Source: Candidatus Woesearchaeota archaeon (lineage in GTDB: Archaea > Nanobdellota > Nanobdellia > SCGC-AAA011-G17 > UBA489). Taken from it: a stretch of DNA of 64,000 nucleotides. This document shows, one piece after another, positions 1-64,000 of the stretch. Every line of letters begins with the position of its first letter. Position 1 is the stretch's first letter. Below the pieces are notes generated by a model. The model did no database searches. It was not told the origin of the DNA and saw nothing but the letters and a program-made list of their open reading frames with translations. The position numbers and the translations under genes are program-made. The stretch covers positions 32,228 through 96,227 of the forward strand of contig JAGVZA010000002.1 of NCBI GenBank assembly GCA_018302985.1. Direction: 5' to 3'.

Positions 1-411
1 CTAGGTGCAGAACTCATACAGGAAAAAGAAGTTGTAGAAAAAAATAAAGAAGCAATCTATAAAAAATTCCCCATTCTCCATGAACGAAGAAAACAATTAG
101 CCTTCGGTCTCAGCGGCGGTCAGCAGCAAGTGCTTGCTATTGCGCGTTCCTTAATGCAAAACCCTTCGTTATTGCTCATGGATGAACCTTCTTTAGGATT
201 ATCTCCCAAAGCACAAACAGAAATTTTTGCTACCATTAAAAAACTTAGAGATGAAGGTATTGCCATAGTTATTGTAGAACAAAATGCCAAGAAAGCTATT
301 GAACTCGCGGACAGAACTTATCTTTTGGAAGAGGGAAAAATAGTTTTGGAAGGAAATAAGTCCATAGTCAAGCATCCCAAGATTAAGAGCGTCTATTTGG
401 GCGGGGCTTAA
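1..411 (+). CDS. ABC transporter ATP-binding protein, C-terminal part (LivF-like branched-chain amino-acid family); 5' end lies outside the window
   Basis: The ORF frame continues open from nt 1: ...ERRKQLAFGLSGGQQQVLAIARSLMQNPSLLLMDEPSLGLSPK. This carries the ABC signature LSGGQ and Walker B LLLMDEP; stop TAA at 409-411. Confidence 0.8.
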   Translation, partial: LGAELIQEKEVVEKNKEAIYKKFPILHERRKQLAFGLSGGQQQVLAIARSLMQNPSLLLMDEPSLGLSPKAQTEIFATIKKLRDEGIAIVIVEQNAKKAIELADRTYLLEEGKIVLEGNKSIVKHPKIKSVYLGGA

Positions 412-550
412 GAAAACAGAGTTCTCCCTTCTTTCGTAAATATGCTCTTGCTGAGATTTTTGGCATATCCTTTAAATGATAATTAATAGTTATAGTGGTT
501 ACAGTCCTCAAAAGAAAAAGATTTTTATAGTATCTATAAATTTAGTTTAT

Positions 551-1435
551 ATGGAGCCTGTATTTTATTTTAATCCTTATGATAATCGTTTTATTCCGAG
601 CTATCATGTACCTGAAACACTCCTTACAGAAAGTCAACAAGAATTAGTAAGAGGAAAAGGTGGAGAACCCGATAATGAGTATGGGCATCAAGGTTGTTAC
701 GATCTAAGCAGAGGGGATTTTCCAAGTATTTTTTATAAAGATAGATCTATCATGATGCATGGTCATTCTGTTCCTATTATTGTTGCTTCTCTGCTTTGTA
801 TTCCAAAAGGAAGTAGGTGCTCTTTAGAAGAGATGGTGCATACAGAATATTTTAAAAAAGGTAGAACTATAGATTGTCCTTACCAAGCGGATGTGCATGC
901 AGCCCAGATGTTAGTAAAAGATATGAAAAGTTTTCCTTTAGAACCATTCTATGAACGTCTTTTCCAGCAATCGATACCTGTAACTATAGATGGGAGACTG
1001 TCTGAACAAACTGGTGCCGTCGTAGAATTTAATCCACATAGAATGATGTTCAGTGCAGAAGCAATGAAGAAACATGCAGATGATATTGACTGGTTCACAA
1101 AGGTATATTTGCACGAATGGTATCATGTTATAGAATTAGATTTAGGAACGTTTGTTGAATCTACTTTTAAGGATCATCCCAGATGGAGAATAGAACGTAA
1201 GCAAGATTCAGTATTCAAAGATAGAAAAGAATATACTGCACTAAACACTTTCAATGTAGCATGGGAATGTGAAAGAAGGGAATTCAATGATGGATGGCCC
1301 TTTGAATTTGCAGAACTGCTTGCCGCATTGACTTATTTAAAACACCCAGAACTAGTAGAGAAAGTAAGGCCTCTGCATGCACAATTACTAAGAAGAAAAG
1401 GCTATCAAAGGCACCTATTTCTGCCACATATCTAA
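551..1435 (+). CDS. hypothetical protein with HEXXH motif (possible zinc metallopeptidase)
   Basis: The ORF track gives 476..1435. The ATG at 551 (MEPVFYF) lies ~22 nt downstream of a TATA-like box (tttttatagtatctataaattt). The sequence LHEWYHVIE contains HExxH. No other recognisable domain. Confidence 0.4.
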   Translation: MEPVFYFNPYDNRFIPSYHVPETLLTESQQELVRGKGGEPDNEYGHQGCYDLSRGDFPSIFYKDRSIMMHGHSVPIIVASLLCIPKGSRCSLEEMVHTEYFKKGRTIDCPYQADVHAAQMLVKDMKSFPLEPFYERLFQQSIPVTIDGRLSEQTGAVVEFNPHRMMFSAEAMKKHADDIDWFTKVYLHEWYHVIELDLGTFVESTFKDHPRWRIERKQDSVFKDRKEYTALNTFNVAWECERREFNDGWPFEFAELLAALTYLKHPELVEKVRPLHAQLLRRKGYQRHLFLPHI

Positions 1436-1455
1436 GAAAATACAGAAAACATTTC

Positions 1456-1476
1456 TAAAAAGCTATATAAACACCA
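1456..1476 (+). promoter_or_regulatory. putative BRE/TATA-type promoter AAAAAGCTATATAAA upstream of the pilus ATPase operon
   Basis: An identical 15-mer recurs upstream of the HxlR gene at 21826..21840. About 40 nt upstream of the ATG at 1514. Confidence 0.4.
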
Positions 1477-1513
1477 GAAAACCCTATTCCTTCAGGTAAA
1501 AAGAGTGTGAAAC

Positions 1514-3085
1514 ATGGCTGAAGAAGACGCAGGTGTACCAGCACCAACGGCAGGAATTTCTTTTCATATAGACTCTGTTCCAGAAGTTATTACCCTGCCA
1601 GACGTGCATGATAAGACTCAATTGAACATAATCTATCCTTTGATTCCTCCATATGCTTTTGCTCACATCTACTGGGATCCTGCCAATGATGAATTGAGAT
1701 ATGAAGTCGAAGAGCCAAAATTAGATGATAATGAAGCTCATATTCTCAGCGTGGTAGAAAAAGGCATTGAAGAATTAATTAATATCAGTTTCATTAATGT
1801 TAAACGAACAGACGTAGTTATAGTCTATCTGGAAAAAAACATTGCAGTGTTGCTGGCGGAGTTAGGCATTAAAGTCTCAGAAGAAACTTTCTCCAAGATT
1901 ATGTATTACATTTATAGAAATTTTGTAGGTTTAAATCAGATCGAGCCTCTGATGAAAGATTATTTTATTGAAGACATCGAATGCAACGGAGTCAATGCTC
2001 CTCTGTATATCGTCCACAGAAAGTACAGGAACATCAAAACTAATATTATTTTCAAAGATCCCCAAGAATTAACTTCATTCGTAGAAAAGCTGGCGCAAAA
2101 ATGTGGTAAATATATTTCTTATGCTCATCCTATTTTGGATGGAAGACTTCCAGATAAAAGCAGAGCTAATGCTTCTTATACACAGGATATTTCTACTAGA
2201 GGTCCAGCGTTCACTATCAGAAAATTTACTGCAGAACCTTACAGCCCAACAAAACTTATGCAATTGAAAACTGTCTCTCCAGAAATGTTAGCCTACCTCT
2301 GGTTAGTTATTGAACACGAAGCTAGTTTTTTAGTCATCGGAGGAACTGGATCAGGTAAAACCTCTATGCTCAATAGTCTTGCTTTTTTCATTCCACCAGA
2401 ATCAAGAATAGTATCCATTGAAGACACTCATGAATTAAATCTTATGCATGAAAACTGGTTGCCATCAGTAGCAAGAGAAGCAACTGGCGTAGGTGCAGAA
2501 GGCAATGTTGGTGAAGTAGATCTTTTTGCCTTGCTCAAGGAATCCTTCCGTCAGCGTCCAGATTATGTTATTGTCGGTGAGATTAGAGGAAAAGAAGCTT
2601 ATGTCTTGTTCCAGGGAGCAGCCTCTGGTCACGCTGTAGCTTGTACTCTCCATGCTGAAGATGTAGACACTATGATTCGCAGATTGGAAAATGAGCCTAT
2701 TAACTTGTCAGGATCATTATTGGAAACCATTGATATTGTTTGCATTATGGGGCAAGTGCATGTCCAAGGTGAAGAAGTGCGTCGAGTCAAGGCAGTCGTA
2801 GAAATTGTCTCAGTCAGTGATAAGGGAGAAGCAATCACTAATACTCCTTTTGTCTGGGATCCAAAAACAGATTCCTTCTTTTTCAAAACTGAAAGTGTTA
2901 TGTTCAATAAGTTAGTGCAGGAATTTGGCCTGTCTCCTGAGTATTTGCAGCAGGAATTTTCCAGAAGAACAAAATTATTCATAGAATTATACAAAAGAAA
3001 TATTATTGACTATCGCGAAGTCCAAAAAATAATTAATGCTTATTATAAAACCCCGCAAGAAATAATCCGCAAATTTAATCTCTGA
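1514..3085 (+). CDS. type II/IV secretion-system family ATPase (archaeal FlaI/PilB-like or bacterial TadA/CpaF-like pilus assembly ATPase)
   Basis: 523 aa. Walker A is VIGGTGSGKTSMLNSL. The SIEDTHELNLMHENW and GEIRGKEAY motifs are typical of the FlaI/TadA/GspE superfamily. Confidence 0.85.
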   Translation: MAEEDAGVPAPTAGISFHIDSVPEVITLPDVHDKTQLNIIYPLIPPYAFAHIYWDPANDELRYEVEEPKLDDNEAHILSVVEKGIEELINISFINVKRTDVVIVYLEKNIAVLLAELGIKVSEETFSKIMYYIYRNFVGLNQIEPLMKDYFIEDIECNGVNAPLYIVHRKYRNIKTNIIFKDPQELTSFVEKLAQKCGKYISYAHPILDGRLPDKSRANASYTQDISTRGPAFTIRKFTAEPYSPTKLMQLKTVSPEMLAYLWLVIEHEASFLVIGGTGSGKTSMLNSLAFFIPPESRIVSIEDTHELNLMHENWLPSVAREATGVGAEGNVGEVDLFALLKESFRQRPDYVIVGEIRGKEAYVLFQGAASGHAVACTLHAEDVDTMIRRLENEPINLSGSLLETIDIVCIMGQVHVQGEEVRRVKAVVEIVSVSDKGEAITNTPFVWDPKTDSFFFKTESVMFNKLVQEFGLSPEYLQQEFSRRTKLFIELYKRNIIDYREVQKIINAYYKTPQEIIRKFNL

Positions 3086-3087
3086 TC

Positions 3088-4122
3088 ATGGACAATGTAC
3101 ACTCTAATAAATATATGGTATCGAAAAAGAAACGAAAGCAATACTTGCGAGACATTAATGCAGATCCCAAAGTATTAGAACGTTTGAAAGCGCCAAAAAA
3201 ACAGCAACCTCTGCAAGTTGAGTATACTGTCTACAAGCCTAATGCTTTTGGAAAAGTTGCTAACACTTTTGTAGGTTCCTCTGCACAGACTATTGAACAT
3301 CTCTTTCCTGCCTTTGCTAAAAATATTACCCATCAATTGCGCATGGCAAGCGTGAAAGTCTTGTCACAAACCTATCTGAACATGATGGTGTTTGCTCTGC
3401 TGATTACTTTCTTGATCGGTTCCATAGGCACAGTTCTAGCAGCACGTCTTGTGCAAGCTACACTAAGCACGACTATTCTGTTTGCTGCCTTAATAGGTAT
3501 AGGATTAACAGTTGTCTGTGGTGTTATTTTTGCAGTGTATCCTGCTACTGTGGTCAGCAAGCGAAGTCATCAAATAAAAAATGATTTGCCTTTTGCTATT
3601 ATTCACATGTCTACTATTGCTGGTTCTGGTGCTGAGCCTATGGCTATGTTTAAATTATTATTAAACGCAAATGAGTACAAAGGTTTGGACAGTGACGTAA
3701 AGAGAATTGTAAATTATGTCAATTTATTTGGTTATGATTTGTCTACAGCTTTGAAAACTGTTGCATCAACAACGCCTTCCAAGCAATGGAAAGATGTCTT
3801 AACTGGTATTACAACAACTATAGAATCTGGAGGATCATTAAAATCTTATCTCAGAAGTATGGCTGATGATACCATGAATGCTTATAGATTAGAAAGAAAA
3901 AAATATATAGAGACACTAGCAACTTATTCAGATATCTACACTGCAGTTTTGATTGCAGCTCCCTTGTTATTTATTGTAACTTTGGCTATTATCAATATTT
4001 TAGGAGGAACTATTGGAGGATTTTCAGTGAATACTTTGGCTAAAGCAGGAACTTATATTGTTATTCCTTTCCTGAATGTAGCATTTATTTTATTCCTCAA
4101 TATTATCAACCCCGACAAATGA
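3088..4122 (+). CDS. pilus/archaellum platform membrane protein, T2SSF domain (FlaJ/TadB-like, first half)
   Basis: 344 aa polytopic membrane protein with T2SSF-like ...ESGGSLKSYLRSMADD... region. Starts 3 nt after the ATPase stop. Confidence 0.6.
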   Translation: MDNVHSNKYMVSKKKRKQYLRDINADPKVLERLKAPKKQQPLQVEYTVYKPNAFGKVANTFVGSSAQTIEHLFPAFAKNITHQLRMASVKVLSQTYLNMMVFALLITFLIGSIGTVLAARLVQATLSTTILFAALIGIGLTVVCGVIFAVYPATVVSKRSHQIKNDLPFAIIHMSTIAGSGAEPMAMFKLLLNANEYKGLDSDVKRIVNYVNLFGYDLSTALKTVASTTPSKQWKDVLTGITTTIESGGSLKSYLRSMADDTMNAYRLERKKYIETLATYSDIYTAVLIAAPLLFIVTLAIINILGGTIGGFSVNTLAKAGTYIVIPFLNVAFILFLNIINPDK

Positions 4123-4928
4123 ACAAATTCAAACTCAGTTACATGGTGGAAATTTTTATCTCTCTGTTAGCTGTAGCCATAGATGTTTATTTCTTCTGGG
4201 GAAAACGTCCTTTTTGGCCTGTTGCTATTATAGTCCTGTCTTTAGGATGGTTGCATTTTTGGATAGATTTTTTTGCAGAGAACAAAAGGCAAAAGGAAAT
4301 TGAACTGAAATTCGTAGAGTTCGCTCGTACCTTAGTGGAATCTGTCAAATCTGGAGTTTCCATTCCTCGATCCATTATGAATATTGCTCAGAAAGATTTT
4401 GGTGCATTAAGTCCTTACTTAAAAAAATTAGCACATCAAATTGAATGGGGCATCCCAACAAGAAAAGCCTTGCTCACTTTCAGTGCAGACACTAATAATC
4501 GAGTTATCAAACGTTCAGTCTCTATTTTAGTTGAAGCAGAGCAAAGCGGCGGAGATATTTCTAATGTTTTGGAGTCTGTTGTAGAATCTGTCATCAACAT
4601 CAAGAAGATGCGTGAAGAAAGAAAATCATCAGTCTATTCGCAAATAGTGCAAGGATACATTGTCTATTTTATCTTCATTGTCATCATGCTCATCTTGCAG
4701 TTATGGTTATTCCCTAAGTTAGGTAATCTTTCTGTTGGAGGCAGCACACCAGGAGAGTTTAACTTGAATCCAACATTCTTTGGTTTAATTATGATCCAAG
4801 GATTCTTTGCAGGCATTATGATTGGAAAATTCTCTGAAGGCACTATCAAGCAAGGGGTATTGCATGCTTTAATTTTGATGACTGTTGCAGCCTTAATTAT
4901 CACCACAGTAAAGGGAAGTATTCTATGA
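4119..4928 (+). CDS. pilus/archaellum platform membrane protein, T2SSF domain (FlaJ/TadC-like, second half)
   Basis: 269 aa with T2SSF-like VESVKSGVSIPRSIMNIAQ...EQSGGDISNVLESV. Shares an ATGA start/stop overlap with the upstream gene. Confidence 0.6.
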   Translation: MNKFKLSYMVEIFISLLAVAIDVYFFWGKRPFWPVAIIVLSLGWLHFWIDFFAENKRQKEIELKFVEFARTLVESVKSGVSIPRSIMNIAQKDFGALSPYLKKLAHQIEWGIPTRKALLTFSADTNNRVIKRSVSILVEAEQSGGDISNVLESVVESVINIKKMREERKSSVYSQIVQGYIVYFIFIVIMLILQLWLFPKLGNLSVGGSTPGEFNLNPTFFGLIMIQGFFAGIMIGKFSEGTIKQGVLHALILMTVAALIITTVKGSIL

Positions 4929-5650
4929 GGGGAAAAAAAGGATTAGACTACATTGACTGGAGTATTAGTATGGGTATTTTTATTGTAGCTATCACAGCTT
5001 TATTTGTCTTTCTCAAGCCAGGAGCGCGTCCAGAACATAATCAAGATACCTTAATCAATCTTGTAGAGCAACAATTCACTAAAGAAACGCAATGGTTTGT
5101 CCATGAAACTCCCCTCTTTATAGAACATTTTCAAGCACTCTATGGTACAGGCAGTCCAGTGGAAATTAAAATAGAAGCTGATATGATGCGTTTAACCACT
5201 ATCAGACCTCCCCCAAGTAATATTTTTATAGTTTCTCCTCTCCCTGCAACTACTGTAAGATGGAATTGTAATGCAATAAATTGTGATAATACCCAGTTCA
5301 AACTATTCGGAACAACAAACACAGTACAAGAGTCAACTCAAATGGAAATAACTTGCACTCCCTTAAATGATCCTATAGCCTGCGCTGCAGTATTAGGTGC
5401 AACCATCACTCATCAAGGCATGCAGCAAAGTAAAATCACTTTATTAGGTACGCAAGACTATAATGCTATCAAAAGCACCTGGACATATCCTCTCCAAAAA
5501 GAATTTGCAATTTATCAAGATGGTCATAAGATCATCGGTGGCCAAGAGCCAGCGCAACAAGTAGAGGTGTTTGTAAAAGAAGCAAACATGAATCTGGTAG
5601 CAGCAGATGGCACACAAACTACAACAACAATTAATATTCGAGTCTGGTAA
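4925..5650 (+). CDS. pilin-like protein with N-terminal class III (prepilin-type) signal
   Basis: N-terminus MRGKKG|LDYIDWSISMGIFIVAITALFVFL: charged residues, Gly, then a hydrophobic helix. ATGA overlap with the upstream platform gene. Confidence 0.4.
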   Translation: MRGKKGLDYIDWSISMGIFIVAITALFVFLKPGARPEHNQDTLINLVEQQFTKETQWFVHETPLFIEHFQALYGTGSPVEIKIEADMMRLTTIRPPPSNIFIVSPLPATTVRWNCNAINCDNTQFKLFGTTNTVQESTQMEITCTPLNDPIACAAVLGATITHQGMQQSKITLLGTQDYNAIKSTWTYPLQKEFAIYQDGHKIIGGQEPAQQVEVFVKEANMNLVAADGTQTTTTINIRVW

Positions 5651-5651
5651 C

Positions 5652-6065
5652 ATGAACAAAAAAGGATTTGTCAGAACATTGGAAGCAGTCATTGCAGTCA
5701 TTATAGTATTAGGGATAATCTTGGTCGTAGCACCAAAACCTTCTTCACAGCAATCTGAAACTCCAGAAAGTCTCAAGGAAGCGCAATCATTTATCTTGGA
5801 TCGTATAAGCACCAATGAAGCACAGCGTACCTGTATCCAAAATTTAGCTCCAACAGCAGCTGGAGAATGCGCAGCTCTCTGTCCATCCATAGACACATTC
5901 GTACAACAAAATCAACCCAAAGGATATGACTATCGTTGTGAAATTTGTAACAGTGCAAGTACTTGTTCTAGTGCATTACCTTTGGATAAATCACTCTATA
6001 CTGATAGTAGGCTAATAGCAACAACCCCGGCAAAAGTACTTCGTTTAGTGTTCTGGGCACAATAA
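5652..6065 (+). CDS. pilin-like protein with class III signal peptide, Cys-rich C-terminal region
   Basis: The ATG at 5652 gives MNKKG|FVRTLEAVIAVIIVLGIILVVA, a typical prepilin/archaeal pilin N-terminus. The ORF-track start at 5607 is probably an over-extension. Eight Cys in the C-terminal half. Confidence 0.5.
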   Translation: MNKKGFVRTLEAVIAVIIVLGIILVVAPKPSSQQSETPESLKEAQSFILDRISTNEAQRTCIQNLAPTAAGECAALCPSIDTFVQQNQPKGYDYRCEICNSASTCSSALPLDKSLYTDSRLIATTPAKVLRLVFWAQ

Positions 6066-6938
6066 TTATTTTCTAATTTTAGCTACAAAAAATCCTTCAG
6101 TGTCTTGATACTGTGGCCAGATTCTTAGCCCTGTAGTTTGATCAGCTTTGATAGGCAAATCAATCGTTTCCAACTTGCCACCAACTTTATCCAAAAGATA
6201 CTGGACTACTTCCTCATTTTCTTCAGGCTCCAGAGAACAAGTAGAATACACAAGTGTGCCTCCAGGTTTCAATAAAGAGAAGGCATGTTTGATTAATTTC
6301 TTTTGTAATTTTGCTAAACGTTTAATAGTCCTAGGATTCCACTCAAGTAAAGTCTTTTTTGTTTGTTTAGTTTCTCCTTTAATAGTTCCAGAGGCAGAGC
6401 ACGGTGGATCCAAAAGAATCTTGTCAAAAGGATTGCCTAAATATCTTTCTGCAGCAATGCACAGTACATCAACATTAGTCACGCCACATCTCTGTAAATT
6501 CTTGCGTAAGATAGTGGCACGAAAGCTATTCGAGTCAATAGCAATAATCTGTCCTTTGTTTTGCATCATCGCAGCCATTTGAGTAGTTTTTCCGCCAGGA
6601 GCAGCGCACAATTCTAAAACTCTCTGGCCTGGTTGAGGATCTAACACAACTACAGGAAGCAGACTCACACTACTTTGCACAAAAAATAATCCTTCTTGAT
6701 GTTCTAGTAAATTCCCAATATCTCTTCTTTCTCCACTCATATAAAATCCTTCTTTGCACCAGGGAATAGATTCAAAAGTCCAGTCCTGGCGTGTTAATTG
6801 TTGAAGCAATGCTTTGATAGAAATCTTTAAGGTATTGACTCTGATAGAACGTCGTAAAAATTGTGCAACACTCTGTTGATAGGCTACAAAATCAGTTAAC
6901 TGGGAATATTTCTGTATGAATTTGTCTTTGAAGCGCAT
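6066..6938 (-). CDS. NOL1/NOP2/Sun-family RNA (cytosine-C5)-methyltransferase (small, archaeal Trm4/Nop2-like size)
   Basis: 290 aa with SAM-binding ELCAAPGGKT and the catalytic LDPPCSASGT motif (DAPCSG-type). Lacks the NusB/PUA extensions of bacterial RsmB/F. Confidence 0.85.
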   Translation of the reverse strand: MRFKDKFIQKYSQLTDFVAYQQSVAQFLRRSIRVNTLKISIKALLQQLTRQDWTFESIPWCKEGFYMSGERRDIGNLLEHQEGLFFVQSSVSLLPVVVLDPQPGQRVLELCAAPGGKTTQMAAMMQNKGQIIAIDSNSFRATILRKNLQRCGVTNVDVLCIAAERYLGNPFDKILLDPPCSASGTIKGETKQTKKTLLEWNPRTIKRLAKLQKKLIKHAFSLLKPGGTLVYSTCSLEPEENEEVVQYLLDKVGGKLETIDLPIKADQTTGLRIWPQYQDTEGFFVAKIRK

Positions 6939-7004
6939 GAGAATATCAAGAAAAAAGAGTTAATAAAGATGGCGAATAAACAGTCAACAGAAGAGTATGC
7001 TCTT

Positions 7005-7616
7005 TTATTTGGTTCTTGGTGTTTGCAGCTGTTTAAGTCTTTGAATGACTTCATCATTGGGAATACGTCTGTAGCGTTGTTCTCCGCTGCCAACATCTAA
7101 GTGCTGGTCTTCACGAACAAAAAATCCACCACTCCAACCAGGAACTTTGTAAGCAACTGCAACATCTAAAGATTGAGGTTGAACTCCGGAACGAACAAGA
7201 GTAGCAGGCATAAGTTCTGTATAGCCTAGAAGAGACATAAAAACAGAATGTGTCAAAGAATCAGTGGCATCTGCTAATAAAGTGTCTTTGAAAAGAAAAC
7301 GACGTGTCTCAAGATTCTTTTGAAGATATTCATGAATGCCTGAAAAGTATGCGATTGCAGCATCTTTATCAGTCAGAGTATTTAGTCGATAATTTATTTG
7401 TGGAGTAAAAAAAGTAACATCGAAAGCTTTCTTAAGGAATTTAAGTCTTTCTTGATCAGCAACAACTGCTAATGCTAACTGTTCTTGTTGTATCGGGCTT
7501 TGCCAGTCTAGCGGTAAATAAACGCCTTGTTCTGTTGATTGAGAATCAAGCTGTCTAGGAGAACGACTTCTTTCTGGAGTCTTACGTTTTAATCTCTCAA
7601 AAAAGTTGAAGCTCAT
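7005..7616 (-). CDS. hypothetical protein
   Basis: 203 aa ORF with no recognisable motif. A TATA-like box lies ~22 nt upstream of its ATG. Confidence 0.4.
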   Translation of the reverse strand: MSFNFFERLKRKTPERSRSPRQLDSQSTEQGVYLPLDWQSPIQQEQLALAVVADQERLKFLKKAFDVTFFTPQINYRLNTLTDKDAAIAYFSGIHEYLQKNLETRRFLFKDTLLADATDSLTHSVFMSLLGYTELMPATLVRSGVQPQSLDVAVAYKVPGWSGGFFVREDQHLDVGSGEQRYRRIPNDEVIQRLKQLQTPRTK

Positions 7617-7674
7617 ATAGATACTGAGAAATATATGTTTAAAAAGCTATCTGTTAGCTGGAAAGTAGAAAGTA

Positions 7675-7748
7675 TGCGGCAGCCGGGATTTGAACCCGGA
7701 TCATTGCCTTGGCAAGGCAATATTCTAACCAGGTTTAACTACTACCGC
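7675..7748 (-). tRNA. tRNA-Gly (anticodon GCC)
   Basis: The reverse complement folds as a cloverleaf: acceptor GCGGTAG/CTGCCGC, anticodon stem ATTGCC/GGCAAT with loop TTGCCAA, T-arm GGGTTCAAATCCC, discriminator A. No encoded CCA. Confidence 0.8.
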
Positions 7749-7874
7749 ATCCAGAATAAGACCCAAAACTGGACTATTTAAAGATTATGAGCTTCGAAAG
7801 AAAGTATGAATAAAGCGGAAAAAATGCGGTTTTTTCACCAGAAGAATTATAAATCCTAAAATGTTTGCTAATTT

Positions 7875-8069
7875 ATGGAAACAGTCACTATCCAAAAGAA
7901 AGAATATGAGAAGTTAAAGAGAATGGAATCAGAAGTAAAAAATACTAAGGAACAGCTCCAATCTTGGAAGTCAACAGCAGAAGTTCTACAAGATAAAGAA
8001 ATGATGAAAGACATTAAGGATAGTTTAGAAAATCTCAAGAAAGGAAAAATCTGGAAATCTAAATATTAA
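7875..8069 (+). CDS. hypothetical small Lys/Glu-rich protein (64 aa)
   Basis: ORF only. Convergent with the RelE-like gene, and the 3' ends overlap by 4 nt. Confidence 0.3.
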   Translation: METVTIQKKEYEKLKRMESEVKNTKEQLQSWKSTAEVLQDKEMMKDIKDSLENLKKGKIWKSKY

Positions 8070-8326
8070 TAGACAGCATTATGGGTTCCAATAGTTAAAA
8101 CTAATATTTTCTCCTGCTCATCATCAATGAGATAAACCATTCGAAGATTAGAGCTTAACCAACAACTCCAACTACCTTCTAACTCTCTATCAAGTGGATG
8201 TGCATCTAAAGCTCGTCTTGGATCTGCTTTAAGTCGTTCTAGTTTTGGAAGAATATCTTGTCTTCGAGAGACATAGTTGTAAAATCTCTTTTGTATTTTT
8301 TTCTTAAGAAAGTCAAGAGAATACAT
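8066..8326 (-). CDS. RelE/ParE-family type II toxin
   Basis: MYSLDFLKKKIQKRF...LEGSWSCWLSSNLRMVYLIDDEQEKILVLTIGTHN aligns along its whole length with the RelE/ParE fold (YFLDF..., ...YRLVY.VD...V.I..I.H). The ATG at 8326 overlaps the upstream stop (TGATG). Confidence 0.7.
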   Translation of the reverse strand: MYSLDFLKKKIQKRFYNYVSRRQDILPKLERLKADPRRALDAHPLDRELEGSWSCWLSSNLRMVYLIDDEQEKILVLTIGTHNAVY

Positions 8327-8712
8327 CAGCACCTGACCTTCATCACTGCCAACGTTTCAGGATACTTCTTGATCTTCTCTCCTAGTTGTTCATCAGTCTC
8401 AGAATGTAAAATTTCATACACAACCCCTTCAGTAATATCCAACACATCACATCTGCTTCCATTGAGAAAAATAGCTTCTGTCAGAAAATCATGTCCCATT
8501 TCTCGTAAGGAACAGCAGACCTCAACTTTCTTTGCTATGTGCTGCCAGCTTTCTCCCAGAGAAAAACGAATGCAATTAACATGGCCTCCACACCTGTTGC
8601 TAAATCTAACAAGGTTCAAAGAACTGCGAATATGTTCTCGTTTGTATTTTTGATTGAAATAGGCTCTGCGTTTTGATCGATAATAACTTGCTTTGATTTT
8701 TTCGTAGTCCAT
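8326..8712 (-). CDS. hypothetical Cys/His-rich protein, translationally coupled to the RelE/ParE gene (candidate non-canonical antitoxin)
   Basis: 128 aa with CGGHVNC...CC...C...C. Its stop TGA overlaps the RelE ATG. The start is ~50 nt downstream (on the minus strand) of conserved upstream element A and ~22 nt after a TATA-like box. Confidence 0.45.
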   Translation of the reverse strand: MDYEKIKASYYRSKRRAYFNQKYKREHIRSSLNLVRFSNRCGGHVNCIRFSLGESWQHIAKKVEVCCSLREMGHDFLTEAIFLNGSRCDVLDITEGVVYEILHSETDEQLGEKIKKYPETLAVMKVRC

Positions 8713-8746
8713 GAACTAAGAAGTTGTCTAAGATTAATATGCTTGC

Positions 8747-8792
8747 TGGAGAAAAAACCGGAAAAACAGAGAGTGAAATCGAAAGACTTGCG
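8747..8792 (-). promoter_or_regulatory. conserved upstream element copy A (GGAGAAAAAACCGGAAAAACAGAGAGTGAAATCGAAAGACTTGCGG on plus), ~50 nt upstream of the minus-strand ATG at 8712
   Basis: Near-identical (~35/40 nt) to copy B at 50537..50575. Related copies lie at 18572..18617 and 54339..54420. Confidence 0.5.
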
Positions 8793-8860
8793 GATGGGAT
8801 AGGTGAATTTGCGGAATTTTCTCACAAAGAGTTATTTAGATTCTTTTGACATAGTAGAGA

Positions 8861-9190
8861 ATGAATGTAGAATCAATGAAAAAGATTTTGGAGAACTGCA
8901 CTGAGGAAACTATTGTTTTTGATGAACCGCATGTTTTAGTTCGTTGTGGAGAAAATGATATAACAAAGGAAAAGGTTCTGCATATACTATTGCATGAAAC
9001 AAACACGTTAACAAACATCATTGAAGCTCGTCCACAAGTCTACAGGGTTTACTTTCAATTGACTAAAAAAAGACAGTTAAAGGTTATTCTCGATCTCTGT
9101 GAATATAAAAAAATAAGGATTAGAACAGTGAAGATGATGAATAGAAAATTATATAAAAGCGCGAAACTAAGTTGGAGGAGACGATGGTAA
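8861..9190 (+). CDS. DUF4258-like small protein (toxin-like partner of DUF2283)
   Basis: 109 aa with weak resemblance to the DUF4258 pattern (HVLVRCGENDITKEKVLHIL). Overlaps the downstream DUF2283-like ORF by 19 nt. Confidence 0.35.
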   Translation: MNVESMKKILENCTEETIVFDEPHVLVRCGENDITKEKVLHILLHETNTLTNIIEARPQVYRVYFQLTKKRQLKVILDLCEYKKIRIRTVKMMNRKLYKSAKLSWRRRW

Positions 9191-9516
9191 AAACAAACAA
9201 CTATTATTGGGATTATAGCACCTATTCAGATATACTGCATGTACACAGGAAAGGAGAAATAAACAGAGGAAGTATCGAGTTAGGTGATTTTTGTATTGAT
9301 CTCAACAAAAAAGATGAAGTAGTAGGCATAGAGATAGAATGGGCTTCAGAGTTTTTTAGTCAATTAGATATTACCAAAGAACAATTAACACAGATCACCG
9401 ACGCAGAATTAATTATTGACAAACGAAATCCTCAGGCGCATATTATTTTTCTTAGCTTGAAGTTTCCAACACTAACAAAGAAAATTGCTATACCTATGCA
9501 AGTGTTAACTGCATAA
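9172..9516 (+). CDS. DUF2283-like small protein
   Basis: YWDYSTYSDILHVHRKGE...DLNKKDEVVGIEIEWAS matches the DUF2283 signature (YD.eaD.lyi ... vvGIEIl.AS). Confidence 0.45.
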   Translation: MEETMVKTNNYYWDYSTYSDILHVHRKGEINRGSIELGDFCIDLNKKDEVVGIEIEWASEFFSQLDITKEQLTQITDAELIIDKRNPQAHIIFLSLKFPTLTKKIAIPMQVLTA

Positions 9517-9548
9517 GCAACACTAATCAGAAAATACTCCGAAAAAAG

Positions 9549-9890
9549 CTACGAAGATTCGGATAGCAATGTTTCAAGAGCTTTCTGAGGAAAACGGTTT
9601 CGCAAATTTATGGTTTGACAAGCCATTTGATAAGTGGCAATTATAGGGGGTACTCCTAGTTCTTGGGAAATAAAGTAAGTTCCTAGTTGTTTGCCATCGA
9701 ACAAGCCAAAGTAGAGTACAAAAATGGTTTTTGCCTTCTCATCAGGAAGGAAATTCAAAAGAGTGTCTACTACTCTATCGACTGTCTGTGGTGAGAAAGA
9801 GGATGCAGCAACAAGAGGTTTATCATGAATCCATCGTAAAAAAGCAAGCGCCCCTCGCTGAACATATTTGGGGGTGTAGTCATCGGTCAT
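9549..9890 (-). CDS. hypothetical protein
   Basis: 113 aa ORF with no recognisable domain. Confidence 0.4.
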   Translation of the reverse strand: MTDDYTPKYVQRGALAFLRWIHDKPLVAASSFSPQTVDRVVDTLLNFLPDEKAKTIFVLYFGLFDGKQLGTYFISQELGVPPIIATYQMACQTINLRNRFPQKALETLLSESS

Positions 9891-10120
9891 GGTAAGAATT
9901 AATCAAGGTTGTATGATAATTTGTTGTGAAGGAGATACTGTAAATCAATCCTGGAAATGGTTGTGTAAGATTTAAAGTCACAAAACCAATACAAAACGTT
10001 TGTTCATTTTACCCCCGGAAAACAAGAGACTATGAGCTTATAATGATTTTGTCAGAAAAATGTCATTGAGAGAGTGTAAAAAAGCAATAAAAGGTTGATG
10101 TGGAGAATAGTCTGTCGATA

Positions 10121-10160
10121 GCTCTATAAATACATACACACTAGTGTGTATAAATATGTC
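10121..10160 (+). promoter_or_regulatory. inverted repeat (ACACAC-CTAG-TGTGT region) bracketed by two TATAAAT boxes, immediately upstream of the Mo-oxidoreductase gene
   Basis: ctctataaatacatacacac(c)tagtgtgtataaatATG; possible operator overlapping the promoter. Confidence 0.3.
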
Positions 10161-10785
10161 CCTCAACCAGCGCTGGATCAAAGCCAAAGAAACTATAGCT
10201 GAAACACTCAAAGGTACGCATCATGAGCAGTTGCAAGACAAACGTCTTCCTCCTGGTCAGCATTGGACTCCTGGATTTCCTGTGTTAGACTTAGGCATTC
10301 AACCTGAGATGGATATGAAGACATGGAAATTAAAAATAAGTGGCCTAGCAAAAGAACAAGAACTTTCCTTGGCAGATCTCAAAAAACTAGGTCCACAAAA
10401 AGTAGTGCAAGATTTTCATTGTGTAACTTCGTGGTCAAAAAAAGACGTGCAATGGACTGGCATTCCTCTCAAAAAAATTCTGCAGAAAGTGAAACCAGAT
10501 CCTTCGTGGAAGTTTCTTATCCAGTATGGTGCAGATAACTACTCCACTAATGTTCCTAGAGAAGATGTTGAACATGATGATGTCTTCTTGGTCTATGAAC
10601 TCGAGGGCAAGCCTATTCCTAAAGAGCATGGCTATGTGAGATTGGTGATTCCTCAGTTGTATGCGTGGAAGACGAGTAAGTTTTTAATTGGGTTGGAATT
10701 TTCAAAGACTGATAAGCCCGGCTTCTGGGAAGTTAGAGGGTATAATAATCACGGCGATGCATTCAAAGAAGAACGATACAGTTAA
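10156..10785 (+). CDS. molybdopterin-dependent oxidoreductase, sulfite-oxidase/MsrP(YedY)-like Mo-binding domain
   Basis: LPPGQHWTPGFPVLDLG...HCVTSWSKKDVQWTGIPL...VIPQLYAWKTSKFL is typical of the Oxidored_molyb fold. The ATG at 10156 is preferred over the GTG at 10144. Confidence 0.7.
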   Translation: MSLNQRWIKAKETIAETLKGTHHEQLQDKRLPPGQHWTPGFPVLDLGIQPEMDMKTWKLKISGLAKEQELSLADLKKLGPQKVVQDFHCVTSWSKKDVQWTGIPLKKILQKVKPDPSWKFLIQYGADNYSTNVPREDVEHDDVFLVYELEGKPIPKEHGYVRLVIPQLYAWKTSKFLIGLEFSKTDKPGFWEVRGYNNHGDAFKEERYS

Positions 10786-10881
10786 GGTTTAGACCATTTC
10801 TCTTCTTCTTCTTCTTCTAACTTTCCATCTTGTAACTTAATTCTTTAAAAAGAAGAGGAATGAGTATACTTTCTGAGATCC

Positions 10882-11124
10882 ATGAAAACAGTAATCATCC
10901 ACGATAAGCCACAATGTATAGGGTGTGGTGCCTGTGCTGCCATAGATCCTGGAAATTGGAGTTTAGGACCGGACGGAAAAGCAACCCTGGCAAACCATGC
11001 ACAAGACAATGAACAAGAAATCAGAGAAATAACAGAACAAGAAATAGGAGAACAAAAAGAAGTGGCAGAAGCTTGTCCAGTCAATTGCATTCATATCTAT
11101 GACAAAGGAAAAAAACTCTTATGA
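10882..11124 (+). CDS. 4Fe-4S ferredoxin-like small protein
   Basis: 80 aa with CIGCGACAAIDP and EACPVNCIHI cysteine clusters. ATGA overlap with the downstream U32 gene. Confidence 0.55.
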   Translation: MKTVIIHDKPQCIGCGACAAIDPGNWSLGPDGKATLANHAQDNEQEIREITEQEIGEQKEVAEACPVNCIHIYDKGKKLL

Positions 11125-12368
11125 AACCAGAACTCTTGGCTCCAGTAGGTGACTGGGAAACCTTATCCTCAGCCATCAAGGCAGGAGCAGATGCAGTCTA
11201 CTTTGGCATCAAATGGATCAACATGCGTGCAGGATCTGCCAGAAATTTTGACATCACAGAAGTGAAAGAAGTCATGGACAAGCTCCACAAAAATAAGATC
11301 AGAGGCTATCTCACCTTAAACACAGTCATCTATGATCATGAGTTAGACAAAGTAAAAAGAATTCTCGAAGAAGTCAAGAAAACAAAAGTAGATGCAGTCA
11401 TAGCGACAGACATGGCAATAGTCCAGATGTGTCAGGAAAGAAATATTGAAGTTCATATCAGCACGCAATTGTCAGTAGCGAATTATGAATCCATTAAATT
11501 CTTCGCGAACTTTTCTCCACGAATTATTTTGGCAAGAGAATGTAGCATCGATCAGATAAAATCCTTGAAAGAGCAGATCAAGAAAGACAACTTAAACTAC
11601 AAAGGAAGACCTATAGAATTAGAAACATTTGTCCATGGCTCCTGCAGGAAAAAATACAAGATCACAGACGTCGAAGATCCGAGAAGAGAGTTCATTCTTG
11701 ATGAGAATTTTATTTTGTCTCCCAAAGATCTCTGTGCTCTCCCAATTCTAGATAAACTGCAAGAGGCGGGTGTTGACGTCTTCAAGATAGAAGGCAGGGC
11801 AAAAGGTCCAGAATATGTGTATACCGTAACCAAAGCGTACAGAGAAGCAATCGATCTTATCAGTCAGAAGAAATTCACGCAGGAAAAAGCTTTAGCATTG
11901 GTCAAGGAATTGGAAAAAGTTTTCAATCGAGGATTCACAGATAATTTTTTCTTGGGAACTCCGACTAATGATTCCTGGACAAAGTTCTATGGATCAGCGG
12001 CGCAGGAGAAAAAAGTTAAGATAGGAAAAGTAACTAAATATTATCCAAATTTAAAAGTAGCGGCAGTGCTCATGGAAGAAGGAGAGCTCAAGAAAGGAGA
12101 CGAAATTTGTTTCACTGGACAAACAACTGGATTTTATAAAACTAAAGTACCGGAACTCAGAAAAGAAAATAAAATAATTGTTAGCGCGAGAAAAGGCGAT
12201 GAAGTTTCTTTCATGGTTCAAGAGCGTGTGCGACCTGAGGATCAAGTGTTTGTAATCCAGCCTCGGAATCCAGAAGAAGAGACAAAACAGCAGTATGAAA
12301 ACATAGGCATCCACAAACCTTTCAAGTTTATCAACTCGCGGCAAGAGAAAACGCTTTCCAAAAAGTAA
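11121..12368 (+). CDS. peptidase U32 family protein
   Basis: The N-terminus PELLAPVGDWETLSSAIKAGADAVYFGI and the ELETFVHGSC region match the U32 family (collagenase-like / UbiU-V / RlhA-TrhP). Confidence 0.75.
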   Translation: MKPELLAPVGDWETLSSAIKAGADAVYFGIKWINMRAGSARNFDITEVKEVMDKLHKNKIRGYLTLNTVIYDHELDKVKRILEEVKKTKVDAVIATDMAIVQMCQERNIEVHISTQLSVANYESIKFFANFSPRIILARECSIDQIKSLKEQIKKDNLNYKGRPIELETFVHGSCRKKYKITDVEDPRREFILDENFILSPKDLCALPILDKLQEAGVDVFKIEGRAKGPEYVYTVTKAYREAIDLISQKKFTQEKALALVKELEKVFNRGFTDNFFLGTPTNDSWTKFYGSAAQEKKVKIGKVTKYYPNLKVAAVLMEEGELKKGDEICFTGQTTGFYKTKVPELRKENKIIVSARKGDEVSFMVQERVRPEDQVFVIQPRNPEEETKQQYENIGIHKPFKFINSRQEKTLSKK

Positions 12369-12415
12369 CTTCATTCTTTAAGAAGAAAGGGAGCTTTAGA
12401 AAGAGATACTCTAGT

Positions 12416-13903
12416 ATGAAAAACATCCTCTTAGTTTATCCCGAGTATCCAGACACCTTTTGGAGTTTTAAGCACGTTCTTAAGTTCATCAAGAGAAAAT
12501 CTGCGTTCCCTCCCCTGGGATTATTGACCATAGCAGCCATGCTCCCAGAAATTTGGAACAAGAAGCTCATAGACTTAAACGTGGAAGAGCTCACAGACGA
12601 GCACATCGCGTGGGCAGACATGGTTTTCATCAGCGCGATGATAGTTCAAAAGGCTAGCGCTCAGGAAATTATCAATCGTTGCAAAGAGCAAAACAAAATT
12701 GTTGTTGCTGGTGGTCCAGTGTTTACTACACAGCATGAAAACTTTAAGAATGTGGATCATTTCATTCTCAATGAGGCTGAAGTTACTTTGCCTTTATTCT
12801 TGGCAGATCTGGAGCACAACAAGTTGCAGCCAGTCTACACTTCTCCTATAAGACCAGATATTACAACAACGCCTCTTCCTCTCTGGAACTTAATCAATTT
12901 CAAAAATTATGCAACTATGGCAATCCAATATTCACGTGGATGTCCCTTCAATTGCGAGTTCTGTGACATTATTATCATGAATGGAAGAATTCCCAGAGTG
13001 AAAACACCAGAACAAATTGTTAAAGAGTTCCAGAATCTCTATGATGCTGGCTGGCGTGGTTCCATCTTTGTCGTAGATGATAATTTCATAGGCAATATGA
13101 CACACGTGAAGCAGATGCTGCCAAAATTAATTGCCTGGCAGAAAGAACATGACTATCCCTTTACTCTTCTAACTGAAGCAAGCACTAATCTCTCTGCTGA
13201 TCCAGAACTGATGCAATTGATGAGCGCGGCAAATTTCTGCAAAGTATTCTTAGGTATTGAAACGCCCTCAAAAGAAGGATTACAAGAATGCGGTAAATTC
13301 CAGAATGTGACTCGAGATTTAGCTCAGGCAGTAAAGACCATCCATCAAAATGGCATGCAAGTCATGGGTGGGTTTATTGTTGGTTTTGACACAGACACAG
13401 AAAGTATTTTCGACACGCAGATTAAATTCATTCAGGAAATCGGAGTAGTCACTGCAATGGTTGGTTTGTTGACAGTCCTCCCACAGACAAGGCTCTGGCA
13501 TAGATTAAAAGCAGAAAAAAGATTGCTCACTGATGCAACAGGAGAAAATACTGATGGTATTCTCAATTTCATTCCCAAGATGAATAAAGAAAAGCTAGTA
13601 GCAGGATACAAAAGAATTTTCTCAACGATTTACTCTAGAAAATATTATTACAAAAGAATAGAAACTTTCATCAAACAGTACAAGCCGACAGTGCATGCAA
13701 GAATAACCATTAGGGATGTACAAGCATTTTTGAAAAGTGTCTGGAACATAGGTATTCTTTCAAGAGCAAGGCTGAGATATTGGAAATTAATTGTCAAGAC
13801 TATACTGACCAAACGTAAAGCTTTACCCATGGCTGTAGAATTGGCGATTTATGGAATACATTTTGAAAAAGTAGTGAGAAGAGCTGTAGCAAAACAAGTA
13901 TAG
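12416..13903 (+). CDS. B12-binding-domain radical SAM protein
   Basis: N-terminal B12-binding-like region; YSRGCPFNCEFCDI radical-SAM CxxxCxxC motif. Confidence 0.8.
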   Translation: MKNILLVYPEYPDTFWSFKHVLKFIKRKSAFPPLGLLTIAAMLPEIWNKKLIDLNVEELTDEHIAWADMVFISAMIVQKASAQEIINRCKEQNKIVVAGGPVFTTQHENFKNVDHFILNEAEVTLPLFLADLEHNKLQPVYTSPIRPDITTTPLPLWNLINFKNYATMAIQYSRGCPFNCEFCDIIIMNGRIPRVKTPEQIVKEFQNLYDAGWRGSIFVVDDNFIGNMTHVKQMLPKLIAWQKEHDYPFTLLTEASTNLSADPELMQLMSAANFCKVFLGIETPSKEGLQECGKFQNVTRDLAQAVKTIHQNGMQVMGGFIVGFDTDTESIFDTQIKFIQEIGVVTAMVGLLTVLPQTRLWHRLKAEKRLLTDATGENTDGILNFIPKMNKEKLVAGYKRIFSTIYSRKYYYKRIETFIKQYKPTVHARITIRDVQAFLKSVWNIGILSRARLRYWKLIVKTILTKRKALPMAVELAIYGIHFEKVVRRAVAKQV

Positions 13904-13956
13904 CTTTCCCCTTCGTAACCACCACCTTTAAGAACTTCTAATAATCATTTAATCGT

Positions 13957-14139
13957 ATGGGTGGCGGAAAGCGCAAATACAACCAGAGCATCAGGTTTAG
14001 AAAATTCCATAAAGAAGGACAACAAGTAGATCTCCCAGAAGAACATAAGGCTCCTGCTCCAGAAAACGCGCAAAGTATTCTAGAACTCTGGAAAAAGGCC
14101 AAAGAAAAGAAAGATCAGCAGGCAGAGCAGAAGTCCTAA
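13957..14139 (+). CDS. hypothetical small basic protein (60 aa)
   Basis: ORF only. Confidence 0.3.
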   Translation: MGGGKRKYNQSIRFRKFHKEGQQVDLPEEHKAPAPENAQSILELWKKAKEKKDQQAEQKS

Positions 14140-14208
14140 CCGAAAATCTTCCGGAAATGGCTTAAATCTTAACGAAAAGCATATAAAGATGATAGCGTTA
14201 TTATAGGT

Positions 14209-14412
14209 ATGCTCCAAGCAGAACAAAATTATAAATCATTCTTGAACTTAAGTGTCAAAGAGTATCCTAATAAATGGGTTGCTCTTATTGATGGTGATGT
14301 CGTTGCAGTAAAAAATACTTTCAAAGAAGTATATACAGAAACAAAACAGAAATTTCCACAGCAAAGACCTCTTATTGCTAAGATTCCTTCTAAAAAAGTA
14401 ATGATCCTCTAA
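14209..14412 (+). CDS. DUF5678-like small protein
   Basis: 67 aa. NKWVALIDGDVVAVKNTFKEV resembles the DUF5678 core, but the assignment is tentative. Confidence 0.35.
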   Translation: MLQAEQNYKSFLNLSVKEYPNKWVALIDGDVVAVKNTFKEVYTETKQKFPQQRPLIAKIPSKKVMIL

Positions 14413-14415
14413 ACA

Positions 14416-14847
14416 ATGACTTTAGTGTTCAAATACAAACGTATAGATAGACCAGAACCTTTTCCCTCTGAAGCTGCTCCTGCAATACCTGTAACTCTTA
14501 TAGGCCCAAAAGAAAAAATAAACGTTATTGGACTATTAGACTCTGGTGCTGATTTCTCTTTTATTCCTTATGATATGGCAGAAGTTCTGGGGTTGGATCT
14601 TACAGAAAAACCTCAAGATATTGGAGGCATTAGTGGCACAGTATTATCTATTCCCTCAACGATGAAAATAAATATTCAGAAAGGCAAAGAAAATTATACT
14701 TTTAGTGTTGGTGTTTATGTTTCAGCGAAAGATATGGATGATGATTTCCCTATATTGATTGGAAGAGATGGATTTTTTGAACAATTCAAAATTACATTCA
14801 TAGAGTCGGAAAAGAGAATACACCTTAAGAAACATGACAAACAATAA
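14416..14847 (+). CDS. retropepsin-like aspartic protease (clan AA)
   Basis: VIGLLDSGADFSFIP contains the D-S/T-G-A catalytic motif. Protein size is 143 aa. Confidence 0.6.
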   Translation: MTLVFKYKRIDRPEPFPSEAAPAIPVTLIGPKEKINVIGLLDSGADFSFIPYDMAEVLGLDLTEKPQDIGGISGTVLSIPSTMKINIQKGKENYTFSVGVYVSAKDMDDDFPILIGRDGFFEQFKITFIESEKRIHLKKHDKQ

Positions 14848-14984
14848 ACTGTTCTTGAAAGTAAGGTAAAATAAGAAAAACTATTTAAACTATAAAAAAG
14901 AAACAGAATATATTCAACTCCCCAGTATGACTTCTTCGGAGGGAATGCTGGGCTTCCTTTTCTTACGATCTATAAAAACCAATG

Positions 14985-15290
14985 TTATTTACAACAACTG
15001 CCTTTCATCTCATTAAAATCACTAAACAACGTGCAAAATGTCTGCAGTCCAGTTTCTAATTCTTGTTTCCCTTTAGAAGTTAAAGAATATGCTTTGTTAG
15101 TATTGACTTTCAATAATCCCTTTTCTACTAAGTCTTTGAGTGCAGGATAAATCGTTCCAGGACTAGGCTTAGTTCCTTTTCTTGCTTCCAATTCAGTAGC
15201 TAGTTGAGCGCCAGTCTTGGCTTCTTTCTTAACCATCCACAAGATCAGTAAAGACAAAAATCCTTTCGTAGAGCATCCAGAGTCTTTCAT
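14985..15290 (-). CDS. PadR-family transcriptional regulator
   Basis: GFLSLLILWMVKKEAKTGAQLATELEARKG...SPGTIYPALKDLVEKGLL is a canonical PadR winged helix. Confidence 0.7.
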   Translation of the reverse strand: MKDSGCSTKGFLSLLILWMVKKEAKTGAQLATELEARKGTKPSPGTIYPALKDLVEKGLLKVNTNKAYSLTSKGKQELETGLQTFCTLFSDFNEMKGSCCK

Positions 15291-15319
15291 ACACTATTGG
15301 ATATCCAACTGCTATATAA

Positions 15320-15883
15320 GTGTTACTTGTCAAGAGCAAAAAAAAAGAAGGTAAAGCTTATAAAATAAAAAGAGAGCACCAAGAGATGGTTAATACAGAA
15401 TATAAACCAAAGAGAAGAGATATCGTTTACCAAATGGCAAAAGATCTTGCGCACCCCATACAAGACTTTGTGGTAAATCCTCTATATAATATGCTAACTC
15501 ATCCCTTTACAAGAAGACTAGGATATCTTGTTCGAGAATGGAATATGCTTCCCCATACTGTTGCAACACTTCTAAGAAGATGTAATGAAGATCCAAGGAG
15601 CGTAAGATTTGCTGATGCAGGAAAGTATAATAATACAGTTGATACTCTTGGTTTTTTTATAGGTGCTACTGGCGTAGTTACACAAATAGGAATTTATTGG
15701 ACAATGCAGGATAACTGTCCAAAAGTCGCAGGAGTTTCTTCTATATGGGCTATACCTCTCCTCACTAATCTGGCTTCAGGATTCTATGAATGGCAGCGTT
15801 CAGCAAGAAACCGTCTAATAAGACATCAACAGCAGTCTTTAGAGCAAACTGTCCAAGCGCCTAATGTTGAAACTCATGCATAA
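15320..15883 (+). CDS. hypothetical protein
   Basis: ORF only; the start is uncertain (alternative start at MVNTEYK). Confidence 0.35.
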   Translation: MLLVKSKKKEGKAYKIKREHQEMVNTEYKPKRRDIVYQMAKDLAHPIQDFVVNPLYNMLTHPFTRRLGYLVREWNMLPHTVATLLRRCNEDPRSVRFADAGKYNNTVDTLGFFIGATGVVTQIGIYWTMQDNCPKVAGVSSIWAIPLLTNLASGFYEWQRSARNRLIRHQQQSLEQTVQAPNVETHA

Positions 15884-15912
15884 GTGACTTACTTTTTTAG
15901 AACTTTTTTTGA

Positions 15913-16161
15913 ATGTCTTCTAACAACCAAAACCTTTATATAGAAGTATCGGTTATCCAATATCGTACATCCAATATGGATGAAAACGGAGGCATGAAAG
16001 AAATGCAATGTGAAACCAGTTGTTGCGGATCAGAGATGGAAGGACGTCGTTTCCTAACCGCAGAGGAAAAGGCTGAAAAGCTCCAAGACTATAAGAAATG
16101 GTTGGAGTCAGAAGCAAAAGGCGTCGATGAAGCCATCAAAAAGCTAAAGAAAGCTCAGTAA
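15913..16161 (+). CDS. hypothetical small protein (82 aa)
   Basis: ORF only; CETSCCGSEMEG Cys cluster. Confidence 0.3.
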   Translation: MSSNNQNLYIEVSVIQYRTSNMDENGGMKEMQCETSCCGSEMEGRRFLTAEEKAEKLQDYKKWLESEAKGVDEAIKKLKKAQ

Positions 16162-16194
16162 TGGGCTTTTCTTTCTTTTTTTATCAGGAAACAA

Positions 16195-16914
16195 ATGCAA
16201 AAAACAATTTACAAAGCTCAGGAACGAGGAACAACAAAAATAGATTGGCTCGATAGTAAACATAGCTTCAGCTTTGGAGAATATTATAATGAAGACGCTA
16301 ATGGATTTGGTGATCTCTTAGTGTTAAATGATGATAGCATTGAACCTAACAAAGGATTCGGTTTACATCCCCATAACAATATGGAAATAATCTCTATAAT
16401 TCTAGAAGGTACATTGCAACATACTGACAGCATGGGAAACACAGGAAAAATACACAAGCATGAAGTGCAAGTGATGTCAGCAGGCACAGGTGTTAGACAC
16501 TCAGAAGTCAATCCTTCAACTACAGAAAAAGTAAATCTCTTACAAATTTGGATTACCCCTAATCAACTCAATGTGAAGCCACGCTATGATCAAAAGAAAT
16601 TCACGCTCAAGAAAAATACTCTCACTACAATAGTCTCAGGAGAAAAGAACAAAGAGAGTTTATTTATTCATCAAGATGCAACCATCAATCTCTTAGAGTT
16701 AGAAAAAGGAAAAAAGAGTATCTATACATTAAATCCATCCAGAGGAGCATATCTTTTTGTCATTGAAGGTACAGTAACAGTGGCAGGTGAAACTCTCAAT
16801 CCACGAGATGCTCTTGCAATCAGTGATACACAAACAATAAATCTAGAAGCAACCACAGATGCAAAAATACTTATCATAGACGTAAATATAAATAATAAAA
16901 CACAGGAGAATTGA
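16195..16914 (+). CDS. pirin-family protein (cupin)
   Basis: FGLHPHNNMEIISIILEGTLQHTDSMGN matches the pirin N-terminal cupin metal site. Confidence 0.8.
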   Translation: MQKTIYKAQERGTTKIDWLDSKHSFSFGEYYNEDANGFGDLLVLNDDSIEPNKGFGLHPHNNMEIISIILEGTLQHTDSMGNTGKIHKHEVQVMSAGTGVRHSEVNPSTTEKVNLLQIWITPNQLNVKPRYDQKKFTLKKNTLTTIVSGEKNKESLFIHQDATINLLELEKGKKSIYTLNPSRGAYLFVIEGTVTVAGETLNPRDALAISDTQTINLEATTDAKILIIDVNINNKTQEN

Positions 16915-17546
16915 ACCACATGACATCATCAGAAATACACATGAATTTTGAACAGATAGTTAAGGAGCGTTTTGCTACTAAAAGTTTTGACGGCAAGGAA
17001 ATTTCAGAAGAAAAAATAAAGAAATTATTCGAGATTATTCATAATGCTCCATCCTCATTCAATATCCAGCCTTGGAAAATTATAGTCATTAAAGATAAAG
17101 CACTCAGAGAAAAATTAGCTCCAGTATCATGGAATCAACCGCAGATAACCTCTTCTTCACATCTGTTAGTCTTCTGTGCAGACACCAATATCAAAGAAAA
17201 CATTGAAAGGTTGGAAAAACTCATGATTAAGAACGGTGCCCAAGCTGATCAGATTAAAGGATATATCCAGATGATGCGAGACTTTGAAAAACCTATGACT
17301 CCAGAACAAAAGCTTTCCTGGGCACAACGACAAACTTATATCGCGTTAGGCAATGCAGTCAACGGTGCAAAATATTTAGGATTTGATTCTTGTCCTATGG
17401 AAGGGTTTAATCCACAAGAATACGCAAAGATCTTGAACTTGCCAGCAAACATAGTTCCTTCAGCGTTAGTAACTTTAGGATACACCACAGAGAAGCCAAG
17501 ACCAAAAGTGCGTTTCCCTGTTGAAGAAGTATTTATGGAGAAATAA
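16911..17546 (+). CDS. nitroreductase-family protein
   Basis: RFATKSFDGKEISEEKIKKLFEIIHNAPSSFNIQPWKIIVIKD is the nitroreductase fold signature. ATGA overlap with the pirin gene. Confidence 0.75.
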   Translation: MNHMTSSEIHMNFEQIVKERFATKSFDGKEISEEKIKKLFEIIHNAPSSFNIQPWKIIVIKDKALREKLAPVSWNQPQITSSSHLLVFCADTNIKENIERLEKLMIKNGAQADQIKGYIQMMRDFEKPMTPEQKLSWAQRQTYIALGNAVNGAKYLGFDSCPMEGFNPQEYAKILNLPANIVPSALVTLGYTTEKPRPKVRFPVEEVFMEK

Positions 17547-17548
17547 AG

Positions 17549-18280
17549 TTAGGGTAAAGCAAAGTGCATTGTATTCAGAGGACCAGGAAATAAACTTTCT
17601 CTTGGAGTGAATGCATCCTCTAAGGTAGAAGCGTCTTTGTTATGTAATACTCTTCGATAGGGAGAAACATCTGGAGAAACTAGTGTAACTTTAAATAATC
17701 CTTCCTGATTCCAAAAAAATCCTTGAGGTCTAAGTAATCTTTCAGTTTCTTTACCTAATTGTACATAACTAGGAGAATGAGGGTAACAAATTTTTCCAGC
17801 TAACATATGCATCATAACTAAGTCGAAAGAGCTGTCAACATAGCTAGTTTGTGTAGCATCTTGTACTCTAAAAGTAATATTGGTAACTGGTCGTAATAAT
17901 TGCAAAACGTTCGCTCTAAAATCTAAAGCAAAATAATCTAGGGGACAAAAACGAGCACATAGAGAAGTCAATGTTTTATTGTCGCTAGGAATAGAAAATC
18001 CTGATGGTCTGATATCATCTAACCTCCATACGCCTGTTTGGGCTTGTGCTATAGCTCCCTCGTCAATATCTATACAAGTTATCTGAGTAGAGGGATTCTG
18101 TATTGCTAAAATGACTTCATTAATACCTACAGAGCAGCCCATAGAAAGAACATGTGATAGTTCAGAGCCAAAGTGAGAAAAAACATCTTGTATAGGCCAA
18201 GCAACGCCAGGAGCTCTTGAAGTTCTATCTAAGAGTTGATACCGTCCAACAAAAGTATAATCATGTTTTCGCTTGCTCAT
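17549..18280 (-). CDS. putative class I SAM-dependent methyltransferase
   Basis: LSMGCSVGINEVILA and IDIDEGAIAQAQ resemble methyltransferase motifs I/II. The call is weak. Confidence 0.4.
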   Translation of the reverse strand: MSKRKHDYTFVGRYQLLDRTSRAPGVAWPIQDVFSHFGSELSHVLSMGCSVGINEVILAIQNPSTQITCIDIDEGAIAQAQTGVWRLDDIRPSGFSIPSDNKTLTSLCARFCPLDYFALDFRANVLQLLRPVTNITFRVQDATQTSYVDSSFDLVMMHMLAGKICYPHSPSYVQLGKETERLLRPQGFFWNQEGLFKVTLVSPDVSPYRRVLHNKDASTLEDAFTPRESLFPGPLNTMHFALP

Positions 18281-18326
18281 TGGAGAAATGGTTTAAGAGT
18301 CATTTTTAAGGGTGTCGATAAAGTGT

Positions 18327-18548
18327 TTATGAAGAAATAGGGTCAAGATAAGTCTTGATAGCTTCTTTTGTTCTTTCCAAAAGTTGATCTAGAAATTTAG
18401 CTTGCGTATGGCATCCTGGAAGTCCTACAACTTCTGAGATTAACCAGCCATCTTCATCTTTCTCTATGATCACTGTATATTTCTTGGCCATAAAAAGTTC
18501 ATGGGTTGCATTATTTATATAGGTTGTGTTGGTCATGACAATAAGCAA
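18327..18548 (-). CDS. HicB-family antitoxin-like protein (UPF0150)
   Basis: MAKKYTVIIEKDEDGWLISEVVGLPGCHTQAKFLDQLLERTKEAIKTYLD is a classic HicB/UPF0150 fold. An alternative start lies at 18491. No HicA partner is visible. Confidence 0.6.
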   Translation of the reverse strand: MLIVMTNTTYINNATHELFMAKKYTVIIEKDEDGWLISEVVGLPGCHTQAKFLDQLLERTKEAIKTYLDPISS

Positions 18549-18571
18549 GTAGAAGTGGTTAAAGAATCTTT

Positions 18572-18617
18572 CTCAGAAAAAACCGAAAAAATGAAGCATA
18601 AAATCGAAAACTTTACG
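18572..18617 (-). promoter_or_regulatory. conserved upstream element copy C (CTCAGAAAAAACCGAAAAAATGAAGCATAAAATCGAAAACTTTACG), upstream of the HicB-like gene
   Basis: Aligns with copy A across both half-elements. ~50 nt from the minus-strand ATG at 18548. Confidence 0.45.
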
Positions 18618-18700
18618 ATATAGATAGAAGTATTTTCGGAAAAATCACCGCAACTGCTATTAAAAGAAAATACTTTCTTCCTCATCGGAGGTGAAATTCC

Positions 18701-18829
18701 ATGAAACAATTGTACTGTATTGAATGCAATCGTCCCATTAAGCAGCGTGGTCGTTGTCTAGCTTGCAACACACAAGCAAAGAAACGTCGTGCAGCGCAGG
18801 ACCGTGTTGTAGAAGAAATAAGTATATAA
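18701..18829 (+). CDS. small C4 zinc-ribbon protein (42 aa), possibly ribosomal protein L40e-like
   Basis: Not in the ORF track (<60 aa). A strong Shine-Dalgarno GGAGGTGA lies 7 nt upstream of the ATG. Sequence is MKQLYCIECNRPIKQRGRCLACNTQAKKRRAAQDRVVEEISI, with a CxxC...CxxC ribbon and a basic tail. Confidence 0.45.
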   Translation: MKQLYCIECNRPIKQRGRCLACNTQAKKRRAAQDRVVEEISI

Positions 18830-18875
18830 TAAGAATATACCAAGGTTTATAAGGGTAAACGTCTTACCAAAGCCA

Positions 18876-19379
18876 ATGAGACGTTTATTTCTTCTTTTTG
18901 GCCTGAGTATGATCTTAGTGCTAAGCGGATGTGTACAAATTAATGAACCTGTCTACTGTACAGCAGATGCTAAAGCATGTCCTGATGGAACCTATGTAGG
19001 TCGAGATGCTAACAATAATTGTCAATTTTATTCCTGTTCTCAACCAAGACAGTGTACTGAAGAGGTAAAAAATTGTCCAGGTGCATCAGCAGTTGGTCGT
19101 GACCCTTACAATAATTGTGAATTCTATCCTTGCCCAACAATGCAAGCATGCACAAAAGAGTTAAAATCTTGCCCCGGTAATACTATGGTAAGTCGTAATC
19201 CTTCTAATAATTGTGAATTCTATGATTGTCCACCAACAACAAAAATAACTAAAATAAAATGTGAAAGCCAGAACGGTATAGTTGTTCTAAATCCTGGTGC
19301 TGGTGTTATGTGTCCACAAGGAAAAGTAATGATAGGTACAGTTACTATGGGCATTGAAAGCGGCATTTGTTGCAGATAA
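18876..19379 (+). CDS. secreted Cys-rich tandem-repeat lipoprotein
   Basis: Signal peptide plus lipobox MRRLFLLFGLSMILVLSGC. Three ~35-aa repeats of the form C..E.K.CPG...VgRdpnNNCeFY.CP. Confidence 0.55.
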   Translation: MRRLFLLFGLSMILVLSGCVQINEPVYCTADAKACPDGTYVGRDANNNCQFYSCSQPRQCTEEVKNCPGASAVGRDPYNNCEFYPCPTMQACTKELKSCPGNTMVSRNPSNNCEFYDCPPTTKITKIKCESQNGIVVLNPGAGVMCPQGKVMIGTVTMGIESGICCR

Positions 19380-19516
19380 CTATGACTCAAAATTTACAAA
19401 AAGATATTGAGCAAGCTATTCAAGATGAGGAAGCTCTAGAAAAAGTGATTGAAAGAAAAGAATTCTTAAGAAAAGCTTGGATTAAAAGAATATAAACAAT
19501 AAGTGTAGTAAAGAGA

Positions 19517-20104
19517 TTAAGCAACAGGAAGCGAACTCAGCTTACTAAAAATATAGAAGCCTACGATTGCAAGTACTGCTAAAAGAATAAGGAAGAGAGC
19601 CAAAGGAATCAAATACATTAACAAAACTTTTTTCTTGGATAAACCATGCACTTGTTGTGTTCCTATAATTAATAAAACTAAATTATAAATAACGCTAAAG
19701 AGACCTAAAACTGGAATCCATCCTAAGAGGTAACCAGGAGTACTGCTATAAGTAAATAATTGATAGGTTTTTGCATAAGGTACTCGTCCACCAAAAATCT
19801 TAATCCAAAGATGGAGTATACCAGCACAAACAAAGCTTATTCCTAAACCTAAAATGAAATTAATGAGATTTGCAATGATCTGTTGACCAAAAGTAGGCAT
19901 TGCTATTTGATCTCCAAAGAGTTTCGTTAAGAAAGTAAAAAAAGGAGTATAAATAGGCGAGATTATAAGTCCTAAGACAGTTCCTATGAAAGAAATAACT
20001 GCAAAATACTTAAATGCTGTTTTGACGCCCTGTTCTTTCTTCAAATGGGAGAAAAAAGAAGTTGGCTGAAATAAAACTATTTTTACTTTATCGATGAATC
20101 GCAT
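19517..20104 (-). CDS. Yip1-like integral membrane protein
   Basis: 195 aa with 5 predicted TM helices. General resemblance to the Yip1/DUF1282 family. Confidence 0.4.
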   Translation of the reverse strand: MRFIDKVKIVLFQPTSFFSHLKKEQGVKTAFKYFAVISFIGTVLGLIISPIYTPFFTFLTKLFGDQIAMPTFGQQIIANLINFILGLGISFVCAGILHLWIKIFGGRVPYAKTYQLFTYSSTPGYLLGWIPVLGLFSVIYNLVLLIIGTQQVHGLSKKKVLLMYLIPLALFLILLAVLAIVGFYIFSKLSSLPVA

Positions 20105-20140
20105 AGAATAGGGAGTTTTGAGGAGTATATAAACATTTTC

Positions 20141-20854
20141 TTAGGTTAAAGTTAGCCCAATCCAGCCATTGCCCCATAAAATTAAGATAGCTCCCAAAGC
20201 GATCAACACTAATCCTATGGCTAGTCGCATCCATTTCTTTTCTTTGTCTTTCCAGTCCTTCATCTTCTTGGTGCTGACTCCAAAATAAGCAAGCAATAAA
20301 ATAACTATCAAAGGCAGGACGAAGATAAAATTATAGACTACTAATAACCAAAAAACTTCTAGACTGAATCCAATTTTTGCTAGCAAGGTAGTGATTGCTA
20401 AATAAGGTCCTCCAGTGCAAGGCAATTCTACAGCAGCAACAAATGCTCCTAAGATAATGGCTCCAGGAATCGTGACATGATGCATATACTTTTTGATTTG
20501 TTTCAAACGTTTTGCAGGAATTCTCAGTGTTAGTCCTTGTCCATACCACCAGAAATCCTTGACTTCTAAGAGTCCTAAGATGATGACTAATCCTCCAACT
20601 AACCAACTTAACTCATCAGCAATATTCAGCCGCTGAATAAAAAATAACAATCCAAATCCAGCAATAAGATAAGTTAAGAATACAGCTCCAATATAAATAA
20701 TTCCTACCCAAAGCATTTTTCTATGATTATGAGATAAACCAAGAAGTGTTGCAATCAATAAGATAAGAACTCCAATCGCGCAGGGATTAATAGAATCTAC
20801 TGCAGCAGTCCCGAATACGACTGGCCATGTGGGTAAGGAGATATCAAGAGCCAT
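20141..20854 (-). CDS. ccdA: cytochrome c biogenesis/thiol-disulfide transporter CcdA (DsbD family)
   Basis: INPCAIGVLILLIATLL and a second ...LPCTGGPYL Cys motif in a 6-TM protein. Confidence 0.7.
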   Translation of the reverse strand: MALDISLPTWPVVFGTAAVDSINPCAIGVLILLIATLLGLSHNHRKMLWVGIIYIGAVFLTYLIAGFGLLFFIQRLNIADELSWLVGGLVIILGLLEVKDFWWYGQGLTLRIPAKRLKQIKKYMHHVTIPGAIILGAFVAAVELPCTGGPYLAITTLLAKIGFSLEVFWLLVVYNFIFVLPLIVILLLAYFGVSTKKMKDWKDKEKKWMRLAIGLVLIALGAILILWGNGWIGLTLT

Positions 20855-20858
20855 AAGA

Positions 20859-21251
20859 TCACTGTTGTTTTTGTGGAACTGGGCAGCCAGCTTTCGTTGC
20901 TAGTTCTTCAAATGTAGGAACACCAACTAGCCAATTGTCCTTGTTAGGATCATCATTAAACACAAAGGTAGCATATTTGTCAATGCCTTTCTTGATGCAG
21001 AGTTCAGATTGTTCATTTTCACCACGAGCATCGCATTCAACATAAGTAAGATATTTCAGGGCTCCGCCAAAGTTTTTCTTGACTTGCGCGCATTTAGGAC
21101 ACCAGAAAGTGCCATAAAATACTCCGCCTTTTTCAGTAATGCATTGTGCCAACTTATCAATCTCTGGTTGTGGATAGCCTCCAGAACTGCATCCTGCAAC
21201 GACAACAAGCATCGTAGCGAAGAACAAAAAAAGTTTATTTGAGACTGCCAT
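20859..21251 (-). CDS. thioredoxin-fold lipoprotein (CPKC active site)
   Basis: Lipobox VVAGCSS; YGTFWCPKCAQVKKNFG is a thioredoxin-like CxxC. Confidence 0.55.
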   Translation of the reverse strand: MAVSNKLFLFFATMLVVVAGCSSGGYPQPEIDKLAQCITEKGGVFYGTFWCPKCAQVKKNFGGALKYLTYVECDARGENEQSELCIKKGIDKYATFVFNDDPNKDNWLVGVPTFEELATKAGCPVPQKQQ

Positions 21252-21771
21252 GATTCATCCTCCAGACTATAATTAAGGAAATAATAAGTACAATGTCAAG
21301 TGCTATGCAGAGAATGCAATAGGTCTTTAAAATAAAATGTTGAATTAAAAATAAGTAAAATCCATATAAGACACCAAATATCAAAATGCCTTGCATCCAG
21401 CTCGATACTTTGTTTGCAGGAATCCACAAAAAGCCTTTGGTATGTTGATATGCTCGTAATAAGAGGGATAAGAAAATTAAGGTCAAGAATCCTAAAAAAG
21501 CATTAGAGACTAAGAGTTCAACAACGGGTCCATATTGAGTTAAATTAATCAAAGGAATATTCCATCCAAAGTCAACAGTCATCAAATAAGAGATTCCATC
21601 AAGAGTTGCATAAGGACTTTTATTGACAATGCCGCAGTCAAAAGAGCTGCCAAAAGTGCAGAATTTGCTTGCAGAAGGTGAGAAGTGTTCATAAGTTAAG
21701 AATAAGGAGACTAGCATACCTAAAATAAATAGAACGTAGAGTCCTTTATGAGACTTTTTTGTTTTGATCAA
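21235..21771 (-). CDS. vitamin K epoxide reductase (VKOR) family protein
   Basis: Multi-TM protein with loop Cys pair CTFGSSFDC and a TM CILC (CxxC) motif. The gene's 3' end overlaps the start of the thioredoxin-like gene. Confidence 0.6.
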   Translation of the reverse strand: MIKTKKSHKGLYVLFILGMLVSLFLTYEHFSPSASKFCTFGSSFDCGIVNKSPYATLDGISYLMTVDFGWNIPLINLTQYGPVVELLVSNAFLGFLTLIFLSLLLRAYQHTKGFLWIPANKVSSWMQGILIFGVLYGFYLFLIQHFILKTYCILCIALDIVLIISLIIVWRMNHGSLK

Positions 21772-21823
21772 GTTGCTCCCTCTTTTGAAATGAGATAATT
21801 CCTCTACTTATATAAGTTGCGTC

Positions 21824-21846
21824 AGCAAAAAGCTATATAAAGAGTT
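21824..21846 (+). promoter_or_regulatory. putative BRE/TATA-type promoter AAAAAGCTATATAAA upstream of the HxlR-family regulator gene
   Basis: Identical core to 1457..1471. Confidence 0.4.
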
Positions 21847-21872
21847 CAGTTTCTCAAGAGAAAGTGGTATCT

Positions 21873-22223
21873 ATGAAACAATGTCCTGTCTTCGAAACTG
21901 CAGAATTATTAGGAAAGAAATGGACCTTGCCTTTGTTGCAGCAAATAGAATTGCATGGCGGTAAAGGATTTAATGAGCTCATGCGGCAGATGAAAAAAAT
22001 AAGTCCTAAAATTCTTACAGAGCGGTTGAAAGCTTTAGAAGCACAAAATATAATCAAAAAAGAAACAGCAGACAAAGATCAGACAAGAACTTCTTATTTT
22101 ATCACAGAAAAAGGAAAAGAATTGCAGAAGCTCTTAACACAATTCCGTGCATGGAGTGCAAAATATGATGCAACCTTTGCTGGATGTGAAGAAAGAGAAT
22201 GTGTTAAGTGTGAGAAATATTAA
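21873..22223 (+). CDS. HxlR-family HTH transcriptional regulator
   Basis: CPVFETAELLGKKWTLPLLQQI...ISPKILTERLKALEAQNII matches the HxlR-type HTH. The ATG at 21873 is preferred over the GTG at 21864. Confidence 0.75.
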   Translation: MKQCPVFETAELLGKKWTLPLLQQIELHGGKGFNELMRQMKKISPKILTERLKALEAQNIIKKETADKDQTRTSYFITEKGKELQKLLTQFRAWSAKYDATFAGCEERECVKCEKY

Positions 22224-22292
22224 CTATCGTTTGAGAAAGGGTATCTTTATATAAACAAGAAGAAAAGCAAAAATAAGAAGAGGTGATTAGAA

Positions 22293-22655
22293 ATGAATAC
22301 TACAGAAAAAGCAATGTGGGCATTACGCATTGGTATTTTCGGTACTTTTTTAGGTCATGGTGTATTCGCTTTAATGGTTAAACAAAGTTGGATCCCTTAT
22401 TTCACAGCATTAGGATTTTCTGAATCATTTGCTATTACTGCATTGCCTTTAATAGGTCTGATGGACATGGCTGTCGGTATTTCAGTTTTGTTAAAGCCTC
22501 ATAAATATGTGCTTTATTGGGCAGTATTCTGGGGATTCTGGACTGCATTAGTTCGTCCATTGACAGGAGAACCCATCTGGGACTTCGTGGAACGTTGGGC
22601 AAATTGGGCAGCACCCCTAGCACTGATATTTTTGATGGATAAAAAGAAGAAATAA
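22293..22655 (+). CDS. DoxX-like small membrane protein
   Basis: 120 aa with 4 TM helices and a DoxX-like pattern; weak. Confidence 0.4.
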   Translation: MNTTEKAMWALRIGIFGTFLGHGVFALMVKQSWIPYFTALGFSESFAITALPLIGLMDMAVGISVLLKPHKYVLYWAVFWGFWTALVRPLTGEPIWDFVERWANWAAPLALIFLMDKKKK

Positions 22656-22677
22656 TTCTTTTTCCTTTTTTTCTTTT

Positions 22678-22800
22678 TTACATTTCATAGTCTTTGCCAG
22701 TTCTTGGCACACTTCCTTCTTCATACTCATTAAGAATGTCTATAATTTCTTCCAAAGGATCTTTCTTTTTCTTTTTCTCTTCAGGTTGTTTTGTAGTCAT
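22678..22800 (-). CDS. speculative 40-aa Lys/Glu-rich ORF translationally coupled (ATGA) to the JAMM gene
   Basis: MTTKQPEEKKKKKDPLEEIIDILNEYEEGSVPRTGKDYEM. Its ATG overlaps the JAMM stop codon. No homology argument is available. Confidence 0.2.
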   Translation of the reverse strand: MTTKQPEEKKKKKDPLEEIIDILNEYEEGSVPRTGKDYEM

Positions 22801-23375
22801 GGATAAAAACCAAAGCGATCAGGCTCGCACATCACACCAATCAGCCCATCTTTATTAATTTTTGCAAATGCTTGATAATAGTTGATATCTGCTGCAGAAA
22901 AAATACAATGTTTATAGGGATGGCTATGCAAGGCGATCACAGTTTCTTTCGGACAGAGATCTGCTCGGACATGAAATACATCTTGTTCATAAGTTCTAGG
23001 AAGAATCAATCGATCCAGAGTATAAACTGTAGCTGTCTGAGATCCAAGTAAGCAAGCGCTAAATTCCTGGTGTTGATTCTCAAAATATAATGTTTTAAGT
23101 TGTGTAAAAACTTCAGGAGTAAAGATAATAGTTCGTCCATCACTGAGAGTAAGTTGGTGATTAACAACCACATCGCTTGCAGCTTTTCCTTCTAATACAG
23201 AAAGCAGATCATATCCAGGTGCTAAATACACCAGCAGTAAAAAAAGTAAAAAGAGAGCTATAAGTAAAGTTCCAAAGCGTTTGAAAAAGCGTTGCGTAGG
23301 AGTAGGTGCAGCAGGAGGTTCAAAAGGCCGTAATAATAATCCATGATCTTCTGTTGTCCGATGTTTGTTAGTCAT
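22797..23375 (-). CDS. membrane-anchored JAB/MPN (JAMM) metalloprotease-domain protein
   Basis: An N-terminal TM helix. The full JAMM motif is present: an upstream Glu (QEFSAC), then H-S-H-PYKHCIF-S-AA-D, which fits HxHx7Sx2D. Confidence 0.55.
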   Translation of the reverse strand: MTNKHRTTEDHGLLLRPFEPPAAPTPTQRFFKRFGTLLIALFLLFLLLVYLAPGYDLLSVLEGKAASDVVVNHQLTLSDGRTIIFTPEVFTQLKTLYFENQHQEFSACLLGSQTATVYTLDRLILPRTYEQDVFHVRADLCPKETVIALHSHPYKHCIFSAADINYYQAFAKINKDGLIGVMCEPDRFGFYP

Positions 23376-23428
23376 AGCAGAAAGAGAAAGAAGTAAACAT
23401 TAAAAACTTATGGTGACAGAGAAGAAAG

Positions 23429-23665
23429 ATGAAAAAGTATTGGTTTAAGACAAAAACTTATGGATGGGGCTGGTATCCAGCAACTTGGCAAGGATGGTTG
23501 GTTTTAGGGATCTATATCTTGTTCTTTGCTAGTCTCATAATTAAAGTCAACAGTCATACCATGGTATTGCCCCTCTATCTGATTGCAGTCTTCATACTAA
23601 CAGGAATATTATTAGTCATTTGTTATCTCACTGGAGAAAAACCTCGATGGCGTTGGGGAAAATAA
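23429..23665 (+). CDS. small membrane protein (78 aa)
   Basis: Two TM helices; ORF only. Confidence 0.3.
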   Translation: MKKYWFKTKTYGWGWYPATWQGWLVLGIYILFFASLIIKVNSHTMVLPLYLIAVFILTGILLVICYLTGEKPRWRWGK

Positions 23666-23674
23666 AAAAGAAAA

Positions 23675-24997
23675 TTATCTTTGCTTATTTAAATAGAGTA
23701 CTGCTTGTTCAATGCCGACAGGAGTCAAAGGAAACATAGGAACAACTTTTCCAATAGCGCTTACAGTAGGGTGCTGCCAATAATCTTCTTGAAGAGGGTT
23801 AAGCCATACTAATTTAGGAAAATGTGCTCTAAGATATTTTAAAACTGCCAGTGGAGTACTTTCTCTATTACTAGGAGAAAATAATTCGTCAGGAGCCATA
23901 TGAGCATCTCCAATAACAAACACATGATCTTTAGTATGTGTTTGAACTAAGTTTTCAAGAGGTACAGTACTCTGTAGTCTCCTCTCATCTTCAGAAACTG
24001 TTTGATGCAAAATGTTATGAAAATAAAAGGTACGAAGATTACCATTGACTCGTCTCTTCATTCTTCCAAACAATTGTTGCACAACAGAAGTATAACTGCT
24101 CATAGAAAATCCACCATTGTCCATAAAAAGAAGCATTTGAAGAGTATTCTCAAGTTTTTCTTTACAAACAGGAACAAAAATGCCTCCTCTTCTAACACCT
24201 TGATCTATAGTGGCATCAATATCTAAGAGCTTGTGTGAAGTGGGTTCTAAAAGTCCTTGAAGTGCAGCAAGGCAAGCATCTATGGAAGTATCACTCAACA
24301 CTGCATCGCTATCAACGGGAAAATAAGTCATATCTCCAAAAACTCTTCTGGCTTGACTAAGTCTTCCCCTTCCTCCAACGCGTATGCCTCCTTGTACATA
24401 ACCATCATGTCCAAAAGGTGAATAACCATCAGTTCCAATCCAATGGTCTCCACCACTATGGCGTTCACGTTGTGCTTCAGCAACTTTTCGTAAGCGTTCT
24501 TCTAAGTCTTTAAGAGCAACCGTACTATAATCTACTAAAATATTATGACGAGGTGCTTCTCGACTTTCACCAGTATCAACACGATTAGGATCATCTTGAT
24601 CGAAAAGAATGGAACCATCAACAGTTCTTCCTATTCCAAGAGTAGTGGTATGTACATAGTCAAAGAAACGATCTATAAGATCTGTAAGTGCAAGATCATG
24701 ACTATCAGAGGTTTCAAGAAAATGACTTTTCCAAGAATGAAATGCTTTTGAATTTTGTACTGCTTCTTCAAGAGGTTGGCCTGGTGCAACAGAAATACCA
24801 AGAAAATAATCATAAAATGCTGCAGTAAATGGACCTGTCATTTCTTTTTTATGTACAACAAGCCCTTGCAAGACAACATATAAATCTCCTAAGGTAGAAA
24901 CCATACCATGTTGCATACAAGTCTGAAGTTCGAACAATGTTCTGACATCTGCAGGAACTTTATACTGCTGAAAAGTTTGAGGAAGTGTTGGAAACAT
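23675..24997 (-). CDS. VWA/CoxE-like protein, partner of the MoxR ATPase
   Basis: 440 aa. A Gly/Arg-rich segment RHSGGDHWIGTDGYSPFGHDGYVQGGIRVGGRGR and a degenerate MIDAS-like LLFMDNGGFSMSS. Lies immediately downstream of the MoxR gene. Confidence 0.45.
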   Translation of the reverse strand: MFPTLPQTFQQYKVPADVRTLFELQTCMQHGMVSTLGDLYVVLQGLVVHKKEMTGPFTAAFYDYFLGISVAPGQPLEEAVQNSKAFHSWKSHFLETSDSHDLALTDLIDRFFDYVHTTTLGIGRTVDGSILFDQDDPNRVDTGESREAPRHNILVDYSTVALKDLEERLRKVAEAQRERHSGGDHWIGTDGYSPFGHDGYVQGGIRVGGRGRLSQARRVFGDMTYFPVDSDAVLSDTSIDACLAALQGLLEPTSHKLLDIDATIDQGVRRGGIFVPVCKEKLENTLQMLLFMDNGGFSMSSYTSVVQQLFGRMKRRVNGNLRTFYFHNILHQTVSEDERRLQSTVPLENLVQTHTKDHVFVIGDAHMAPDELFSPSNRESTPLAVLKYLRAHFPKLVWLNPLQEDYWQHPTVSAIGKVVPMFPLTPVGIEQAVLYLNKQR

Positions 24998-25014
24998 AGG
25001 GAGAGTTATGATGA

Positions 25015-25911
25015 CTATTGGGCGCGATAAACTCCATGTTGTTCTATACTACGTCGAAGAGGTTGATCTCTAACTGATTTAAGCAATACTCCTGCGCCTG
25101 GCAGATGTTCAAGGTCTTTTTTTGTAATTCCTGGCGTAGTGGTATGAACATATGCTATCCATTCTAATAATTCGCTCGTTGAAGGTAATCTTTCTAGATG
25201 AAGGTTTCGCAACTGATAAAATATTTGTAGAGCACTTTGGACAAGAGTAGGATTAACTGTTGGATGATGTTTGGCAACAATGGCTCGCATAGATTCTGGA
25301 GAAGGGAATTCAATAAAATGATAAACACATCTCCTTAAAAAAGCAGAAGGTAATTCTTGTTCACGATTGCTAGTAATCACTATAGTAGGCATATCTTCCT
25401 GAGTTGTTGAAATAACAGTTCCTGTATCCGGAATAACATATCTCCGTTGAGAAAGAATATACAAAAGATCATTAGGAAAGTGTCGTGGTGCTTTGTCAAT
25501 TTCATCAATAAGAAGAACTGTATTTTTTTGTTGGTAAGCTTGTGCAAGTGGTCCAAAATGAAGATAATCTTCACGATGTTCAATTCTTCTTGGAGAATCT
25601 GCTAGAGTTTGAGAAGCACCTTGTTGTTGTAATTGTGTTCTTAAGACCAGCATCTGTGCATCAGTGAGATAGAGCACTTGATCGAAGCGTGCAACTACAT
25701 CTTCCAAACTACTTTTTGAACTTGAAGGATATTGGAACAAGGAACATCCTGTTGATGCTGCAAATTGAATTGCTAAATCAGTTTTTCCAGTACCTGGTTC
25801 TCCTTCTAAAAGTAGAGGTTTACCTAGAATGCGTGCTTGCTGAAACGCAACTGCTAACTGAGGATCACAAATATAAGTATCAGATCCCTTCCAAAAGTCT
25901 TTAGTAGCCAT
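25015..25911 (-). CDS. MoxR-family AAA+ ATPase
   Basis: Walker A LLEGEPGTGKTDLA and Walker B VLLIDEIDKAPRHFPNDLLYIL. Start taken at MATKDFW (25911); the ORF track extends to 25965. Confidence 0.8.
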   Translation of the reverse strand: MATKDFWKGSDTYICDPQLAVAFQQARILGKPLLLEGEPGTGKTDLAIQFAASTGCSLFQYPSSSKSSLEDVVARFDQVLYLTDAQMLVLRTQLQQQGASQTLADSPRRIEHREDYLHFGPLAQAYQQKNTVLLIDEIDKAPRHFPNDLLYILSQRRYVIPDTGTVISTTQEDMPTIVITSNREQELPSAFLRRCVYHFIEFPSPESMRAIVAKHHPTVNPTLVQSALQIFYQLRNLHLERLPSTSELLEWIAYVHTTTPGITKKDLEHLPGAGVLLKSVRDQPLRRSIEQHGVYRAQ

Positions 25912-26010
25912 CAAAAAACGATTTTTTAACACTATATAAAAGTAGCTAGCCAAGAAGAAAGACATCTTAGGTAAGTAGTGAAAATAAAAAAAGAAGAAAA
26001 AAGAAAAGAA

Positions 26011-27111
26011 TTAGGCTATTAGTTGTTCCACAATGGTTTGCAATCCTGAAACAACTCTTTCTTCTCTGGATCGCATATCAGGTCTAAAAGGTTCTCCAGT
26101 TAAGTGTTGTATGCCTAGAATATATCTAACTGCAATCGCTCGTCGCTGATCATCAGTATATTTTTCTTTTCCTTGGGAGAAACTACGGGCAAATTCTTTG
26201 GAGTAGGATGCTGGATTAAGTTCAGGAATATTGCCTCGTGCCAACTGTTCAAGTTGTCTTGCATAATCATCAACTAACCAAAAACGTGAGGAGTCCAAAG
26301 TGTATAATTCATCTTGAGCAACTATCTCATCATTGCGATTAACACCGTGTTCAGTTTTGGTATCTACAAGAATTAATCCCTTTTCTTGGACGAATCTACT
26401 AACAACACCAAAAGCAACAAGTGCAGCATTTCTTATCTGTTGGTAATCATGAATAGAAAGACCATTTTTAAAAAGGAATTCTGGCGCAACCGACTGATCA
26501 TGTTCATCAGATTTTGTTGATGGCGTATCCATAACATAAGGTAAACGTCCATTAGGTATCCATCGATTATCCACAAAATGACCACAAAAGTTTAAATCTT
26601 TTCGTAACCATGCTTGATAGAGGGTAGTTGAAGTTGTGCTTTTTGCCATATATGCTCGTAAGACCATTTCTATAGGGATAGTTTTCAAATTTTCAGCAGC
26701 AATCACAACACTCGTATCTGCTAAACCAGGTACATCAAATTGCGAAGTTCCCAAGACGTCTTGTGTTAAACGCCGCATGACGTGGTGATTTTGAGCCAAA
26801 ATCTGATCTTTGAAAGGAATCTCTCCACGGTTAATATCATGAGTTGAAATTCTATCCGTTCTAACCATAATACGCAAAGGAGTTCCATCTTTAGTTACTA
26901 AAGGAGGATTTTCATAAGTTGAATGTCCAAAAGAGTATCCACCGCCAAAGATACAATCAGATACTTTTCCAGGTCGCACTTTGAATCCTCTGAGTTGTGG
27001 AAAAATACCAGAATGAATAACATCCTGAGTAGTGAATGGTCTCTGTTCTTTTGCCATGTATTGCTCTACTAAACCTTCTGCTTCACCTTCTGTTAAAAAA
27101 TCATTAGTCAT
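26011..27111 (-). CDS. purC: phosphoribosylaminoimidazole-succinocarboxamide (SAICAR) synthase
   Basis: GKVSDCIF...MVRTDRISTHDINRGEIPFKDQIL are SAICAR-synthetase motifs. Long form, 366 aa. Confidence 0.8.
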   Translation of the reverse strand: MTNDFLTEGEAEGLVEQYMAKEQRPFTTQDVIHSGIFPQLRGFKVRPGKVSDCIFGGGYSFGHSTYENPPLVTKDGTPLRIMVRTDRISTHDINRGEIPFKDQILAQNHHVMRRLTQDVLGTSQFDVPGLADTSVVIAAENLKTIPIEMVLRAYMAKSTTSTTLYQAWLRKDLNFCGHFVDNRWIPNGRLPYVMDTPSTKSDEHDQSVAPEFLFKNGLSIHDYQQIRNAALVAFGVVSRFVQEKGLILVDTKTEHGVNRNDEIVAQDELYTLDSSRFWLVDDYARQLEQLARGNIPELNPASYSKEFARSFSQGKEKYTDDQRRAIAVRYILGIQHLTGEPFRPDMRSREERVVSGLQTIVEQLIA

Positions 27112-27123
27112 TGTTGTGTCCTC

Positions 27124-28563
27124 CTATAAAATTTTTCCTGGTTCATAACGAGCTTCTGCAGCATAAGGTTCAAAAAAATGTTTATGTGCTTTAGTTCTCA
27201 CTCGATCAATTTGATCTCGAGCGTTGCCAATGAAATGTGTAGTGTCTTGAAGAAGTTGTTCTATGCTTGCTTGTGTGATATTATTTGCTTGGAATAAAGG
27301 ATCTGTTGCTAAGCGAGCTGCTAGTGCTGGTTCTTTTCCTTCTTCTCGCATTGCTAAAGCTTCAGCAACTGCATGTTGTTTGATAACGGCATGTGCTTGT
27401 TCTCTTCCAATGCCTGCTTTAACTGCCATCGTAAGGATTTCAGTCGTTGCAAGGAAAGATAAATAGTGCTCAATTTCTTTTTGAATAACTCTTGGATAAG
27501 CTCCCATTTTATTTAAGACAGTAAGTGTAGTTTCACAAAGTCCATCAGAAGTATAAAATGCATCAGGAAGAACAACTCTGCGAAGAGCAGAACAAGAGAC
27601 ATCTCCTTCTTCCCATTGAGCTCCAGAAAGGCGTGAAGCGCCATCTCCGTACATTTTTAATAATTCACCTAAAGACCAAATACGTTCAGAACCAGGAGTA
27701 TTCATCTTATGAGGCATAGCAGTAGAGCCTACTTGTCCCTCTTGAAATCCTTCTGTGACTAATTCATAACCAGCCATCAAACGCATGCCTATTGCAAAAT
27801 TTTGAGGTGCAGATCCTAAAGCAGCAAGATGACTAACTAATGCATAATCTAGAGATCTCGGATACACTTGTCCAGGTGCATCTAAGACTGTAGTAAATCC
27901 CAGTTGTTCAGCAACTCTTTGTTCTAACTTTTGTACTTTCTCCTTGCTACCAAGCAAAGTCAGCATATCAAACTGTGTACCTACTGGTCCCTTAATGCCT
28001 CTTAAGGGATAACCTTGGAGAAAATGTTCAAAGGAATGCATATGAGTATACAGTTCTTCAGCCCACATAGACATTCTTCTTCCTAAAGAGGTTAATTGTG
28101 CTGCTTGATGATGGGTGCGTGCTGTTAAAAAAATAGGAGCATATTGCTCTGATTTATCAACTAGATGGCGTAAAACTGAAACATATTTTCCTAAAATAAA
28201 TTTGCCAGCTCTTTTATTTTGCATTTGTTCAACATTGTCTGTTGCATCTCTACTAGTCATGCCTAGATGAATTTGTTCTGGAGCTTGTGCTGCTTCAACA
28301 AAAGCTTGGATGCGTGCTTTCACATCATGCCTGGTTTTTTTCTCTATCTCCAAGATCCGTGCTAAGTCAATACTATGTTTCGCAGCTTCAAATTTGGCTA
28401 TGGTTTCAGCAGAAATATCTACGCCTAACTCTCGTTGCGCTTTCATGACTGCAATCCAGAGATCGCGTTCAGCAATGATTGTTCCTTGTTCAGAAAAAAT
28501 TACATTTATAGGTTCAGTTGCATATCTTCTGGAAAGCACATTGGTGTTGACTATTTTACTCAT
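27124..28563 (-). CDS. purB: adenylosuccinate lyase
   Basis: GMTSRDATDN, the fumarate-lyase signature region, and a PurB C-terminal domain. 479 aa. Confidence 0.85.
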   Translation of the reverse strand: MSKIVNTNVLSRRYATEPINVIFSEQGTIIAERDLWIAVMKAQRELGVDISAETIAKFEAAKHSIDLARILEIEKKTRHDVKARIQAFVEAAQAPEQIHLGMTSRDATDNVEQMQNKRAGKFILGKYVSVLRHLVDKSEQYAPIFLTARTHHQAAQLTSLGRRMSMWAEELYTHMHSFEHFLQGYPLRGIKGPVGTQFDMLTLLGSKEKVQKLEQRVAEQLGFTTVLDAPGQVYPRSLDYALVSHLAALGSAPQNFAIGMRLMAGYELVTEGFQEGQVGSTAMPHKMNTPGSERIWSLGELLKMYGDGASRLSGAQWEEGDVSCSALRRVVLPDAFYTSDGLCETTLTVLNKMGAYPRVIQKEIEHYLSFLATTEILTMAVKAGIGREQAHAVIKQHAVAEALAMREEGKEPALAARLATDPLFQANNITQASIEQLLQDTTHFIGNARDQIDRVRTKAHKHFFEPYAAEARYEPGKIL

Positions 28564-28575
28564 AACATCTTCCTC

Positions 28576-29763
28576 TCAAAAGTGACCAAAACATCTCTCC
28601 AAAGTAAATGCCATTGCCATCTTATATTTATTTGCTGCTGCAATAATTTCAGAATCTCTTTTTGAGCCGCCAGGTTGAATAATAGCAGAGATACCACAAC
28701 GTCCAAGTAATTCAATAGAGTCTGGTTTAGGGAAAAAAGCATCAGAAGAAAGTACTGCTCCCTCAAGAGGATTATGCTTTAGACGATGTCTTTCTCTAGC
28801 CCCATTTAAAGGATTATACTTAATGCCTGCCTGATCCATAGCTTTTTGATATCCTTGAACTAATCCTTGTTCGACTGCACCGACACGTTCTGTTCTACCA
28901 GAGCTTACAGCTAAAGTAACACCATTTTTTACTATCACAATACCATTGCTTCGTACAGCTCCTACATTGACATACCATGCAGTGATCATGTCATCCAGTT
29001 CTCTAGGAGTAGGATTTCTTTTAACAACAAATGATTTTCCATCAGGTGTTCTGACTAAAGGATCTACAATGAGATCTCGAGGACTACGAATACTACTTAG
29101 ATAAGGTGCCTGTGCTAATACACTTTCTGTTGGTAATCCTTTAAGTTCGGGTATTTGCATTCTATTAACTCTACCCTGAATTAAACTACTTGTGAACTTA
29201 GGTATTCTATCAAGATGGTCATAGAGAATCAATCGTAAGTCTTGTTTTTCTCCTAAAATTTTTAGAGCATCAGCAGTAAATGATGGAGCAGCGACGCCTT
29301 CAACATAAGTAGTCATGAGTTCTGTTGCAGCCGCAGCATCTACTCTTCTATTAAAAACTACAACTGATCCAAAAGCACTTCGTGCATCAGCATCTCTTGC
29401 TTTTTTATAGAGTTCATCTAAACTTTCTCCATCTACTTGTTTTGCAAATCCAGAAGGAATTAAATGTTTCATGACTGCAACTGCTGGTTGAGTGAAAAAC
29501 TTGAGAACTTGTAAAGCTCGAGTTATATCCATGTAATTAGTTGCAGATAATCCAGCCTTGCCTGTTTTTGCAAGACGAATATTAACCAGTGGTGCTAATG
29601 TGCTGTCTTTAAAATGATAAATTGCTCCAGGTTGATTAGGATTTTCACCATAACGCAACGATGCTTGTCGCACTAGCTCAAGTTGTAATGTTTCTGGAAA
29701 CTCTTCTGTTCTTGCAGTTCTATAAGTTCGCTGGAAATCCGTAACATCAGTGCCTCGTGTCAT
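28576..29763 (-). CDS. purH: AICAR transformylase domain protein (C-terminal half of PurH, encoded as a separate ORF)
   Basis: The LRYGENPNQ motif plus the AICARFT fold. It starts 6 nt downstream of the MGS-domain ORF stop, in the same reading frame. Confidence 0.8.
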   Translation of the reverse strand: MTRGTDVTDFQRTYRTARTEEFPETLQLELVRQASLRYGENPNQPGAIYHFKDSTLAPLVNIRLAKTGKAGLSATNYMDITRALQVLKFFTQPAVAVMKHLIPSGFAKQVDGESLDELYKKARDADARSAFGSVVVFNRRVDAAAATELMTTYVEGVAAPSFTADALKILGEKQDLRLILYDHLDRIPKFTSSLIQGRVNRMQIPELKGLPTESVLAQAPYLSSIRSPRDLIVDPLVRTPDGKSFVVKRNPTPRELDDMITAWYVNVGAVRSNGIVIVKNGVTLAVSSGRTERVGAVEQGLVQGYQKAMDQAGIKYNPLNGARERHRLKHNPLEGAVLSSDAFFPKPDSIELLGRCGISAIIQPGGSKRDSEIIAAANKYKMAMAFTLERCFGHF

Positions 29764-29766
29764 TGC

Positions 29767-30453
29767 TTACTCCTCTACCTGCAATCCGGGAAGAACGTCT
29801 CTATGAAAATTAAGTCCACCAAAGTGCTGACCAATCGCAGATCTATAACTGCCAACAGTTCGCATAGCTTCTTGTGCTAACAAAAATCTGAAAGATAAGG
29901 GAAGTCCTCCACGAGTACTTAATTCAGCGCTAACTAAATGATATTGATTTGGATTGCTTATAACAGCGACACTATGCCAGTTTTTCGCTGCGGCCATAAT
30001 CATTGCAGGTCCACCAATGTCGATATTGATGCGAGCTTGTTCAGCAGTGCAATCTGGTTTTGCAACGACGTCAGTGAAAGGATATAGGTTGCCTACCATC
30101 ACATCGAAATAAACACCACCCATAGCAGCTAAATATTGTTCATGTTTAGGATTATTTCTTTCTGCTAAAAGACCAGCGTGTACTTTAGGATGTAGTGTTT
30201 TGACTAATCCACCATCCATCTCTGGTGCTCCAGTAAATGCTTCTACAGAAGTATAATGTTTTTCTGCAAGAGGACCTAAAACATTGACGACTTTCTCACC
30301 GGTACCACCAGTAGAATAGAACTGAGCTGCTGGATTTGCGTTTAATATACCATTTACTAGAATCGCTAAATCTGTTTTGTCAAAAACACTCACTAAAATG
30401 TGTTGTGGTTGAATAACATTCTTCACAGGAAATTTGTTTTCTCGAATAGTCAT
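29767..30453 (-). CDS. purH: MGS-like / IMP cyclohydrolase domain protein (N-terminal half of PurH, encoded as a separate ORF)
   Basis: ILVSVFDKTDLAILVNGILN...FYSTGGTGEKV is an MGS-like fold, as in PurH residues 1-200. It ends with TAA, followed by GCA and then the ATG of the AICARFT ORF, all in frame. Confidence 0.7.
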   Translation of the reverse strand: MTIRENKFPVKNVIQPQHILVSVFDKTDLAILVNGILNANPAAQFYSTGGTGEKVVNVLGPLAEKHYTSVEAFTGAPEMDGGLVKTLHPKVHAGLLAERNNPKHEQYLAAMGGVYFDVMVGNLYPFTDVVAKPDCTAEQARINIDIGGPAMIMAAAKNWHSVAVISNPNQYHLVSAELSTRGGLPLSFRFLLAQEAMRTVGSYRSAIGQHFGGLNFHRDVLPGLQVEE

Positions 30454-30456
30454 TAT

Positions 30457-30975
30457 TTATGCCTCCGGTACCCAACTTAATTTAGCTTTCAGTGATTTAT
30501 CTTTTTCTTGTAGCTCTTCTCCTTTATCATGAATATCTTTAAGGAGTTGGTCTACATAGTTTGAATTAAGATGTGAAAATATTTGTGCAACTGCTCGTGC
30601 TACATTTTTTGGATTTCTAACATACATATTAGAACTTAATGGGGGGTTGCCTAAACAACCATCATTCGGTACATCTGGTGGACAGCTAATAACAGGTCTA
30701 AGACTATGTCGAGCAACAAAGCCTGATAAAAAATCTACACCTCCTGCAACAGTGATATATGCAAGAGCACCGCTCATATTATCATAGTGTCTTACAAGTC
30801 TCATAACTGCTTCAGAGTCATTGTGAGCAGATTGAATACGTACTTCTTGAGGAATTTTATATTTTGCCATGGCAGCACAAATTTCGCTTACATGTTGTTC
30901 ATCGCTCCCAGATCCAGCAAGAATAACAGCGCACCCAATATTTTGTTCTACGAGTTCTCGAAATCGATCAGACAT
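30457..30975 (-). CDS. purE: N5-CAIR mutase / AIR carboxylase catalytic subunit
   Basis: AVILAGSGSDEQHV...RIQSAHNDSEAVMRLV is the PurE signature. Confidence 0.8.
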   Translation of the reverse strand: MSDRFRELVEQNIGCAVILAGSGSDEQHVSEICAAMAKYKIPQEVRIQSAHNDSEAVMRLVRHYDNMSGALAYITVAGGVDFLSGFVARHSLRPVISCPPDVPNDGCLGNPPLSSNMYVRNPKNVARAVAQIFSHLNSNYVDQLLKDIHDKGEELQEKDKSLKAKLSWVPEA

Positions 30976-31094
30976 AACTATACCCCCTTGTAATTATCAT
31001 GTATAAATCTAATTGCAACGAGAAGAAGATGCATATAAATCTTGCTGTAAAAAAATGTCCTAGCTGAGTAACAAAAAAGAACAAGAACATTTAT

Positions 31095-32618
31095 ATGGTA
31101 GAACTGAAAAGAAAAATCATGGTGAGCAAAAGAAAATCATTGCCTAAAGATCGTTTCTTTGAGAACATAGAGGATGAACTTGCATTAACCTTTGATGACG
31201 TTCGTTTAAGAACGGGTTTTTCAGAAGTTATGCCTGATGCTGTTGATATAACTACTTTCTTCTCAAGAAATGTTCCATTGCAAATACCTTTTGTAAGTGC
31301 TGCTATGGATACAGTAACAGAACACCAAATGGCTATCGCTATGGCGAAAGCAGGCGGTCTTGGGATTATTCATAGAAATCTAACGCCTGAGATGCAAGCA
31401 AAAGAAGTTGCTCGAGTAAAATATCATTTAAATGGAAAGATCACAGAGCCTATATGCGTTAATGAAACTATAACTATAAGCGAACTTTTACAATTAAAAG
31501 AACAAAAAGGATATACATTCCATACTTTTCCCGTACTCAACCAAAAGAGACAATTAGTAGGTGTTCTAACAGAAACTGATTTTGATTGTTGTATAGATCC
31601 ATCGCGTTTGGCTAGAGAAGTTATGAGCACTAATTTAGTTACTAGTCATCCAAGAACAACAGTGCAAGCAGCTTATGATAGAATGATACAAGAAAGAAAA
31701 AAAGTATTGCCTTTAGTAAATAAACAAGGACATCTTACAGGTCTCTATATTTTTAGTGATGTCAGGAGAATTGTTACAGAAAGTAGTGCACATTATAATG
31801 TTGATGACAATGGACAGCTCAGAGTAGGTGCAGCTATTGGTGTAAATGATTTTGAGAGAGTAGAAAAATTATTAGACAAAAGAGTAGATGTAGTGGTAAT
31901 TGACACTGCACATGCAGATACAAAACCAGTCATAGATACACTCAAACAACTTAAAAAAAGATACACTTCACTGGATGTAGTTGTTGGTAATATTTCTGAA
32001 AAAGAATCAGCAAGAAGATTACTAGATGCAGGCGCCGATGGCATTAAAATTGGTCAAGGTCCAGGTTCTATTTGTACAACAAGAATTGTGGCGGGAGTTG
32101 GAACTCCTCAAGTGACTGCAGTCTATTGGTGTGCAAGAGTTGCTGATGAATATAAAGTTCCTGTATGTGCTGATGGTGGTCTAAGAAATTCTGGAGATAT
32201 TCCTATAGCTATTGGAGCTGGTGCTCATTCACTGATGATGGGAAATATGTTCGCAGGAACAAATGAAGCCCCGGGAGAGATTGTCTTTCTCGAAGGAAAA
32301 CAATGGAAAGGTTATAGAGGTATGGGTTCTGAAGGAGCTATGCAACAACACGCAGCATCAAGAGAGAGATATAGAACAGGAAAATCATTATTAGTACCTG
32401 AAGGTGTAGAAGGATTAACTCCTTATAAAGGCCCATTAGCAACAGTGATTAGTACGAATATCGGTGGATTGCGAATAGGTATGGGGTATGTAGGAGCTGC
32501 AACTATAGAAGAATTGCGTGCTAAAGGAAATTTTCAGCGCATAACAAACGCAGGAATAAATGAATCACACCCACATGATGTCAGAATAGTAAAAGATGCA
32601 CCGAATTATAAAAGATAG
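31095..32618 (+). CDS. guaB: IMP dehydrogenase with CBS pair
   Basis: LTFDDVRL, GLGIIHRN, two CBS segments, catalytic GQGPGSICTTR loop, GGLRNSGDI. Confidence 0.85.
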   Translation: MVELKRKIMVSKRKSLPKDRFFENIEDELALTFDDVRLRTGFSEVMPDAVDITTFFSRNVPLQIPFVSAAMDTVTEHQMAIAMAKAGGLGIIHRNLTPEMQAKEVARVKYHLNGKITEPICVNETITISELLQLKEQKGYTFHTFPVLNQKRQLVGVLTETDFDCCIDPSRLAREVMSTNLVTSHPRTTVQAAYDRMIQERKKVLPLVNKQGHLTGLYIFSDVRRIVTESSAHYNVDDNGQLRVGAAIGVNDFERVEKLLDKRVDVVVIDTAHADTKPVIDTLKQLKKRYTSLDVVVGNISEKESARRLLDAGADGIKIGQGPGSICTTRIVAGVGTPQVTAVYWCARVADEYKVPVCADGGLRNSGDIPIAIGAGAHSLMMGNMFAGTNEAPGEIVFLEGKQWKGYRGMGSEGAMQQHAASRERYRTGKSLLVPEGVEGLTPYKGPLATVISTNIGGLRIGMGYVGAATIEELRAKGNFQRITNAGINESHPHDVRIVKDAPNYKR

Positions 32619-32630
32619 GAACAATACAAC

Positions 32631-34148
32631 ATGACTTTAGAAACTCTAGTCGAAGGCAAAAAAACTATTGCACTTCCCTGTGCTCAATGGGGAGATACTG
32701 GTAAAGGAAAGTTTGTAGATTTTTTTGCAGAAGAATGGGCTGATATAGTTATTCGTGGTACTGGCGGTGCTAATGCAGGGCATACAATTAGATATAAAGT
32801 TAGATTTGAAGTTGAAGAGAGAGAAATAATATTACACTTAATTCCTTCTGGTATTCTTCACGACAAAAAAGTCACTAATATTATAGGTCCTGGAGTTGTT
32901 CTCGATCCATGGGAGACTCTACATGAAATACAGCGATTACATGAGGCTGGTTATACTACAAATAATTTGATGATTTCTCATAACGCTAAACTAGTATTGC
33001 CTCAACATATTTTATTGGACAGATTGGAAGAAGCTGTTGCAGGCAAAGAAAAATTAGGAACCACAGGAAGAGGTATTGGCAAGGCATATGAAGATGTTCC
33101 TGCTAGAATTGCTTTGACAGTTAATGATTTGCTCAATCCAGATATCTTACACAAAAAATTAAAAAGGAATTTAGAAAGAAGAGCAAGAGTTTTACAAACC
33201 TATGATCCAGCATTAGTAAAAGCAATACTTAGTGATCCCAAAGTATCTAGTTTTAGAAATGGATCTTTTTTTAATGCCGAAGCAGGATTAAGTCTAGATG
33301 CTTTGATGGCATTTTATACTCAATACGGTGCTCAGCTAAAAGAACACGTGCGAGATACACAAAAATATGTACGTGAACATGTAGGAAGAAAAAAGATATT
33401 ATTAGAGGGAGCACAAGGAACATTGCTAAGTGTAGATTATGGTACCATTCCTTTTGTTACCTCTTCAGATTGTTCTATTGAAGGATTAGCAAAAGGGGCA
33501 GGTGTTAACAGGAGAGAGGTGGATTTAGTCTTAAGTATAGTGAAAGCACCTTATATGACTCGTGTTGGTGAAGGTCCATTCCCTACAGAATTAGGAGGAG
33601 TAGACTCCGCAAAACATTGTAATGCCTCAACAAGAGAACAAGAACAAAGAGAATATCCAGGAGTATCAGTAAATGATACAGATCCCCTGAGACAAGGTAT
33701 TGCTATTAGAAGAGAAGGCAAGGAATTTGGCGCAACTACTGGTCGTCCAAGAAGAGTAGGTTGGTTAGATCTACCTTTATTACGTTTTGCAGCACAAATA
33801 AATGGTCCAGACATTATAGTAACTAAACCTGATGTATTGAGAGGATGTAATACTATTAATATTTGTCATGCTTATAGATATGAAGGTCCAAATATGTATG
33901 TGGGTGAAACTGAACTTAAGAAAGGTCAAGTGTTGTTTACGGCTATTCCAGCAGCAGAAGTTTTACAGCATTGCACTCCTCTATATGAACAATTGCCTGG
34001 TTGGCATGAAGACCTTAGAGAAGCAAGAGCATATGATGAACTTCCAGGAAATTTTAGAGCTATAATGAAGCACATAGAGAATCGCGCAGACGTAAATATT
34101 AGAATAATTTCCTTTGGTCCAGAAAGAACTCAAACTATTATAAGATAA
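32631..34148 (+). CDS. purA: adenylosuccinate synthetase (long form, 505 aa)
   Basis: QWGDTGKGKFVDFF, GGANAGHT and GTTGRGIG motifs. About 70-80 aa longer than typical bacterial PurA. Confidence 0.85.
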   Translation: MTLETLVEGKKTIALPCAQWGDTGKGKFVDFFAEEWADIVIRGTGGANAGHTIRYKVRFEVEEREIILHLIPSGILHDKKVTNIIGPGVVLDPWETLHEIQRLHEAGYTTNNLMISHNAKLVLPQHILLDRLEEAVAGKEKLGTTGRGIGKAYEDVPARIALTVNDLLNPDILHKKLKRNLERRARVLQTYDPALVKAILSDPKVSSFRNGSFFNAEAGLSLDALMAFYTQYGAQLKEHVRDTQKYVREHVGRKKILLEGAQGTLLSVDYGTIPFVTSSDCSIEGLAKGAGVNRREVDLVLSIVKAPYMTRVGEGPFPTELGGVDSAKHCNASTREQEQREYPGVSVNDTDPLRQGIAIRREGKEFGATTGRPRRVGWLDLPLLRFAAQINGPDIIVTKPDVLRGCNTINICHAYRYEGPNMYVGETELKKGQVLFTAIPAAEVLQHCTPLYEQLPGWHEDLREARAYDELPGNFRAIMKHIENRADVNIRIISFGPERTQTIIR

Positions 34149-34197
34149 AACATTAATGCTTAAGAAAAATAAAAAAGAAAAAAATAAAAAAGATTTT

Positions 34198-35400
34198 TTA
34201 GTCCCGTGGTGCGCCAGCGGCTGTTGCAGTTCCAACATTGTCATACACGCTTATTTTTGCATTGTCATCTGTTGGATGATAGCCATTTCTGTAAGGATTA
34301 CTCTCATAATTCACACCTACTCGTCCATCATTATCAAAGTCTAGACTGATGATTTGTCCTGTTTGAGGTTCAATCCAGAACATGCTACCATCAGGCAAAT
34401 GGACATCAGTAACAGCATGTGCATAATCTGTCACGTTAGTATTGCCTCTATACTTGATAAAATAAGTGTAGGTTGCATTAAATCCAGCGCCTGTCAAATT
34501 CTGTTCTAAGGTGTCCGCGAAGTCATCGCAATCAAAAGTTGTTGCATTATAAGTTAAGTTGCTAATTCTGCTGGCGACAACTGCTTGCATAATAGTATTG
34601 ACTGCAGGGCTAGAAAGATTTGCTAAAGTCAAATTGACACGAGCTGTAGGTGCAGGATCTAAAGTTGTTTCAGTTGGAACACAATTTTGTACTGCTCCTC
34701 CTGTAGTCAAACGACAATAATTAAGAGATACTCCTTCAGCAATACATTCGCTTCCTGGTCCACCTAAAACTCCCAAAGTACAACAACCAGTGCCAACAAT
34801 TCCTTGACCAACAGTATAACTGACTGGGTTAGAAATAATAAATGGCTTCGGTGTCATCAAAGGATCATGCACAGCAACTGCGCTGGTAAAAGGTAATCCT
34901 AGTAATCCAGGGTCATTCGGAATAGCTATAGGAATAAATCCATGACCAGAATTATCCAAGAGTCCAAAGAAGAGCACAGGATAAGGTGGATTTACAGGAA
35001 TATGTCCTGCTCCAGGAATGTCTAAGCCAGGATAATCTCCAGTAAAAGAGATTGCTAGAATATAAGGCAAGTTAGCCATAGTGAGTGGTGCTTGTACTTC
35101 CAGAAGGATGGTTCCTCCAATGTTGAAGTTGCCGCTCACACGATGTACAACTTGTGAAAGACTTCCAGCAGCCATCGTTTGTGGATTGTTATTGTTGCCG
35201 CTCGAAGAAGCTGGTTGCGCTTGCAATTGTTGTAGTGCTGTAATCAATTGTGGTGTATTAACATTCGTTATCATCTGAATATTCTGTCCTGTCGGTTGTG
35301 TAAACAACGTTTGTGCAGGAGTAGGTTTGGCATAAATTAAACCAACAAAGCCTAAAAAAAGAACTAAAGAAAGAATACTTATTTTCCAATATGCTTTCAT
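34198..35400 (-). CDS. secreted hypothetical protein (Sec signal peptide; Gly/Pro/Thr/Asn-rich)
   Basis: MKAYWKISILSLVLFLGFVGLIYAKPTPA signal peptide; no recognisable domain. Lies next to the ECF sigma gene. Confidence 0.45.
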   Translation of the reverse strand: MKAYWKISILSLVLFLGFVGLIYAKPTPAQTLFTQPTGQNIQMITNVNTPQLITALQQLQAQPASSSGNNNNPQTMAAGSLSQVVHRVSGNFNIGGTILLEVQAPLTMANLPYILAISFTGDYPGLDIPGAGHIPVNPPYPVLFFGLLDNSGHGFIPIAIPNDPGLLGLPFTSAVAVHDPLMTPKPFIISNPVSYTVGQGIVGTGCCTLGVLGGPGSECIAEGVSLNYCRLTTGGAVQNCVPTETTLDPAPTARVNLTLANLSSPAVNTIMQAVVASRISNLTYNATTFDCDDFADTLEQNLTGAGFNATYTYFIKYRGNTNVTDYAHAVTDVHLPDGSMFWIEPQTGQIISLDFDNDGRVGVNYESNPYRNGYHPTDDNAKISVYDNVGTATAAGAPRD

Positions 35401-35490
35401 AAATCAACCCCCCATAGGTAATTAAGTTTTGAGGTAAGCTCTTGTATTTAAAGGTTGGTTACTACAAGTGAATGAAAAATATTAGTTTTT

Positions 35491-36042
35491 CTAAGGATGA
35501 AAATGAGTTCCAAAGTGTTCTCGTAAAAAAGCTCGTGCTCTATGCAATCTTGTAGATGTTGTCTTTAGATTTACTCCCTGTTGCTGAGCAATAGCGACAT
35601 AGCTTAGGTTTTCAAATGCATAAAGTCTAAAAACACTCCTGAATTTTTCAGGTAGCAAAGCAACAGCTCGTTGAATTTTTGCCACGGTTTCTTCTGTAGC
35701 TAATTCAGTAAGAGGAGTTGCCTTGGCAGGACAATCTTGTTGTTCATCTAAAGGAAATGCTCTTTGAGCTCGACGTTGTGAACTCAAATAATCTCTACAA
35801 ACATTAGGAAAAGAAGCCCATATGTATCCTGGTAAGTTTTCAAAAATCTTTGGTCCATCATCGCTTGCAATTCTATGAAGCACTCTAAGATAAGTTTCTT
35901 GTGCACAATCTTCAGCAGCATCTCGTGAAAGTGAAAATTGTTTATATCCTCGTCTAAGTAATGCAGGTCGTAATCTTTCTACTGTTGTGGTCAATTGATC
36001 TAAACAGTCTTGTGTAAGTGTATCGAGAGTCGTCGTCACCAC
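35491..36042 (-). CDS. ECF-type RNA polymerase sigma-70 factor
   Basis: Region 2 QETYLRVLHRIAS...YIWASFPNVCRDYLSSQRRAQ. Region 4 ALLPEKFRSVFRLYAFENLSYVAIAQQQGVNLKTTSTRLHRARAFLRE. GTG start. Confidence 0.7.
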   Translation of the reverse strand: MVTTTLDTLTQDCLDQLTTTVERLRPALLRRGYKQFSLSRDAAEDCAQETYLRVLHRIASDDGPKIFENLPGYIWASFPNVCRDYLSSQRRAQRAFPLDEQQDCPAKATPLTELATEETVAKIQRAVALLPEKFRSVFRLYAFENLSYVAIAQQQGVNLKTTSTRLHRARAFLREHFGTHFHP

Positions 36043-36232
36043 TAGTAGTATAGATGGTTCAAAGAAGTATATAAGGATTGTTAAGATGTTTTAGATATAT
36101 CCAAAATAAATAGCATCTGTATTCTAGTAAATTTATACTCACTGTTTGATAATAAAAGAAAGTGCAGAAAGGTATTTATAGGCTGTTTTGTAAATTTTTC
36201 AAAGAGATTTATGAGTAAGGGGGTAAATTATT

Positions 36233-39214
36233 TTGGCAACAAGAATAGAAATCACACCTACTGTTGAAGATGCCCGTGCACGCATGAGAAAGCGGCAAAT
36301 AGAAGGCATGGGATTTGATGGAAAAATTCAAGGTGTGCAGTTAGTAGATGTCTATACTGTTGATGCTCCTCTAGAAAGAAATGATCTGCAAAGAGTCGGA
36401 AGCATGCTTGCTGATACTATAACAGAAAGTGCGAGTGTTGATACTCCTCAAGCACCAGAAAAATTTGATTGGGCAATTGAAGTAGGTTTTCATCCAGGTG
36501 TTACTGATAATGTTGCAACAACTGCAAGAGAAGGTTTAGAAGATTTATTAAAAACAAAATTACAACCAGACCAAGGTGTGTATAGTTCTCAAGTAACATT
36601 TCTGCAAGGAGATCTATCGCAAGCTGATGTGGAAAAAATTGCTAGTACTATGGCAAATCCATTAATTCAACGGACTGCTATAAAAAGTTTTGATGTCTTT
36701 CGAAGAGATCAAGGCATGGGTGTCGTTGTTCCACAAGTAAGATTAGGTCTTGAACCTTCTGTTGATACTGTTGATATCTTGCAAGCAGATGATGCAGCTT
36801 TAGCTCTTATTGGAAAAAAAGGTATTGCTAATGTTGATGGAACGCGAAGAGGACCTCTTGCATTAGATCTCAAATATATGCAAGCTATTCAAGCACATTT
36901 TAGAAAACTTGGAAGAAACCCAACAGATGTAGAACTAGAATCAGTTGCACAAACCTGGTCAGAGCATTGTAAACATACTATTTTTGCTGATCCTTTGGAC
37001 GACATTACAGAAGGATTATTCAAAAGATATATTCGAGGAGCAACAGAACAAATCAGAAGAGCAAAAGGCACTAAAGATTTCTGTGTCTCTGTCTTTAAAG
37101 ATAATTCTGGTGCTATTGCTTTTGATGACCAATGGCTTGTAACAGATAAAGTAGAAACACATAACAGTCCATCAGCTTTAGATCCATTTGGTGGTGCAAT
37201 CACAGGTATAGTTGGAGTAAATAGAGATACTATCGGTTTCGGACTTGGTGCTAGACCAGTTATTAATCGCTATGCTTTTTGTTTTGCTGATCCAAAAGAC
37301 ACAGATCCACTATACAAAGGAGAAGGACGTACTCAACAAATGTTGCCGCCTCGACGCATTATGGAAGGAGTCATTAGAGGTGTGAATGTTGGAGGTAATT
37401 GTTCTGGTATTCCAACACATCCGGGCTCGTTATTTTTTGATCAACGCTACGAAGGAAAACCTCTAGTGTTTGTAGGTACTGTAGGAATCATTCCACGAGA
37501 AACTGCTGGAAGACTTTCCCATGAAAAGCAAGCACAGTCTAGCGATTATATTGTTATGATCGGTGGTCGTGTAGGAAAAGACGGTATTCATGGAGCAACA
37601 TTTTCATCTGAAGCCATGGATGCTGGCAGTCCTGCAACTGCAGTGCAAATTGGAGATCCTATCACTCAGAAAAAACTAAGTGATGCTTTAATTGATGAAG
37701 CAAGAGATTTAGGATTGTATACCAGTCTTACTGACAATGGTGCTGGAGGATTATCTTGTTCAGTTGCAGAAATGGCGCAGGAAGCGGGCGGATGTCATGT
37801 GGATTTAGAAAAAGTTCCTGTAAAATATCAAGGCCTTGCTCCTTGGGAAATTTGGATTTCTGAATCACAAGAACGTATGACTCTCTCAGTCCCTAAAGAA
37901 AATTGGGGAAGATTGCAAGAATTACTGCAGCGACGCAGAGTAGAAGCTACAGTCATCGGAGAATTTACAAATTCTGGAAAATGTGTAGTTGAGTATAAAG
38001 GAAAAACAGTCATGGATATGGAAATGGAGTTCTTGCATCATGGTTTGCCACAGCGACCTATGCAATCAACCTACAAAAGAGTAGTTCATGAAGAGCCTAG
38101 CTTACCAGATCTAGAAGATCTTACACAAACCTTCCATCAAATGCTGGGACGATTAAATATCGCAAGTTTTGCATTTATTGCACAACAATATGATCATGAA
38201 GTACAAGGTGGTTCTGTCATTAAACCGTTACAAGGACGAGGAAGAGTTAATGGTGATGCGACAGTAACCCGCCCAGTCTTAGATTCACAAAAAGGAGTTG
38301 TTGTTTCCCAAGCAATGAATCCTTCCTATAGTGATATTCACACTTATCACATGGCTGCAAGCGCAATCGATACTGCTATTAGAAATGCTATAGCTGTTGG
38401 GGCAGATCTTGAACATCTTGCACTCTTAGATAACTTTTGTTGGTGCAGTCCGGATGATCCAGAACGTTTGGGACAACTCAAAGAAGCTGCTCGAGCTTGT
38501 CATGACTATGCTATTGCATTCGGCACTCCCTGGATTTCTGGTAAAGATAGTATGCACAATGATTTCAAAGGATATGACAAGGATGGAAAGCCAGTAAAAA
38601 TTTCTGTGCCGCCAACGCTCTTAGTCTCTTCACTAGGAGTCATTGACAATGTACAAAATGCAGTTTCTCTAGATGCTAAAATAGAAGGTGATCTGGTCTA
38701 TGTATTAGGACAAACTTATCAAGAATTAGGCGGTTCTGAATATTATGCCATGATCGGAGAACAAGAACGAGGAAAAGGGTATCTTGGAAATGCTGTTCCT
38801 CAAGTAGATGCTCACCGAAATAAAACTCTCTATAATGCACTGACTGATTGTATCAAAGAAGGATTAGTAGCATCTGCGCAAAGTGTGCATAGAGGTGGGC
38901 TAGCAGTTGCTTTGGCAAAGACAGCAATAGGAGGAAAATTAGGTATGGAAATAGATTTAGAACAATTTCCTAGTCAAGTGTCTCGTGATGATTTTGCTTT
39001 ATTCTCTGAAAGCCAAGGAAGATTAGTTGTTACAGTAGCCCCACAATATAAGGAACAATTTGAACAGCACATGCAAGGAAATGCTTTTGCAGCAATAGGA
39101 AAAGTTACAGGAGATGCTATCTTTAGAATTCGTGGAATTACTGGAAAAACTATTGTTGATGCAAACATAAAAACTATGGAGCACGCATACACAGAAACAT
39201 TTCGAGGATATTAA
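36233..39214 (+). CDS. purL: phosphoribosylformylglycinamidine synthase II with an N-terminal PurS-like extension
   Basis: 993 aa. The N-terminal ~190 aa are PurS-like, followed by the PurL AIRS and AIRS_C repeats (ETHNSPSA..., DNGAGGLS...). TTG start 9 nt after an AAGGGGGT Shine-Dalgarno. Confidence 0.85.
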   Translation: MATRIEITPTVEDARARMRKRQIEGMGFDGKIQGVQLVDVYTVDAPLERNDLQRVGSMLADTITESASVDTPQAPEKFDWAIEVGFHPGVTDNVATTAREGLEDLLKTKLQPDQGVYSSQVTFLQGDLSQADVEKIASTMANPLIQRTAIKSFDVFRRDQGMGVVVPQVRLGLEPSVDTVDILQADDAALALIGKKGIANVDGTRRGPLALDLKYMQAIQAHFRKLGRNPTDVELESVAQTWSEHCKHTIFADPLDDITEGLFKRYIRGATEQIRRAKGTKDFCVSVFKDNSGAIAFDDQWLVTDKVETHNSPSALDPFGGAITGIVGVNRDTIGFGLGARPVINRYAFCFADPKDTDPLYKGEGRTQQMLPPRRIMEGVIRGVNVGGNCSGIPTHPGSLFFDQRYEGKPLVFVGTVGIIPRETAGRLSHEKQAQSSDYIVMIGGRVGKDGIHGATFSSEAMDAGSPATAVQIGDPITQKKLSDALIDEARDLGLYTSLTDNGAGGLSCSVAEMAQEAGGCHVDLEKVPVKYQGLAPWEIWISESQERMTLSVPKENWGRLQELLQRRRVEATVIGEFTNSGKCVVEYKGKTVMDMEMEFLHHGLPQRPMQSTYKRVVHEEPSLPDLEDLTQTFHQMLGRLNIASFAFIAQQYDHEVQGGSVIKPLQGRGRVNGDATVTRPVLDSQKGVVVSQAMNPSYSDIHTYHMAASAIDTAIRNAIAVGADLEHLALLDNFCWCSPDDPERLGQLKEAARACHDYAIAFGTPWISGKDSMHNDFKGYDKDGKPVKISVPPTLLVSSLGVIDNVQNAVSLDAKIEGDLVYVLGQTYQELGGSEYYAMIGEQERGKGYLGNAVPQVDAHRNKTLYNALTDCIKEGLVASAQSVHRGGLAVALAKTAIGGKLGMEIDLEQFPSQVSRDDFALFSESQGRLVVTVAPQYKEQFEQHMQGNAFAAIGKVTGDAIFRIRGITGKTIVDANIKTMEHAYTETFRGY

Positions 39215-39217
39215 CTT

Positions 39218-40018
39218 ATGACAACACCAAAAGCTCTAGTCTTAACAGGATATGGTATTAATTGTAGTAGAGAAACACAATTTGCTTTCACACAAGCTGG
39301 AGCACAAGCAGATATTGTACATATTAACGATCTCATAGATGGTCAACGACGTTTGGAGAACTATCAAATACTAACTTTTTCAGGTGGTTTTTCTTATGGA
39401 GATGATACTGGATCAGGCAATGGACTCGCAAATAGAATACGCAATAATCTTTGGGAGAAAGTAGCTGAGTTTGTTGAAAAAGATCATTTAGTGTTGGGAA
39501 TTTGTAATGGTTTTCAAGCCCTAGTTCGTTTAGGATTGTTGCCTGCAGTCAATAAAAATTATGGTACACAACAAGTTTCTTTACTGCATAATGATGGAGC
39601 GCAATATCTGGATAGATGGGTTGATCTCGAATGTTCACAGATAAGTCCATGGTTAAAAGGTGTTGATCGAATGAGTTTACCTATTGCGCATGGTGAAGGA
39701 AAATTGTATGCACCCCCTGAAGTGTTAGAACAACTGCAACAGAGAGATCTAATTGCTGCTAGATATGTTTCAGGAACAATGTGCGTTTATCAACACTTGC
39801 CTGCAAACCCCAATGGTTCTTTAGATGATATAGCAGCTTTAAGTGATGAATCTGGAAGAATTTTAGGAATGATGCCTCATCCTGAACGAGCCATAGCATT
39901 TACACATCTTCCTCATTGGTCATTAATAAAAGAAATAGTAAAAAGAATAGGAGCATCAGTCCCTAAGACTTGTCTGGGATTGCAAATATTTGAAAATGGA
40001 GTGAAGTATTTCAAGTAA
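39218..40018 (+). CDS. purQ: phosphoribosylformylglycinamidine synthase glutaminase subunit
   Basis: Class I GATase with LGICNGFQALVRLGLLP (nucleophile Cys) and MPHPER. Confidence 0.85.
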   Translation: MTTPKALVLTGYGINCSRETQFAFTQAGAQADIVHINDLIDGQRRLENYQILTFSGGFSYGDDTGSGNGLANRIRNNLWEKVAEFVEKDHLVLGICNGFQALVRLGLLPAVNKNYGTQQVSLLHNDGAQYLDRWVDLECSQISPWLKGVDRMSLPIAHGEGKLYAPPEVLEQLQQRDLIAARYVSGTMCVYQHLPANPNGSLDDIAALSDESGRILGMMPHPERAIAFTHLPHWSLIKEIVKRIGASVPKTCLGLQIFENGVKYFK

Positions 40019-40030
40019 GGAGAAGAAACC

Positions 40031-41479
40031 ATGACAACTCTTGACGATTATCTTACTGACGTAATTCAAAGAGGAGATCAAGGATCTCACTTCTTAGGAA
40101 ATCGTTGTGCACCAACACTAAGAAACTGTCCCTATGTAAAAATAATAAAAGGACCAATACAAAATGTTGGAGTATTAGATCTTCCTGAAACTTATGATGT
40201 CGTTGTGCATTCAGCAACTGGTGATCCTAAAATCACAGACGTTCACGAGCATGCAAGATCTGTAGTTACTAGATTATGTCTCCAAGCACAGCAACTAGGA
40301 GTTACTCCAATAGCATTTGCAAATGTGATTGATTCCAGAACCGGTGATCTCAAAATGTTAGAAGCAGCAGTTACTGGTTTAGTCAAAGAAGCAAATAGTA
40401 GAGGTCTAGCTATTATGAATGGAGAAAATGCAATATTGGGAGACAGAGTTGTACCAGAAGCAAATATTATGGGTACTATGATTAGTATAGTCCCAAAAGA
40501 AAATACACAAATTCAAAGAGATACTCCTTTGCTTCGCCATGATATTGTACTTGCTCGATTTAGTCATAACGGTCAGTATGTTTATATCAATGCTGATGGT
40601 GTAGGAACAAAAACAGATTTGCATGAAAAAGCAGGAAATCCACAATTCAGTGTAGATGATTTTGCAGCTATGAATCTTGATGATACGAGTAAATTAAGAG
40701 CTACAGCAAAAGCCCTTAGTGGTGTTCTTGAATTTACTGGAGCGATACCTATGAGCGAAATGATGAGTCGTGCTAGAAGACTTGGACAACAGTTAGGAAT
40801 ATCTATCCTCATCCAACAAGAAGAAGCAACAGGAAGAATTCATGGGGATTCTTATTTTACCCATAGTTTGAGTGGTGCAGTAGTAAGTACTATTGATAAG
40901 ACGCTTGCGCAAACGCCCTTACAAGCACAGGCAAGTGATTACCTTATTGCAATAACAGGAAGAACAAATCCTCGCTCCAATGGTATAACTGATAAGAGAA
41001 GAGCCATGGTCCAACTGTTCGGTCCAGAATATCAGCATACTCCTATGGGAAGGTTATTCTTAGAATATTTAGCTCAACCCTCGACTATTTTGTATTCTAC
41101 ATTTAAACTCTTGATTGATCAGGGATTAGCATCCAATGTGTATCATATGAGCGGCGGAGCATATAATGGCAAGCTAGCAAAACCTTTAGCAGCCAATAAT
41201 TTATTTGTCAGATTAGAAAATTTATTTCCTCCAGACTGGCGAGAAATTACTTTGGCTGGTGCAAATTTTACTTCTGCAGAACAAGCATTTGCAAAATGGC
41301 CATGGGGTAATGATGGATTTGTAACAACTGCACAACCTAAAGCAGCGATAGCAAAAATAGAGGCTATGTGTTTGCAAGGAAGAATTGTTGGACAAGTACA
41401 GCAAGCAGTTGATGGTAAAACCGGTGTAGAAATAGAGCCAAGACCCAGAAAAGTAGTTTACTTTTCAGGAAAAGAATAA
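40031..41479 (+). CDS. purM: PurM-superfamily protein, probably AIR synthase (atypical long form, 482 aa)
   Basis: NADGVGTK motif, ITGRTNPRSNGIT and YHMSGGAYNGK, PurM-like C-terminal half. A ~130 aa N-terminal extension holds the GENAILGD segment ahead of DGVGTK. AAGGAGAAG Shine-Dalgarno. Confidence 0.6.
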   Translation: MTTLDDYLTDVIQRGDQGSHFLGNRCAPTLRNCPYVKIIKGPIQNVGVLDLPETYDVVVHSATGDPKITDVHEHARSVVTRLCLQAQQLGVTPIAFANVIDSRTGDLKMLEAAVTGLVKEANSRGLAIMNGENAILGDRVVPEANIMGTMISIVPKENTQIQRDTPLLRHDIVLARFSHNGQYVYINADGVGTKTDLHEKAGNPQFSVDDFAAMNLDDTSKLRATAKALSGVLEFTGAIPMSEMMSRARRLGQQLGISILIQQEEATGRIHGDSYFTHSLSGAVVSTIDKTLAQTPLQAQASDYLIAITGRTNPRSNGITDKRRAMVQLFGPEYQHTPMGRLFLEYLAQPSTILYSTFKLLIDQGLASNVYHMSGGAYNGKLAKPLAANNLFVRLENLFPPDWREITLAGANFTSAEQAFAKWPWGNDGFVTTAQPKAAIAKIEAMCLQGRIVGQVQQAVDGKTGVEIEPRPRKVVYFSGKE

Positions 41480-41480
41480 C

Positions 41481-42275
41481 ATGATCTTAAAACCTTTGCA
41501 CAATCCAAGTAGTGGACCTATGCGAGTAGTTGGACTCATGTCTGGCAGTGGTTCTAATCTCACAGAAATTATTAAATTTGAAAAAAGAGTACAGCAGCAA
41601 AGAGGACAATCTCCTTATACTGTAGTTGGTATTTTTTCAGACAGAGCAACAAGTAGTGCAGTCCAAATAGGAGCGACTTATGATCTTCCCGTAGTTGTTC
41701 GAGATTTAAAATCATTTTATGCTGCTCGCGGCAAGCCTAGAAGTGATATGGGGGTAAGAAAAGAATTTGATGCAGCAACAGTAAGAGCACTAGCTCCCTT
41801 TACAGCAACCGTAGCTGCGTATGCAGGATATATGAGCATTGCAACAAACTTTTTATTAGAAGCATATCAAGGAGTCAACGTCCACCCTGCAGATCTTTCT
41901 ATTCTGGAAGGAGAGAGAAGAAAATACACTGGCGATCATGCAGTTAGAGATGCAATTCTTGCTGGAGAACTCTATTTACGTTCTTGTACGCATGTTCTTG
42001 AGGAAAAAGTAGATTATGGAAAAATATTCATGCGCTCTGCTCCTGTCAAAGTACAACTGCCTGTAGATTTTGATCCAAAAGACCAAGAGTTAGTACAAAG
42101 AGTTGTTGATGAACATCAGAATCGCTTAAAAAAAGAAGGTGACTGGATCATCTTTCCACAGACATTATTATTGATGGCTGAAGGAAGAATCGCACAAGAT
42201 GAACAGGGTAATTTGTATGTTGATAAAAAAGCAATTCCTAATGGTTTGATTGCAACTAGAAGTATAGTAGAGTAA
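41481..42275 (+). CDS. purN: phosphoribosylglycinamide formyltransferase-like
   Basis: VGLMSGSGSNLTEII and VNVHPADLS match the formyl-transferase N.HPSLLP motif. Confidence 0.65.
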   Translation: MILKPLHNPSSGPMRVVGLMSGSGSNLTEIIKFEKRVQQQRGQSPYTVVGIFSDRATSSAVQIGATYDLPVVVRDLKSFYAARGKPRSDMGVRKEFDAATVRALAPFTATVAAYAGYMSIATNFLLEAYQGVNVHPADLSILEGERRKYTGDHAVRDAILAGELYLRSCTHVLEEKVDYGKIFMRSAPVKVQLPVDFDPKDQELVQRVVDEHQNRLKKEGDWIIFPQTLLLMAEGRIAQDEQGNLYVDKKAIPNGLIATRSIVE

Positions 42276-42288
42276 GTAGAAGTATTAT

Positions 42289-42921
42289 TTATCTCCGAAG
42301 CACTGCAGTAATATATTTCTGATTTCCTTTGAATTGTGTTCGCAAGAGTTGTTCTATTTGTGGTTTTGGTAAGGCTGGTTTGTAATATCTTCTGCTTGCT
42401 AATGCATCATAAAGATCAGCTACTGCAACTAGTTGTGCTAAAGAAGTAATCATGGAGTCGCTCCTTCTTCTGTCCATTACATCTCGAGCACTATCTCTTC
42501 TTTCTACACCTTCTCTAGGATAGGGTGATGGTTTATATTCGTGGTGAGCTATTACTATCTGTCGAATTCTTGGATCAGGTAAGGCCTCTAATAAATTAAA
42601 TCCATGTACTGGATGTTCATCCATCAGTGTTCTTTCTTGCGCATCAAGCTGACCTCTCTTAGCTAAGATTGTTGTAGGAATTTTTGTTTTTCCTATGTCA
42701 TGTAAGAGTCCAGCAGAGCCAAGTAACAATAAATCTTCATCAGCTAATCTCTCGTCCAGTCCTAAATCAATGCTCAAAAAACCAACACGCATGCTATGAC
42801 TATAACTTTCTTTGTGATGGTGACGTAAGAGATCTAAGTAGCTTGTAACTTCTGGTTGAGAAAGAACTCTTTTTAAAACTACAGTGCTTGTTGAATGAAG
42901 TGTACTTACCATAGTAAACAT
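42289..42921 (-). CDS. HD-domain phosphohydrolase (HD-GYP-like)
   Basis: SHSMRVG...LLHDIGKTKIP...HHEYKPSPYPREG. Confidence 0.6.
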   Translation of the reverse strand: MFTMVSTLHSTSTVVLKRVLSQPEVTSYLDLLRHHHKESYSHSMRVGFLSIDLGLDERLADEDLLLLGSAGLLHDIGKTKIPTTILAKRGQLDAQERTLMDEHPVHGFNLLEALPDPRIRQIVIAHHEYKPSPYPREGVERRDSARDVMDRRRSDSMITSLAQLVAVADLYDALASRRYYKPALPKPQIEQLLRTQFKGNQKYITAVLRR

Positions 42922-43031
42922 TGAAGATCAGTATTTATAAAATTTCCTATGAATTGCAATAATTGTTTAAGTCGTTTCAGGAATAAGTGAATTATAAGAA
43001 ATTTGATTGAAGAATATATGCTTTTCATTTC

Positions 43032-43811
43032 TTAAAAAGAAAGCTTGTGCAAAGGTGAAGCTTCCACTCTTCTTTGCAAACGAATAGCATAATCTCCTAT
43101 GCCCATACTAAACCTTTCAGCTAAAGTTTTTGCAGCAGTAAATAAGTGTTGGGCTTGAGGAACCGCATAGACCATATCTACTCCAACAAGAATGCCCCAA
43201 GAAGGAACTTCACCACGCTTTAAATTATCAGATAATCTACTTCTTTGTTGAGGAGTAAGCAGTTGCTGACTTAGGTCTATGAAAAATTCAGAATCTTCTC
43301 CCGCAGTAATTAAAGCTTCCTCAACAAGTACTGTAGCATAACTAAAGCTTGCCTGAGTGTAGTCAAAAGCTAAACTCTCAAGTGTTCTACTATCTAAATG
43401 GGGAACTCTCGCTTGTAGTGCTCTTTTTCTCATGCCTATTTTTATTTCTCGAGCTCGATGAGATACATATTTTTTTGTTGTATCTAGAACATGTGTTGCA
43501 AGAGCTCTAGGAAGTTGTGACAAAGAAGTTTCCTTGAGAATGCTTACTAGAGTAGGTTCTCTAGCCATTATTTTTTCCATAATAGACGCTCTTTCTTCAG
43601 GGGCTAAATCTATTAAGCAAACAGTGAGTGGTAAGGCGTTCAAATCAAGAGATCCTTCAAGATAAGATTCAATCCCTGTATAAGTTCTTCTAGCAGGACT
43701 TACAAATGTTCTTTTCCCATGTTCCTCAAGAACACCATCTTCAAAGGTAAGAATTTGTGTTTTAGGATCATAGGTAGTTCGTCCAAGAGGGTGAATAGTT
43801 CTTTTGATCAT
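43032..43811 (-). CDS. hypothetical protein
   Basis: 259 aa ORF with no recognisable domain. Confidence 0.4.
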   Translation of the reverse strand: MIKRTIHPLGRTTYDPKTQILTFEDGVLEEHGKRTFVSPARRTYTGIESYLEGSLDLNALPLTVCLIDLAPEERASIMEKIMAREPTLVSILKETSLSQLPRALATHVLDTTKKYVSHRAREIKIGMRKRALQARVPHLDSRTLESLAFDYTQASFSYATVLVEEALITAGEDSEFFIDLSQQLLTPQQRSRLSDNLKRGEVPSWGILVGVDMVYAVPQAQHLFTAAKTLAERFSMGIGDYAIRLQRRVEASPLHKLSF

Positions 43812-43927
43812 AATAAGTCACTTTTTATAGAGGTAGAAGGCCTATTTAAAGGTTATTAGTGTTATCTCTTTAAAGTAGTTACAAATAGAAAGGCATATAA
43901 ATGGGGTATAGTATCCCACTGAGTAAG

Positions 43928-44068
43928 ATGAAAGACAAATTGAGTGTTACAGTAGATATGGAACTGGTTGAAAAGCTCCGTACTATAGTGAATACTGGCA
44001 AATTTAGGAATAAAAGCCATTTAGTAGAATATGCACTCAATAAACTCATAGAAGAGCTCGAATCATGA
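43928..44068 (+). CDS. ribbon-helix-helix (CopG/Arc/MetJ-like) small protein, 46 aa
   Basis: Not in the ORF track. MKDKLSVTVDMELVEKLRTIVNTGKFRNKSHLVEYALNKLIEELES has a beta-strand plus two helices. A TATA-like box (gcatataaatgg) lies ~23 nt upstream of the ATG. The TGA stop overlaps the ATG of the 1059-aa gene (ATGA). Confidence 0.5.
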   Translation: MKDKLSVTVDMELVEKLRTIVNTGKFRNKSHLVEYALNKLIEELES

Positions 44069-47000
44069 AAGCAGCAAAAAATCAATATGATCAGTTTGTA
44101 GCACAGATCCAGCAAGGAGAAACAGTGCAATTTGGTAAAATGGAAACTCTTTTTGCTAAAGCACTGCTTAGTAGATTTCTAGAGCAGCTCAGATCGCAAA
44201 ATTTTAGAGAACGAGCAGAACAACTCCATAGAGAAAGACAACGTCTTATTTTGGAAGAGACTGGTGATGAAGATAGCGAAATTGAACCCTTATCAGATCA
44301 AGAATTGTTAACTTACGCGCTTGATCAAGCACGAACTGCCATAGGAGCATTAGGTGTAAGACCTCCTGTAAGAGAAATGCAGCCTTACTTAGAAAAAGCA
44401 ATAGAAAGAAAAGATTGGCCTTTGTTGAATGCAGCTCTGAGTTTAACAGAAGAAGGAAAATTAGAGAAAGGAACTTTAGAAACTATAGTTCTTGAAGCAC
44501 TTCTGAGAAGACCAACAAGAGAAGAAGGAGATACTCCTAGTAGCATAAGAAGAGAATTTGGAGAACCACACTACACACGAGAACTTGTAGAACCAGTATA
44601 CTCAAGAGCATTAGCTGATGGAAATATGGAAGGAGTTAAAGCAGTGCATGAAGAAACAAAAATTACTATTTCACCTGCACTAGTTCAAACAACATATGAA
44701 ACATTAGCAGGAGCTGGACGTTCTGAGAGAATGAAGAAACTTGTAGAAGTCACAGGAGTAATACCGGAAAAAACATCTGCACTGAGAACAAATTTAATAA
44801 ATCTCATAGTAACAACAGATAAACTAGAAAAAGAAACTTTAGACGAACTCGACGCTGTTATAGACATCAGAACAGATGCAGCTCTTGCAAAAGCGCTTCA
44901 ACTAGCAGCAGTACGTAATGGGAGAATCTCTACTTTCTTTGATCTATACAATAGTGTTGGTGAAAAAGAACGCGTAGCAGTAAGTAATGTTCAAGATGCC
45001 TATGATACATTGGCGTCAACAGATGCAATAGACACTATAGTTAATCAAGCTATACAAACAGGGATTGCACCACGAAAAAAAGTTTTAACTCAAGTGTATT
45101 CAGATTTACTACAAAAGCAAAACTTTGCACGCATGGAAGAACTAGCAGCAAAAACTTCAACAACTCCAAGATTTGATGATGCTGTAGTCGATACAACAGT
45201 AAGATCTATGATAGCTCACGACGGAATGCATACTGTTCGACTGAGAGAATCTTTAGAACCATTTATTAGATTTGCAAATTTAGTTCATCAAGCAGGTAGC
45301 GCTATCGCAGAAGAGCATGTAGCGAGAGCGTGTCAAATGTATCTGGAAGGTTATATAACAGGAGAAGAAGATAGAGGTTTAGAAGGAAGAATTAGAGTAG
45401 TAGATAGAATCTATACCCAACTTGGAATAAAGTCATCAGAAACAATAACAGCGTTAAAGCTTGAAAGACTTGTAAAAGAACTAGGAACTACTTTTGGAGA
45501 ATTAGTAAGTAAATACGCAAAAGAATATAGTAATGGTTCGCCGCTCCAACCTATGCCCGGAAGTAATCTGGGTGAATGGCGACAATACTCAACAGCAGCA
45601 AGAAAAAATGTTAGAAAACACATTAAGGACTTGAAAGCCATACGTAGAGCACATCCAAACTGCTCTGTAGAGCAACATCTCCAAACAACTGAAATAGACG
45701 CTAGATTCATTCAAGAAACTTACATCGCATGTTTAGAAACATTCTTGACGCAATGCTCAATGGATGAAAAAACTGTAGATCTGCCGCAACTTATTGAAAC
45801 TGTTGGTATACCAATAAATGAAACTGCTGTAAATAGAGCGTTAATAAATCACATCAAAAGAAATTATGAAAGACAAGATGCCGGAAAAGTATTGGAAAAT
45901 GCACAAAAAGCAGGAATGTCTGTCACGTTAAATGATCAACAAATTAATAAGATAGGACAAGAGATGCTTACACGCCCAGAAGGCACTCTTCATTATCTTA
46001 AAGCTCTTATTGGAGAAAGAACATTTCCACCAGATCTTCAAGAAGCAGTGCAAGCAAGAAGCGTGGTTGAACTGGGGAAGGGAAATATTAGCGATTATGA
46101 TAAATTACAATCATTATTGTCTATAAAACGACCACCAACTGCTGGAGAAGCACAAACAATAAGAAAGACGATTATAGCAATCTTAACAGATGGAAAATAC
46201 GAGGCATTGGAGGCATTGCACAGAGAACAAGCAGAAGCTATGAGGGATAGATCAGGGATTATTCTTACAGCAACACCTGCTGAATTAGAAGTTATGATTG
46301 ATAAATATTTTGAGGGAGGAAGCAGTGCGAAACATCCAAGTCATATTGCAAGATTTTTTAATACAACGCTTAATCCAGATCAGATAAGAAGAAGATATGA
46401 GGCATTATTAAAAGATAGAAATATTAATGGACTTGAAAATATAACTTATGCTTATGAAGAAAGAATAAAAGCAGTACAAGAACTAATGGCTGATACAGGT
46501 GTCAAATATGAGCCTAAAGATTTACAACAAAGAGTTGAAGCAGAAGTAAGTAAAGGTCATAGCGGACATTTTCCAAGATGGGGTCCTTTATTAGGATTAT
46601 TAACAACACACAACGTTCCACCAGAACAAAGTACTGCAACAAGAATCTACCAAGCATCAATTCGTGATCTTTCTAAAGGAGAATATTTTAACACAAATTG
46701 TCTACCAGAAATTGTTAGACGATTAAGAGAATTCAACTTGCCTGTAGAAGACAGTATTGCAGAAGAAGTTAAGAATTTAGGATTAAAAGATCATGAAGTA
46801 GGCAATGAAAAGCTCATAAAAAGTATGGACTGGCTCCATCACCTATATCAACGTGCAGATATTCTTACTCCAGCAGAACTAACGACTGTAGCAGACGCTA
46901 TAGATGAAGATTTTACAGGAAGCCATATTAAAGCACACAATAGAAATGGAACTTTAATAAGGGATCTTTCCTTTATTTATGTTTTAGGTAATAGACAAGC

Positions 47001-47244
47001 AAAAGCAAACGAAAGAGCAACCCTTCTCTACACAGAGTACAAAGAAAGTTCAGGATATCTTAATGGAAGATTTCCACTATATGCTTACTGTGCTCTAACA
47101 GGTGCACAACCGAACATAGAAACAACCGAGCTAGCAAAATTAAAACAAGAAGTTGAAGATGTAAGACTACAAAGAGTTACATTTACAACTGATCAAAGAG
47201 AACACTTTGTAAAAATGATAGAAGGTTGGGAAGGAGCAACATAA
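44065..47244 (+). CDS. large hypothetical protein (1059 aa), predicted all-alpha, no recognisable domain
   Basis: Long uninterrupted ORF. No signal peptide, TM helices or NTP-binding motifs seen. Coupled to the RHH gene upstream; 1 nt from the next giant ORF. Confidence 0.6.
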   Translation: MKAAKNQYDQFVAQIQQGETVQFGKMETLFAKALLSRFLEQLRSQNFRERAEQLHRERQRLILEETGDEDSEIEPLSDQELLTYALDQARTAIGALGVRPPVREMQPYLEKAIERKDWPLLNAALSLTEEGKLEKGTLETIVLEALLRRPTREEGDTPSSIRREFGEPHYTRELVEPVYSRALADGNMEGVKAVHEETKITISPALVQTTYETLAGAGRSERMKKLVEVTGVIPEKTSALRTNLINLIVTTDKLEKETLDELDAVIDIRTDAALAKALQLAAVRNGRISTFFDLYNSVGEKERVAVSNVQDAYDTLASTDAIDTIVNQAIQTGIAPRKKVLTQVYSDLLQKQNFARMEELAAKTSTTPRFDDAVVDTTVRSMIAHDGMHTVRLRESLEPFIRFANLVHQAGSAIAEEHVARACQMYLEGYITGEEDRGLEGRIRVVDRIYTQLGIKSSETITALKLERLVKELGTTFGELVSKYAKEYSNGSPLQPMPGSNLGEWRQYSTAARKNVRKHIKDLKAIRRAHPNCSVEQHLQTTEIDARFIQETYIACLETFLTQCSMDEKTVDLPQLIETVGIPINETAVNRALINHIKRNYERQDAGKVLENAQKAGMSVTLNDQQINKIGQEMLTRPEGTLHYLKALIGERTFPPDLQEAVQARSVVELGKGNISDYDKLQSLLSIKRPPTAGEAQTIRKTIIAILTDGKYEALEALHREQAEAMRDRSGIILTATPAELEVMIDKYFEGGSSAKHPSHIARFFNTTLNPDQIRRRYEALLKDRNINGLENITYAYEERIKAVQELMADTGVKYEPKDLQQRVEAEVSKGHSGHFPRWGPLLGLLTTHNVPPEQSTATRIYQASIRDLSKGEYFNTNCLPEIVRRLREFNLPVEDSIAEEVKNLGLKDHEVGNEKLIKSMDWLHHLYQRADILTPAELTTVADAIDEDFTGSHIKAHNRNGTLIRDLSFIYVLGNRQAKANERATLLYTEYKESSGYLNGRFPLYAYCALTGAQPNIETTELAKLKQEVEDVRLQRVTFTTDQREHFVKMIEGWEGAT

Positions 47245-47245
47245 A

Positions 47246-49627
47246 ATGCCACACATGGGAATGGGTATGCATCAAGCACAACGCTTAGAGCAACGTCTAG
47301 AGATGCGGCAAATGTTAGCGCCAGCAGAATTAGGTGTAGCTCCTTTTAGAACAGAAGGAGAAGAATTACAAATATCAGAGTATGATATTCTCAAAAAACT
47401 TTTAAGTCTTATAGACAAAGGAGAATTTTTTGATCCAACTCACTTTACTTTAGAAACCAATAGGGCAATATTCACTAATCCTTTGCAAGCAAGATTAGGA
47501 AAGTTAGCAGGCAACCTGACATCATTAATGAAACTCTATGATGGTGATGAGGTTTTAGCAAAAAGAATATTAGTAGCTTTAGGTACACAAAAAGAAGCAG
47601 ACAAAAAAGACACACCTGGAAGAATAGCAGATGCATGGGCGACAGTAACGCAGCATGCTCTTTTTAGAAGAGAACAAGAGCAGCACTATCTCCTTAAGTT
47701 TGTAGAACATCTCAGTAAGCAAGAAGCAGACATAGCAAGCGGCGTAGGAGTTGTAGCGCAAGCAAGTGCAGTAGAGAAACAGCCAGCCTTGGTAAAAACT
47801 GCTCTAGAAGAGGTCACACGCTATGCAACACAAGACAAGCGATTAGTGCCTTTTGCGCAGAGAATTCTAGCTCCTGTTTTCCGTGCATTGAAAGGATCAA
47901 AATCACTATCAGTAAATGAAGCTAAGAGATTGTATGAAAATATTATAGATAATCTCTTCATGTTAGATAGAACACTCAACATTCCTGGAGGCATAGAAAA
48001 AATAGCAGAAGCCATCAGAGCTTATGGAGTTCAGAGAGTGCTTGAAAGTACCTTGCCCTTGCCTTTACAAGTTATGGCTGACAGTGTTGTAACAGAGCAA
48101 GCGACAAGAAATGCGTTTATGCAATTACCGGGCATGAAAACTTTAGCGGATGAAAGAGAAGTACAACGAAGAGTCTATACAGGTTTAGCGCTCATAGAAA
48201 CATTACCAGAACAAGAACGCATCTTAGCGCATATAATTGGAAATGCTAAAGATGTTAAGGGATTTGGAAGAATAACTGCGGCGTTAGAACAAGTGTATAA
48301 AGATCCAGAATTCACTTATCCTTTCCAAGTAACAGAAGAACAAGAAATAGTAAGACATTTACGAACACATTTAGTAGACAAAAGCATCAGAAGATTAAAA
48401 TTTGATCCAGATACTTTAGAAACTTATATCCAAAGAATAGAAAAAGACGAGCGATTTAGTAAGATTAGTAACATAATCACGACCTTAGCAGGATATAAGC
48501 ATTATCAAGATGATCACAGATTAAATCTCTTACGAGAGATAGCGACAGCAGAATTAGCAGGTAAATTTCAGGAATGGAAATATAGTCATGACTTGGCAGA
48601 TATACAACTGCAGCCTATTGGAGGAGTAGAAGATGAACAAGCCGTTGCGGCATGGAAAGAAAGAAGCAGAGTAACAAGAATAGTAGGTGAGTTAAACGCT
48701 TTAGATGCTCATATTCAAGCAGTAAAAAAAACAACACAAAAACTGCAAGAAACCTATAAAGGATATTATAATCAAGAGTGTACAGTAGAAAGTCTTGTAG
48801 AATTAGAAAGAAGTATAGTAACAAATGAGACGCAGCTGAGAGAAGAAGGTCTTTCGAAAGCAGCGCGAAAAGAGTTAGGATATCAAACAAGTAAACTCAG
48901 AGAACAAGTAGACTATGCAAAGTTAGTTTTAGTAGCGACAGATTTAGACCAGGAAAAATATGCAGAATTCTTAGAACATGCGGAAACCTTGGCAAGAAAG
49001 AGAACAAATCACCCTTTGTATGATGCTGCGGTCTGGGTAAGAGAAACTTTAGATCAGCCAGCCTATAGAAATGCAAGAAAGATTCAAATATACAGTACTG
49101 ATGATTTAGAAGAATTGTTGAGATTCGGAGAAACACCAGTGCCACATTGCCAGAGCTGGAAACATCAGAGAGGCGATGGATTCAACGACTCACTCTTAAG
49201 TTTCGTAGCGGACGCAAACAAAGAAATGTATGTCATAACTAATGGGGATGGTAAGGCTATAGCAACTCCAATGACACGATTAATTGAGCATAATGATGGT
49301 CCAGCTATAGTAGTAGACGACTTTGACGCGACAGAATGGAGTGATGATTATGGCATTGCATTTCTAGGAAGTCTAGCTGAGAAAGCGGCAGCACTATACA
49401 AGGCAACAGGAAAACCAGTAAGTGTAGGTAGTAATGATCCAAATCTTAGGGCGGCATTCGAACATTTCGGAAGAAAATATGGTGTTGAAGTATTCGAAGA
49501 CCAAGTAGATATCTTAACAGCGCCAAGTAAATCTCCAACTGAATATTTCAACTGTGGACCTGGACATGTAAATAGTGGTGCTCATGTTAGATTCGGATTC
49601 ACTTATGTAACTATCGGTGATAAATAA
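47246..49627 (+). CDS. large hypothetical protein (793 aa), no recognisable domain
   Basis: Long ORF with a GAAGGAGCA Shine-Dalgarno before the ATG. Starts 1 nt after the previous stop. Confidence 0.6.
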   Translation: MPHMGMGMHQAQRLEQRLEMRQMLAPAELGVAPFRTEGEELQISEYDILKKLLSLIDKGEFFDPTHFTLETNRAIFTNPLQARLGKLAGNLTSLMKLYDGDEVLAKRILVALGTQKEADKKDTPGRIADAWATVTQHALFRREQEQHYLLKFVEHLSKQEADIASGVGVVAQASAVEKQPALVKTALEEVTRYATQDKRLVPFAQRILAPVFRALKGSKSLSVNEAKRLYENIIDNLFMLDRTLNIPGGIEKIAEAIRAYGVQRVLESTLPLPLQVMADSVVTEQATRNAFMQLPGMKTLADEREVQRRVYTGLALIETLPEQERILAHIIGNAKDVKGFGRITAALEQVYKDPEFTYPFQVTEEQEIVRHLRTHLVDKSIRRLKFDPDTLETYIQRIEKDERFSKISNIITTLAGYKHYQDDHRLNLLREIATAELAGKFQEWKYSHDLADIQLQPIGGVEDEQAVAAWKERSRVTRIVGELNALDAHIQAVKKTTQKLQETYKGYYNQECTVESLVELERSIVTNETQLREEGLSKAARKELGYQTSKLREQVDYAKLVLVATDLDQEKYAEFLEHAETLARKRTNHPLYDAAVWVRETLDQPAYRNARKIQIYSTDDLEELLRFGETPVPHCQSWKHQRGDGFNDSLLSFVADANKEMYVITNGDGKAIATPMTRLIEHNDGPAIVVDDFDATEWSDDYGIAFLGSLAEKAAALYKATGKPVSVGSNDPNLRAAFEHFGRKYGVEVFEDQVDILTAPSKSPTEYFNCGPGHVNSGAHVRFGFTYVTIGDK

Positions 49628-49640
49628 GTGGAGCAACTGA

Positions 49641-50501
49641 TTATTTTTCCTTAGGTTCTAATCCTATCCACACAAGATAATGATCTGAATGCGCTTCTGT
49701 AATGCCCTCAGTAACAATGCCTTTTTTCCCATACTCTTCTAGTGCATCATCATTCAATAAAATTCTATCATAAGTGCAGGAGCTTTGTGCAACTGTAGTG
49801 TCTGCAGTATCTCTGATAATCCAATGCCAAGTATCAAATTCTTGTTCTTGTTGAGCATTATAATAACTACAATCTGCATTGAAATCTCCTAGAATTAGAA
49901 TATTTCCTTTATCTGGTACAAGAGCTTCAAGAGCTGCTAATTCTTGTTGTACAGCTGCTGGCTTAATATGAATAGTATACGCAGTAAACACATAACCATC
50001 AACAGCAAACGTAGCTGCTAGTGGAGGCCTTTCCCAACGATCTTGTTGGTCAGGAGTAGAGTCTTGTAATTTAATCAGTTTAATACTTTTTCCAGTTTCC
50101 AAAGAGACGTCGCGATACAAAACTCCATATTGTTCTTTGCTTGCAGAACGTCCTGCTCTCGCAGAAACAGCACAAGTATAATCTGGCAACCGAGCACACA
50201 ACGTTTGGAATGCAGATTCGCTTTTGTCCCGTATCTCTTGCACAAATACAATATCAAAATCATCAAGAATGGACACATAATCCTGCAGTAATTCCTCATT
50301 GGCTGCCTTTGTCACGCCAAATATTTGAAGATTCCACGTAGCAATAGTCAGTGCTTTGACATCTTTCGAAGGATAAGGATCAGTATCAGAAGGAGTTTTT
50401 ACAACATTGCCAGTAATAGAATCAAAAGACAACCAGATAAATGCTACAATCGCTACAAGAATGATTTTCCCTAGAAGCACCATCTTTCCATTTTTATGCA
50501 T
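49641..50501 (-). CDS. membrane-anchored/secreted endonuclease-exonuclease-phosphatase (DNase I-like) family nuclease
   Basis: N-terminal TM/signal segment; LTIATWNLQIFG...FVQEI...ILGDFNAD...SDH is the EEP catalytic pattern. Confidence 0.7.
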   Translation of the reverse strand: MHKNGKMVLLGKIILVAIVAFIWLSFDSITGNVVKTPSDTDPYPSKDVKALTIATWNLQIFGVTKAANEELLQDYVSILDDFDIVFVQEIRDKSESAFQTLCARLPDYTCAVSARAGRSASKEQYGVLYRDVSLETGKSIKLIKLQDSTPDQQDRWERPPLAATFAVDGYVFTAYTIHIKPAAVQQELAALEALVPDKGNILILGDFNADCSYYNAQQEQEFDTWHWIIRDTADTTVAQSSCTYDRILLNDDALEEYGKKGIVTEGITEAHSDHYLVWIGLEPKEK

Positions 50502-50536
50502 AGATAAGAATAAAACTTCACTCTTTAAAACAGTTG

Positions 50537-50575
50537 CTGAGAAAAATCCGGAAAAACAGAGAGAAAATCCGAAAG
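50537..50575 (-). promoter_or_regulatory. conserved upstream element copy B (CTGAGAAAAATCCGGAAAAACAGAGAGAAAATCCGAAAG), between tRNA-Val and the nuclease gene
   Basis: Near-identical to copy A. ~48 nt upstream of the minus-strand ATG at 50501; immediately 3' of tRNA-Val. Confidence 0.5.
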
Positions 50576-50584
50576 AAAAGAAAA

Positions 50585-50657
50585 TGAGCCGGGAAGGATT
50601 TGAACCTTCGACCCCGTCCTTGTAAGGGACGCATCATAACCGCTAGACCACCGGCTC
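50585..50657 (-). tRNA. tRNA-Val (anticodon TAC)
   Basis: The reverse complement is GAGCCGGTGGTCTAGCGGTTATGATGCGTCCCTTACAAGGACGGGGTCGAAGGTTCAAATCCTTCCCGGCTCA. It has an archaeal/eukaryote-type D-loop (GGTCTAGCGGTTATGA) and no encoded CCA. Confidence 0.8.
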
Positions 50658-50697
50658 ACAACAGAAATGTCCCAAATATGCTATTTAAAGATTGTGC

Positions 50698-51942
50698 TCA
50701 AAAGCCCAGCAAGTTCTTAACCACATAGAGAAGCATGAATAAAGAGCTTAAAAAACCAAGGAATGCTATAATAGAGAATTGCCCTATATTACCTGGACAT
50801 CTAAAGCTGCGTTTAGTCTGTTTGCATTTATAGCGCAAAACAATCAGGCTTAAGTTCACGCTCGCAAAAGTGGCAAACAAAAAGAAGTTAGTTAAGTTTG
50901 CAACAAGTCCTATGTCTCCAATTAAAACAAAAGCCAGCGTCAAGAACATCAAGACAAGAATCGCTAAATGAGGTGTTTTTCTCGTAGGATGCACTTCAGC
51001 TAAAAAAGCTGGTAGGGTTTTTTCTTTTGCCATGCCATAGATCATACGTGACGTAGTAACTAAAGTAATCAACACAGTATTGGATGTAGAAAATAAAGCG
51101 ATGATGGCTAGTAAAGTAAATGCATTGCTTCCTAAAACAGCTTGTGCAACTGTTGCCAAAGGTGCTTCAGATGCTGCAATCACTTGCCAATCAACAATGC
51201 TGACAGCAGACATGGCAACCAGCACATAAAGTACAGAAGTAATCAAAATAGAATACACTAAAGCTTTGGGAATAGTAACGCTTGGATTTTTTGTTTCTTC
51301 TCGTAATTTGATAATGCTTTCAAAACCCATATATGCGAAAAAAACTAGGGCGGCAGAACTGAACACTCCGGAAAATCCATGAGGCATAGCTAAATAATTA
51401 ACACTGCCTAGTTTAGGAATACCCAAGACAACTATGATTGCAAGCCCTATAAATTCAATGAACGTTGAGATCATGTTAAATTTGTTGGACTCTTGAATGC
51501 CTATGAAATTGATAAAAGTCATAACAATCACCAGCAGAACTGCACCAGTCAAAACAGGAATAGGAAGTAAGTTGGAGATATAGCCGGCAAAGCCAAGAGA
51601 GACTGTAGCAGCGCTGATAAATCCTGCGCAGATCATAGAGAATGCCATGACAAAAGCAAAAGGTTTGTTGAAAGCAGCATGTAAATAATCATACTCTCCA
51701 GCATCGCCCTTGAACATCGAAGAGAGTTCAGCATAACTCAATCCAGTGAAGATAGCAATAATTGCAGTGATCAAAAAACTTAGCCACGTCGCATTGCCAG
51801 AACTTTGTGCGGCAAGTCCAATGAGCGCATAAATCCCTGCGCCAAGAATAATTCCTACACTAGCGACTGTAACATCAAATAGACCTAATGTCCTCTTTAA
51901 CCCTACCACAAAAACAGAAAGAATTTGCTTCCTTTTAAACAT
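50698..51942 (-). CDS. APC-family amino-acid permease
   Basis: 414 aa, ~12 TM helices, APC/AAT-like composition. Confidence 0.8.
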   Translation of the reverse strand: MFKRKQILSVFVVGLKRTLGLFDVTVASVGIILGAGIYALIGLAAQSSGNATWLSFLITAIIAIFTGLSYAELSSMFKGDAGEYDYLHAAFNKPFAFVMAFSMICAGFISAATVSLGFAGYISNLLPIPVLTGAVLLVIVMTFINFIGIQESNKFNMISTFIEFIGLAIIVVLGIPKLGSVNYLAMPHGFSGVFSSAALVFFAYMGFESIIKLREETKNPSVTIPKALVYSILITSVLYVLVAMSAVSIVDWQVIAASEAPLATVAQAVLGSNAFTLLAIIALFSTSNTVLITLVTTSRMIYGMAKEKTLPAFLAEVHPTRKTPHLAILVLMFLTLAFVLIGDIGLVANLTNFFLFATFASVNLSLIVLRYKCKQTKRSFRCPGNIGQFSIIAFLGFLSSLFMLLYVVKNLLGF

Positions 51943-51987
51943 TTACTTTCCATGTAGGTAGTCGAATAAATCTCTACTAGTTAACAA

Positions 51988-52767
51988 CTAAGGATTGAAA
52001 TCCAATTCTAACAGTACAGGACAATGATCTGAGCCCATTACCTCTTGCAAAATCTTCGTGCGTTTGACATGTTTTTCTAAATCAGGAGTAATACAAAAAT
52101 AATCAACTCTCCAGCCAATATTTCTTTTGCGTGCTTGAAACATATAACTCCACCAGGTGTAATGACTTTCTTCTCCAGGATGCTGTTTTCTGAAAATATC
52201 TAGATAGCCCTTTGATAAAAACCTAGTCATCCATGCTCTTTCTTCAGGCAAAAAACCAGCATTATCTTGATTTTGTTTGGCATTTTTCAAGTCAATAGCC
52301 TCATGAGCAATATTATAGTCTCCGCAAACAACTAATTTCTTTCCCTGTTTTCGTAGCTGTTCACAATAAGCTAACACTTGATCACAAAACTGTAATTTAT
52401 ATTGTACTCTATCATGACCTCTACCAGAGTTAGGAAAATAAATATTAAGTAAAGTAAATTGAGGATATTCCGTTATTAATACACGACCTTCATCATCAAA
52501 CCCTTTGAGATCCATGCCACACTGTACATGTTTGGGTTGTTCTTTGCTAAAAGTTGCAACACCAGCATACCCTTTCTTGACGCCACAATGCCAATAGGTA
52601 GAATAGCCATCAACTTTTTTGAACTCTTCAGTTATATGGTCTGTATGATATTTTGTTTCTTGTAAGCATAAGATATCTGGTTTCTCTTTTTTCAGCCAAT
52701 CCATAAATCCTTTTTTCATGACTGAACGAATACCATTGACATTCCAGCTAACCAGTTTCATCAACAA
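51988..52767 (-). CDS. xth: exodeoxyribonuclease III (AP endonuclease)
   Basis: KLVSWNVNGIRS...PDILCLQETK...WSYMFQARKRNIGWRVDYF...SDHCPV. Confidence 0.85.
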   Translation of the reverse strand: MLMKLVSWNVNGIRSVMKKGFMDWLKKEKPDILCLQETKYHTDHITEEFKKVDGYSTYWHCGVKKGYAGVATFSKEQPKHVQCGMDLKGFDDEGRVLITEYPQFTLLNIYFPNSGRGHDRVQYKLQFCDQVLAYCEQLRKQGKKLVVCGDYNIAHEAIDLKNAKQNQDNAGFLPEERAWMTRFLSKGYLDIFRKQHPGEESHYTWWSYMFQARKRNIGWRVDYFCITPDLEKHVKRTKILQEVMGSDHCPVLLELDFNP

Positions 52768-52802
52768 GAAAAGAAAAAAAGAAGTTTAAATAGATTCCTA
52801 GT

Positions 52803-53579
52803 CTATTCTGGTTTTAAGAATTCAATGCGTCTCGTCCCTGGATTTAAGAGAGGTACACGATGCTGTTGCAGAAAGCCAGTCAGTTGCAAATAGCCATTCT
52901 GTACAGTAGAATACATACTACCTGTAATAGCTTTGACATCACCAACAGATTTACCGACTACTTTTCTTGCTTCATTCAATTCTATCAGGCTGACTAAAGC
53001 TGGTCCAGTATGCTGTAAATGTTCATAGGCATGACGAACTTGGTCTCCTGTAGTAAGGAAAACACCATACGCTTGTTGACATTGATCCATTAAGGCGACA
53101 GATTCCTGCGCATATTGCTGTGTTTGTTGTTCAATAACTGCTTGACGATTGCCCATCAGAGTTTGAAAACCATTGTGAGCGCGTGTTTTGATAGACTTAA
53201 CAAAAGAGAGCACATCTGTTGGTTGTTCAATGGGTAGTAATTCCGCAGGTTTGTAGCCCTGAGCATCTTCCATACGTTTCTGCAGTAAATCAAAATAAGC
53301 CAATAAGTGCTCACGTTCTCCTCCATATAACAGTGTCATATTATCCAAAATACCGCTAATGTCTCCAAGAACACAAATCTCCTGATCCACTAAGTGTCGT
53401 AAATCTGCTTTGTCTGCTTTCCCAATCAGAGAAAGAATACCAGACCATTTGCCAGTGATACGATCAATGTCTTGCTTGACTCCTGCTAATGCTTCTTTCT
53501 TTTCGCGAAGAGTTTGCATATAATGTCTGTAGGAATCTTGTCCTAAAGTAATTTCTAATCTTCCAGTAAGTGATGTCAT
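52803..53579 (-). CDS. hypothetical protein
   Basis: 258 aa; ORF only. Last gene of a three-gene minus-strand unit. Confidence 0.4.
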   Translation of the reverse strand: MTSLTGRLEITLGQDSYRHYMQTLREKKEALAGVKQDIDRITGKWSGILSLIGKADKADLRHLVDQEICVLGDISGILDNMTLLYGGEREHLLAYFDLLQKRMEDAQGYKPAELLPIEQPTDVLSFVKSIKTRAHNGFQTLMGNRQAVIEQQTQQYAQESVALMDQCQQAYGVFLTTGDQVRHAYEHLQHTGPALVSLIELNEARKVVGKSVGDVKAITGSMYSTVQNGYLQLTGFLQQHRVPLLNPGTRRIEFLKPE

Positions 53580-53857
53580 TTTTTTGTCTCCTTTTCAGCT
53601 TCTATTTTTTCTAGAACTTGTTGTAAATCATGCTCATGGCATAAATTACGAATACGATATTCTGTATTGCCCAGTTGAAAATGTTCAGGTTGGATCTCTT
53701 GGGCATTGTTTGTGACAGTGTCAATAAGATAATGTTCCTGATCAGTGCGTCGCACACGATATCTATAATCATTAGTGACGCAACTATGAGTAAGATAGCC
53801 AGCGGCAAATAATGCAGCATAGAATTTTATACGTAAAACAGTTTTGATAAATTTCAT
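53576..53857 (-). CDS. hypothetical small secreted protein
   Basis: 93 aa with an N-terminal hydrophobic segment. ATGA-type overlaps on both sides. Confidence 0.35.
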   Translation of the reverse strand: MKFIKTVLRIKFYAALFAAGYLTHSCVTNDYRYRVRRTDQEHYLIDTVTNNAQEIQPEHFQLGNTEYRIRNLCHEHDLQQVLEKIEAEKETKK

Positions 53858-54294
53858 TTCTTTATTCCTCCAATTTTTTCTCTCAGATAGTCTTTAGCTT
53901 CTCTATAAGTGTAAACAACTTCATTGCGAACACGTACAGCAGTTTGACAGGCATATGCGTCAAGTTTCTCCAAAAGATTGTCGCCAGCATCTGCTGTATT
54001 TTTTGGTCGCTTGAAAGGAACAGGAGAAGGTAAAGGATCAGCACCTGTTCGAGAAGGATTTTTCAAATATAGTAAAAAACGTTGCTCCATCGTTAGAGGT
54101 TGTGCAATGGGTTGTTGAGGTTCAGGAACTTGTTGTGATATCTGCACAGGTACAGCAACAGTTTTTTCTAAGGAAGATATAGGGGTAGAAGCTGGAGAAG
54201 TAACTGGAGTTTCAGCACGTCCACAATGACCTGTGCAATAACCAAGCGTGAACACGCCCACCCCTGCAAGTACATATCCTTTAATCGAAGTCAT
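53854..54294 (-). CDS. hypothetical lipoprotein-like secreted protein
   Basis: Signal peptide plus a lipobox-like sequence (VFTLGYC). Pro/Gln-rich linker. Preceded on the minus strand by upstream element D. Confidence 0.4.
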   Translation of the reverse strand: MTSIKGYVLAGVGVFTLGYCTGHCGRAETPVTSPASTPISSLEKTVAVPVQISQQVPEPQQPIAQPLTMEQRFLLYLKNPSRTGADPLPSPVPFKRPKNTADAGDNLLEKLDAYACQTAVRVRNEVVYTYREAKDYLREKIGGIKK

Positions 54295-54338
54295 AGAACT
54301 AGGAAGATTTTAGTTTAAAAGAAACTTGCTACGAAAAT

Positions 54339-54420
54339 GTCGAAAACTTTGCGAAAAAGTTGAAAATAAAACAACCTACGCCGAAAACTTTGCGAAAAGA
54401 AAGCATTTTTCCGGAAATAC
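54339..54420 (-). promoter_or_regulatory. conserved upstream element copy D: tandem CGAAAACTTTGCGAAAA half-sites plus TTCCGGAAA
   Basis: GTCGAAAACTTTGCGAAAAAG and GCCGAAAACTTTGCGAAAAG lie 41 nt apart, followed by TTTTCCGGAAATACC. Upstream of the minus-strand gene starting at 54294, and also ~55 nt upstream of the plus-strand cca gene. Confidence 0.4.
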
Positions 54421-54473
54421 CACGCTGGATTCGCAACAGAAAGTTTATATGATTGAGAAAAAAGAGATTTTTC

Positions 54474-55679
54474 ATGGATTTCAAAAAAATATTAGCAACT
54501 TGTAAACCTTCGCCAGAAGAGGAACTGCATTTGCAAAAACTAGTGAAGGAAATACTTAGTAAAATCAAGATTCCCGGTGCAAAACCCATATTAGGTGGTT
54601 CAGGTGCCAAGAATACCTGGCTAAGGGGAACGCATGATATCGATATTTATGTAAAATTTAATGTAAAACAATATAGTCGCAAAACAGATCAACTAGCAGA
54701 TATTTTAGAAAAAGCACTAAAAAAACATTTCAAGCTAGATCGTTTGCATGGCTCTCGAGATTATTATCAAGTATACAAAGCCCCATATACAGTAGAAATA
54801 GTCCCTATTTTAGATATCAAAAAAGCTGCAGAAGCAAAAAATATCACAGACTTTTCACATTTACACGTTGCCTACGTGCAAAAATACAAAAAAGCAGCAG
54901 ATGAAATTCGTTTAGCAAAATTATTTGCAAAAGCCCAAGGCATCTATGGTGCAGAAAGTTATATGCAGGGATTTTCTGGGTATGTTATGGAGTTGTTAGT
55001 TATTCACTATGGTTCATTCATGAAGATGATGCGTGCAGTTGCAAAATGGAAAGAAACAACCATCATCGGCGATAAAAAAGAAGCGCTCAGTCTTAATCCA
55101 GCAAAAAAAGTATCTCCTTTAATTTTGGTAGATCCTGTCCAGCCAGAAAGAAATGCAGCCGCTGCTCTATCAGAAGAAAAATATCAGCAATGTATCAAAG
55201 CTTGTCAAAAATTCCTAAAGCATCCCTCAGAAAATTTATTCGAAGAAGAAGAGATCAACTGGGAAAAAATCAAAAAGAAAGGAACTGTATGGTATTGCGC
55301 AGTAACTCCTTTGCCAGAGAAAAAAGATGTTGCTGGAGCTAAAATGTTAAAAGCATTTGATTTCACTAAACAAACCTTAGAACGTGCAGAATTTAAACTC
55401 TATAAATCTGGTTGGCAATATGCTGCTCCGTCTTTTTTCTATTTTGTAGTAGATAAAAAACCCCTATCACCAACACTACTGAGACAAGGTCCTCCTTTAA
55501 CACATCCAGAAGGAGTCCTACATTTCAAAAAACAACACAAGAAAATACTCACGAAAAAAGGTCGTTTATATGCAGAAGTCCCTCGAGAATTTACACATGC
55601 ACAAGACTGTCTTAAGAGTGTTCTAGCCTCAGAAAACGTTGTAAATAGGGTCAAAAACGTCTCCGTAAGCATTCTGTAA
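54474..55679 (+). CDS. cca: class I (archaeal-type) tRNA CCA-adding nucleotidyltransferase
   Basis: ILGGSGAKNTWLRGTHDIDIYVKF matches the class I CCA-enzyme catalytic motif (GS.ARGT.L.G.SDIDIF). Protein length ~400 aa. ATG at 54474. Confidence 0.7.
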   Translation: MDFKKILATCKPSPEEELHLQKLVKEILSKIKIPGAKPILGGSGAKNTWLRGTHDIDIYVKFNVKQYSRKTDQLADILEKALKKHFKLDRLHGSRDYYQVYKAPYTVEIVPILDIKKAAEAKNITDFSHLHVAYVQKYKKAADEIRLAKLFAKAQGIYGAESYMQGFSGYVMELLVIHYGSFMKMMRAVAKWKETTIIGDKKEALSLNPAKKVSPLILVDPVQPERNAAAALSEEKYQQCIKACQKFLKHPSENLFEEEEINWEKIKKKGTVWYCAVTPLPEKKDVAGAKMLKAFDFTKQTLERAEFKLYKSGWQYAAPSFFYFVVDKKPLSPTLLRQGPPLTHPEGVLHFKKQHKKILTKKGRLYAEVPREFTHAQDCLKSVLASENVVNRVKNVSVSIL

Positions 55680-55721
55680 GCACAAGTAAATCTTATAAAG
55701 GAGGGTAGGTGCATCTCTCCT

Positions 55722-56012
55722 ATGACTACAGAACAAACAAATCCTAATCTAGATGAATATGATATTGTAATGGATAGAGAGGGATTAATTCTTTTAGCAA
55801 AGGAAGCAATAGGACCTGGCAACGAAAGTCCTCTTGTTCAATTAACTGCGGCCTTGCATAATCGTGGTATTAATCATGCATCAAATACAGTATGGGATTC
55901 TGAAACTGCAGGTCTTGTAGAACTATATCAAGTTGTATATGTTCCTAAAGAAGAATTAGTTCATGCAATACCTCTACAACTAAGATATCTCACACGTCAA
56001 CAGAGTGCTTAA
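55722..56012 (+). CDS. hypothetical protein (96 aa)
   Basis: ORF with an AAGGAGGGT Shine-Dalgarno upstream. Confidence 0.35.
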   Translation: MTTEQTNPNLDEYDIVMDREGLILLAKEAIGPGNESPLVQLTAALHNRGINHASNTVWDSETAGLVELYQVVYVPKEELVHAIPLQLRYLTRQQSA

Positions 56013-56094
56013 TTAAGCACATCTTTTTCTGTACACAAATAAAGATGTTGCAGCGACCAAAAGTGTTATTAAGCTGAAACTTCTCTGCTAAGCT

Positions 56095-56595
56095 ATGCCA
56101 GGGCAAAAGAAGGTGGTTATTAACGACGCTAAGATCAAGCAAGAATCCGTCGTCAATATGACTGAATTCTATAAAGCTCTTTTTAACTGGTTTGCAAATT
56201 ATGGATATGATTTTTCTGAGGATGAATACAATGAAAAAGATACTGGGAAAAACAAAGATCTTAAGATTTACTGGACTGCTGAGAAAAAAATGGATCTCTA
56301 CATCAAGTGGAGAATAGAACTTAGCATGCTTATTCTAGGATTGGAAAGTGTTGAAATTGATCGTAATGGTCTCAAGTTAAAGACGAACAAATGTTCTATA
56401 GAATTTAAGATTACTTCCTCAATGATTAAAGATTATGATGATAAATGGAGCAAAGGATTCATGGCTTTGTTTAGAAGACTGTATGATCAAGTCGTTGCTC
56501 GTCAAAGATATAACAAGATGGAAGATGAGTTAATCAGAGAGACTAATAAGCTTATTGATGAAATCAAGGCTTTCTTGAACTTGTATCAGGCATAA
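56095..56595 (+). CDS. hypothetical protein (166 aa)
   Basis: ORF only. Confidence 0.4.
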   Translation: MPGQKKVVINDAKIKQESVVNMTEFYKALFNWFANYGYDFSEDEYNEKDTGKNKDLKIYWTAEKKMDLYIKWRIELSMLILGLESVEIDRNGLKLKTNKCSIEFKITSSMIKDYDDKWSKGFMALFRRLYDQVVARQRYNKMEDELIRETNKLIDEIKAFLNLYQA

Positions 56596-58039
56596 TTTTT
56601 TCTACTGCAGCAAGATATCTTTGCATATTATATTTGCGCACTAGTCCAGACATATTCATCAAGCGCACTTTGCCAAAGATAGGTTTGGTAAACCAGGGTC
56701 TATCATGTAATCCTCCTAAAGCCCATGCAATGCCCGCATAACCATTTGGATCTCGTCCATCTAAGGAATATTTATCATTCAAATATACCGCGATCTTAAA
56801 CGCGTCTTGAGGTCGTTTTGTCCAGGTCAGAAGTTGTTTGCACCAGTACATGCGCATGAAACCATGCATGCTTCCAGTATAGACCATTTCTAATTGAGCA
56901 GCATTCCAATAAGGATCATGAGTTTGTGCTCGTTCCAATTGTTCTTTGGTATACAGATAAAGTCTCTTGTCTTGTTTATGTTCTTGCAAGGTTTTTCTGC
57001 TCCAGACTGGCATGCCTTGATAGGTTGCATGTTTTTTATTGAAATGACAAAAATTATACGCTAGATCTCTGCGCACAATAAGTTGATCAAAATAAATGTG
57101 TATTGCATCAGGACTTATCAGACTTTTAAAAAGACGATCCACGCTCAGTTTTTTGTGCTGTAAAATCTGTCTGGCTATAGCAATAGGTGAAATCATCCCA
57201 AAATGAAGATAAGGCGATAAGTGTGATGTTCTTTGTAAAGTTGGGTCATCTTTGGTAACTTCATAAGTATCTAAATTATGAGCAATAAAATAAGTAAGTT
57301 TTTCTTGTGCTGCAGTCTCTCCACCTTTGAAAGCACTAGGTCTTACAGTGTGATCTATCGATGATCTGCTGACTTCCTTAGCGACATCAAAATCTGGAGG
57401 TAGAAAATACTCTGGATAGACAAACGGCTTTTTGTTGAGCAATACAGGATTAGTAACATCTTCCAAGGCTTCTGCTAAGACTTTATGAATCTTGGATCTG
57501 ATAGTAGCAGCGCTCCATTTTTGTTTGTCAAAAAAGCGCATAGGCACAGTAGTGCAGGAATCAACAACATAATGACTCATCAAACAGCGTTGAGTAACAG
57601 TAGTATTTTCAAGAGGAGTCACAAAAGAAGGATAATCATCACTTACAAGACAAATTGCTTTTTTCAGGAAAGTATCTAGTGCAGGTTGTTTTTTCCCGCG
57701 AACTAAATAAAATCCATAATTAATACCTAGTTTCTTAAATCGTTGATAGAGTTCTTTCACTCCTTCTAAAATGAAAGTATACGTGCGATCAGAAGCATAA
57801 GGATAATCTTCGTCTAAGGCATGGTAGACAACTAAAGGAACTTTATATCTATTCGCTTGCTCAATCGCAAACTGCAAGGCAAAGTTAAAAGTTGTTCTTT
57901 GCGTCATCTGCATCCAATACAAGACATAGTCTCCAGTAGGATCATCTTGTTTGCTATTCAAGAGAAAAATGCGTTTTTGTCCTAGTCCTCGCAATCGTTG
58001 AATGTCTTTTGTTTTCCAAAATGGAAGATTGGAGGGCAT
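56564..58039 (-). CDS. phr: class II CPD photolyase
   Basis: The C-terminal GFMRMYWCKQLLTWT...DPNGYAGIAWALGGLHDRPW matches the class II photolyase FAD-binding signature. Confidence 0.8.
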   Translation of the reverse strand: MPSNLPFWKTKDIQRLRGLGQKRIFLLNSKQDDPTGDYVLYWMQMTQRTTFNFALQFAIEQANRYKVPLVVYHALDEDYPYASDRTYTFILEGVKELYQRFKKLGINYGFYLVRGKKQPALDTFLKKAICLVSDDYPSFVTPLENTTVTQRCLMSHYVVDSCTTVPMRFFDKQKWSAATIRSKIHKVLAEALEDVTNPVLLNKKPFVYPEYFLPPDFDVAKEVSRSSIDHTVRPSAFKGGETAAQEKLTYFIAHNLDTYEVTKDDPTLQRTSHLSPYLHFGMISPIAIARQILQHKKLSVDRLFKSLISPDAIHIYFDQLIVRRDLAYNFCHFNKKHATYQGMPVWSRKTLQEHKQDKRLYLYTKEQLERAQTHDPYWNAAQLEMVYTGSMHGFMRMYWCKQLLTWTKRPQDAFKIAVYLNDKYSLDGRDPNGYAGIAWALGGLHDRPWFTKPIFGKVRLMNMSGLVRKYNMQRYLAAVEKIMPDTSSRKP

Positions 58040-58042
58040 GGG

Positions 58043-58426
58043 TTAAGAAACTATCAATTTGACAAAATCAATTTTTTTGCTTGTTTGCAGTTTCTGAAGA
58101 AGTTTTTTGATAAGAGTAGCATCTCCTTGTACCATAAAAGTTTCAAGACAGTGTTCATTTGCTAAATGGGTATGAAAATGCGTTTTAATTAGATCACGAT
58201 ACTCATGACGAAGAGCTGAAACTTCCTTGGAATGTTGATCTTTATGAGTAACTAATAATACTCCCTCAACTTTTCCCTTAAGATGTGCTTGTGTTTTATG
58301 TTCTGTCAGCAAGCTGCGTAAACCTGCCCGAATAATCTCACTGCGTCCAGTGAACCCTAGTGCAGTCTGTAGCTGATCAATCTCTTGTAAAAGGTCATCT
58401 GGTAAGGACATGCTGATGATAGTCAT
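58043..58426 (-). CDS. nikR: nickel-responsive regulator NikR-like (RHH plus ACT-like metal-binding domain)
   Basis: N-terminal RHH IISMSLPDDLLQEIDQLQTALGFTGRSEIIRAGLR. C-terminal His/Cys cluster HFHTHL...HC. Confidence 0.65.
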   Translation of the reverse strand: MTIISMSLPDDLLQEIDQLQTALGFTGRSEIIRAGLRSLLTEHKTQAHLKGKVEGVLLVTHKDQHSKEVSALRHEYRDLIKTHFHTHLANEHCLETFMVQGDATLIKKLLQKLQTSKKIDFVKLIVS

Positions 58427-58486
58427 AGAAGAAATGAGCAGTCTTAGTTTATAAGGTTTATTAAGAAAAAGCGTGAAACTTAGTAA

Positions 58487-58876
58487 CTATTTTTTTCTCG
58501 CAAAAGCATCTAATAAAAGTAATCCAACACCTATCACATTAAAACTATCAGCAAGATTAAAGCTAGGCCAGAAAGGAACATGAATAAAATCAATCACATA
58601 CCCATAGAAAACACGATCTAATAAATTACCTAAAGTGCCCCCCAAAAGAAAACCTAAAGCAAGTTGATATTCATGACTATAATACACAAGCACAGCAATC
58701 ACTACTACGGCTATAAAAATTAAAAGCCAAGTTTGTCCTTGAAGAATTCCGAAGGCAGCACCAGTATTTGTAGTATATCTAAATCCATTATTTACAACAA
58801 AAGATTTGCTAAAGTGATCCAGAAGAAAAACTACTAAGCCAGTCACATAAAATAACCAAGGTATGGATTTTACCAT
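58487..58876 (-). CDS. lspA: lipoprotein signal peptidase II
   Basis: LDHFSK...NTGAAFG and FNLADSFNVIGVGLLLL match the LspA conserved boxes. 4 TM helices. Confidence 0.7.
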   Translation of the reverse strand: MVKSIPWLFYVTGLVVFLLDHFSKSFVVNNGFRYTTNTGAAFGILQGQTWLLIFIAVVVIAVLVYYSHEYQLALGFLLGGTLGNLLDRVFYGYVIDFIHVPFWPSFNLADSFNVIGVGLLLLDAFARKK

Positions 58877-59193
58877 CGTCGTACAGTTTGATAAGCTGGT
58901 GATTGTGATGATTGTTGCTGGCCGCGTAATGCTTGTTCAATCTTTTCTAAACGAAGATTCACTTGTTCTAAACGCGCAGCAAGGACGTCTAATTTTGCTA
59001 TAATAGTTTGTGATTCTGCTGCCATAATACTCTGCGGTCGTTCTAAAGAAGGAGGAGGCATTAAGCCTGTTAAAGGTGATAAAGGTTCACGAAAAGCTTC
59101 TGCAGCTTGAAAAGAACTTTCTTGCCAGGCAGCACCATTAAGTATGGGTGATTGAACTGCTTCCTTCTTTTTGAATAAACTAAAAATACCCAT
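58870..59193 (-). CDS. hypothetical coiled-coil protein (107 aa)
   Basis: ORF overlapping the lspA start by 7 nt. Confidence 0.3.
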   Translation of the reverse strand: MGIFSLFKKKEAVQSPILNGAAWQESSFQAAEAFREPLSPLTGLMPPPSLERPQSIMAAESQTIIAKLDVLAARLEQVNLRLEKIEQALRGQQQSSQSPAYQTVRRW

Positions 59194-59288
59194 AGGAAAA
59201 AGGATGCTAAGGAGTTTAAATAGCTTCTTGTTAAAAATCTAGCAACCACAAAACCTTTAAATGTGAGAACTTCACCCATAAAGAACAC

Positions 59289-60746
59289 ATGGCAGATTTG
59301 GTGACAGCACAGTTTGAAAAAAAAGAAGGAAAAGATCCTAAAGGAGATCTAGCTAAAAATAAAGTGCTTGCTCCAGGTAAGTTTGGTTTAGGCAAAGCAC
59401 AATATCGCATGGTTATTGATTCTCCTGTTGCTGGTGTCGAAGGCATTTATTTCTGGATTATTCATAATATGGAAGACAAGCCCCCCTTCGGTTTCAATTA
59501 TACTGGAGAAACTGGAGAAATAAAAAAAATTAAAGATATTTATACTGCAGGAGAAACTTCTTCTTATTGGGGTATGTCAGAGCAGAGAAAAGGTGTACAG
59601 CAGGATAAATTCCAGCAGCTCATGGCCAATGTCGGTCAGCTCCTCAAAACATTATTTCAGCTATTAAGAGAATTACGTATCATCGAAGAACGTCTCGAAT
59701 TCTATAAGAAGAGCGAAGCAGGAGATAGAAGTTCAGAAGTTGCCTTAAAGAGTATTTGGGTAGATTTAGTGGAAGGTGGTTCAAAGAATGCAGCTTCAGT
59801 CCTAGGTTTAGGAACACAAGTAGGATTTGTTACTTTGCCAGATTTATTCTTTTCAGTCCATCCAAAAACGCCAGGAGATGTTGATCGTGAAGTAGACAAG
59901 TTAGAAAAAGGTGGCTTTAACAGAAAAGTGCGTGAAGTCTTGGGAAGAAAGCTTACACAGTATCTCACTTGGAAAGAAAAAACCTATAAGGAATTAAGAC
60001 AAGGATATGAGTTCAAGTTAAAATATTTGCGCCAGCATTATCATGTGATTAAATTATATCTCAATTGGCTTCGTCCCTATCTCCAGAATGTCCAAAGATT
60101 ACAAATGCAAGATACCAGACATGACAAGGAAATTATTGCAGCCTTTGAGACATCACGAATACAATTGGAAGTAATAGGCATCAAGAGACAATATGAAGAG
60201 GACGGTGAATATGGTAAGCAGCTCAAGAAATTCGAAGAGTTCTTTCCGGTAGTTCGTGTAAAAATAGATCATGTTGCAATGCCTGAAATAGCATATCAGA
60301 CTGAAGGACAGCGCGGTGCTATTCATAGGGGAAGAACTATTTTGACTATTGAAGCTTTTGTTGCGCAAGTAGTAAAAGATAGCGATGGGAATATTATCAG
60401 AGATGATATTAAAGAGTATGAGCAGAAATTAGAAGGAGAGGATATGGAGCTTTTGGCAGCCGTCGATGCCTCTATTTTAGCATTAAAAGATGATCTAGAA
60501 TATTATCTGATTCAAGGCGGCGATATCAAGAAAAAAGAAGAGGAGGAAGCAAAAAAAGATGGTCCGTTCAATCCTTTCAAGCACCTCTTTCTAGGTTTCA
60601 AAGAATTAGCACAAATCCCAACTAAAAACAGGGGAAAGAAAAGCAAGAATTTAGGTGAGAAAGGATCAGCAGAAAAAATAGCAAAGTCAGACGCTTATAT
60701 AATATATAATCTCTACAAAAAAACACACGGTATGTTTGCAGAATAG
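59289..60746 (+). CDS. hypothetical protein (485 aa)
   Basis: Long ORF with no recognisable domain. Confidence 0.5.
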   Translation: MADLVTAQFEKKEGKDPKGDLAKNKVLAPGKFGLGKAQYRMVIDSPVAGVEGIYFWIIHNMEDKPPFGFNYTGETGEIKKIKDIYTAGETSSYWGMSEQRKGVQQDKFQQLMANVGQLLKTLFQLLRELRIIEERLEFYKKSEAGDRSSEVALKSIWVDLVEGGSKNAASVLGLGTQVGFVTLPDLFFSVHPKTPGDVDREVDKLEKGGFNRKVREVLGRKLTQYLTWKEKTYKELRQGYEFKLKYLRQHYHVIKLYLNWLRPYLQNVQRLQMQDTRHDKEIIAAFETSRIQLEVIGIKRQYEEDGEYGKQLKKFEEFFPVVRVKIDHVAMPEIAYQTEGQRGAIHRGRTILTIEAFVAQVVKDSDGNIIRDDIKEYEQKLEGEDMELLAAVDASILALKDDLEYYLIQGGDIKKKEEEEAKKDGPFNPFKHLFLGFKELAQIPTKNRGKKSKNLGEKGSAEKIAKSDAYIIYNLYKKTHGMFAE

Positions 60747-60832
60747 TGTTATTAAGTCTTTATAAATAAAATAATAAAATGTTATTAAGAAAATGCTTAA
60801 ATAGTAATAAGAAAGAGATGTGATGTTGTAGT

Positions 60833-61612
60833 ATGAATGAAATGTTGGTCTATGCATTGGGAAGTGTTTTGCTCTCAAGTGTACTCTCTTTAATTGGAGT
60901 GATAACTTTCTTTGTTCGCTCCTCATTTCTCAAGCATCATCTTATTTATTTAGTAAGTTTTGGTGCAGGTGCATTGTTTGGTGACGCATTTATTCATCTC
61001 TTGCCTGAAAGCGTAGAAGCAGTGGGCGGATTCACTTTAGCTATATCTGTACCTATCCTCTTGGGAATCGTACTCTCTTTCATAGTAGAGAAGTTTGTAC
61101 ATTGGCACCATTGCCATCATATTAATCATGCAGGTCATAAACATCATTTAGATCATCAGCAGCGAGGGAGTACTTTAGCGACAATGAATTTGTTCGGCGA
61201 TGCTACACATAACTTTATCGATGGTGTTATTATTGCTGCTAGCTATCTAGTAAGCATTCCAGTAGGTATTGCAACTACTATTGCAGTCTTGTTGCATGAA
61301 TTGCCTCAAGAATTAGGAGACTTCGGTATTCTTTTACATACGGGCATGTCCAAAGGAAAAGCACTTTGGTATAATTTCTTGGTAAGTCTTACTGCTATAG
61401 CAGGTGTATTGATAGCATTTTTCCTAAATAATTATATAGGAGGATTAACACAGTTCTTATTGCCTTTCTCAGCAGGCGCTTTCATCTATATTGCTGGCTC
61501 AGACCTCATTCCAGAGCTCCATCATGAAATTAAAGTAGAACGTTCCATTATGCAATTAGCTATGTTTATTTTAGGTGTTATTATAATGCTTACTTTATTA
61601 CTTTTAGAATAA
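60833..61612 (+). CDS. ZIP-family metal transporter (ZupT-like)
   Basis: HELPQELGDFGILL and His-rich loop HWHHCHHINHAGHKHHLDH; 8 TM helices. Confidence 0.8.
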   Translation: MNEMLVYALGSVLLSSVLSLIGVITFFVRSSFLKHHLIYLVSFGAGALFGDAFIHLLPESVEAVGGFTLAISVPILLGIVLSFIVEKFVHWHHCHHINHAGHKHHLDHQQRGSTLATMNLFGDATHNFIDGVIIAASYLVSIPVGIATTIAVLLHELPQELGDFGILLHTGMSKGKALWYNFLVSLTAIAGVLIAFFLNNYIGGLTQFLLPFSAGAFIYIAGSDLIPELHHEIKVERSIMQLAMFILGVIIMLTLLLLE

Positions 61613-61852
61613 CTACAGAAATTCCCAGAGAAAATTTTCTTCTTCGGGGTTATAAAAAGTTAAAGGATGGTTCTCATGTAAATGAATTGTTCTTAACATA
61701 TATTCTAACCAGTCATACTTTGGTAATTCTTTTCCTTCATTCATAAGCAGATAAGCATCCTCGTTGGTATCGCCTGTGTATTCCATAATCGTCACCTCAC
61801 ATGTTGATATAAGGAAACAGAGTTGTACAAGTATATACATATTTTTGACCAA
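61613..61852 (-). CDS. hypothetical small protein (79 aa)
   Basis: ORF only. Confidence 0.3.
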   Translation of the reverse strand: MVKNMYILVQLCFLISTCEVTIMEYTGDTNEDAYLLMNEGKELPKYDWLEYMLRTIHLHENHPLTFYNPEEENFLWEFL

Positions 61853-61913
61853 TAATTGTCCGTAGTGTTGTACAAAAGAAAAGGCTTAAATAAATCTACA
61901 CATGAGTTAAAAT

Positions 61914-62750
61914 ATGCTTACAGCAGAAACTATTAAGAAAATAGAAGATGCAGTCTATAGTAAGCCTCGTTCTGTCCAGGAAATAGCTCAGCTCATCAAA
62001 AAGAACTGGAGAACAGCAGATCGTTATATTGAACAAATAGAAAAAGAATTTGGCACAATAGCAACAAGAACATTTAGAGAAGGAACTAGAGGTTCTTTAA
62101 AGATAGTCTATTGGGCTGCCGTAGAAAATATCAGCCATTCCATCATCCAGCAAAAACTTGAAGAAACTATAATGCAGGCAAAGAAAAAAGAAGAGTTTTC
62201 AGCATTTGATATCTATCAATACATTGCAGACACTCAAAAAGAAGTCTCTCTGGAAGAAGGAAAAGAAGAAGGAGAAAAAAACGTAGAAGAGCTCGTCAAG
62301 TATCTCAGGCAGGCAAAAAAACAAGTCTTTATTTTTTCAGGAAATCTTTCTTTAGTAAATCTCAAGAAAAAAGATGCAGATCTGTTTGCATGTCTAGAAC
62401 AGTTAGTAAAACAAAAAATACCTATTAAAATTATCGCACGAGTGGATATTGCTGGAAAAGAAAATGTAGAAAAAATGTTGTCCCTAAATTTTAAATATGG
62501 AAAAGAAATGGTGGAAATTCATCATCGCGATCAACCCTTAAGAGCATTCATCATAGATAACAAAGTCATTCGCATAAAAGAAGTAAGTGAACCCACAGGA
62601 AAACTCAATGAGTTAAACAAAAGAATGTTCCTCTATTATACTATCAAGGATAAAGAATGGACAGAATGGTTGACAAAACTCTTTTGGAAAATGTTCTCAA
62701 CGGCAATTGCAGCAGAAAAACGCCTGGAAGAAATGAGAAAAATTCTCTAA
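61914..62750 (+). CDS. hypothetical protein, possible N-terminal winged-helix domain
   Basis: ORF; RSVQEIAQLIKKNWRTADRYIEQIEKE is HTH-like. Weak. Confidence 0.35.
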   Translation: MLTAETIKKIEDAVYSKPRSVQEIAQLIKKNWRTADRYIEQIEKEFGTIATRTFREGTRGSLKIVYWAAVENISHSIIQQKLEETIMQAKKKEEFSAFDIYQYIADTQKEVSLEEGKEEGEKNVEELVKYLRQAKKQVFIFSGNLSLVNLKKKDADLFACLEQLVKQKIPIKIIARVDIAGKENVEKMLSLNFKYGKEMVEIHHRDQPLRAFIIDNKVIRIKEVSEPTGKLNELNKRMFLYYTIKDKEWTEWLTKLFWKMFSTAIAAEKRLEEMRKIL

Positions 62751-62787
62751 ACAGCATCTTTTTATAGCAAACAACAATCCTCAACAT

Positions 62788-63714
62788 ATGCACTTTCCAA
62801 AAGTAAAAAATCGATTCTTTTTAGCGCCTATGGTCGATGTCAGTAATCTAGCCTTTAGACTCTTATGTAGGAAATATGGCGCATCCATGGCATATACAGA
62901 GCAGTTATCCTCTTTAGCCATCCTCAGAGAAAATACAAGAACGTTAAAACTAGCAGAAACTAATGAGCAAGATAAGCCTGTAGGATTGCAATTGTTTGGT
63001 CGTAATCCAGAAATTTTAGTAGAAGCAGCAAATAAACTCAAAAAGAATTTCGATGTCATAGATTTGAATCTAGGTTGTCCCTCAAAGAAAATAGTTGCTC
63101 AAGGATATGGGTCAGCTTTGTTAAAAGAAAAAGACAAAGTCAAAGAAATTATTGAAGCATTAGTCAGTGGAGTCAACAAACCTATTACAGTCAAAATGCG
63201 TTCTGGCTTTCAGAAAGTAGAAGCTTTAGAATTAGTAAAAGTAGTTGAAAAAGCAGGAGCATGTGCTTTAACCATCCATGCTAGAACACAAGAACAACAA
63301 TACTCAGGAAAAGCAGATTGGAATCTCATCAAGCAAGTGAAGCAAGCAGTAAGTATTCCTGTCATTGGCAATGGCGATGTAGACAGTCCGCAAAAAGCAC
63401 TCCAATTATTGGAAGAAACTAAATGTGATTATATCATGATCGGTCGTGCTGCGCAGCATAATCCTATGATCTTCAAAAATATTCTCCACTATGAAAAAAC
63501 TAATGAATTTCTGGAGCAAACAACACAGGAAAAACTAGATCTCTGTTTTGAGTATGCGCAACTAGATACAGAAGGCTCCTTTGTCCGCTTGAAACAGATT
63601 TGTCAATATTTCACCAAAGGCATTACTAACGGCGCTAGACTGCGAGAAAAGCTCAATACAGCAAGGTCAAAAGAAGACATCCTAAATATACTAAAAGTAA
63701 CTACTTATAAGTAA
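62788..63714 (+). CDS. dus: tRNA-dihydrouridine synthase
   Basis: FLAPMVDVSNLAFRLLCRKYGA..., IDLNLGCP, HARTQEQQYSG are Dus family motifs. Confidence 0.8.
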   Translation: MHFPKVKNRFFLAPMVDVSNLAFRLLCRKYGASMAYTEQLSSLAILRENTRTLKLAETNEQDKPVGLQLFGRNPEILVEAANKLKKNFDVIDLNLGCPSKKIVAQGYGSALLKEKDKVKEIIEALVSGVNKPITVKMRSGFQKVEALELVKVVEKAGACALTIHARTQEQQYSGKADWNLIKQVKQAVSIPVIGNGDVDSPQKALQLLEETKCDYIMIGRAAQHNPMIFKNILHYEKTNEFLEQTTQEKLDLCFEYAQLDTEGSFVRLKQICQYFTKGITNGARLREKLNTARSKEDILNILKVTTYK

Positions 63715-63825
63715 CTACTAATAGAAAGCTTTATAAATGAGAAAAGAGATACTAGTTAGATAAAAAAGGGCTTCACCAGTACTTTAGAGTATAGTTCTTT
63801 ACAAACAACTACGGAGAAATAAACA

Positions 63826-64000
63826 ATGACTGAAAAACTTTTTATCGCATCCGATATTCATGACGACGTAGAAGCTTTAGAAGTATTTGTAGATTTTGCA
63901 CAAGCACAACAAGCAGATCGTATATTGCTTCTTGGTGACTTAAGTCTACGTCCTTACACTGCTCAAGATTTACAAAATTTAGTTGCCCAAGAGACAGCAC
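63826..64000 (+). CDS. metallophosphoesterase (calcineurin-like), 3' end outside window
   Basis: MTEKLFIASDIHDDVEALE...ILLLGDLS, i.e. the D-x-H...GD motifs. GGAGAAA Shine-Dalgarno. Confidence 0.55.
   Translation, partial: MTEKLFIASDIHDDVEALEVFVDFAQAQQADRILLLGDLSLRPYTAQDLQNLVAQETA

Follow-up and report, generated by a model that had tools for sequence, protein, structure and literature searches.

What is a short, T-rich element with CG cores doing in front of so heterogeneous a set of genes? The question is raised by the intergenic regions of the window, by which we mean the whole 64,000-nt stretch of DNA analysed here (positions 65964-129963 of scaffold_16, 325,631 bp, ENA ERZ28563625). The scaffold comes from a Rifle groundwater Candidatus Woesearchaeota, an uncultured DPANN archaeon; the window is AT-rich (35-40% G+C per 2-kb window) and carries archaeal hallmarks, namely a class-I CCA-adding enzyme, two tRNAs without encoded CCA and strong TATA boxes before most of its transcription units. 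DPANN archaea are almost entirely uncultured, and in the full-text literature we found no description of a promoter or operator motif for DPANN or Woesearchaeota. Our sample was ~74 kb of this genome together with a few short related contigs. We believe that the element most likely marks a group of co-regulated promoters.

A sequence-only reading of the window had described four related copies of the element, A to D, and three weaker echoes, and had placed the copies on the minus strand, shortly before a start codon and with a TATA-like box in between. All four copies are present at 8747..8792 (A), 50537..50575 (B), 18572..18617 (C) and 54339..54420 (D), each ~47-50 nt before a minus-strand ATG with the TATA-like box intervening. 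A, B and C indeed form one repeat family, whereas D is another arrangement of the same boxes. Among the echoes, 14141-14190 and 7795-7840 are members, which we call regions E and G, but 10014-10030 is a lone half-site with no supporting architecture and no tie to any promoter geometry. The idea of an element confined to the minus strand also fails: A and C lie in divergent regions and carry an inverted box that serves the plus-strand genes (8811-8823 and 18636-18648), and the element is therefore not strand specific. The sites are as follows; the TATA boxes are assigned from sequence, and transcription starts are read from the TATA-to-ATG distance alone.

7790..7838 (+): region G, between tRNA-Gly (minus strand) and the 64-aa ORF 7875-8069 (plus strand), with CG boxes at 7795, 7816 and 7827
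7826-7838 (+): proximal box GCGGTTTTTTCAC of promoter G+, the last of these CG boxes (nhmmer E = 1.7e-5), followed by CAGAAGA, the TATA box ATTATAAATC (7846-7855) and ATG 7875 of the 64-aa ORF adjoining tRNA-Gly
8733..8748 (-): A- core promoter of the 128-aa and RelE-like operon (8712..8066, minus strand), with TATA box ATATTAAT (8733-8740), BRE-like octamer CAGCAAGC (8741-8748) and start codon ATG 8710-8712, the end of the TATA box lying 20-21 nt away
8749..8761 (-): A- proximal box CCGGTTTTTTCTC, ending 36 nt before the ATG (E = 2.3e-6)
8780..8792: central palindrome of A, CGAAAGACTTGCG, 13 nt, made up of the two inner boxes (2 and 3), with 21 nt between its CG cores and the CG of either proximal box
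8811..8839 (+): A+ side, serving a 109-aa gene and a DUF2283 gene, with proximal box GCGGAATTTTCTC (8811-8823; E = 1.1e-5), BRE-like octamer ACAAAGAG, TATA box TTATTTAG (8832-8839) and ATG 8861
14141..14188 (+): region E, palindrome CGAAAATCTTCCG (14141-14153) overlapping TTCCGGAA (14149-14156) and, 21 nt on, the BRE CGAAAAG (14173-14179) and TATA box CATATAAAG (14180-14188), before a DUF5678 gene (ATG 14209) and then a retropepsin-like gene
18558..18586 (-): C- side, serving a HicB-like antitoxin (ATG 18536), with proximal box TCGGTTTTTTCTG (18574-18586; E = 1.2e-4), BRE-like octamer AGAAAGAT and TATA box TCTTTAAC (18558-18565)
18605..18617: central palindrome of C, CGAAAACTTTACG
18636..18666 (+): C+ side, serving a 42-aa zinc-ribbon ORF (18701-18829) through a transcript with a leader, with proximal box TCGGAAAAATCAC (18636-18648; E = 4.1e-4), BRE-like octamer CGCAACTG, TATA box CTATTAAAAG (18657-18666) and ribosome-binding site GGAGGTGA
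50523..50573 (-): copy B (promoter B-), serving a membrane-anchored or secreted nuclease of the endonuclease/exonuclease/phosphatase (EEP) family (ATG 50501), with proximal box CCGGATTTTTCTC (50539-50551; E = 3.2e-7), BRE-like octamer AGCAACTG and TATA box TTTTAAAG (50523-50530)
50561-50573 (-): second direct box of copy B, TTCGGATTTTCTC, 21-22 nt upstream of the proximal box
54313..54416: copy D, before a minus-strand operon (ATG 54294) that includes a second EEP nuclease, with TATA box CTTTTAAAC (54313-54321), degenerate proximal box TCGACATTTTCGT (54331-54343), palindromes CGAAAACTTTGCG (54341-54353 and 54382-54394) and TTCCGGAA (54409-54416)
54444-54451 (+): TATA box TTTATATG on the plus strand of D, before the CCA-adding enzyme gene (ATG 54474)

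The repeat search united A (8750-8816), C (18575-18641, 70% identity over a common stretch of 67 nt) and B (50540-50606, 61%) in one family, and linked C to D through TCGAAAACTTTGCGA. The 16-mer picked out by the sequence-only reading, CCGGAAAAACAGAGAG, occurs exactly at 8758 and 50548; with up to three mismatches it has four matches in the window against 0.62 expected, a number reached in none of 100 shuffles. A and B are alike well beyond this 16-mer, being identical at ~42 of 48 nt with the spacer included. The cores had been called palindromic, which is true of TTCCGGAA at just two sites (14149 and 54409); the dyad that does recur is a 13-nt palindrome, CGNAA-N3-TTNCG, while the best-conserved part of the element is a non-palindromic, T-rich box adjacent to the BRE, CCGGWTTTTTCTC.

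Both motifs are far more frequent than chance would allow, and both are confined to the spaces between genes. The proximal box, with the consensus cCGG-tTTTTT-CTC when read toward the gene, always reads toward a gene; written as the 13-nt expression BCGGWWTTTTCWS, it has five matches against 0.06 expected. The palindrome has five sites (8780, 14141, 18605, 54341 and 54382) against ~0.2 expected, and for neither motif did any of 200 shuffles reach the observed count. Intergenic DNA makes up 7.2% of the window, yet all ten matches of the two motifs fall within it (P = 1.9e-6 for each motif), as do 19 of the 45 CGRAAA half-sites (P = 7e-11); CG dinucleotides overall show no intergenic enrichment.

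The CG cores are regularly spaced. Successive distances are 21-11-21 nt in A and in C, 21-11 nt in G, 11-21 nt in E and 21 nt in B, with D proceeding mainly in steps of 9-11 and 19 nt, and the spectrum of pairwise CG distances peaks at 10.5 nt (P ~0.0005, corrected for the choice of period). A spacing of 21-11-21 puts the CG cores on the same side of the helix. Both A and C have four half-sites oriented -> -> <- <- over 53 bp in a dyad-symmetric array, in which the inner pair is the palindrome and each outer box abuts the BRE of a different divergent promoter; each of these regions is thus a dyad-symmetric control region common to two divergent genes. The arrangement of boxes varies between regions. 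Copy D has two identical palindromes 41 nt apart, in addition to its single TTCCGGAA and degenerate proximal box, and in D and E the palindrome stands 20-28 bp from the TATA box, not ~38 bp.

The position of the element with respect to the core promoter is equally regular, which bears out the earlier suggestion that it is promoter-associated: its distance upstream of the TATA box is fixed. Toward the gene, the order is proximal box, an 8-nt A-rich BRE-like stretch (often AGCAAG or AGAAAG), TATA octamer, ~20 nt and the ATG. The TATA octamer ends ~20-21 nt before the ATG at A-, A+, B-, C- and G+ and is preceded by the A-rich octamer; at these five promoters, which appear to be of the leaderless type, the proximal box ends 36-37 nt before the ATG. 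The sixth promoter, C+, keeps the layout of box, 8 nt and TATA but has a leader and a ribosome-binding site. Judged by this arrangement, which is that of an archaeal BRE/TATA core promoter of the leaderless type, most element promoters appear to be leaderless, and some twelve further promoters in the window likewise have a TATA-to-ATG distance of 21 nt. The aligned instances number 14, and in every one of them the gene served has the T-rich strand as its coding strand. Among the remaining 33 TATA promoters of the window, T-richness upstream of the BRE is no more than diffuse, and TTTC ending 9-13 nt before the TATA box occurs at four of them compared to seven of the 10 element promoters; the box therefore marks some promoters only, and neither promoters in general nor leaderless promoters as a class. 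That element promoters have weaker TATA boxes than others in the window was not clearly supported.

Comparison with relatives shows which parts of the element are retained. Where protein identity is 58-80%, the boxes are kept and the spacers are not. Orthologues of region A come from L001 (a Woesearchaeota genome), L159 (80% protein identity) and L161 (69%). They retain the proximal and TATA boxes and all the CG boxes at the same spacing, while the spacers have changed; the A- proximal box is invariant in L001 and L159 and nearly so in L161, and the CG positions of the palindrome are conserved in all three. Indeed, the CG cores are the best-conserved positions across the diverged orthologues. 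L159 also holds the orthologous site of region G (4111-4081) and, directly after tRNA-Gly (L159:5018), an ideal palindrome, CGGAAAGTTTCCG. The C cassette recurs in L168 (GCA_964390715.1) before HicB/HicA and the same 42-aa ORF, where the C- site is at 4672, upstream of HicB/HicA, the C+ site at 4622(-), and the two proximal CGs are again 53 bp apart.

A proximal-promoter profile built from 14 instances and run against ~170 kb of lineage DNA recovered exactly the six window promoters and their orthologues (E <= 4e-3), everything else scoring E >= 0.68. There were no profile matches in the 20.8 kb of a more distant relative, L169, and no further copy in the 9.7 kb flanking the window on its right. 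Two of 12 matches were relevant in a scan of a genome collection, and in a scan of metagenomes the full promoter layout was found in at least three (L049, L123 and L130) of at least 119 loci; the other metagenome loci among the matches listed were bacterial coding sequence or chance, save for the doubtful L041, L063 and L081. On these groundwater DPANN contigs, the layout of box, BRE, TATA and ATG precedes unrelated genes, namely RadC in L123 and L130 and unannotated genes, one in L049 and one in L002 (labelled Nanoarchaeota). L049, L123 and L130 (two copies) have 36-38 nt between box and ATG, and L002 and L168, by direct reading, 37 nt.

Given that a motif is over-represented at a fixed position in promoters, that it is built of dyads and repeats in phase with the helix, that the palindrome is of a size suited to a dimer with half-sites two turns away on the same face, that the outer box contacts the BRE, and that boxes are conserved in orthologous promoters whose spacers have diverged, we think it probable that the element is an operator or upstream activating array for a putative oligomeric transcription factor at promoters of accessory genes. 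The dimeric transcription-factor site of a regulon, as the sequence-only reading had it, is thus the reading that fits best. Its other proposal, a promoter-associated RNA element, did not hold, as the element lies upstream of both flanking TATA boxes and shows no fold beyond that of shuffled controls (z-scores between -1.9 and +0.9 for A, B, C and D folded on either strand) and no match to an Rfam family, the Rfam search of the window finding only the two tRNAs. The inverted proximal boxes of A can pair, and the neighbourhood is rich in toxin-antitoxin-like cassettes, so that a single-stranded recombination site such as an integron attC might be considered together with a structured RNA. However, direct reading reveals no GTTRRRY/RYYYAAC core sites and no R''/L''...L'/R' arrangement, there is no significant hairpin, and the genes have TATA promoters of their own on both strands and are interspersed with housekeeping genes. 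We regard a structured RNA or an attC-like site as extremely improbable.

Could the T-rich box instead belong to an extended core promoter, recognized by a basal-factor paralogue, or act through intrinsic bending as an UP-type element that sets apart a class of promoters? The sequence T5-CCGG-T6 amounts, on direct reading, to two in-phase A-tracts 10 nt apart, and in-phase A-tracts are a classic bent-DNA signal. Other window promoters are mildly T-rich in the same zone, and the L167 orthologue of copy B has lost the proximal CGG (CTGA) while keeping its T runs, which fits a structural or basal-factor role of the T-tract as well as it fits a decaying site. Moreover, TTTTC stands at ~-45 to -40, the place of an essential motif in Sulfolobus (PMC5817253). 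Yet it is the CG cores that are best conserved, and bending alone needs none; a basal-factor contact beside the BRE, for its part, would leave unexplained both the four-box dyad array and the palindrome lying another 21 bp upstream. A core-promoter extension seems to us unlikely. Common descent could account for the likeness of the copies in another way, as a promoter cassette that was duplicated, or that moves by recombination with accessory gene cassettes such as toxin-antitoxin pairs and nucleases, with no regulator in common. The 42 of 48 positions that A and B share take in the spacer CTCTCTG, which the L159 orthologue has not conserved, and the 67-nt stretch of A and C points the same way. 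The genes served are accessory and vary between relatives: the 128-aa gene is paired with a RelE-like gene here, with one for an unannotated 104-aa protein in L159 and with a DUF2283 gene in L161, homologues of the 128-aa gene occur in phage-like and defence contexts, and copies adjoin tRNA genes (B, G and L159:5018). Descent by itself, however, predicts uniform decay, whereas the boxes and the distances between them have persisted as the spacers diverged; target-site duplications are absent, as are terminal repeats other than the functional boxes, and orthologous positions are stable across relatives. We therefore hold common descent as the whole explanation to be distinctly unlikely, although copying and constraint are compatible with each other, and the likeness of A and B, which exceeds the needs of a binding site, suggests recent copying on top of constraint. 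Neither descent nor a core-promoter extension accounts for the palindromes and the conserved CG cores.

Oligo-T is an archaeal termination signal, and the T runs might accordingly serve as terminators or insulators, keeping transcription from running on into the gene downstream. The T-rich stretch of copy B, with several T4-T5 runs, starts on the same strand directly 3' of tRNA-Val (50584-50658, minus strand), and these runs may also terminate the tRNA-Val transcript. In A, C and G, however, the boxes lie between divergent genes and there is no upstream transcript on the same strand to end, and termination leaves the CG cores, the palindrome and the fixed 8-nt distance to the TATA box without explanation; as a general account it is highly improbable.

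Several more specific candidates were rejected. A MITE or other small mobile element was dismissed, the only inverted repeats being the functional proximal boxes with no flanking duplications; the copies are 60-70% alike, save A and B, and the orthologous loci examined in a few genomes all carry the element. Viral contigs scanned with TTTTTCCGGWTTTTTCTC and CGAAAACTTTGCGAAAA yielded only chance matches or matches in coding sequence, and nothing in favour of a viral origin. The consensus of bacterial ECF promoters is a -35 GGAAC, 16-17 nt and a -10 CGT; in A the distance from AAC to CGA is 12 nt, not 16-17, and in B the pair of boxes is directed not at the nuclease gene but the other way, into tRNA-Val antisense.

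To return to the operator array, we propose the following model of how it might work. The building block would be the CG-centred half-site CGRAAA, read TTTYCG toward the gene, used in two forms: a promoter-proximal box, CCGG-WW-TTTT-CTC, abutting the BRE (at ~-50 to -38, supposing a transcription start at the ATG or close to it), and the 13-bp palindrome. One sequence-specific dimeric or tetrameric factor would bind the palindrome, spread or bridge to the flanking boxes and so control recruitment of TFB/TBP at one or both promoters. As the sites lie upstream of BRE and TATA and overlap neither the TATA box nor the start, activation is favoured over repression by occlusion, to judge from position only. 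TrmBL1 offers a precedent, activating where it binds upstream of BRE/TATA and repressing where it binds downstream (PMC4706686). Alternatively, the factor might be a looping repressor of both divergent promoters. An array of this kind would co-regulate accessory genes, namely toxin-antitoxin-like pairs, DNase-I-like nucleases and small proteins, with RadC in relatives, and we infer from this gene content a stress, defence or DNA-scavenging regulon. The 128-aa protein of copy A has an AlphaFold model with a pLDDT of 81 and weak, non-significant resemblances to PD-(D/E)XK nucleases.

Which protein would bind the array? None of the DNA-binding candidates in the window (PadR, HxlR, NikR, an ECF sigma-like protein and the 42-aa zinc-ribbon protein) could be linked to the motif. 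PadR is an unlikely regulator, its own divergent promoter having a different perfect palindrome, TTGGATATCCAA (15297), and a 113-aa ORF (9549-9890) with the look of a helix-turn-helix regulator was set aside, having neither homologues nor any match by structure or family. A bolder proposal is that the array is the target of a sigma-70/ECF-like protein re-used as an ordinary transcription factor to switch on horizontally acquired cassettes. Here the region-4 helix-turn-helix would read a GGAAA-like half-site, and the toxin-antitoxin, nuclease and RadC cassettes would travel with their own bidirectional promoter module. Sigma-70/ECF-like proteins are prevalent in Woesearchaeota, where their function is not known (PMC8204110), and the window holds one full-length ECF-like gene (35491-36042); we saw no evidence linking its product to the CG-box array, and we consider this proposal very unlikely.

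As a kind of element, a regulon operator upstream of an archaeal core promoter is well known; the motif, the four-box geometry and the lineage are new. An operator with a fixed promoter geometry, conserved in groundwater Woesearchaeota, provides a handle for predicting regulons from sequence only, and a 66-bp DNA bait would be a way to fish for the putative regulator. The element thereby offers a handle on how these symbionts control toxin-antitoxin modules and DNA-degrading enzymes. The promoters also suggest that many in this lineage are leaderless, with a TATA box ending 21 nt before the ATG. Were the regulator to prove a sigma-like protein the finding would be considerably more important; as it stands it is solid but of an ordinary type.

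The closest parallels are found among archaeal regulons. Like the sites of TrmBL1/Tgr and of SurR, the element is a short palindromic motif that recurs in the promoters of a regulon, a putative one here. The TrmBL1/Tgr site is the Thermococcales glycolytic motif (TGM), TATCAC-N5-GTGATA. There the effect depends on position, and here, similarly, a 13-bp dyad is fixed upstream of the BRE. The sequence is a different one, however, and our element has a multi-box array spaced 21-11-21 and an additional non-palindromic T-rich box abutting the BRE, and it is found in a DPANN lineage with accessory targets, where TrmBL1/Tgr governs sugar metabolism.

The T-rich box itself is most reminiscent of the UV-inducible promoters of Sulfolobus acidocaldarius (ups operon, tfb3), in which A(N)TTTC at -44 to -39 is essential for activity (PMC5817253). 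That motif too is non-palindromic, T-rich and directly upstream of the BRE, and the AATTTTC of the A+ box fits A(N)TTTC. In contrast, it is 6 nt long, whereas our box has 13 nt with an invariant CGG and is joined by upstream CG boxes and the palindrome; it belongs to another phylum, and its UV inducibility stands against an element known here from its sequence alone. The boxes of MsvR, TTCGN7-9CGAA, lie in divergent promoters of methanogens and are bound by a dimeric archaeal regulator described as unique to that group (PMC3729527). As in regions A and C, several boxes with CG-containing half-sites, inverted and direct, occupy a divergent intergenic region, but the half-sites face the opposite way, TTCG...CGAA there and CGAAA-N3-TTTCG here. 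Finally, phased A-tract DNA and UP-type elements likewise have A/T tracts in helical phase upstream of the core promoter; here, the conserved CG cores and the dyad indicate base-specific recognition and not shape alone.

Outside the arrays of CG boxes (the CG-centred half-sites found upstream of the BRE/TATA at some promoters of the window), these upstream features were also seen:

6938 (-), 7616 (-), 20104 (-), 58426 (-), 61914 (+) and 62788 (+): example promoters, TATA octamer ending 21 nt before the ATG
15297-15308: perfect palindrome TTGGATATCCAA, in the gap that separates the minus-strand PadR gene (14985-15290) from a divergent gene at 15320
58427-58470: upstream region of a NikR-like gene on the minus strand (58043-58426), containing CACGCTTTTTCTT, which resembles a degenerate proximal box
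L159 (related contig) 5018-5030: ideal palindrome CGGAAAGTTTCCG, directly 3' of the end of tRNA-Gly

Approximately 18 promoters in the window have exactly 21 nt between the end of the TATA octamer and the ATG, and their arrangement suggests that leaderless transcription is widespread in this genome. At the NikR-like gene, CACGCTTTTTCTT is followed by 8 nt and then by the TATA box CTTATAAA; the profile search for the proximal box, the T-rich CG box nearest the TATA, scored it below threshold. The PadR palindrome is unrelated to the CG boxes and is probably the operator of PadR itself. In L159, two unannotated genes come after CGGAAAGTTTCCG; the window lacks both at the corresponding position, which suggests gene turnover adjoining the tRNA.

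The proteins encoded in or beside the window include the following:

8326-8712 (minus strand): Cys-rich protein of 128 aa whose promoter carries copy A, a divergent four-box region; a small family with members in contigs L162-L165
9549-9890 (minus strand): 113-aa orphan ORF
18876-19379 (plus strand): secreted Cys-rich protein whose gene contains three tandem-like repeats of 96 nt (repeat family D3)
35491-36042 (minus strand): full-length ECF sigma-70-like protein, 183 aa, with Pfam matches and a relative of solved structure
L166 (same scaffold) 14144-19189: SMC-family gene with an intein, 1681 aa, ~3-8 kb right of the window end

Relatives of the 128-aa protein also occur in phage-like contigs, beside YopX and amid many small same-strand ORFs, and further neighbours of the family are RadC, a DNA methylase and a Schlafen-like helicase. 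Its AlphaFold model (pLDDT 81) gave weak, non-significant matches, all of them PD-(D/E)XK-nuclease-like. The 113-aa ORF matched only itself among 5.8 billion proteins, and neither a family nor a structure match was found for it. Each 96-nt repeat of the secreted Cys-rich protein, which has no Pfam match, encodes one NNC-x-FY-x-C module, and the intein that interrupts the SMC-family gene contains Intein_splicing and LAGLIDADG_3 domains.

Sigma-70-like genes are reported to be prevalent in Woesearchaeota, where their mechanism is unknown (Castelle et al., 2021, PMC8204110). This archaeal scaffold carries a full-length ECF example, of equal G+C content to the adjoining genes, which matches Sigma70_r4_2 (44.7 bits) and r2 (22.3 bits) in Pfam and whose closest solved relative is SigE (E = 2.5e-11, residues 27-179).

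Follow-up and report, generated by a model that had tools for sequence, protein, structure and literature searches.

Bacterial-type regulators have already been described in the Woesearchaeota. Castelle et al. (2021, Front Microbiol; PMC8204110) reported sigma-70-family factors (fam00359) in these archaea, excluded mis-binning as their source, and noted that no recognizable anti-sigma factor went with them. Because of that report, a mixture of archaeal and bacterial genes is known for Woesearchaeota, and the overall finding presented here, in a sequence that is public and annotated, matters little as such. For LspA (signal peptidase II), homologs have yet to be identified in archaea according to a 2025 paper (PMC12462473), and none of the 12 top-ranked papers listed for the enzyme in Woesearchaeota or DPANN mentioned signal peptidase II or lipoprotein signal peptidase. 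For the CCA-adding tRNA nucleotidyltransferase, the class I enzyme of A. fulgidus (1R89, 1SZ1, and 3OVA, among others) served as the described system. Here, all of these genes were compared within a single stretch of DNA.

The window, by which we mean the whole stretch of 64,000 nucleotides that was analysed, matched scaffold_16 from the Rifle aquifer (325,631 bp). All 10 window proteins that were looked up carried the NCBI label "Candidatus Woesearchaeota archaeon," and their accessions, from MBS3144086 to MBS3144159, ascended in window order. GC content was even along the whole window. Some 8.5 kb before the window begins, the same scaffold encodes GatD, which is known as specific to archaea. 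The approximately 82 kb inspected contained neither a 16S rRNA gene nor a gene for a ribosomal protein, RNA polymerase, TBP, or TFB; thus, the archaeal identity rests on the CCA-adding enzyme, GatD, the pilus genes, the promoter geometry, and the depositors' taxonomy. An earlier note on this DNA had weighed a chimeric contig against a DPANN-like archaeon that had absorbed bacterial regulators, and the latter proved to be the correct alternative, given the Woesearchaeota deposits, the archaeal relatives of the CCA-adding enzyme, and the conserved gene neighbourhoods. In our judgment, the window is very probably an authentic Woesearchaeota (DPANN) segment with archaeal-type transcription and long-resident bacterial-type genes.

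The CCA-adding enzyme gene and the element in front of it were located as follows.

54474..55679, + strand: class I (archaeal) CCA-adding tRNA nucleotidyltransferase, 401 aa, MBS3144148.1 (TIGR03671, Pfam, structures)
54444..54451, + strand: TATA-like box TTTATATG, centre 26.5 nt upstream of the CCA-gene ATG

Judged by its sequence, the product of this gene, which contains GSGAKNTWLRGTHDIDIY, is an ordinary class I CCA-adding enzyme with intact catalytic residues, as had been proposed. The TIGR03671 model (cca_archaeal) gave 288.7 bits against a cutoff of 281.3, and the Pfam domains tRNA_NucTransf2 and CAA_C were present; the second and C-terminal domains specific to class I were recognized, with matches to PF09249 at an E value of 5.7e-37 and to PF21133 at 3.1e-8. 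The A. fulgidus CCA-adding structures (e.g., 1r89 and 3ova) aligned with the protein over its full length (E 3.4e-36). Only class I enzymes appeared among its solved-structure matches, and neither the class II PolyA_pol domain (PF01743) nor an HD domain was matched in Pfam at E <= 0.01. The protein is therefore not one of the bacterial class II enzymes with which it might have clustered. Those of its close relatives that bear a source name came without exception from MAGs of Woesearchaeota, Nanoarchaeia/Nanoarchaeota, or unclassified archaea.

The head, neck, body, and tail of the A. fulgidus enzyme were all represented, with the alignment spanning residues 8-396. Both proteins share the Pfam domains and the nucleotidyltransferase motif G-S-x(n)-D-x-D; here, the catalytic motif G-S-x(9-13)-D-x-D reads GGSGAKNTWLRGTHDIDIY, the third carboxylate is also present, and the arginine of the RNxAA motif is R226. 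G41-G42-S43, D55, D57, E108, and R226 were invariant in an alignment of 15 DPANN homologs. In the alignment, D55 and D57 fall opposite E59 and D61 of A. fulgidus, and E108 opposite D110. Unlike the A. fulgidus enzyme, in which the third carboxylate is Asp, the protein has Glu at this position in common with all 15 aligned DPANN sequences, and at 401 aa it is shorter than its counterpart (about 437 aa), with a reduced tail region. The enzyme would add C-C-A to tRNA 3' ends, an activity that is needed here because neither of the two tRNA genes of the window encodes its 3' CCA. The deposited protein of 401 aa corresponds to the ATG start at 54474, and an alternative start, TTG at 54453, lies 2 nt downstream of the box at 54444..54451. 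As the centre of the box is 26.5 nt before the ATG, the mRNA would be leaderless or nearly so.

The same promoter layout was found in front of the tRNA genes.

7675..7748, - strand: tRNA-Gly(GCC), without encoded CCA
7775..7782, - strand: TTTAAATA box inside aatCTTTAAATAG, centre about 30 nt upstream of the tRNA-Gly mature 5' end
50585..50657, - strand: tRNA-Val(TAC), without encoded CCA
50682..50689, - strand: TTTAAATA box in an identical aatCTTTAAATAG, centre about 29 nt upstream of the tRNA-Val mature 5' end

Both tRNAs are real, and CCA follows neither, in agreement with the earlier note. Its description of the D-loops was right for tRNA-Val, which has a GGTCTAGCGGTTATGA D-arm, and wrong for tRNA-Gly, which is without GGTCTAGCGGTTATGA. 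A missing CCA is found in bacteria too and is not by itself diagnostic of archaea. The identical aatCTTTAAATAG stood before both tRNA genes, with its centre about 29 to 30 nt upstream of the mature 5' ends.

TATA-like boxes about 25 nt upstream of the ATG had been suggested for many protein genes, and a positional enrichment about 27 nt upstream of the starts was indeed obtained. TTTAWATA with at most 1 mismatch, centred 20 to 34 nt upstream of the start codon, was present in 10 of the 39 genes that have at least 45 nt of upstream spacer. Distances were taken to start codons and mature tRNA ends in place of mapped transcription starts. Shuffling gave an expectation of 2.4 ± 1.5, and 10 genes were reached in none of 2,000 shuffles; rotating the sequences, a stricter null, gave 4.7 (P about 0.01), so that the enrichment is moderate only. 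When 2 mismatches were allowed, 24 genes had a box, compared with 13.6 and 16.0 under the two nulls. Sigma-70-type -35/-10 sites were not enriched in positions 44001-64000 (48, versus 57.5 ± 7.4 expected), nor were intrinsic terminators in the same interval (6, versus 11.4 ± 3.1 expected). Shine-Dalgarno motifs were more frequent before operon-internal genes (13 of 31) than before first genes (7 of 39; P = 0.035).

These data suggest that transcription in the window follows the archaeal layout and would depend on TBP and TFB, with leaderless mRNAs, as implied by a TATA box about 27 nt before the start codons of first genes. The first genes of transcription units would thus carry a TTTAWATA-type box at about this distance from the start codon and be transcribed as leaderless mRNAs, and operon-internal genes, or those with a more distant TATA box, would tend toward Shine-Dalgarno-like motifs.

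A pilus locus lies near the beginning of the window.

1514..6065, + strand: archaeal type IV pilus-like locus with an ArlI/FlaI-like ATPase, a split ArlJ/FlaJ/UpsF-like platform, and two pilin-like ORFs

The best matches of the locus were ArlI and ArlJ. The class III-like signals ascribed to the pilins were borne out in both ORFs, whose N termini read MRGKKG↓L... and MNKKG↓FVRTLE... and which adjoin the ArlI/FlaI-like ATPase and the split platform protein. In the approximately 82 kb inspected, the scaffold added archaeal GatD, ArlI, and ArlJ, and not the complete bacterial transcription and translation apparatus that had been considered.

The bacterial-type sigma gene and its partner lie in the middle of the window.

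35491..36042, - strand: ECF-type protein of the sigma-70 family, 183 aa, MBS3144132.1, comprising regions sigma2 and sigma4
36068..36075, - strand: TATA-like box CTTATATA, centre 29.5 nt upstream of the GTG start of the sigma gene
34198..35400, - strand: sigma-partner gene for a 400-aa protein with an N-terminal signal peptide/membrane anchor

The ECF assignment made in the earlier note was upheld by TIGR02937 (78 bits; cutoff 42.9), whose alignment covered model positions 3-164 of 165. Pfam Sigma70_r4_2 scored 44.7 bits (cutoff 25.7), and Sigma70_r2 scored 22.3 bits, below its cutoff of 24. The best solved-structure match was the ECF factor SigE, and ECF structures aligned over both domains. 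As in bacterial ECF sigmas (SigE 9M9D and SigW 5WUQ), a two-domain sigma2-sigma4 architecture was found, with regions 2.2 and 4.2 conserved. Within the archaeal sigma clade, conservation covered AEDxxQET(F/Y) in region 2.2 and the helix-turn-helix of region 4.2, and region 2.4 was poorly conserved. This divergent orphan ECF protein, which has no primary sigma features, is the only sigma factor of the window. In contrast to bacterial ECF sigmas, it is encoded in a host whose RNA polymerase is presumably archaeal, and no adjacent anti-sigma factor accompanies it. An adjacent cognate anti-sigma factor is typical, though not universal, for ECF sigmas; here, none was present among the adjacent genes, and the conserved downstream gene has no anti-sigma domain.

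Close relatives of the sigma protein were few. A profile search of 1.84 billion representatives returned 2 members of the clade at E < 1e-30, and beyond these a continuum of 39,086 ECF sigmas that did not single out a donor lineage. The best ten were mostly unnamed metagenome proteins, together with one cyanobacterial and one JGI metagenome "ECF sigma." The nearest named relatives outside the small clade were bacterial ECF sigmas at about 30 to 33% identity.

The surroundings of the gene were stable. It is flanked by purL on one side and by the 400-aa gene and purA on the other. An identical sigma protein was encoded on 23 contigs, and the neighbours were the same wherever flanks exist in the 10 contigs among the matches listed, which came from several samples and assemblers (ENA scaffolds, megahit k141 contigs, and Logan assemblies). 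Orthologous sigma loci showed the same arrangement. The TATA box was similarly placed at four of them (L016, L025, L027, and L028); at L019, it was somewhat further upstream, and a Shine-Dalgarno-like GGAG was present. In a relative whose PurL is 78% identical, the sigma ortholog is 47% identical and occupies the same position, which points to long vertical residence.

The sigma gene and the gene for the secreted protein of about 400 aa were always paired, in at least seven distinct loci. A separate CTTTAAATA box precedes the partner gene, together with a Shine-Dalgarno-like GGGGG. No ECF-type promoter (GAAC...CGT) was seen by eye upstream of the genes of the cassette; TATA boxes were found instead. 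The 400-aa protein carries a weak papain-fold signature near its C terminus. An anti-sigma role was considered for it and rejected, since only about 6 residues precede the N-terminal hydrophobic segment and no anti-sigma domain is present. An AlphaFold2 single-sequence model had a mean pLDDT of 35, too low to use.

In bacteria, region 2.2 binds the clamp helices of the polymerase. Since region 2.2 and the region 4.2 helix-turn-helix are conserved, the sigma-like protein may dock on the homologous coiled-coil in the clamp of the archaeal polymerase, or may do no more than bind DNA, and could thereby be a working regulator of the adjacent TATA-driven secreted-protein gene inside the TBP/TFB system, and not a relic. 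We regard such a role as unlikely. No paper on the function of an ECF sigma with archaeal RNA polymerase was found in a literature search, and if polymerase docking were true, it would be the first bacterial sigma shown to work with an archaeal polymerase. As with the Woesearchaeota factors of Castelle et al. (PMC8204110), the protein is a bacterial-type sigma that is not mis-binned and has no recognizable anti-sigma factor. Beyond that report, it belongs to an orphan ECF clade in which the secreted-protein gene is always next and both genes appear TATA-driven. The pair thus offers a handle on the role of sigma factors in archaea that have neither an anti-sigma factor nor a bacterial RNA polymerase, a question left open in that study.

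The other bacterial-type genes discussed here, with the candidate substrates of LspA, were as follows.

58487..58876, - strand: short LspA (signal peptidase II), 129 aa, MBS3144153.1, second gene of its operon
59213..59222, - strand: TATA-like element TATTTAAACT, about 24 nt upstream of the lspA-operon ATG at 59193
18876..19379, + strand: predicted lipoprotein with lipobox LVLSG↓C, candidate LspA substrate
20859..21251, - strand: predicted lipoprotein with lipobox VVAG↓C, second candidate LspA substrate
62788..63714, + strand: bacterial-type tRNA dihydrouridine synthase (DusB-like), TIGR00737 293.9 bits versus 293.3

The presence of LspA, also claimed before, was confirmed by TIGR00077 (78.1 bits; cutoff 73.95) and PF01252 (98.5 bits; cutoff 25), and the Asp residues in its motifs VIDFI and FNLADS line up with the catalytic aspartates of structures 5dir and 9emz. 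The operon begins with a 107-aa ORF (58870-59193), followed by lspA, nikR, and a class II photolyase gene. The TATTTAAACT element before it has 2 mismatches to TTTAWATA and is weaker than the box of the sigma gene. The order CCA-photolyase-LspA-ZIP-Dus was kept in the 386,852-bp contig of a relative whose CCA-adding enzyme is 73% identical. Short LspA homologs recurred in MAGs, GW2011_AR20 among them, that bear the name Woesearchaeota or Nanoarchaeota. In both groups, a short form of the enzyme that retains its catalytic residues appears to be widespread.

Like the bacterial enzymes (P. aeruginosa 5DIR and S. aureus 6RYO), the protein belongs to the Peptidase_A8 family and has NxGAAF and GNxxDR in addition to both Asp motifs, and lipobox proteins are encoded nearby. 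Unlike them (about 160 to 190 aa), it has only 129 aa, with deletions in the extracytoplasmic loops, and its host presumably has archaeal membrane lipids. The lipoprotein gene at 20859..21251 lies between VKOR-like and DsbD-like genes, and no Lgt-like or AliA-like lipidation gene was seen within the window. A short archaeal LspA together with lipobox proteins bears on an unresolved step in archaeal lipoprotein maturation, the cleavage of the signal peptide. For the dihydrouridine synthase, the archaeal MJ0144-type model reached only 45.5 bits.

From the distribution of the families, LspA and the sigma gene would be of bacterial origin, and we infer that the bacterial-type genes (ECF sigma-like, LspA, DusB-type Dus, and VKOR/DsbD-like) entered by horizontal transfer. 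They presumably came from bacterial donors and have long been resident.

A different history, in which a mobile island or virus recently brought in the sigma gene and lspA and both remain outside host physiology, is very unlikely. Neither gene adjoins an integrase, a transposase, or a tRNA-flanked island, and the codon usage and GC3 of both are host-like. The sigma clade is tiny and patchy, as its 2 close representatives illustrate, and the sigma/400-aa pair sits within a purine-biosynthesis region whose neighbours vary between lineages, as might be expected of a newcomer; however, the diverged sigma ortholog stands at the same position beside the better-conserved PurL, and the short LspA is widespread in Woesearchaeota and Nanoarchaeota MAGs with its local gene order kept.

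Even less credible is a chimeric contig, in which archaeal and bacterial DNA were joined during assembly or by mis-binning, with breakpoints near the sigma gene (35-36 kb) and lspA (58-59 kb). Bacteria are where sigma-70-family factors and LspA typically occur, and outside its clade the sigma protein has bacterial ECF sigmas as its nearest named relatives, but the identical sigma with its purL, 400-aa, and purA neighbours was recovered across samples and assemblers wherever flanks were present, and orthologous loci are arranged alike. The gene order around lspA is retained in the relative's 387-kb contig, and short LspA recurs in other Woesearchaeota/Nanoarchaeota MAGs, including GW2011_AR20. 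The GC content, GC3, and codon usage of both genes fall inside the window range. An archaeal TATA box stands at the canonical distance before the sigma gene, and a weaker TATA-like element precedes the lspA operon. Thus, the chimeric contig that the earlier note had proposed as an alternative is excluded by the constant sigma neighbours in independent assemblies, the lspA gene order kept in a relative, and the host-like GC and codons, and contigs of this kind should not be read as contaminated because they carry sigma-like or LspA genes.

A bacterial host, such as a small-genome CPR bacterium that had acquired an archaeal class I CCA-adding enzyme and pilus genes, has a probability close to nil: the ECF sigma-like, LspA, DusB, and VKOR/DsbD-like genes and the tRNA genes without CCA, which also occur in bacteria, would fit it, but TATA boxes stand at the archaeal distance before protein and tRNA genes without enrichment of sigma-70 promoters or terminators, the scaffold also encodes GatD, the pilus genes belong to the ArlI/ArlJ type, the named close CCA-enzyme homologs are all archaeal, the 10 proteins looked up were all deposited as Woesearchaeota, and the only sigma is a divergent orphan ECF without primary sigma features.

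Apart from this argument for a Woesearchaeota segment, two further genes were considered. The ORF of 42 aa at 18701-18829, a zinc ribbon that had been likened to ribosomal protein L40e, was compared with Pfam and NCBIfam: L40e was absent among the matches at E <= 1, and only generic zinc-ribbon models appeared, below threshold, so that the identification was dropped. The other gene lies directly beside the pilus locus.

6066..6938, - strand: NOL1/NOP2/Sun-family RNA m5C methyltransferase, 290 aa (TIGR00446, Pfam Methyltr_RsmB-F)

It had been called a short archaeal-type NSUN enzyme. The archaeal part of this description was not supported, as the model for archaeal tRNA m5C enzymes and that for RsmF of bacteria gave similar scores, both below cutoff; the family assignment was, with 266.2 bits for TIGR00446 (nop2p) against a cutoff of 210.45.

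The gene at 54474-55679 had been assigned in an earlier note to a class I CCA-adding enzyme. As far as can be judged from the sequence, the assignment is correct, and the product is predicted to be the archaeal class I enzyme.

54453/54474-55679, plus strand: open reading frame (ORF) of the CCA gene, 401 aa from the ATG at 54474

In NCBIfam, the protein exceeded the cutoff of the archaeal CCA-adding equivalog TIGR03671 (288.7 bits, cutoff of 281.3), and in Pfam it matched two domains specific to class I, tRNA_NucTransf2 (E = 5.7e-37) and CAA_C. The check for a class II enzyme was negative, with no PolyA_pol or HD domain found by Pfam. Residues 8-396 were aligned with the structures of the Archaeoglobus fulgidus CCA-adding enzyme (E = 3.4e-36); the third carboxylate is E108 here and Asp in A. 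fulgidus. In an alignment of 15 homologs (47-83% identity), the nucleotidyltransferase motif GGSGAKNTWLRGTHDIDIY, E108, and R226 were invariant. The best homolog showed 98% identity, and all close homologs with a named source, the best one included, came from Woesearchaeota, Nanoarchaeia/Nanoarchaeota, or unclassified-archaeon MAGs. A TTTATATG box is centered 26.5 nt upstream of the ATG, and an alternative TTG start (54453) lies 2 nt 3' of this box; the deposited version of the protein is likewise 401 aa long.

Both tRNA genes were recovered by ARAGORN and Rfam.

7675-7748, minus strand: tRNA-Gly(GCC)
50585-50657, minus strand: tRNA-Val(TAC)

As had been noted, neither gene encodes CCA after its 3' end (2/2). 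The D-arm sequence quoted for both was present in tRNA-Val but not in tRNA-Gly. An identical aatCTTTAAATAG was found upstream of both genes, centered about 29 to 30 nt from the mature 5' end. TATA-like boxes at a fixed upstream distance were also enriched among protein-coding genes, in agreement with the original observation. For 39 genes with an upstream spacer of at least 45 nt, boxes centered 20 to 34 nt upstream were counted. When at most one mismatch was allowed, TTTAWATA was present in 10 genes, compared with 2.4 ± 1.5 in a shuffle null (0/2,000 shuffles reached 10) and 4.7 in a rotation null (P of ~0.01). With up to two mismatches, 24 of the 39 genes had a box, compared with 13.6 (shuffle) and 16.0 (rotation). 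Several genes with a more distant TATA box (41 to 54 nt upstream) have a GGAGG or GGGGT Shine-Dalgarno-like motif, and such motifs were more frequent in operon-internal genes (13/31) than in first genes (7/39; P = 0.035). In positions 44001-64000, neither sigma-70-type -35/-10 matches (48 versus 57.5 ± 7.4 expected) nor intrinsic-terminator-like sites (6 versus 11.4 ± 3.1 expected) were enriched.

Two explanations had been offered for bacterial-type genes in such a setting: a chimeric join of archaeal and bacterial DNA, or a DPANN-like archaeon that had absorbed bacterial regulators. The chimera is excluded by recurrent gene neighborhoods, host-like base composition and codon use, and TATA-like elements. 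The sigma protein (35491-36042, minus strand) was found at 100% identity on 23 contigs among the matches listed. In the 10 contigs listed, which were produced by three assembly pipelines from several samples, the neighbors of the sigma gene are constant wherever flanks exist: purL on one side, and a 400-aa ORF and then purA on the other. In another genome (GCA_964367515.1), a sigma ortholog of 47% identity is likewise flanked by purL (78% identical) and the 400-aa gene (61% identical). In the lspA region, the order CCA enzyme, 165-aa ORF, photolyase, LspA, 108-aa ORF ... ZIP ... Dus recurs in a JGI contig of 386,852 bp (L004), whose CCA enzyme is 73% identical to that of the window. GC content is flat across the window (35-40%), and both genes fall inside the window distribution (sigma gene, GC3 z = -1.5 and codon fit z = +1.3; lspA, GC3 z = -0.9 and codon fit z = +0.8). 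The TATA-like box of the sigma gene is centered 29.5 nt upstream of its start, and a weaker element, with 2 mismatches, precedes the start of the lspA-containing operon by about 24 nt.

The second explanation, an archaeon with bacterial genes, was right, as indicated by the archaeal CCA homologs, the database deposits, and GatD. On ANAN16-1 scaffold_16 (325,631 bp), from a Rifle aquifer metagenome, the window spans approximately 65,964-129,963. Ten proteins across the window, looked up by exact sequence, were all filed as "Candidatus Woesearchaeota archaeon" under NCBI accessions from MBS3144086 to MBS3144159, ascending in window order; two hypothetical proteins among them have J4208 locus tags. 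GatD, an archaea-specific subunit of the Glu-tRNA(Gln) amidotransferase, is encoded on the same scaffold, about 8.5 kb before the window begins (L022, 1-301). RNase HII and an SMC gene (L017, 14144-19189, ~4 kb past the window end) lie downstream of the window; the SMC gene contains an intein that has a LAGLIDADG endonuclease domain. Overall, the original observation was largely correct. Its central puzzle is already documented, because Castelle et al. 2021 (PMC8204110) reported that sigma-70-class factors are "particularly prevalent in Woesearchaeota"; that study excluded mis-binning, found no anti-sigma factors, and left the mechanism open. The mixture of archaeal and bacterial genes is therefore already known, and the sequence is publicly available with annotation. 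Two modest leads are open to testing: the pairing of the sigma gene with a secreted-protein gene, and LspA in DPANN.

The sigma protein is of the two-domain ECF type (TIGR02937; 78 bits, cutoff of 42.9), and its best solved-structure match is ECF SigE. It belongs to an orphan clade: only 2 of 1.84 billion representative proteins were matched at E < 1e-30, beyond which lies a continuum of 39,086 ECF sigmas. Conservation in the archaeal clade extends to region 2.2 (AEDCxQxxY) and the region 4.2 helix-turn-helix but not to region 2.4, which varies. Homologs of the 400-aa partner protein were sought in metagenome contigs with this protein as the query. Every full-length homolog with gene-sized upstream DNA was preceded by a same-strand sigma-like ORF, giving sigma/partner loci in the window and in L016, L019, L023, L024, L025, L027, and L028. 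L027 and L028 differ little and represent a single locus, and in L024 all but the 3' end of the sigma ORF falls outside the contig. L026 gave no sigma match within the ~380 nt available upstream of its 400-aa homolog. In the loci measured, 60 to 100 nt separate the end of the sigma ORF from the partner gene. L019 has a tandem pair of sigma genes, and L023 has a second, divergently oriented partner gene. The sigma proteins diverge faster (26-48% identity) than the partner (50-68%). Where the sequence upstream of both genes is readable (seven loci), each gene of the pair has its own cTTTAAATA box. Among the neighbors in L025 is a threonyl-tRNA synthetase with an N-terminus that fits the Ser-tRNA(Thr) hydrolase editing model; this editing domain is an archaeal feature.

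We infer that the sigma-like protein regulates the adjacent partner gene. Of two possible modes of action, the likelier is that of a DNA-binding protein repurposed to regulate a TBP/TFB-dependent promoter. The other, contact with the clamp of the archaeal RNA polymerase, is less likely but would be of more interest. The partner is ruled out as a conventional anti-sigma factor, because only about 6 residues precede its predicted N-terminal signal peptide or membrane anchor. Its C-terminal CDDFAD...H...IEPQ region gave only subthreshold papain-fold matches (E = 0.02 to 0.05), and a single-sequence AlphaFold2 model was unusable (pLDDT of 35).

LspA (58487-58876, minus strand) is short, at 129 aa, and passed PF01252 and TIGR00077 (78.1 bits, cutoff of 73.95). 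Both catalytic aspartates (VIDFI and FNLADS) are kept in alignment with 5DIR and 9EMZ. Lipobox ORFs occur in the window at 18876-19379 (plus strand; LVLSG|C) and 20859-21251 (minus strand; VVAG|C). Most of the best 120 homologs are likewise short (about 110-140 aa). Except for one Dehalococcoidia sequence, those named by organism are from Woesearchaeota, Nanoarchaeota, or Nanoarchaeia, with the GW2011_AR20 genome among them. According to a 2025 paper (Nat Commun; PMC12462473), an Lsp homolog had yet to be identified in archaea, and the enzyme is not mentioned in any of the 12 top-ranked papers from a literature search that paired signal peptidase II with Woesearchaeota, Nanoarchaeota, or DPANN. 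This group of short DPANN LspA proteins thus seems to have been overlooked, since the window protein has intact catalytic residues and lipobox ORFs nearby, and the group already carries its annotation in GenBank. The gene seems to be the second of four in an operon (56564-59193, minus strand). A 107-aa ORF comes first and shares 7 nt with the start of lspA; after lspA come genes for a NikR-like regulator and a class II photolyase-like protein (TIGR00591; 429.7 bits, under the cutoff of 550). In L004, the 107/108-aa ORF, lspA, and photolyase are still adjacent, and no NikR-like gene was called.

The window's bacterial-looking gene set is enlarged by a cluster at 20141-21771 (minus strand) encoding a VKOR-family protein, a lipobox-bearing thioredoxin-/glutaredoxin-like ORF, and a DsbD-like membrane protein, which looks like a bacterial-type extracytoplasmic disulfide-bond system. 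Dus (62788-63714, plus strand) is of the DusB type (TIGR00737; 293.9 bits, cutoff of 293.3), scoring only 45.5 bits with the archaeal MJ0144-type model, and is a further bacterial-type tRNA-modification gene in this archaeon.

The locus at 1514-6065 best matched two archaeal proteins, the ATPase ArlI/FlaI (E = 3e-121) and the platform protein ArlJ/FlaJ/UpsF. The latter is represented by two overlapping ORFs (3088-4928, plus strand) of 344 and 269 aa, each equivalent to one half of the full-length archaeal protein. In line with the class III pilin signals described earlier, two ORFs after these genes have class III-like N-termini, MRGKKG|L and MNKKG|FVRTLE. For the supposed short archaeal NSUN methyltransferase, the general nop2p family model was passed, which supports the family but not the archaeal subtype. 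The 42-aa CxxC...CxxC zinc-ribbon ORF (18701-18829, plus strand) is probably a real small gene. The proposed likeness to L40e was not supported, with no L40e match at E ≤ 1 and no match to another curated family. The ORF has a Shine-Dalgarno-like motif, GGAGGTGA.

Toxin-antitoxin-like small genes are present at 8066-8332 and 18327-18488 (both minus strand), with RelE/YafQ/ParE-like toxin and HicB-like antitoxin matches, all below cutoff. For the HicB-like ORF, the annotated start (TTG, 18548) is probably an error; the ATG at 18488 has a TATA box centered 27.5 nt upstream. Two adjacent large ORFs of 1,059 and 793 aa (44065-49627, plus strand) gave no Pfam or NCBIfam match even at E ≤ 10. A 55-aa ORF with a weak DUF5388 match precedes them, and the 793-aa protein has relatives at ≥90% identity on several other contigs. 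Purine-biosynthesis genes form two opposed clusters (26011-30975, minus strand; 36233-42275, plus strand) flanking the purA/sigma cassette region. Several of these genes are unusual in form: purH occurs as two parts, a 228-aa N-terminal one (IMP cyclohydrolase region) and a 395-aa AICARFT one; PurM is matched only weakly (39.5 bits) by a 482-aa protein; and PurC, with 366 aa, is long.
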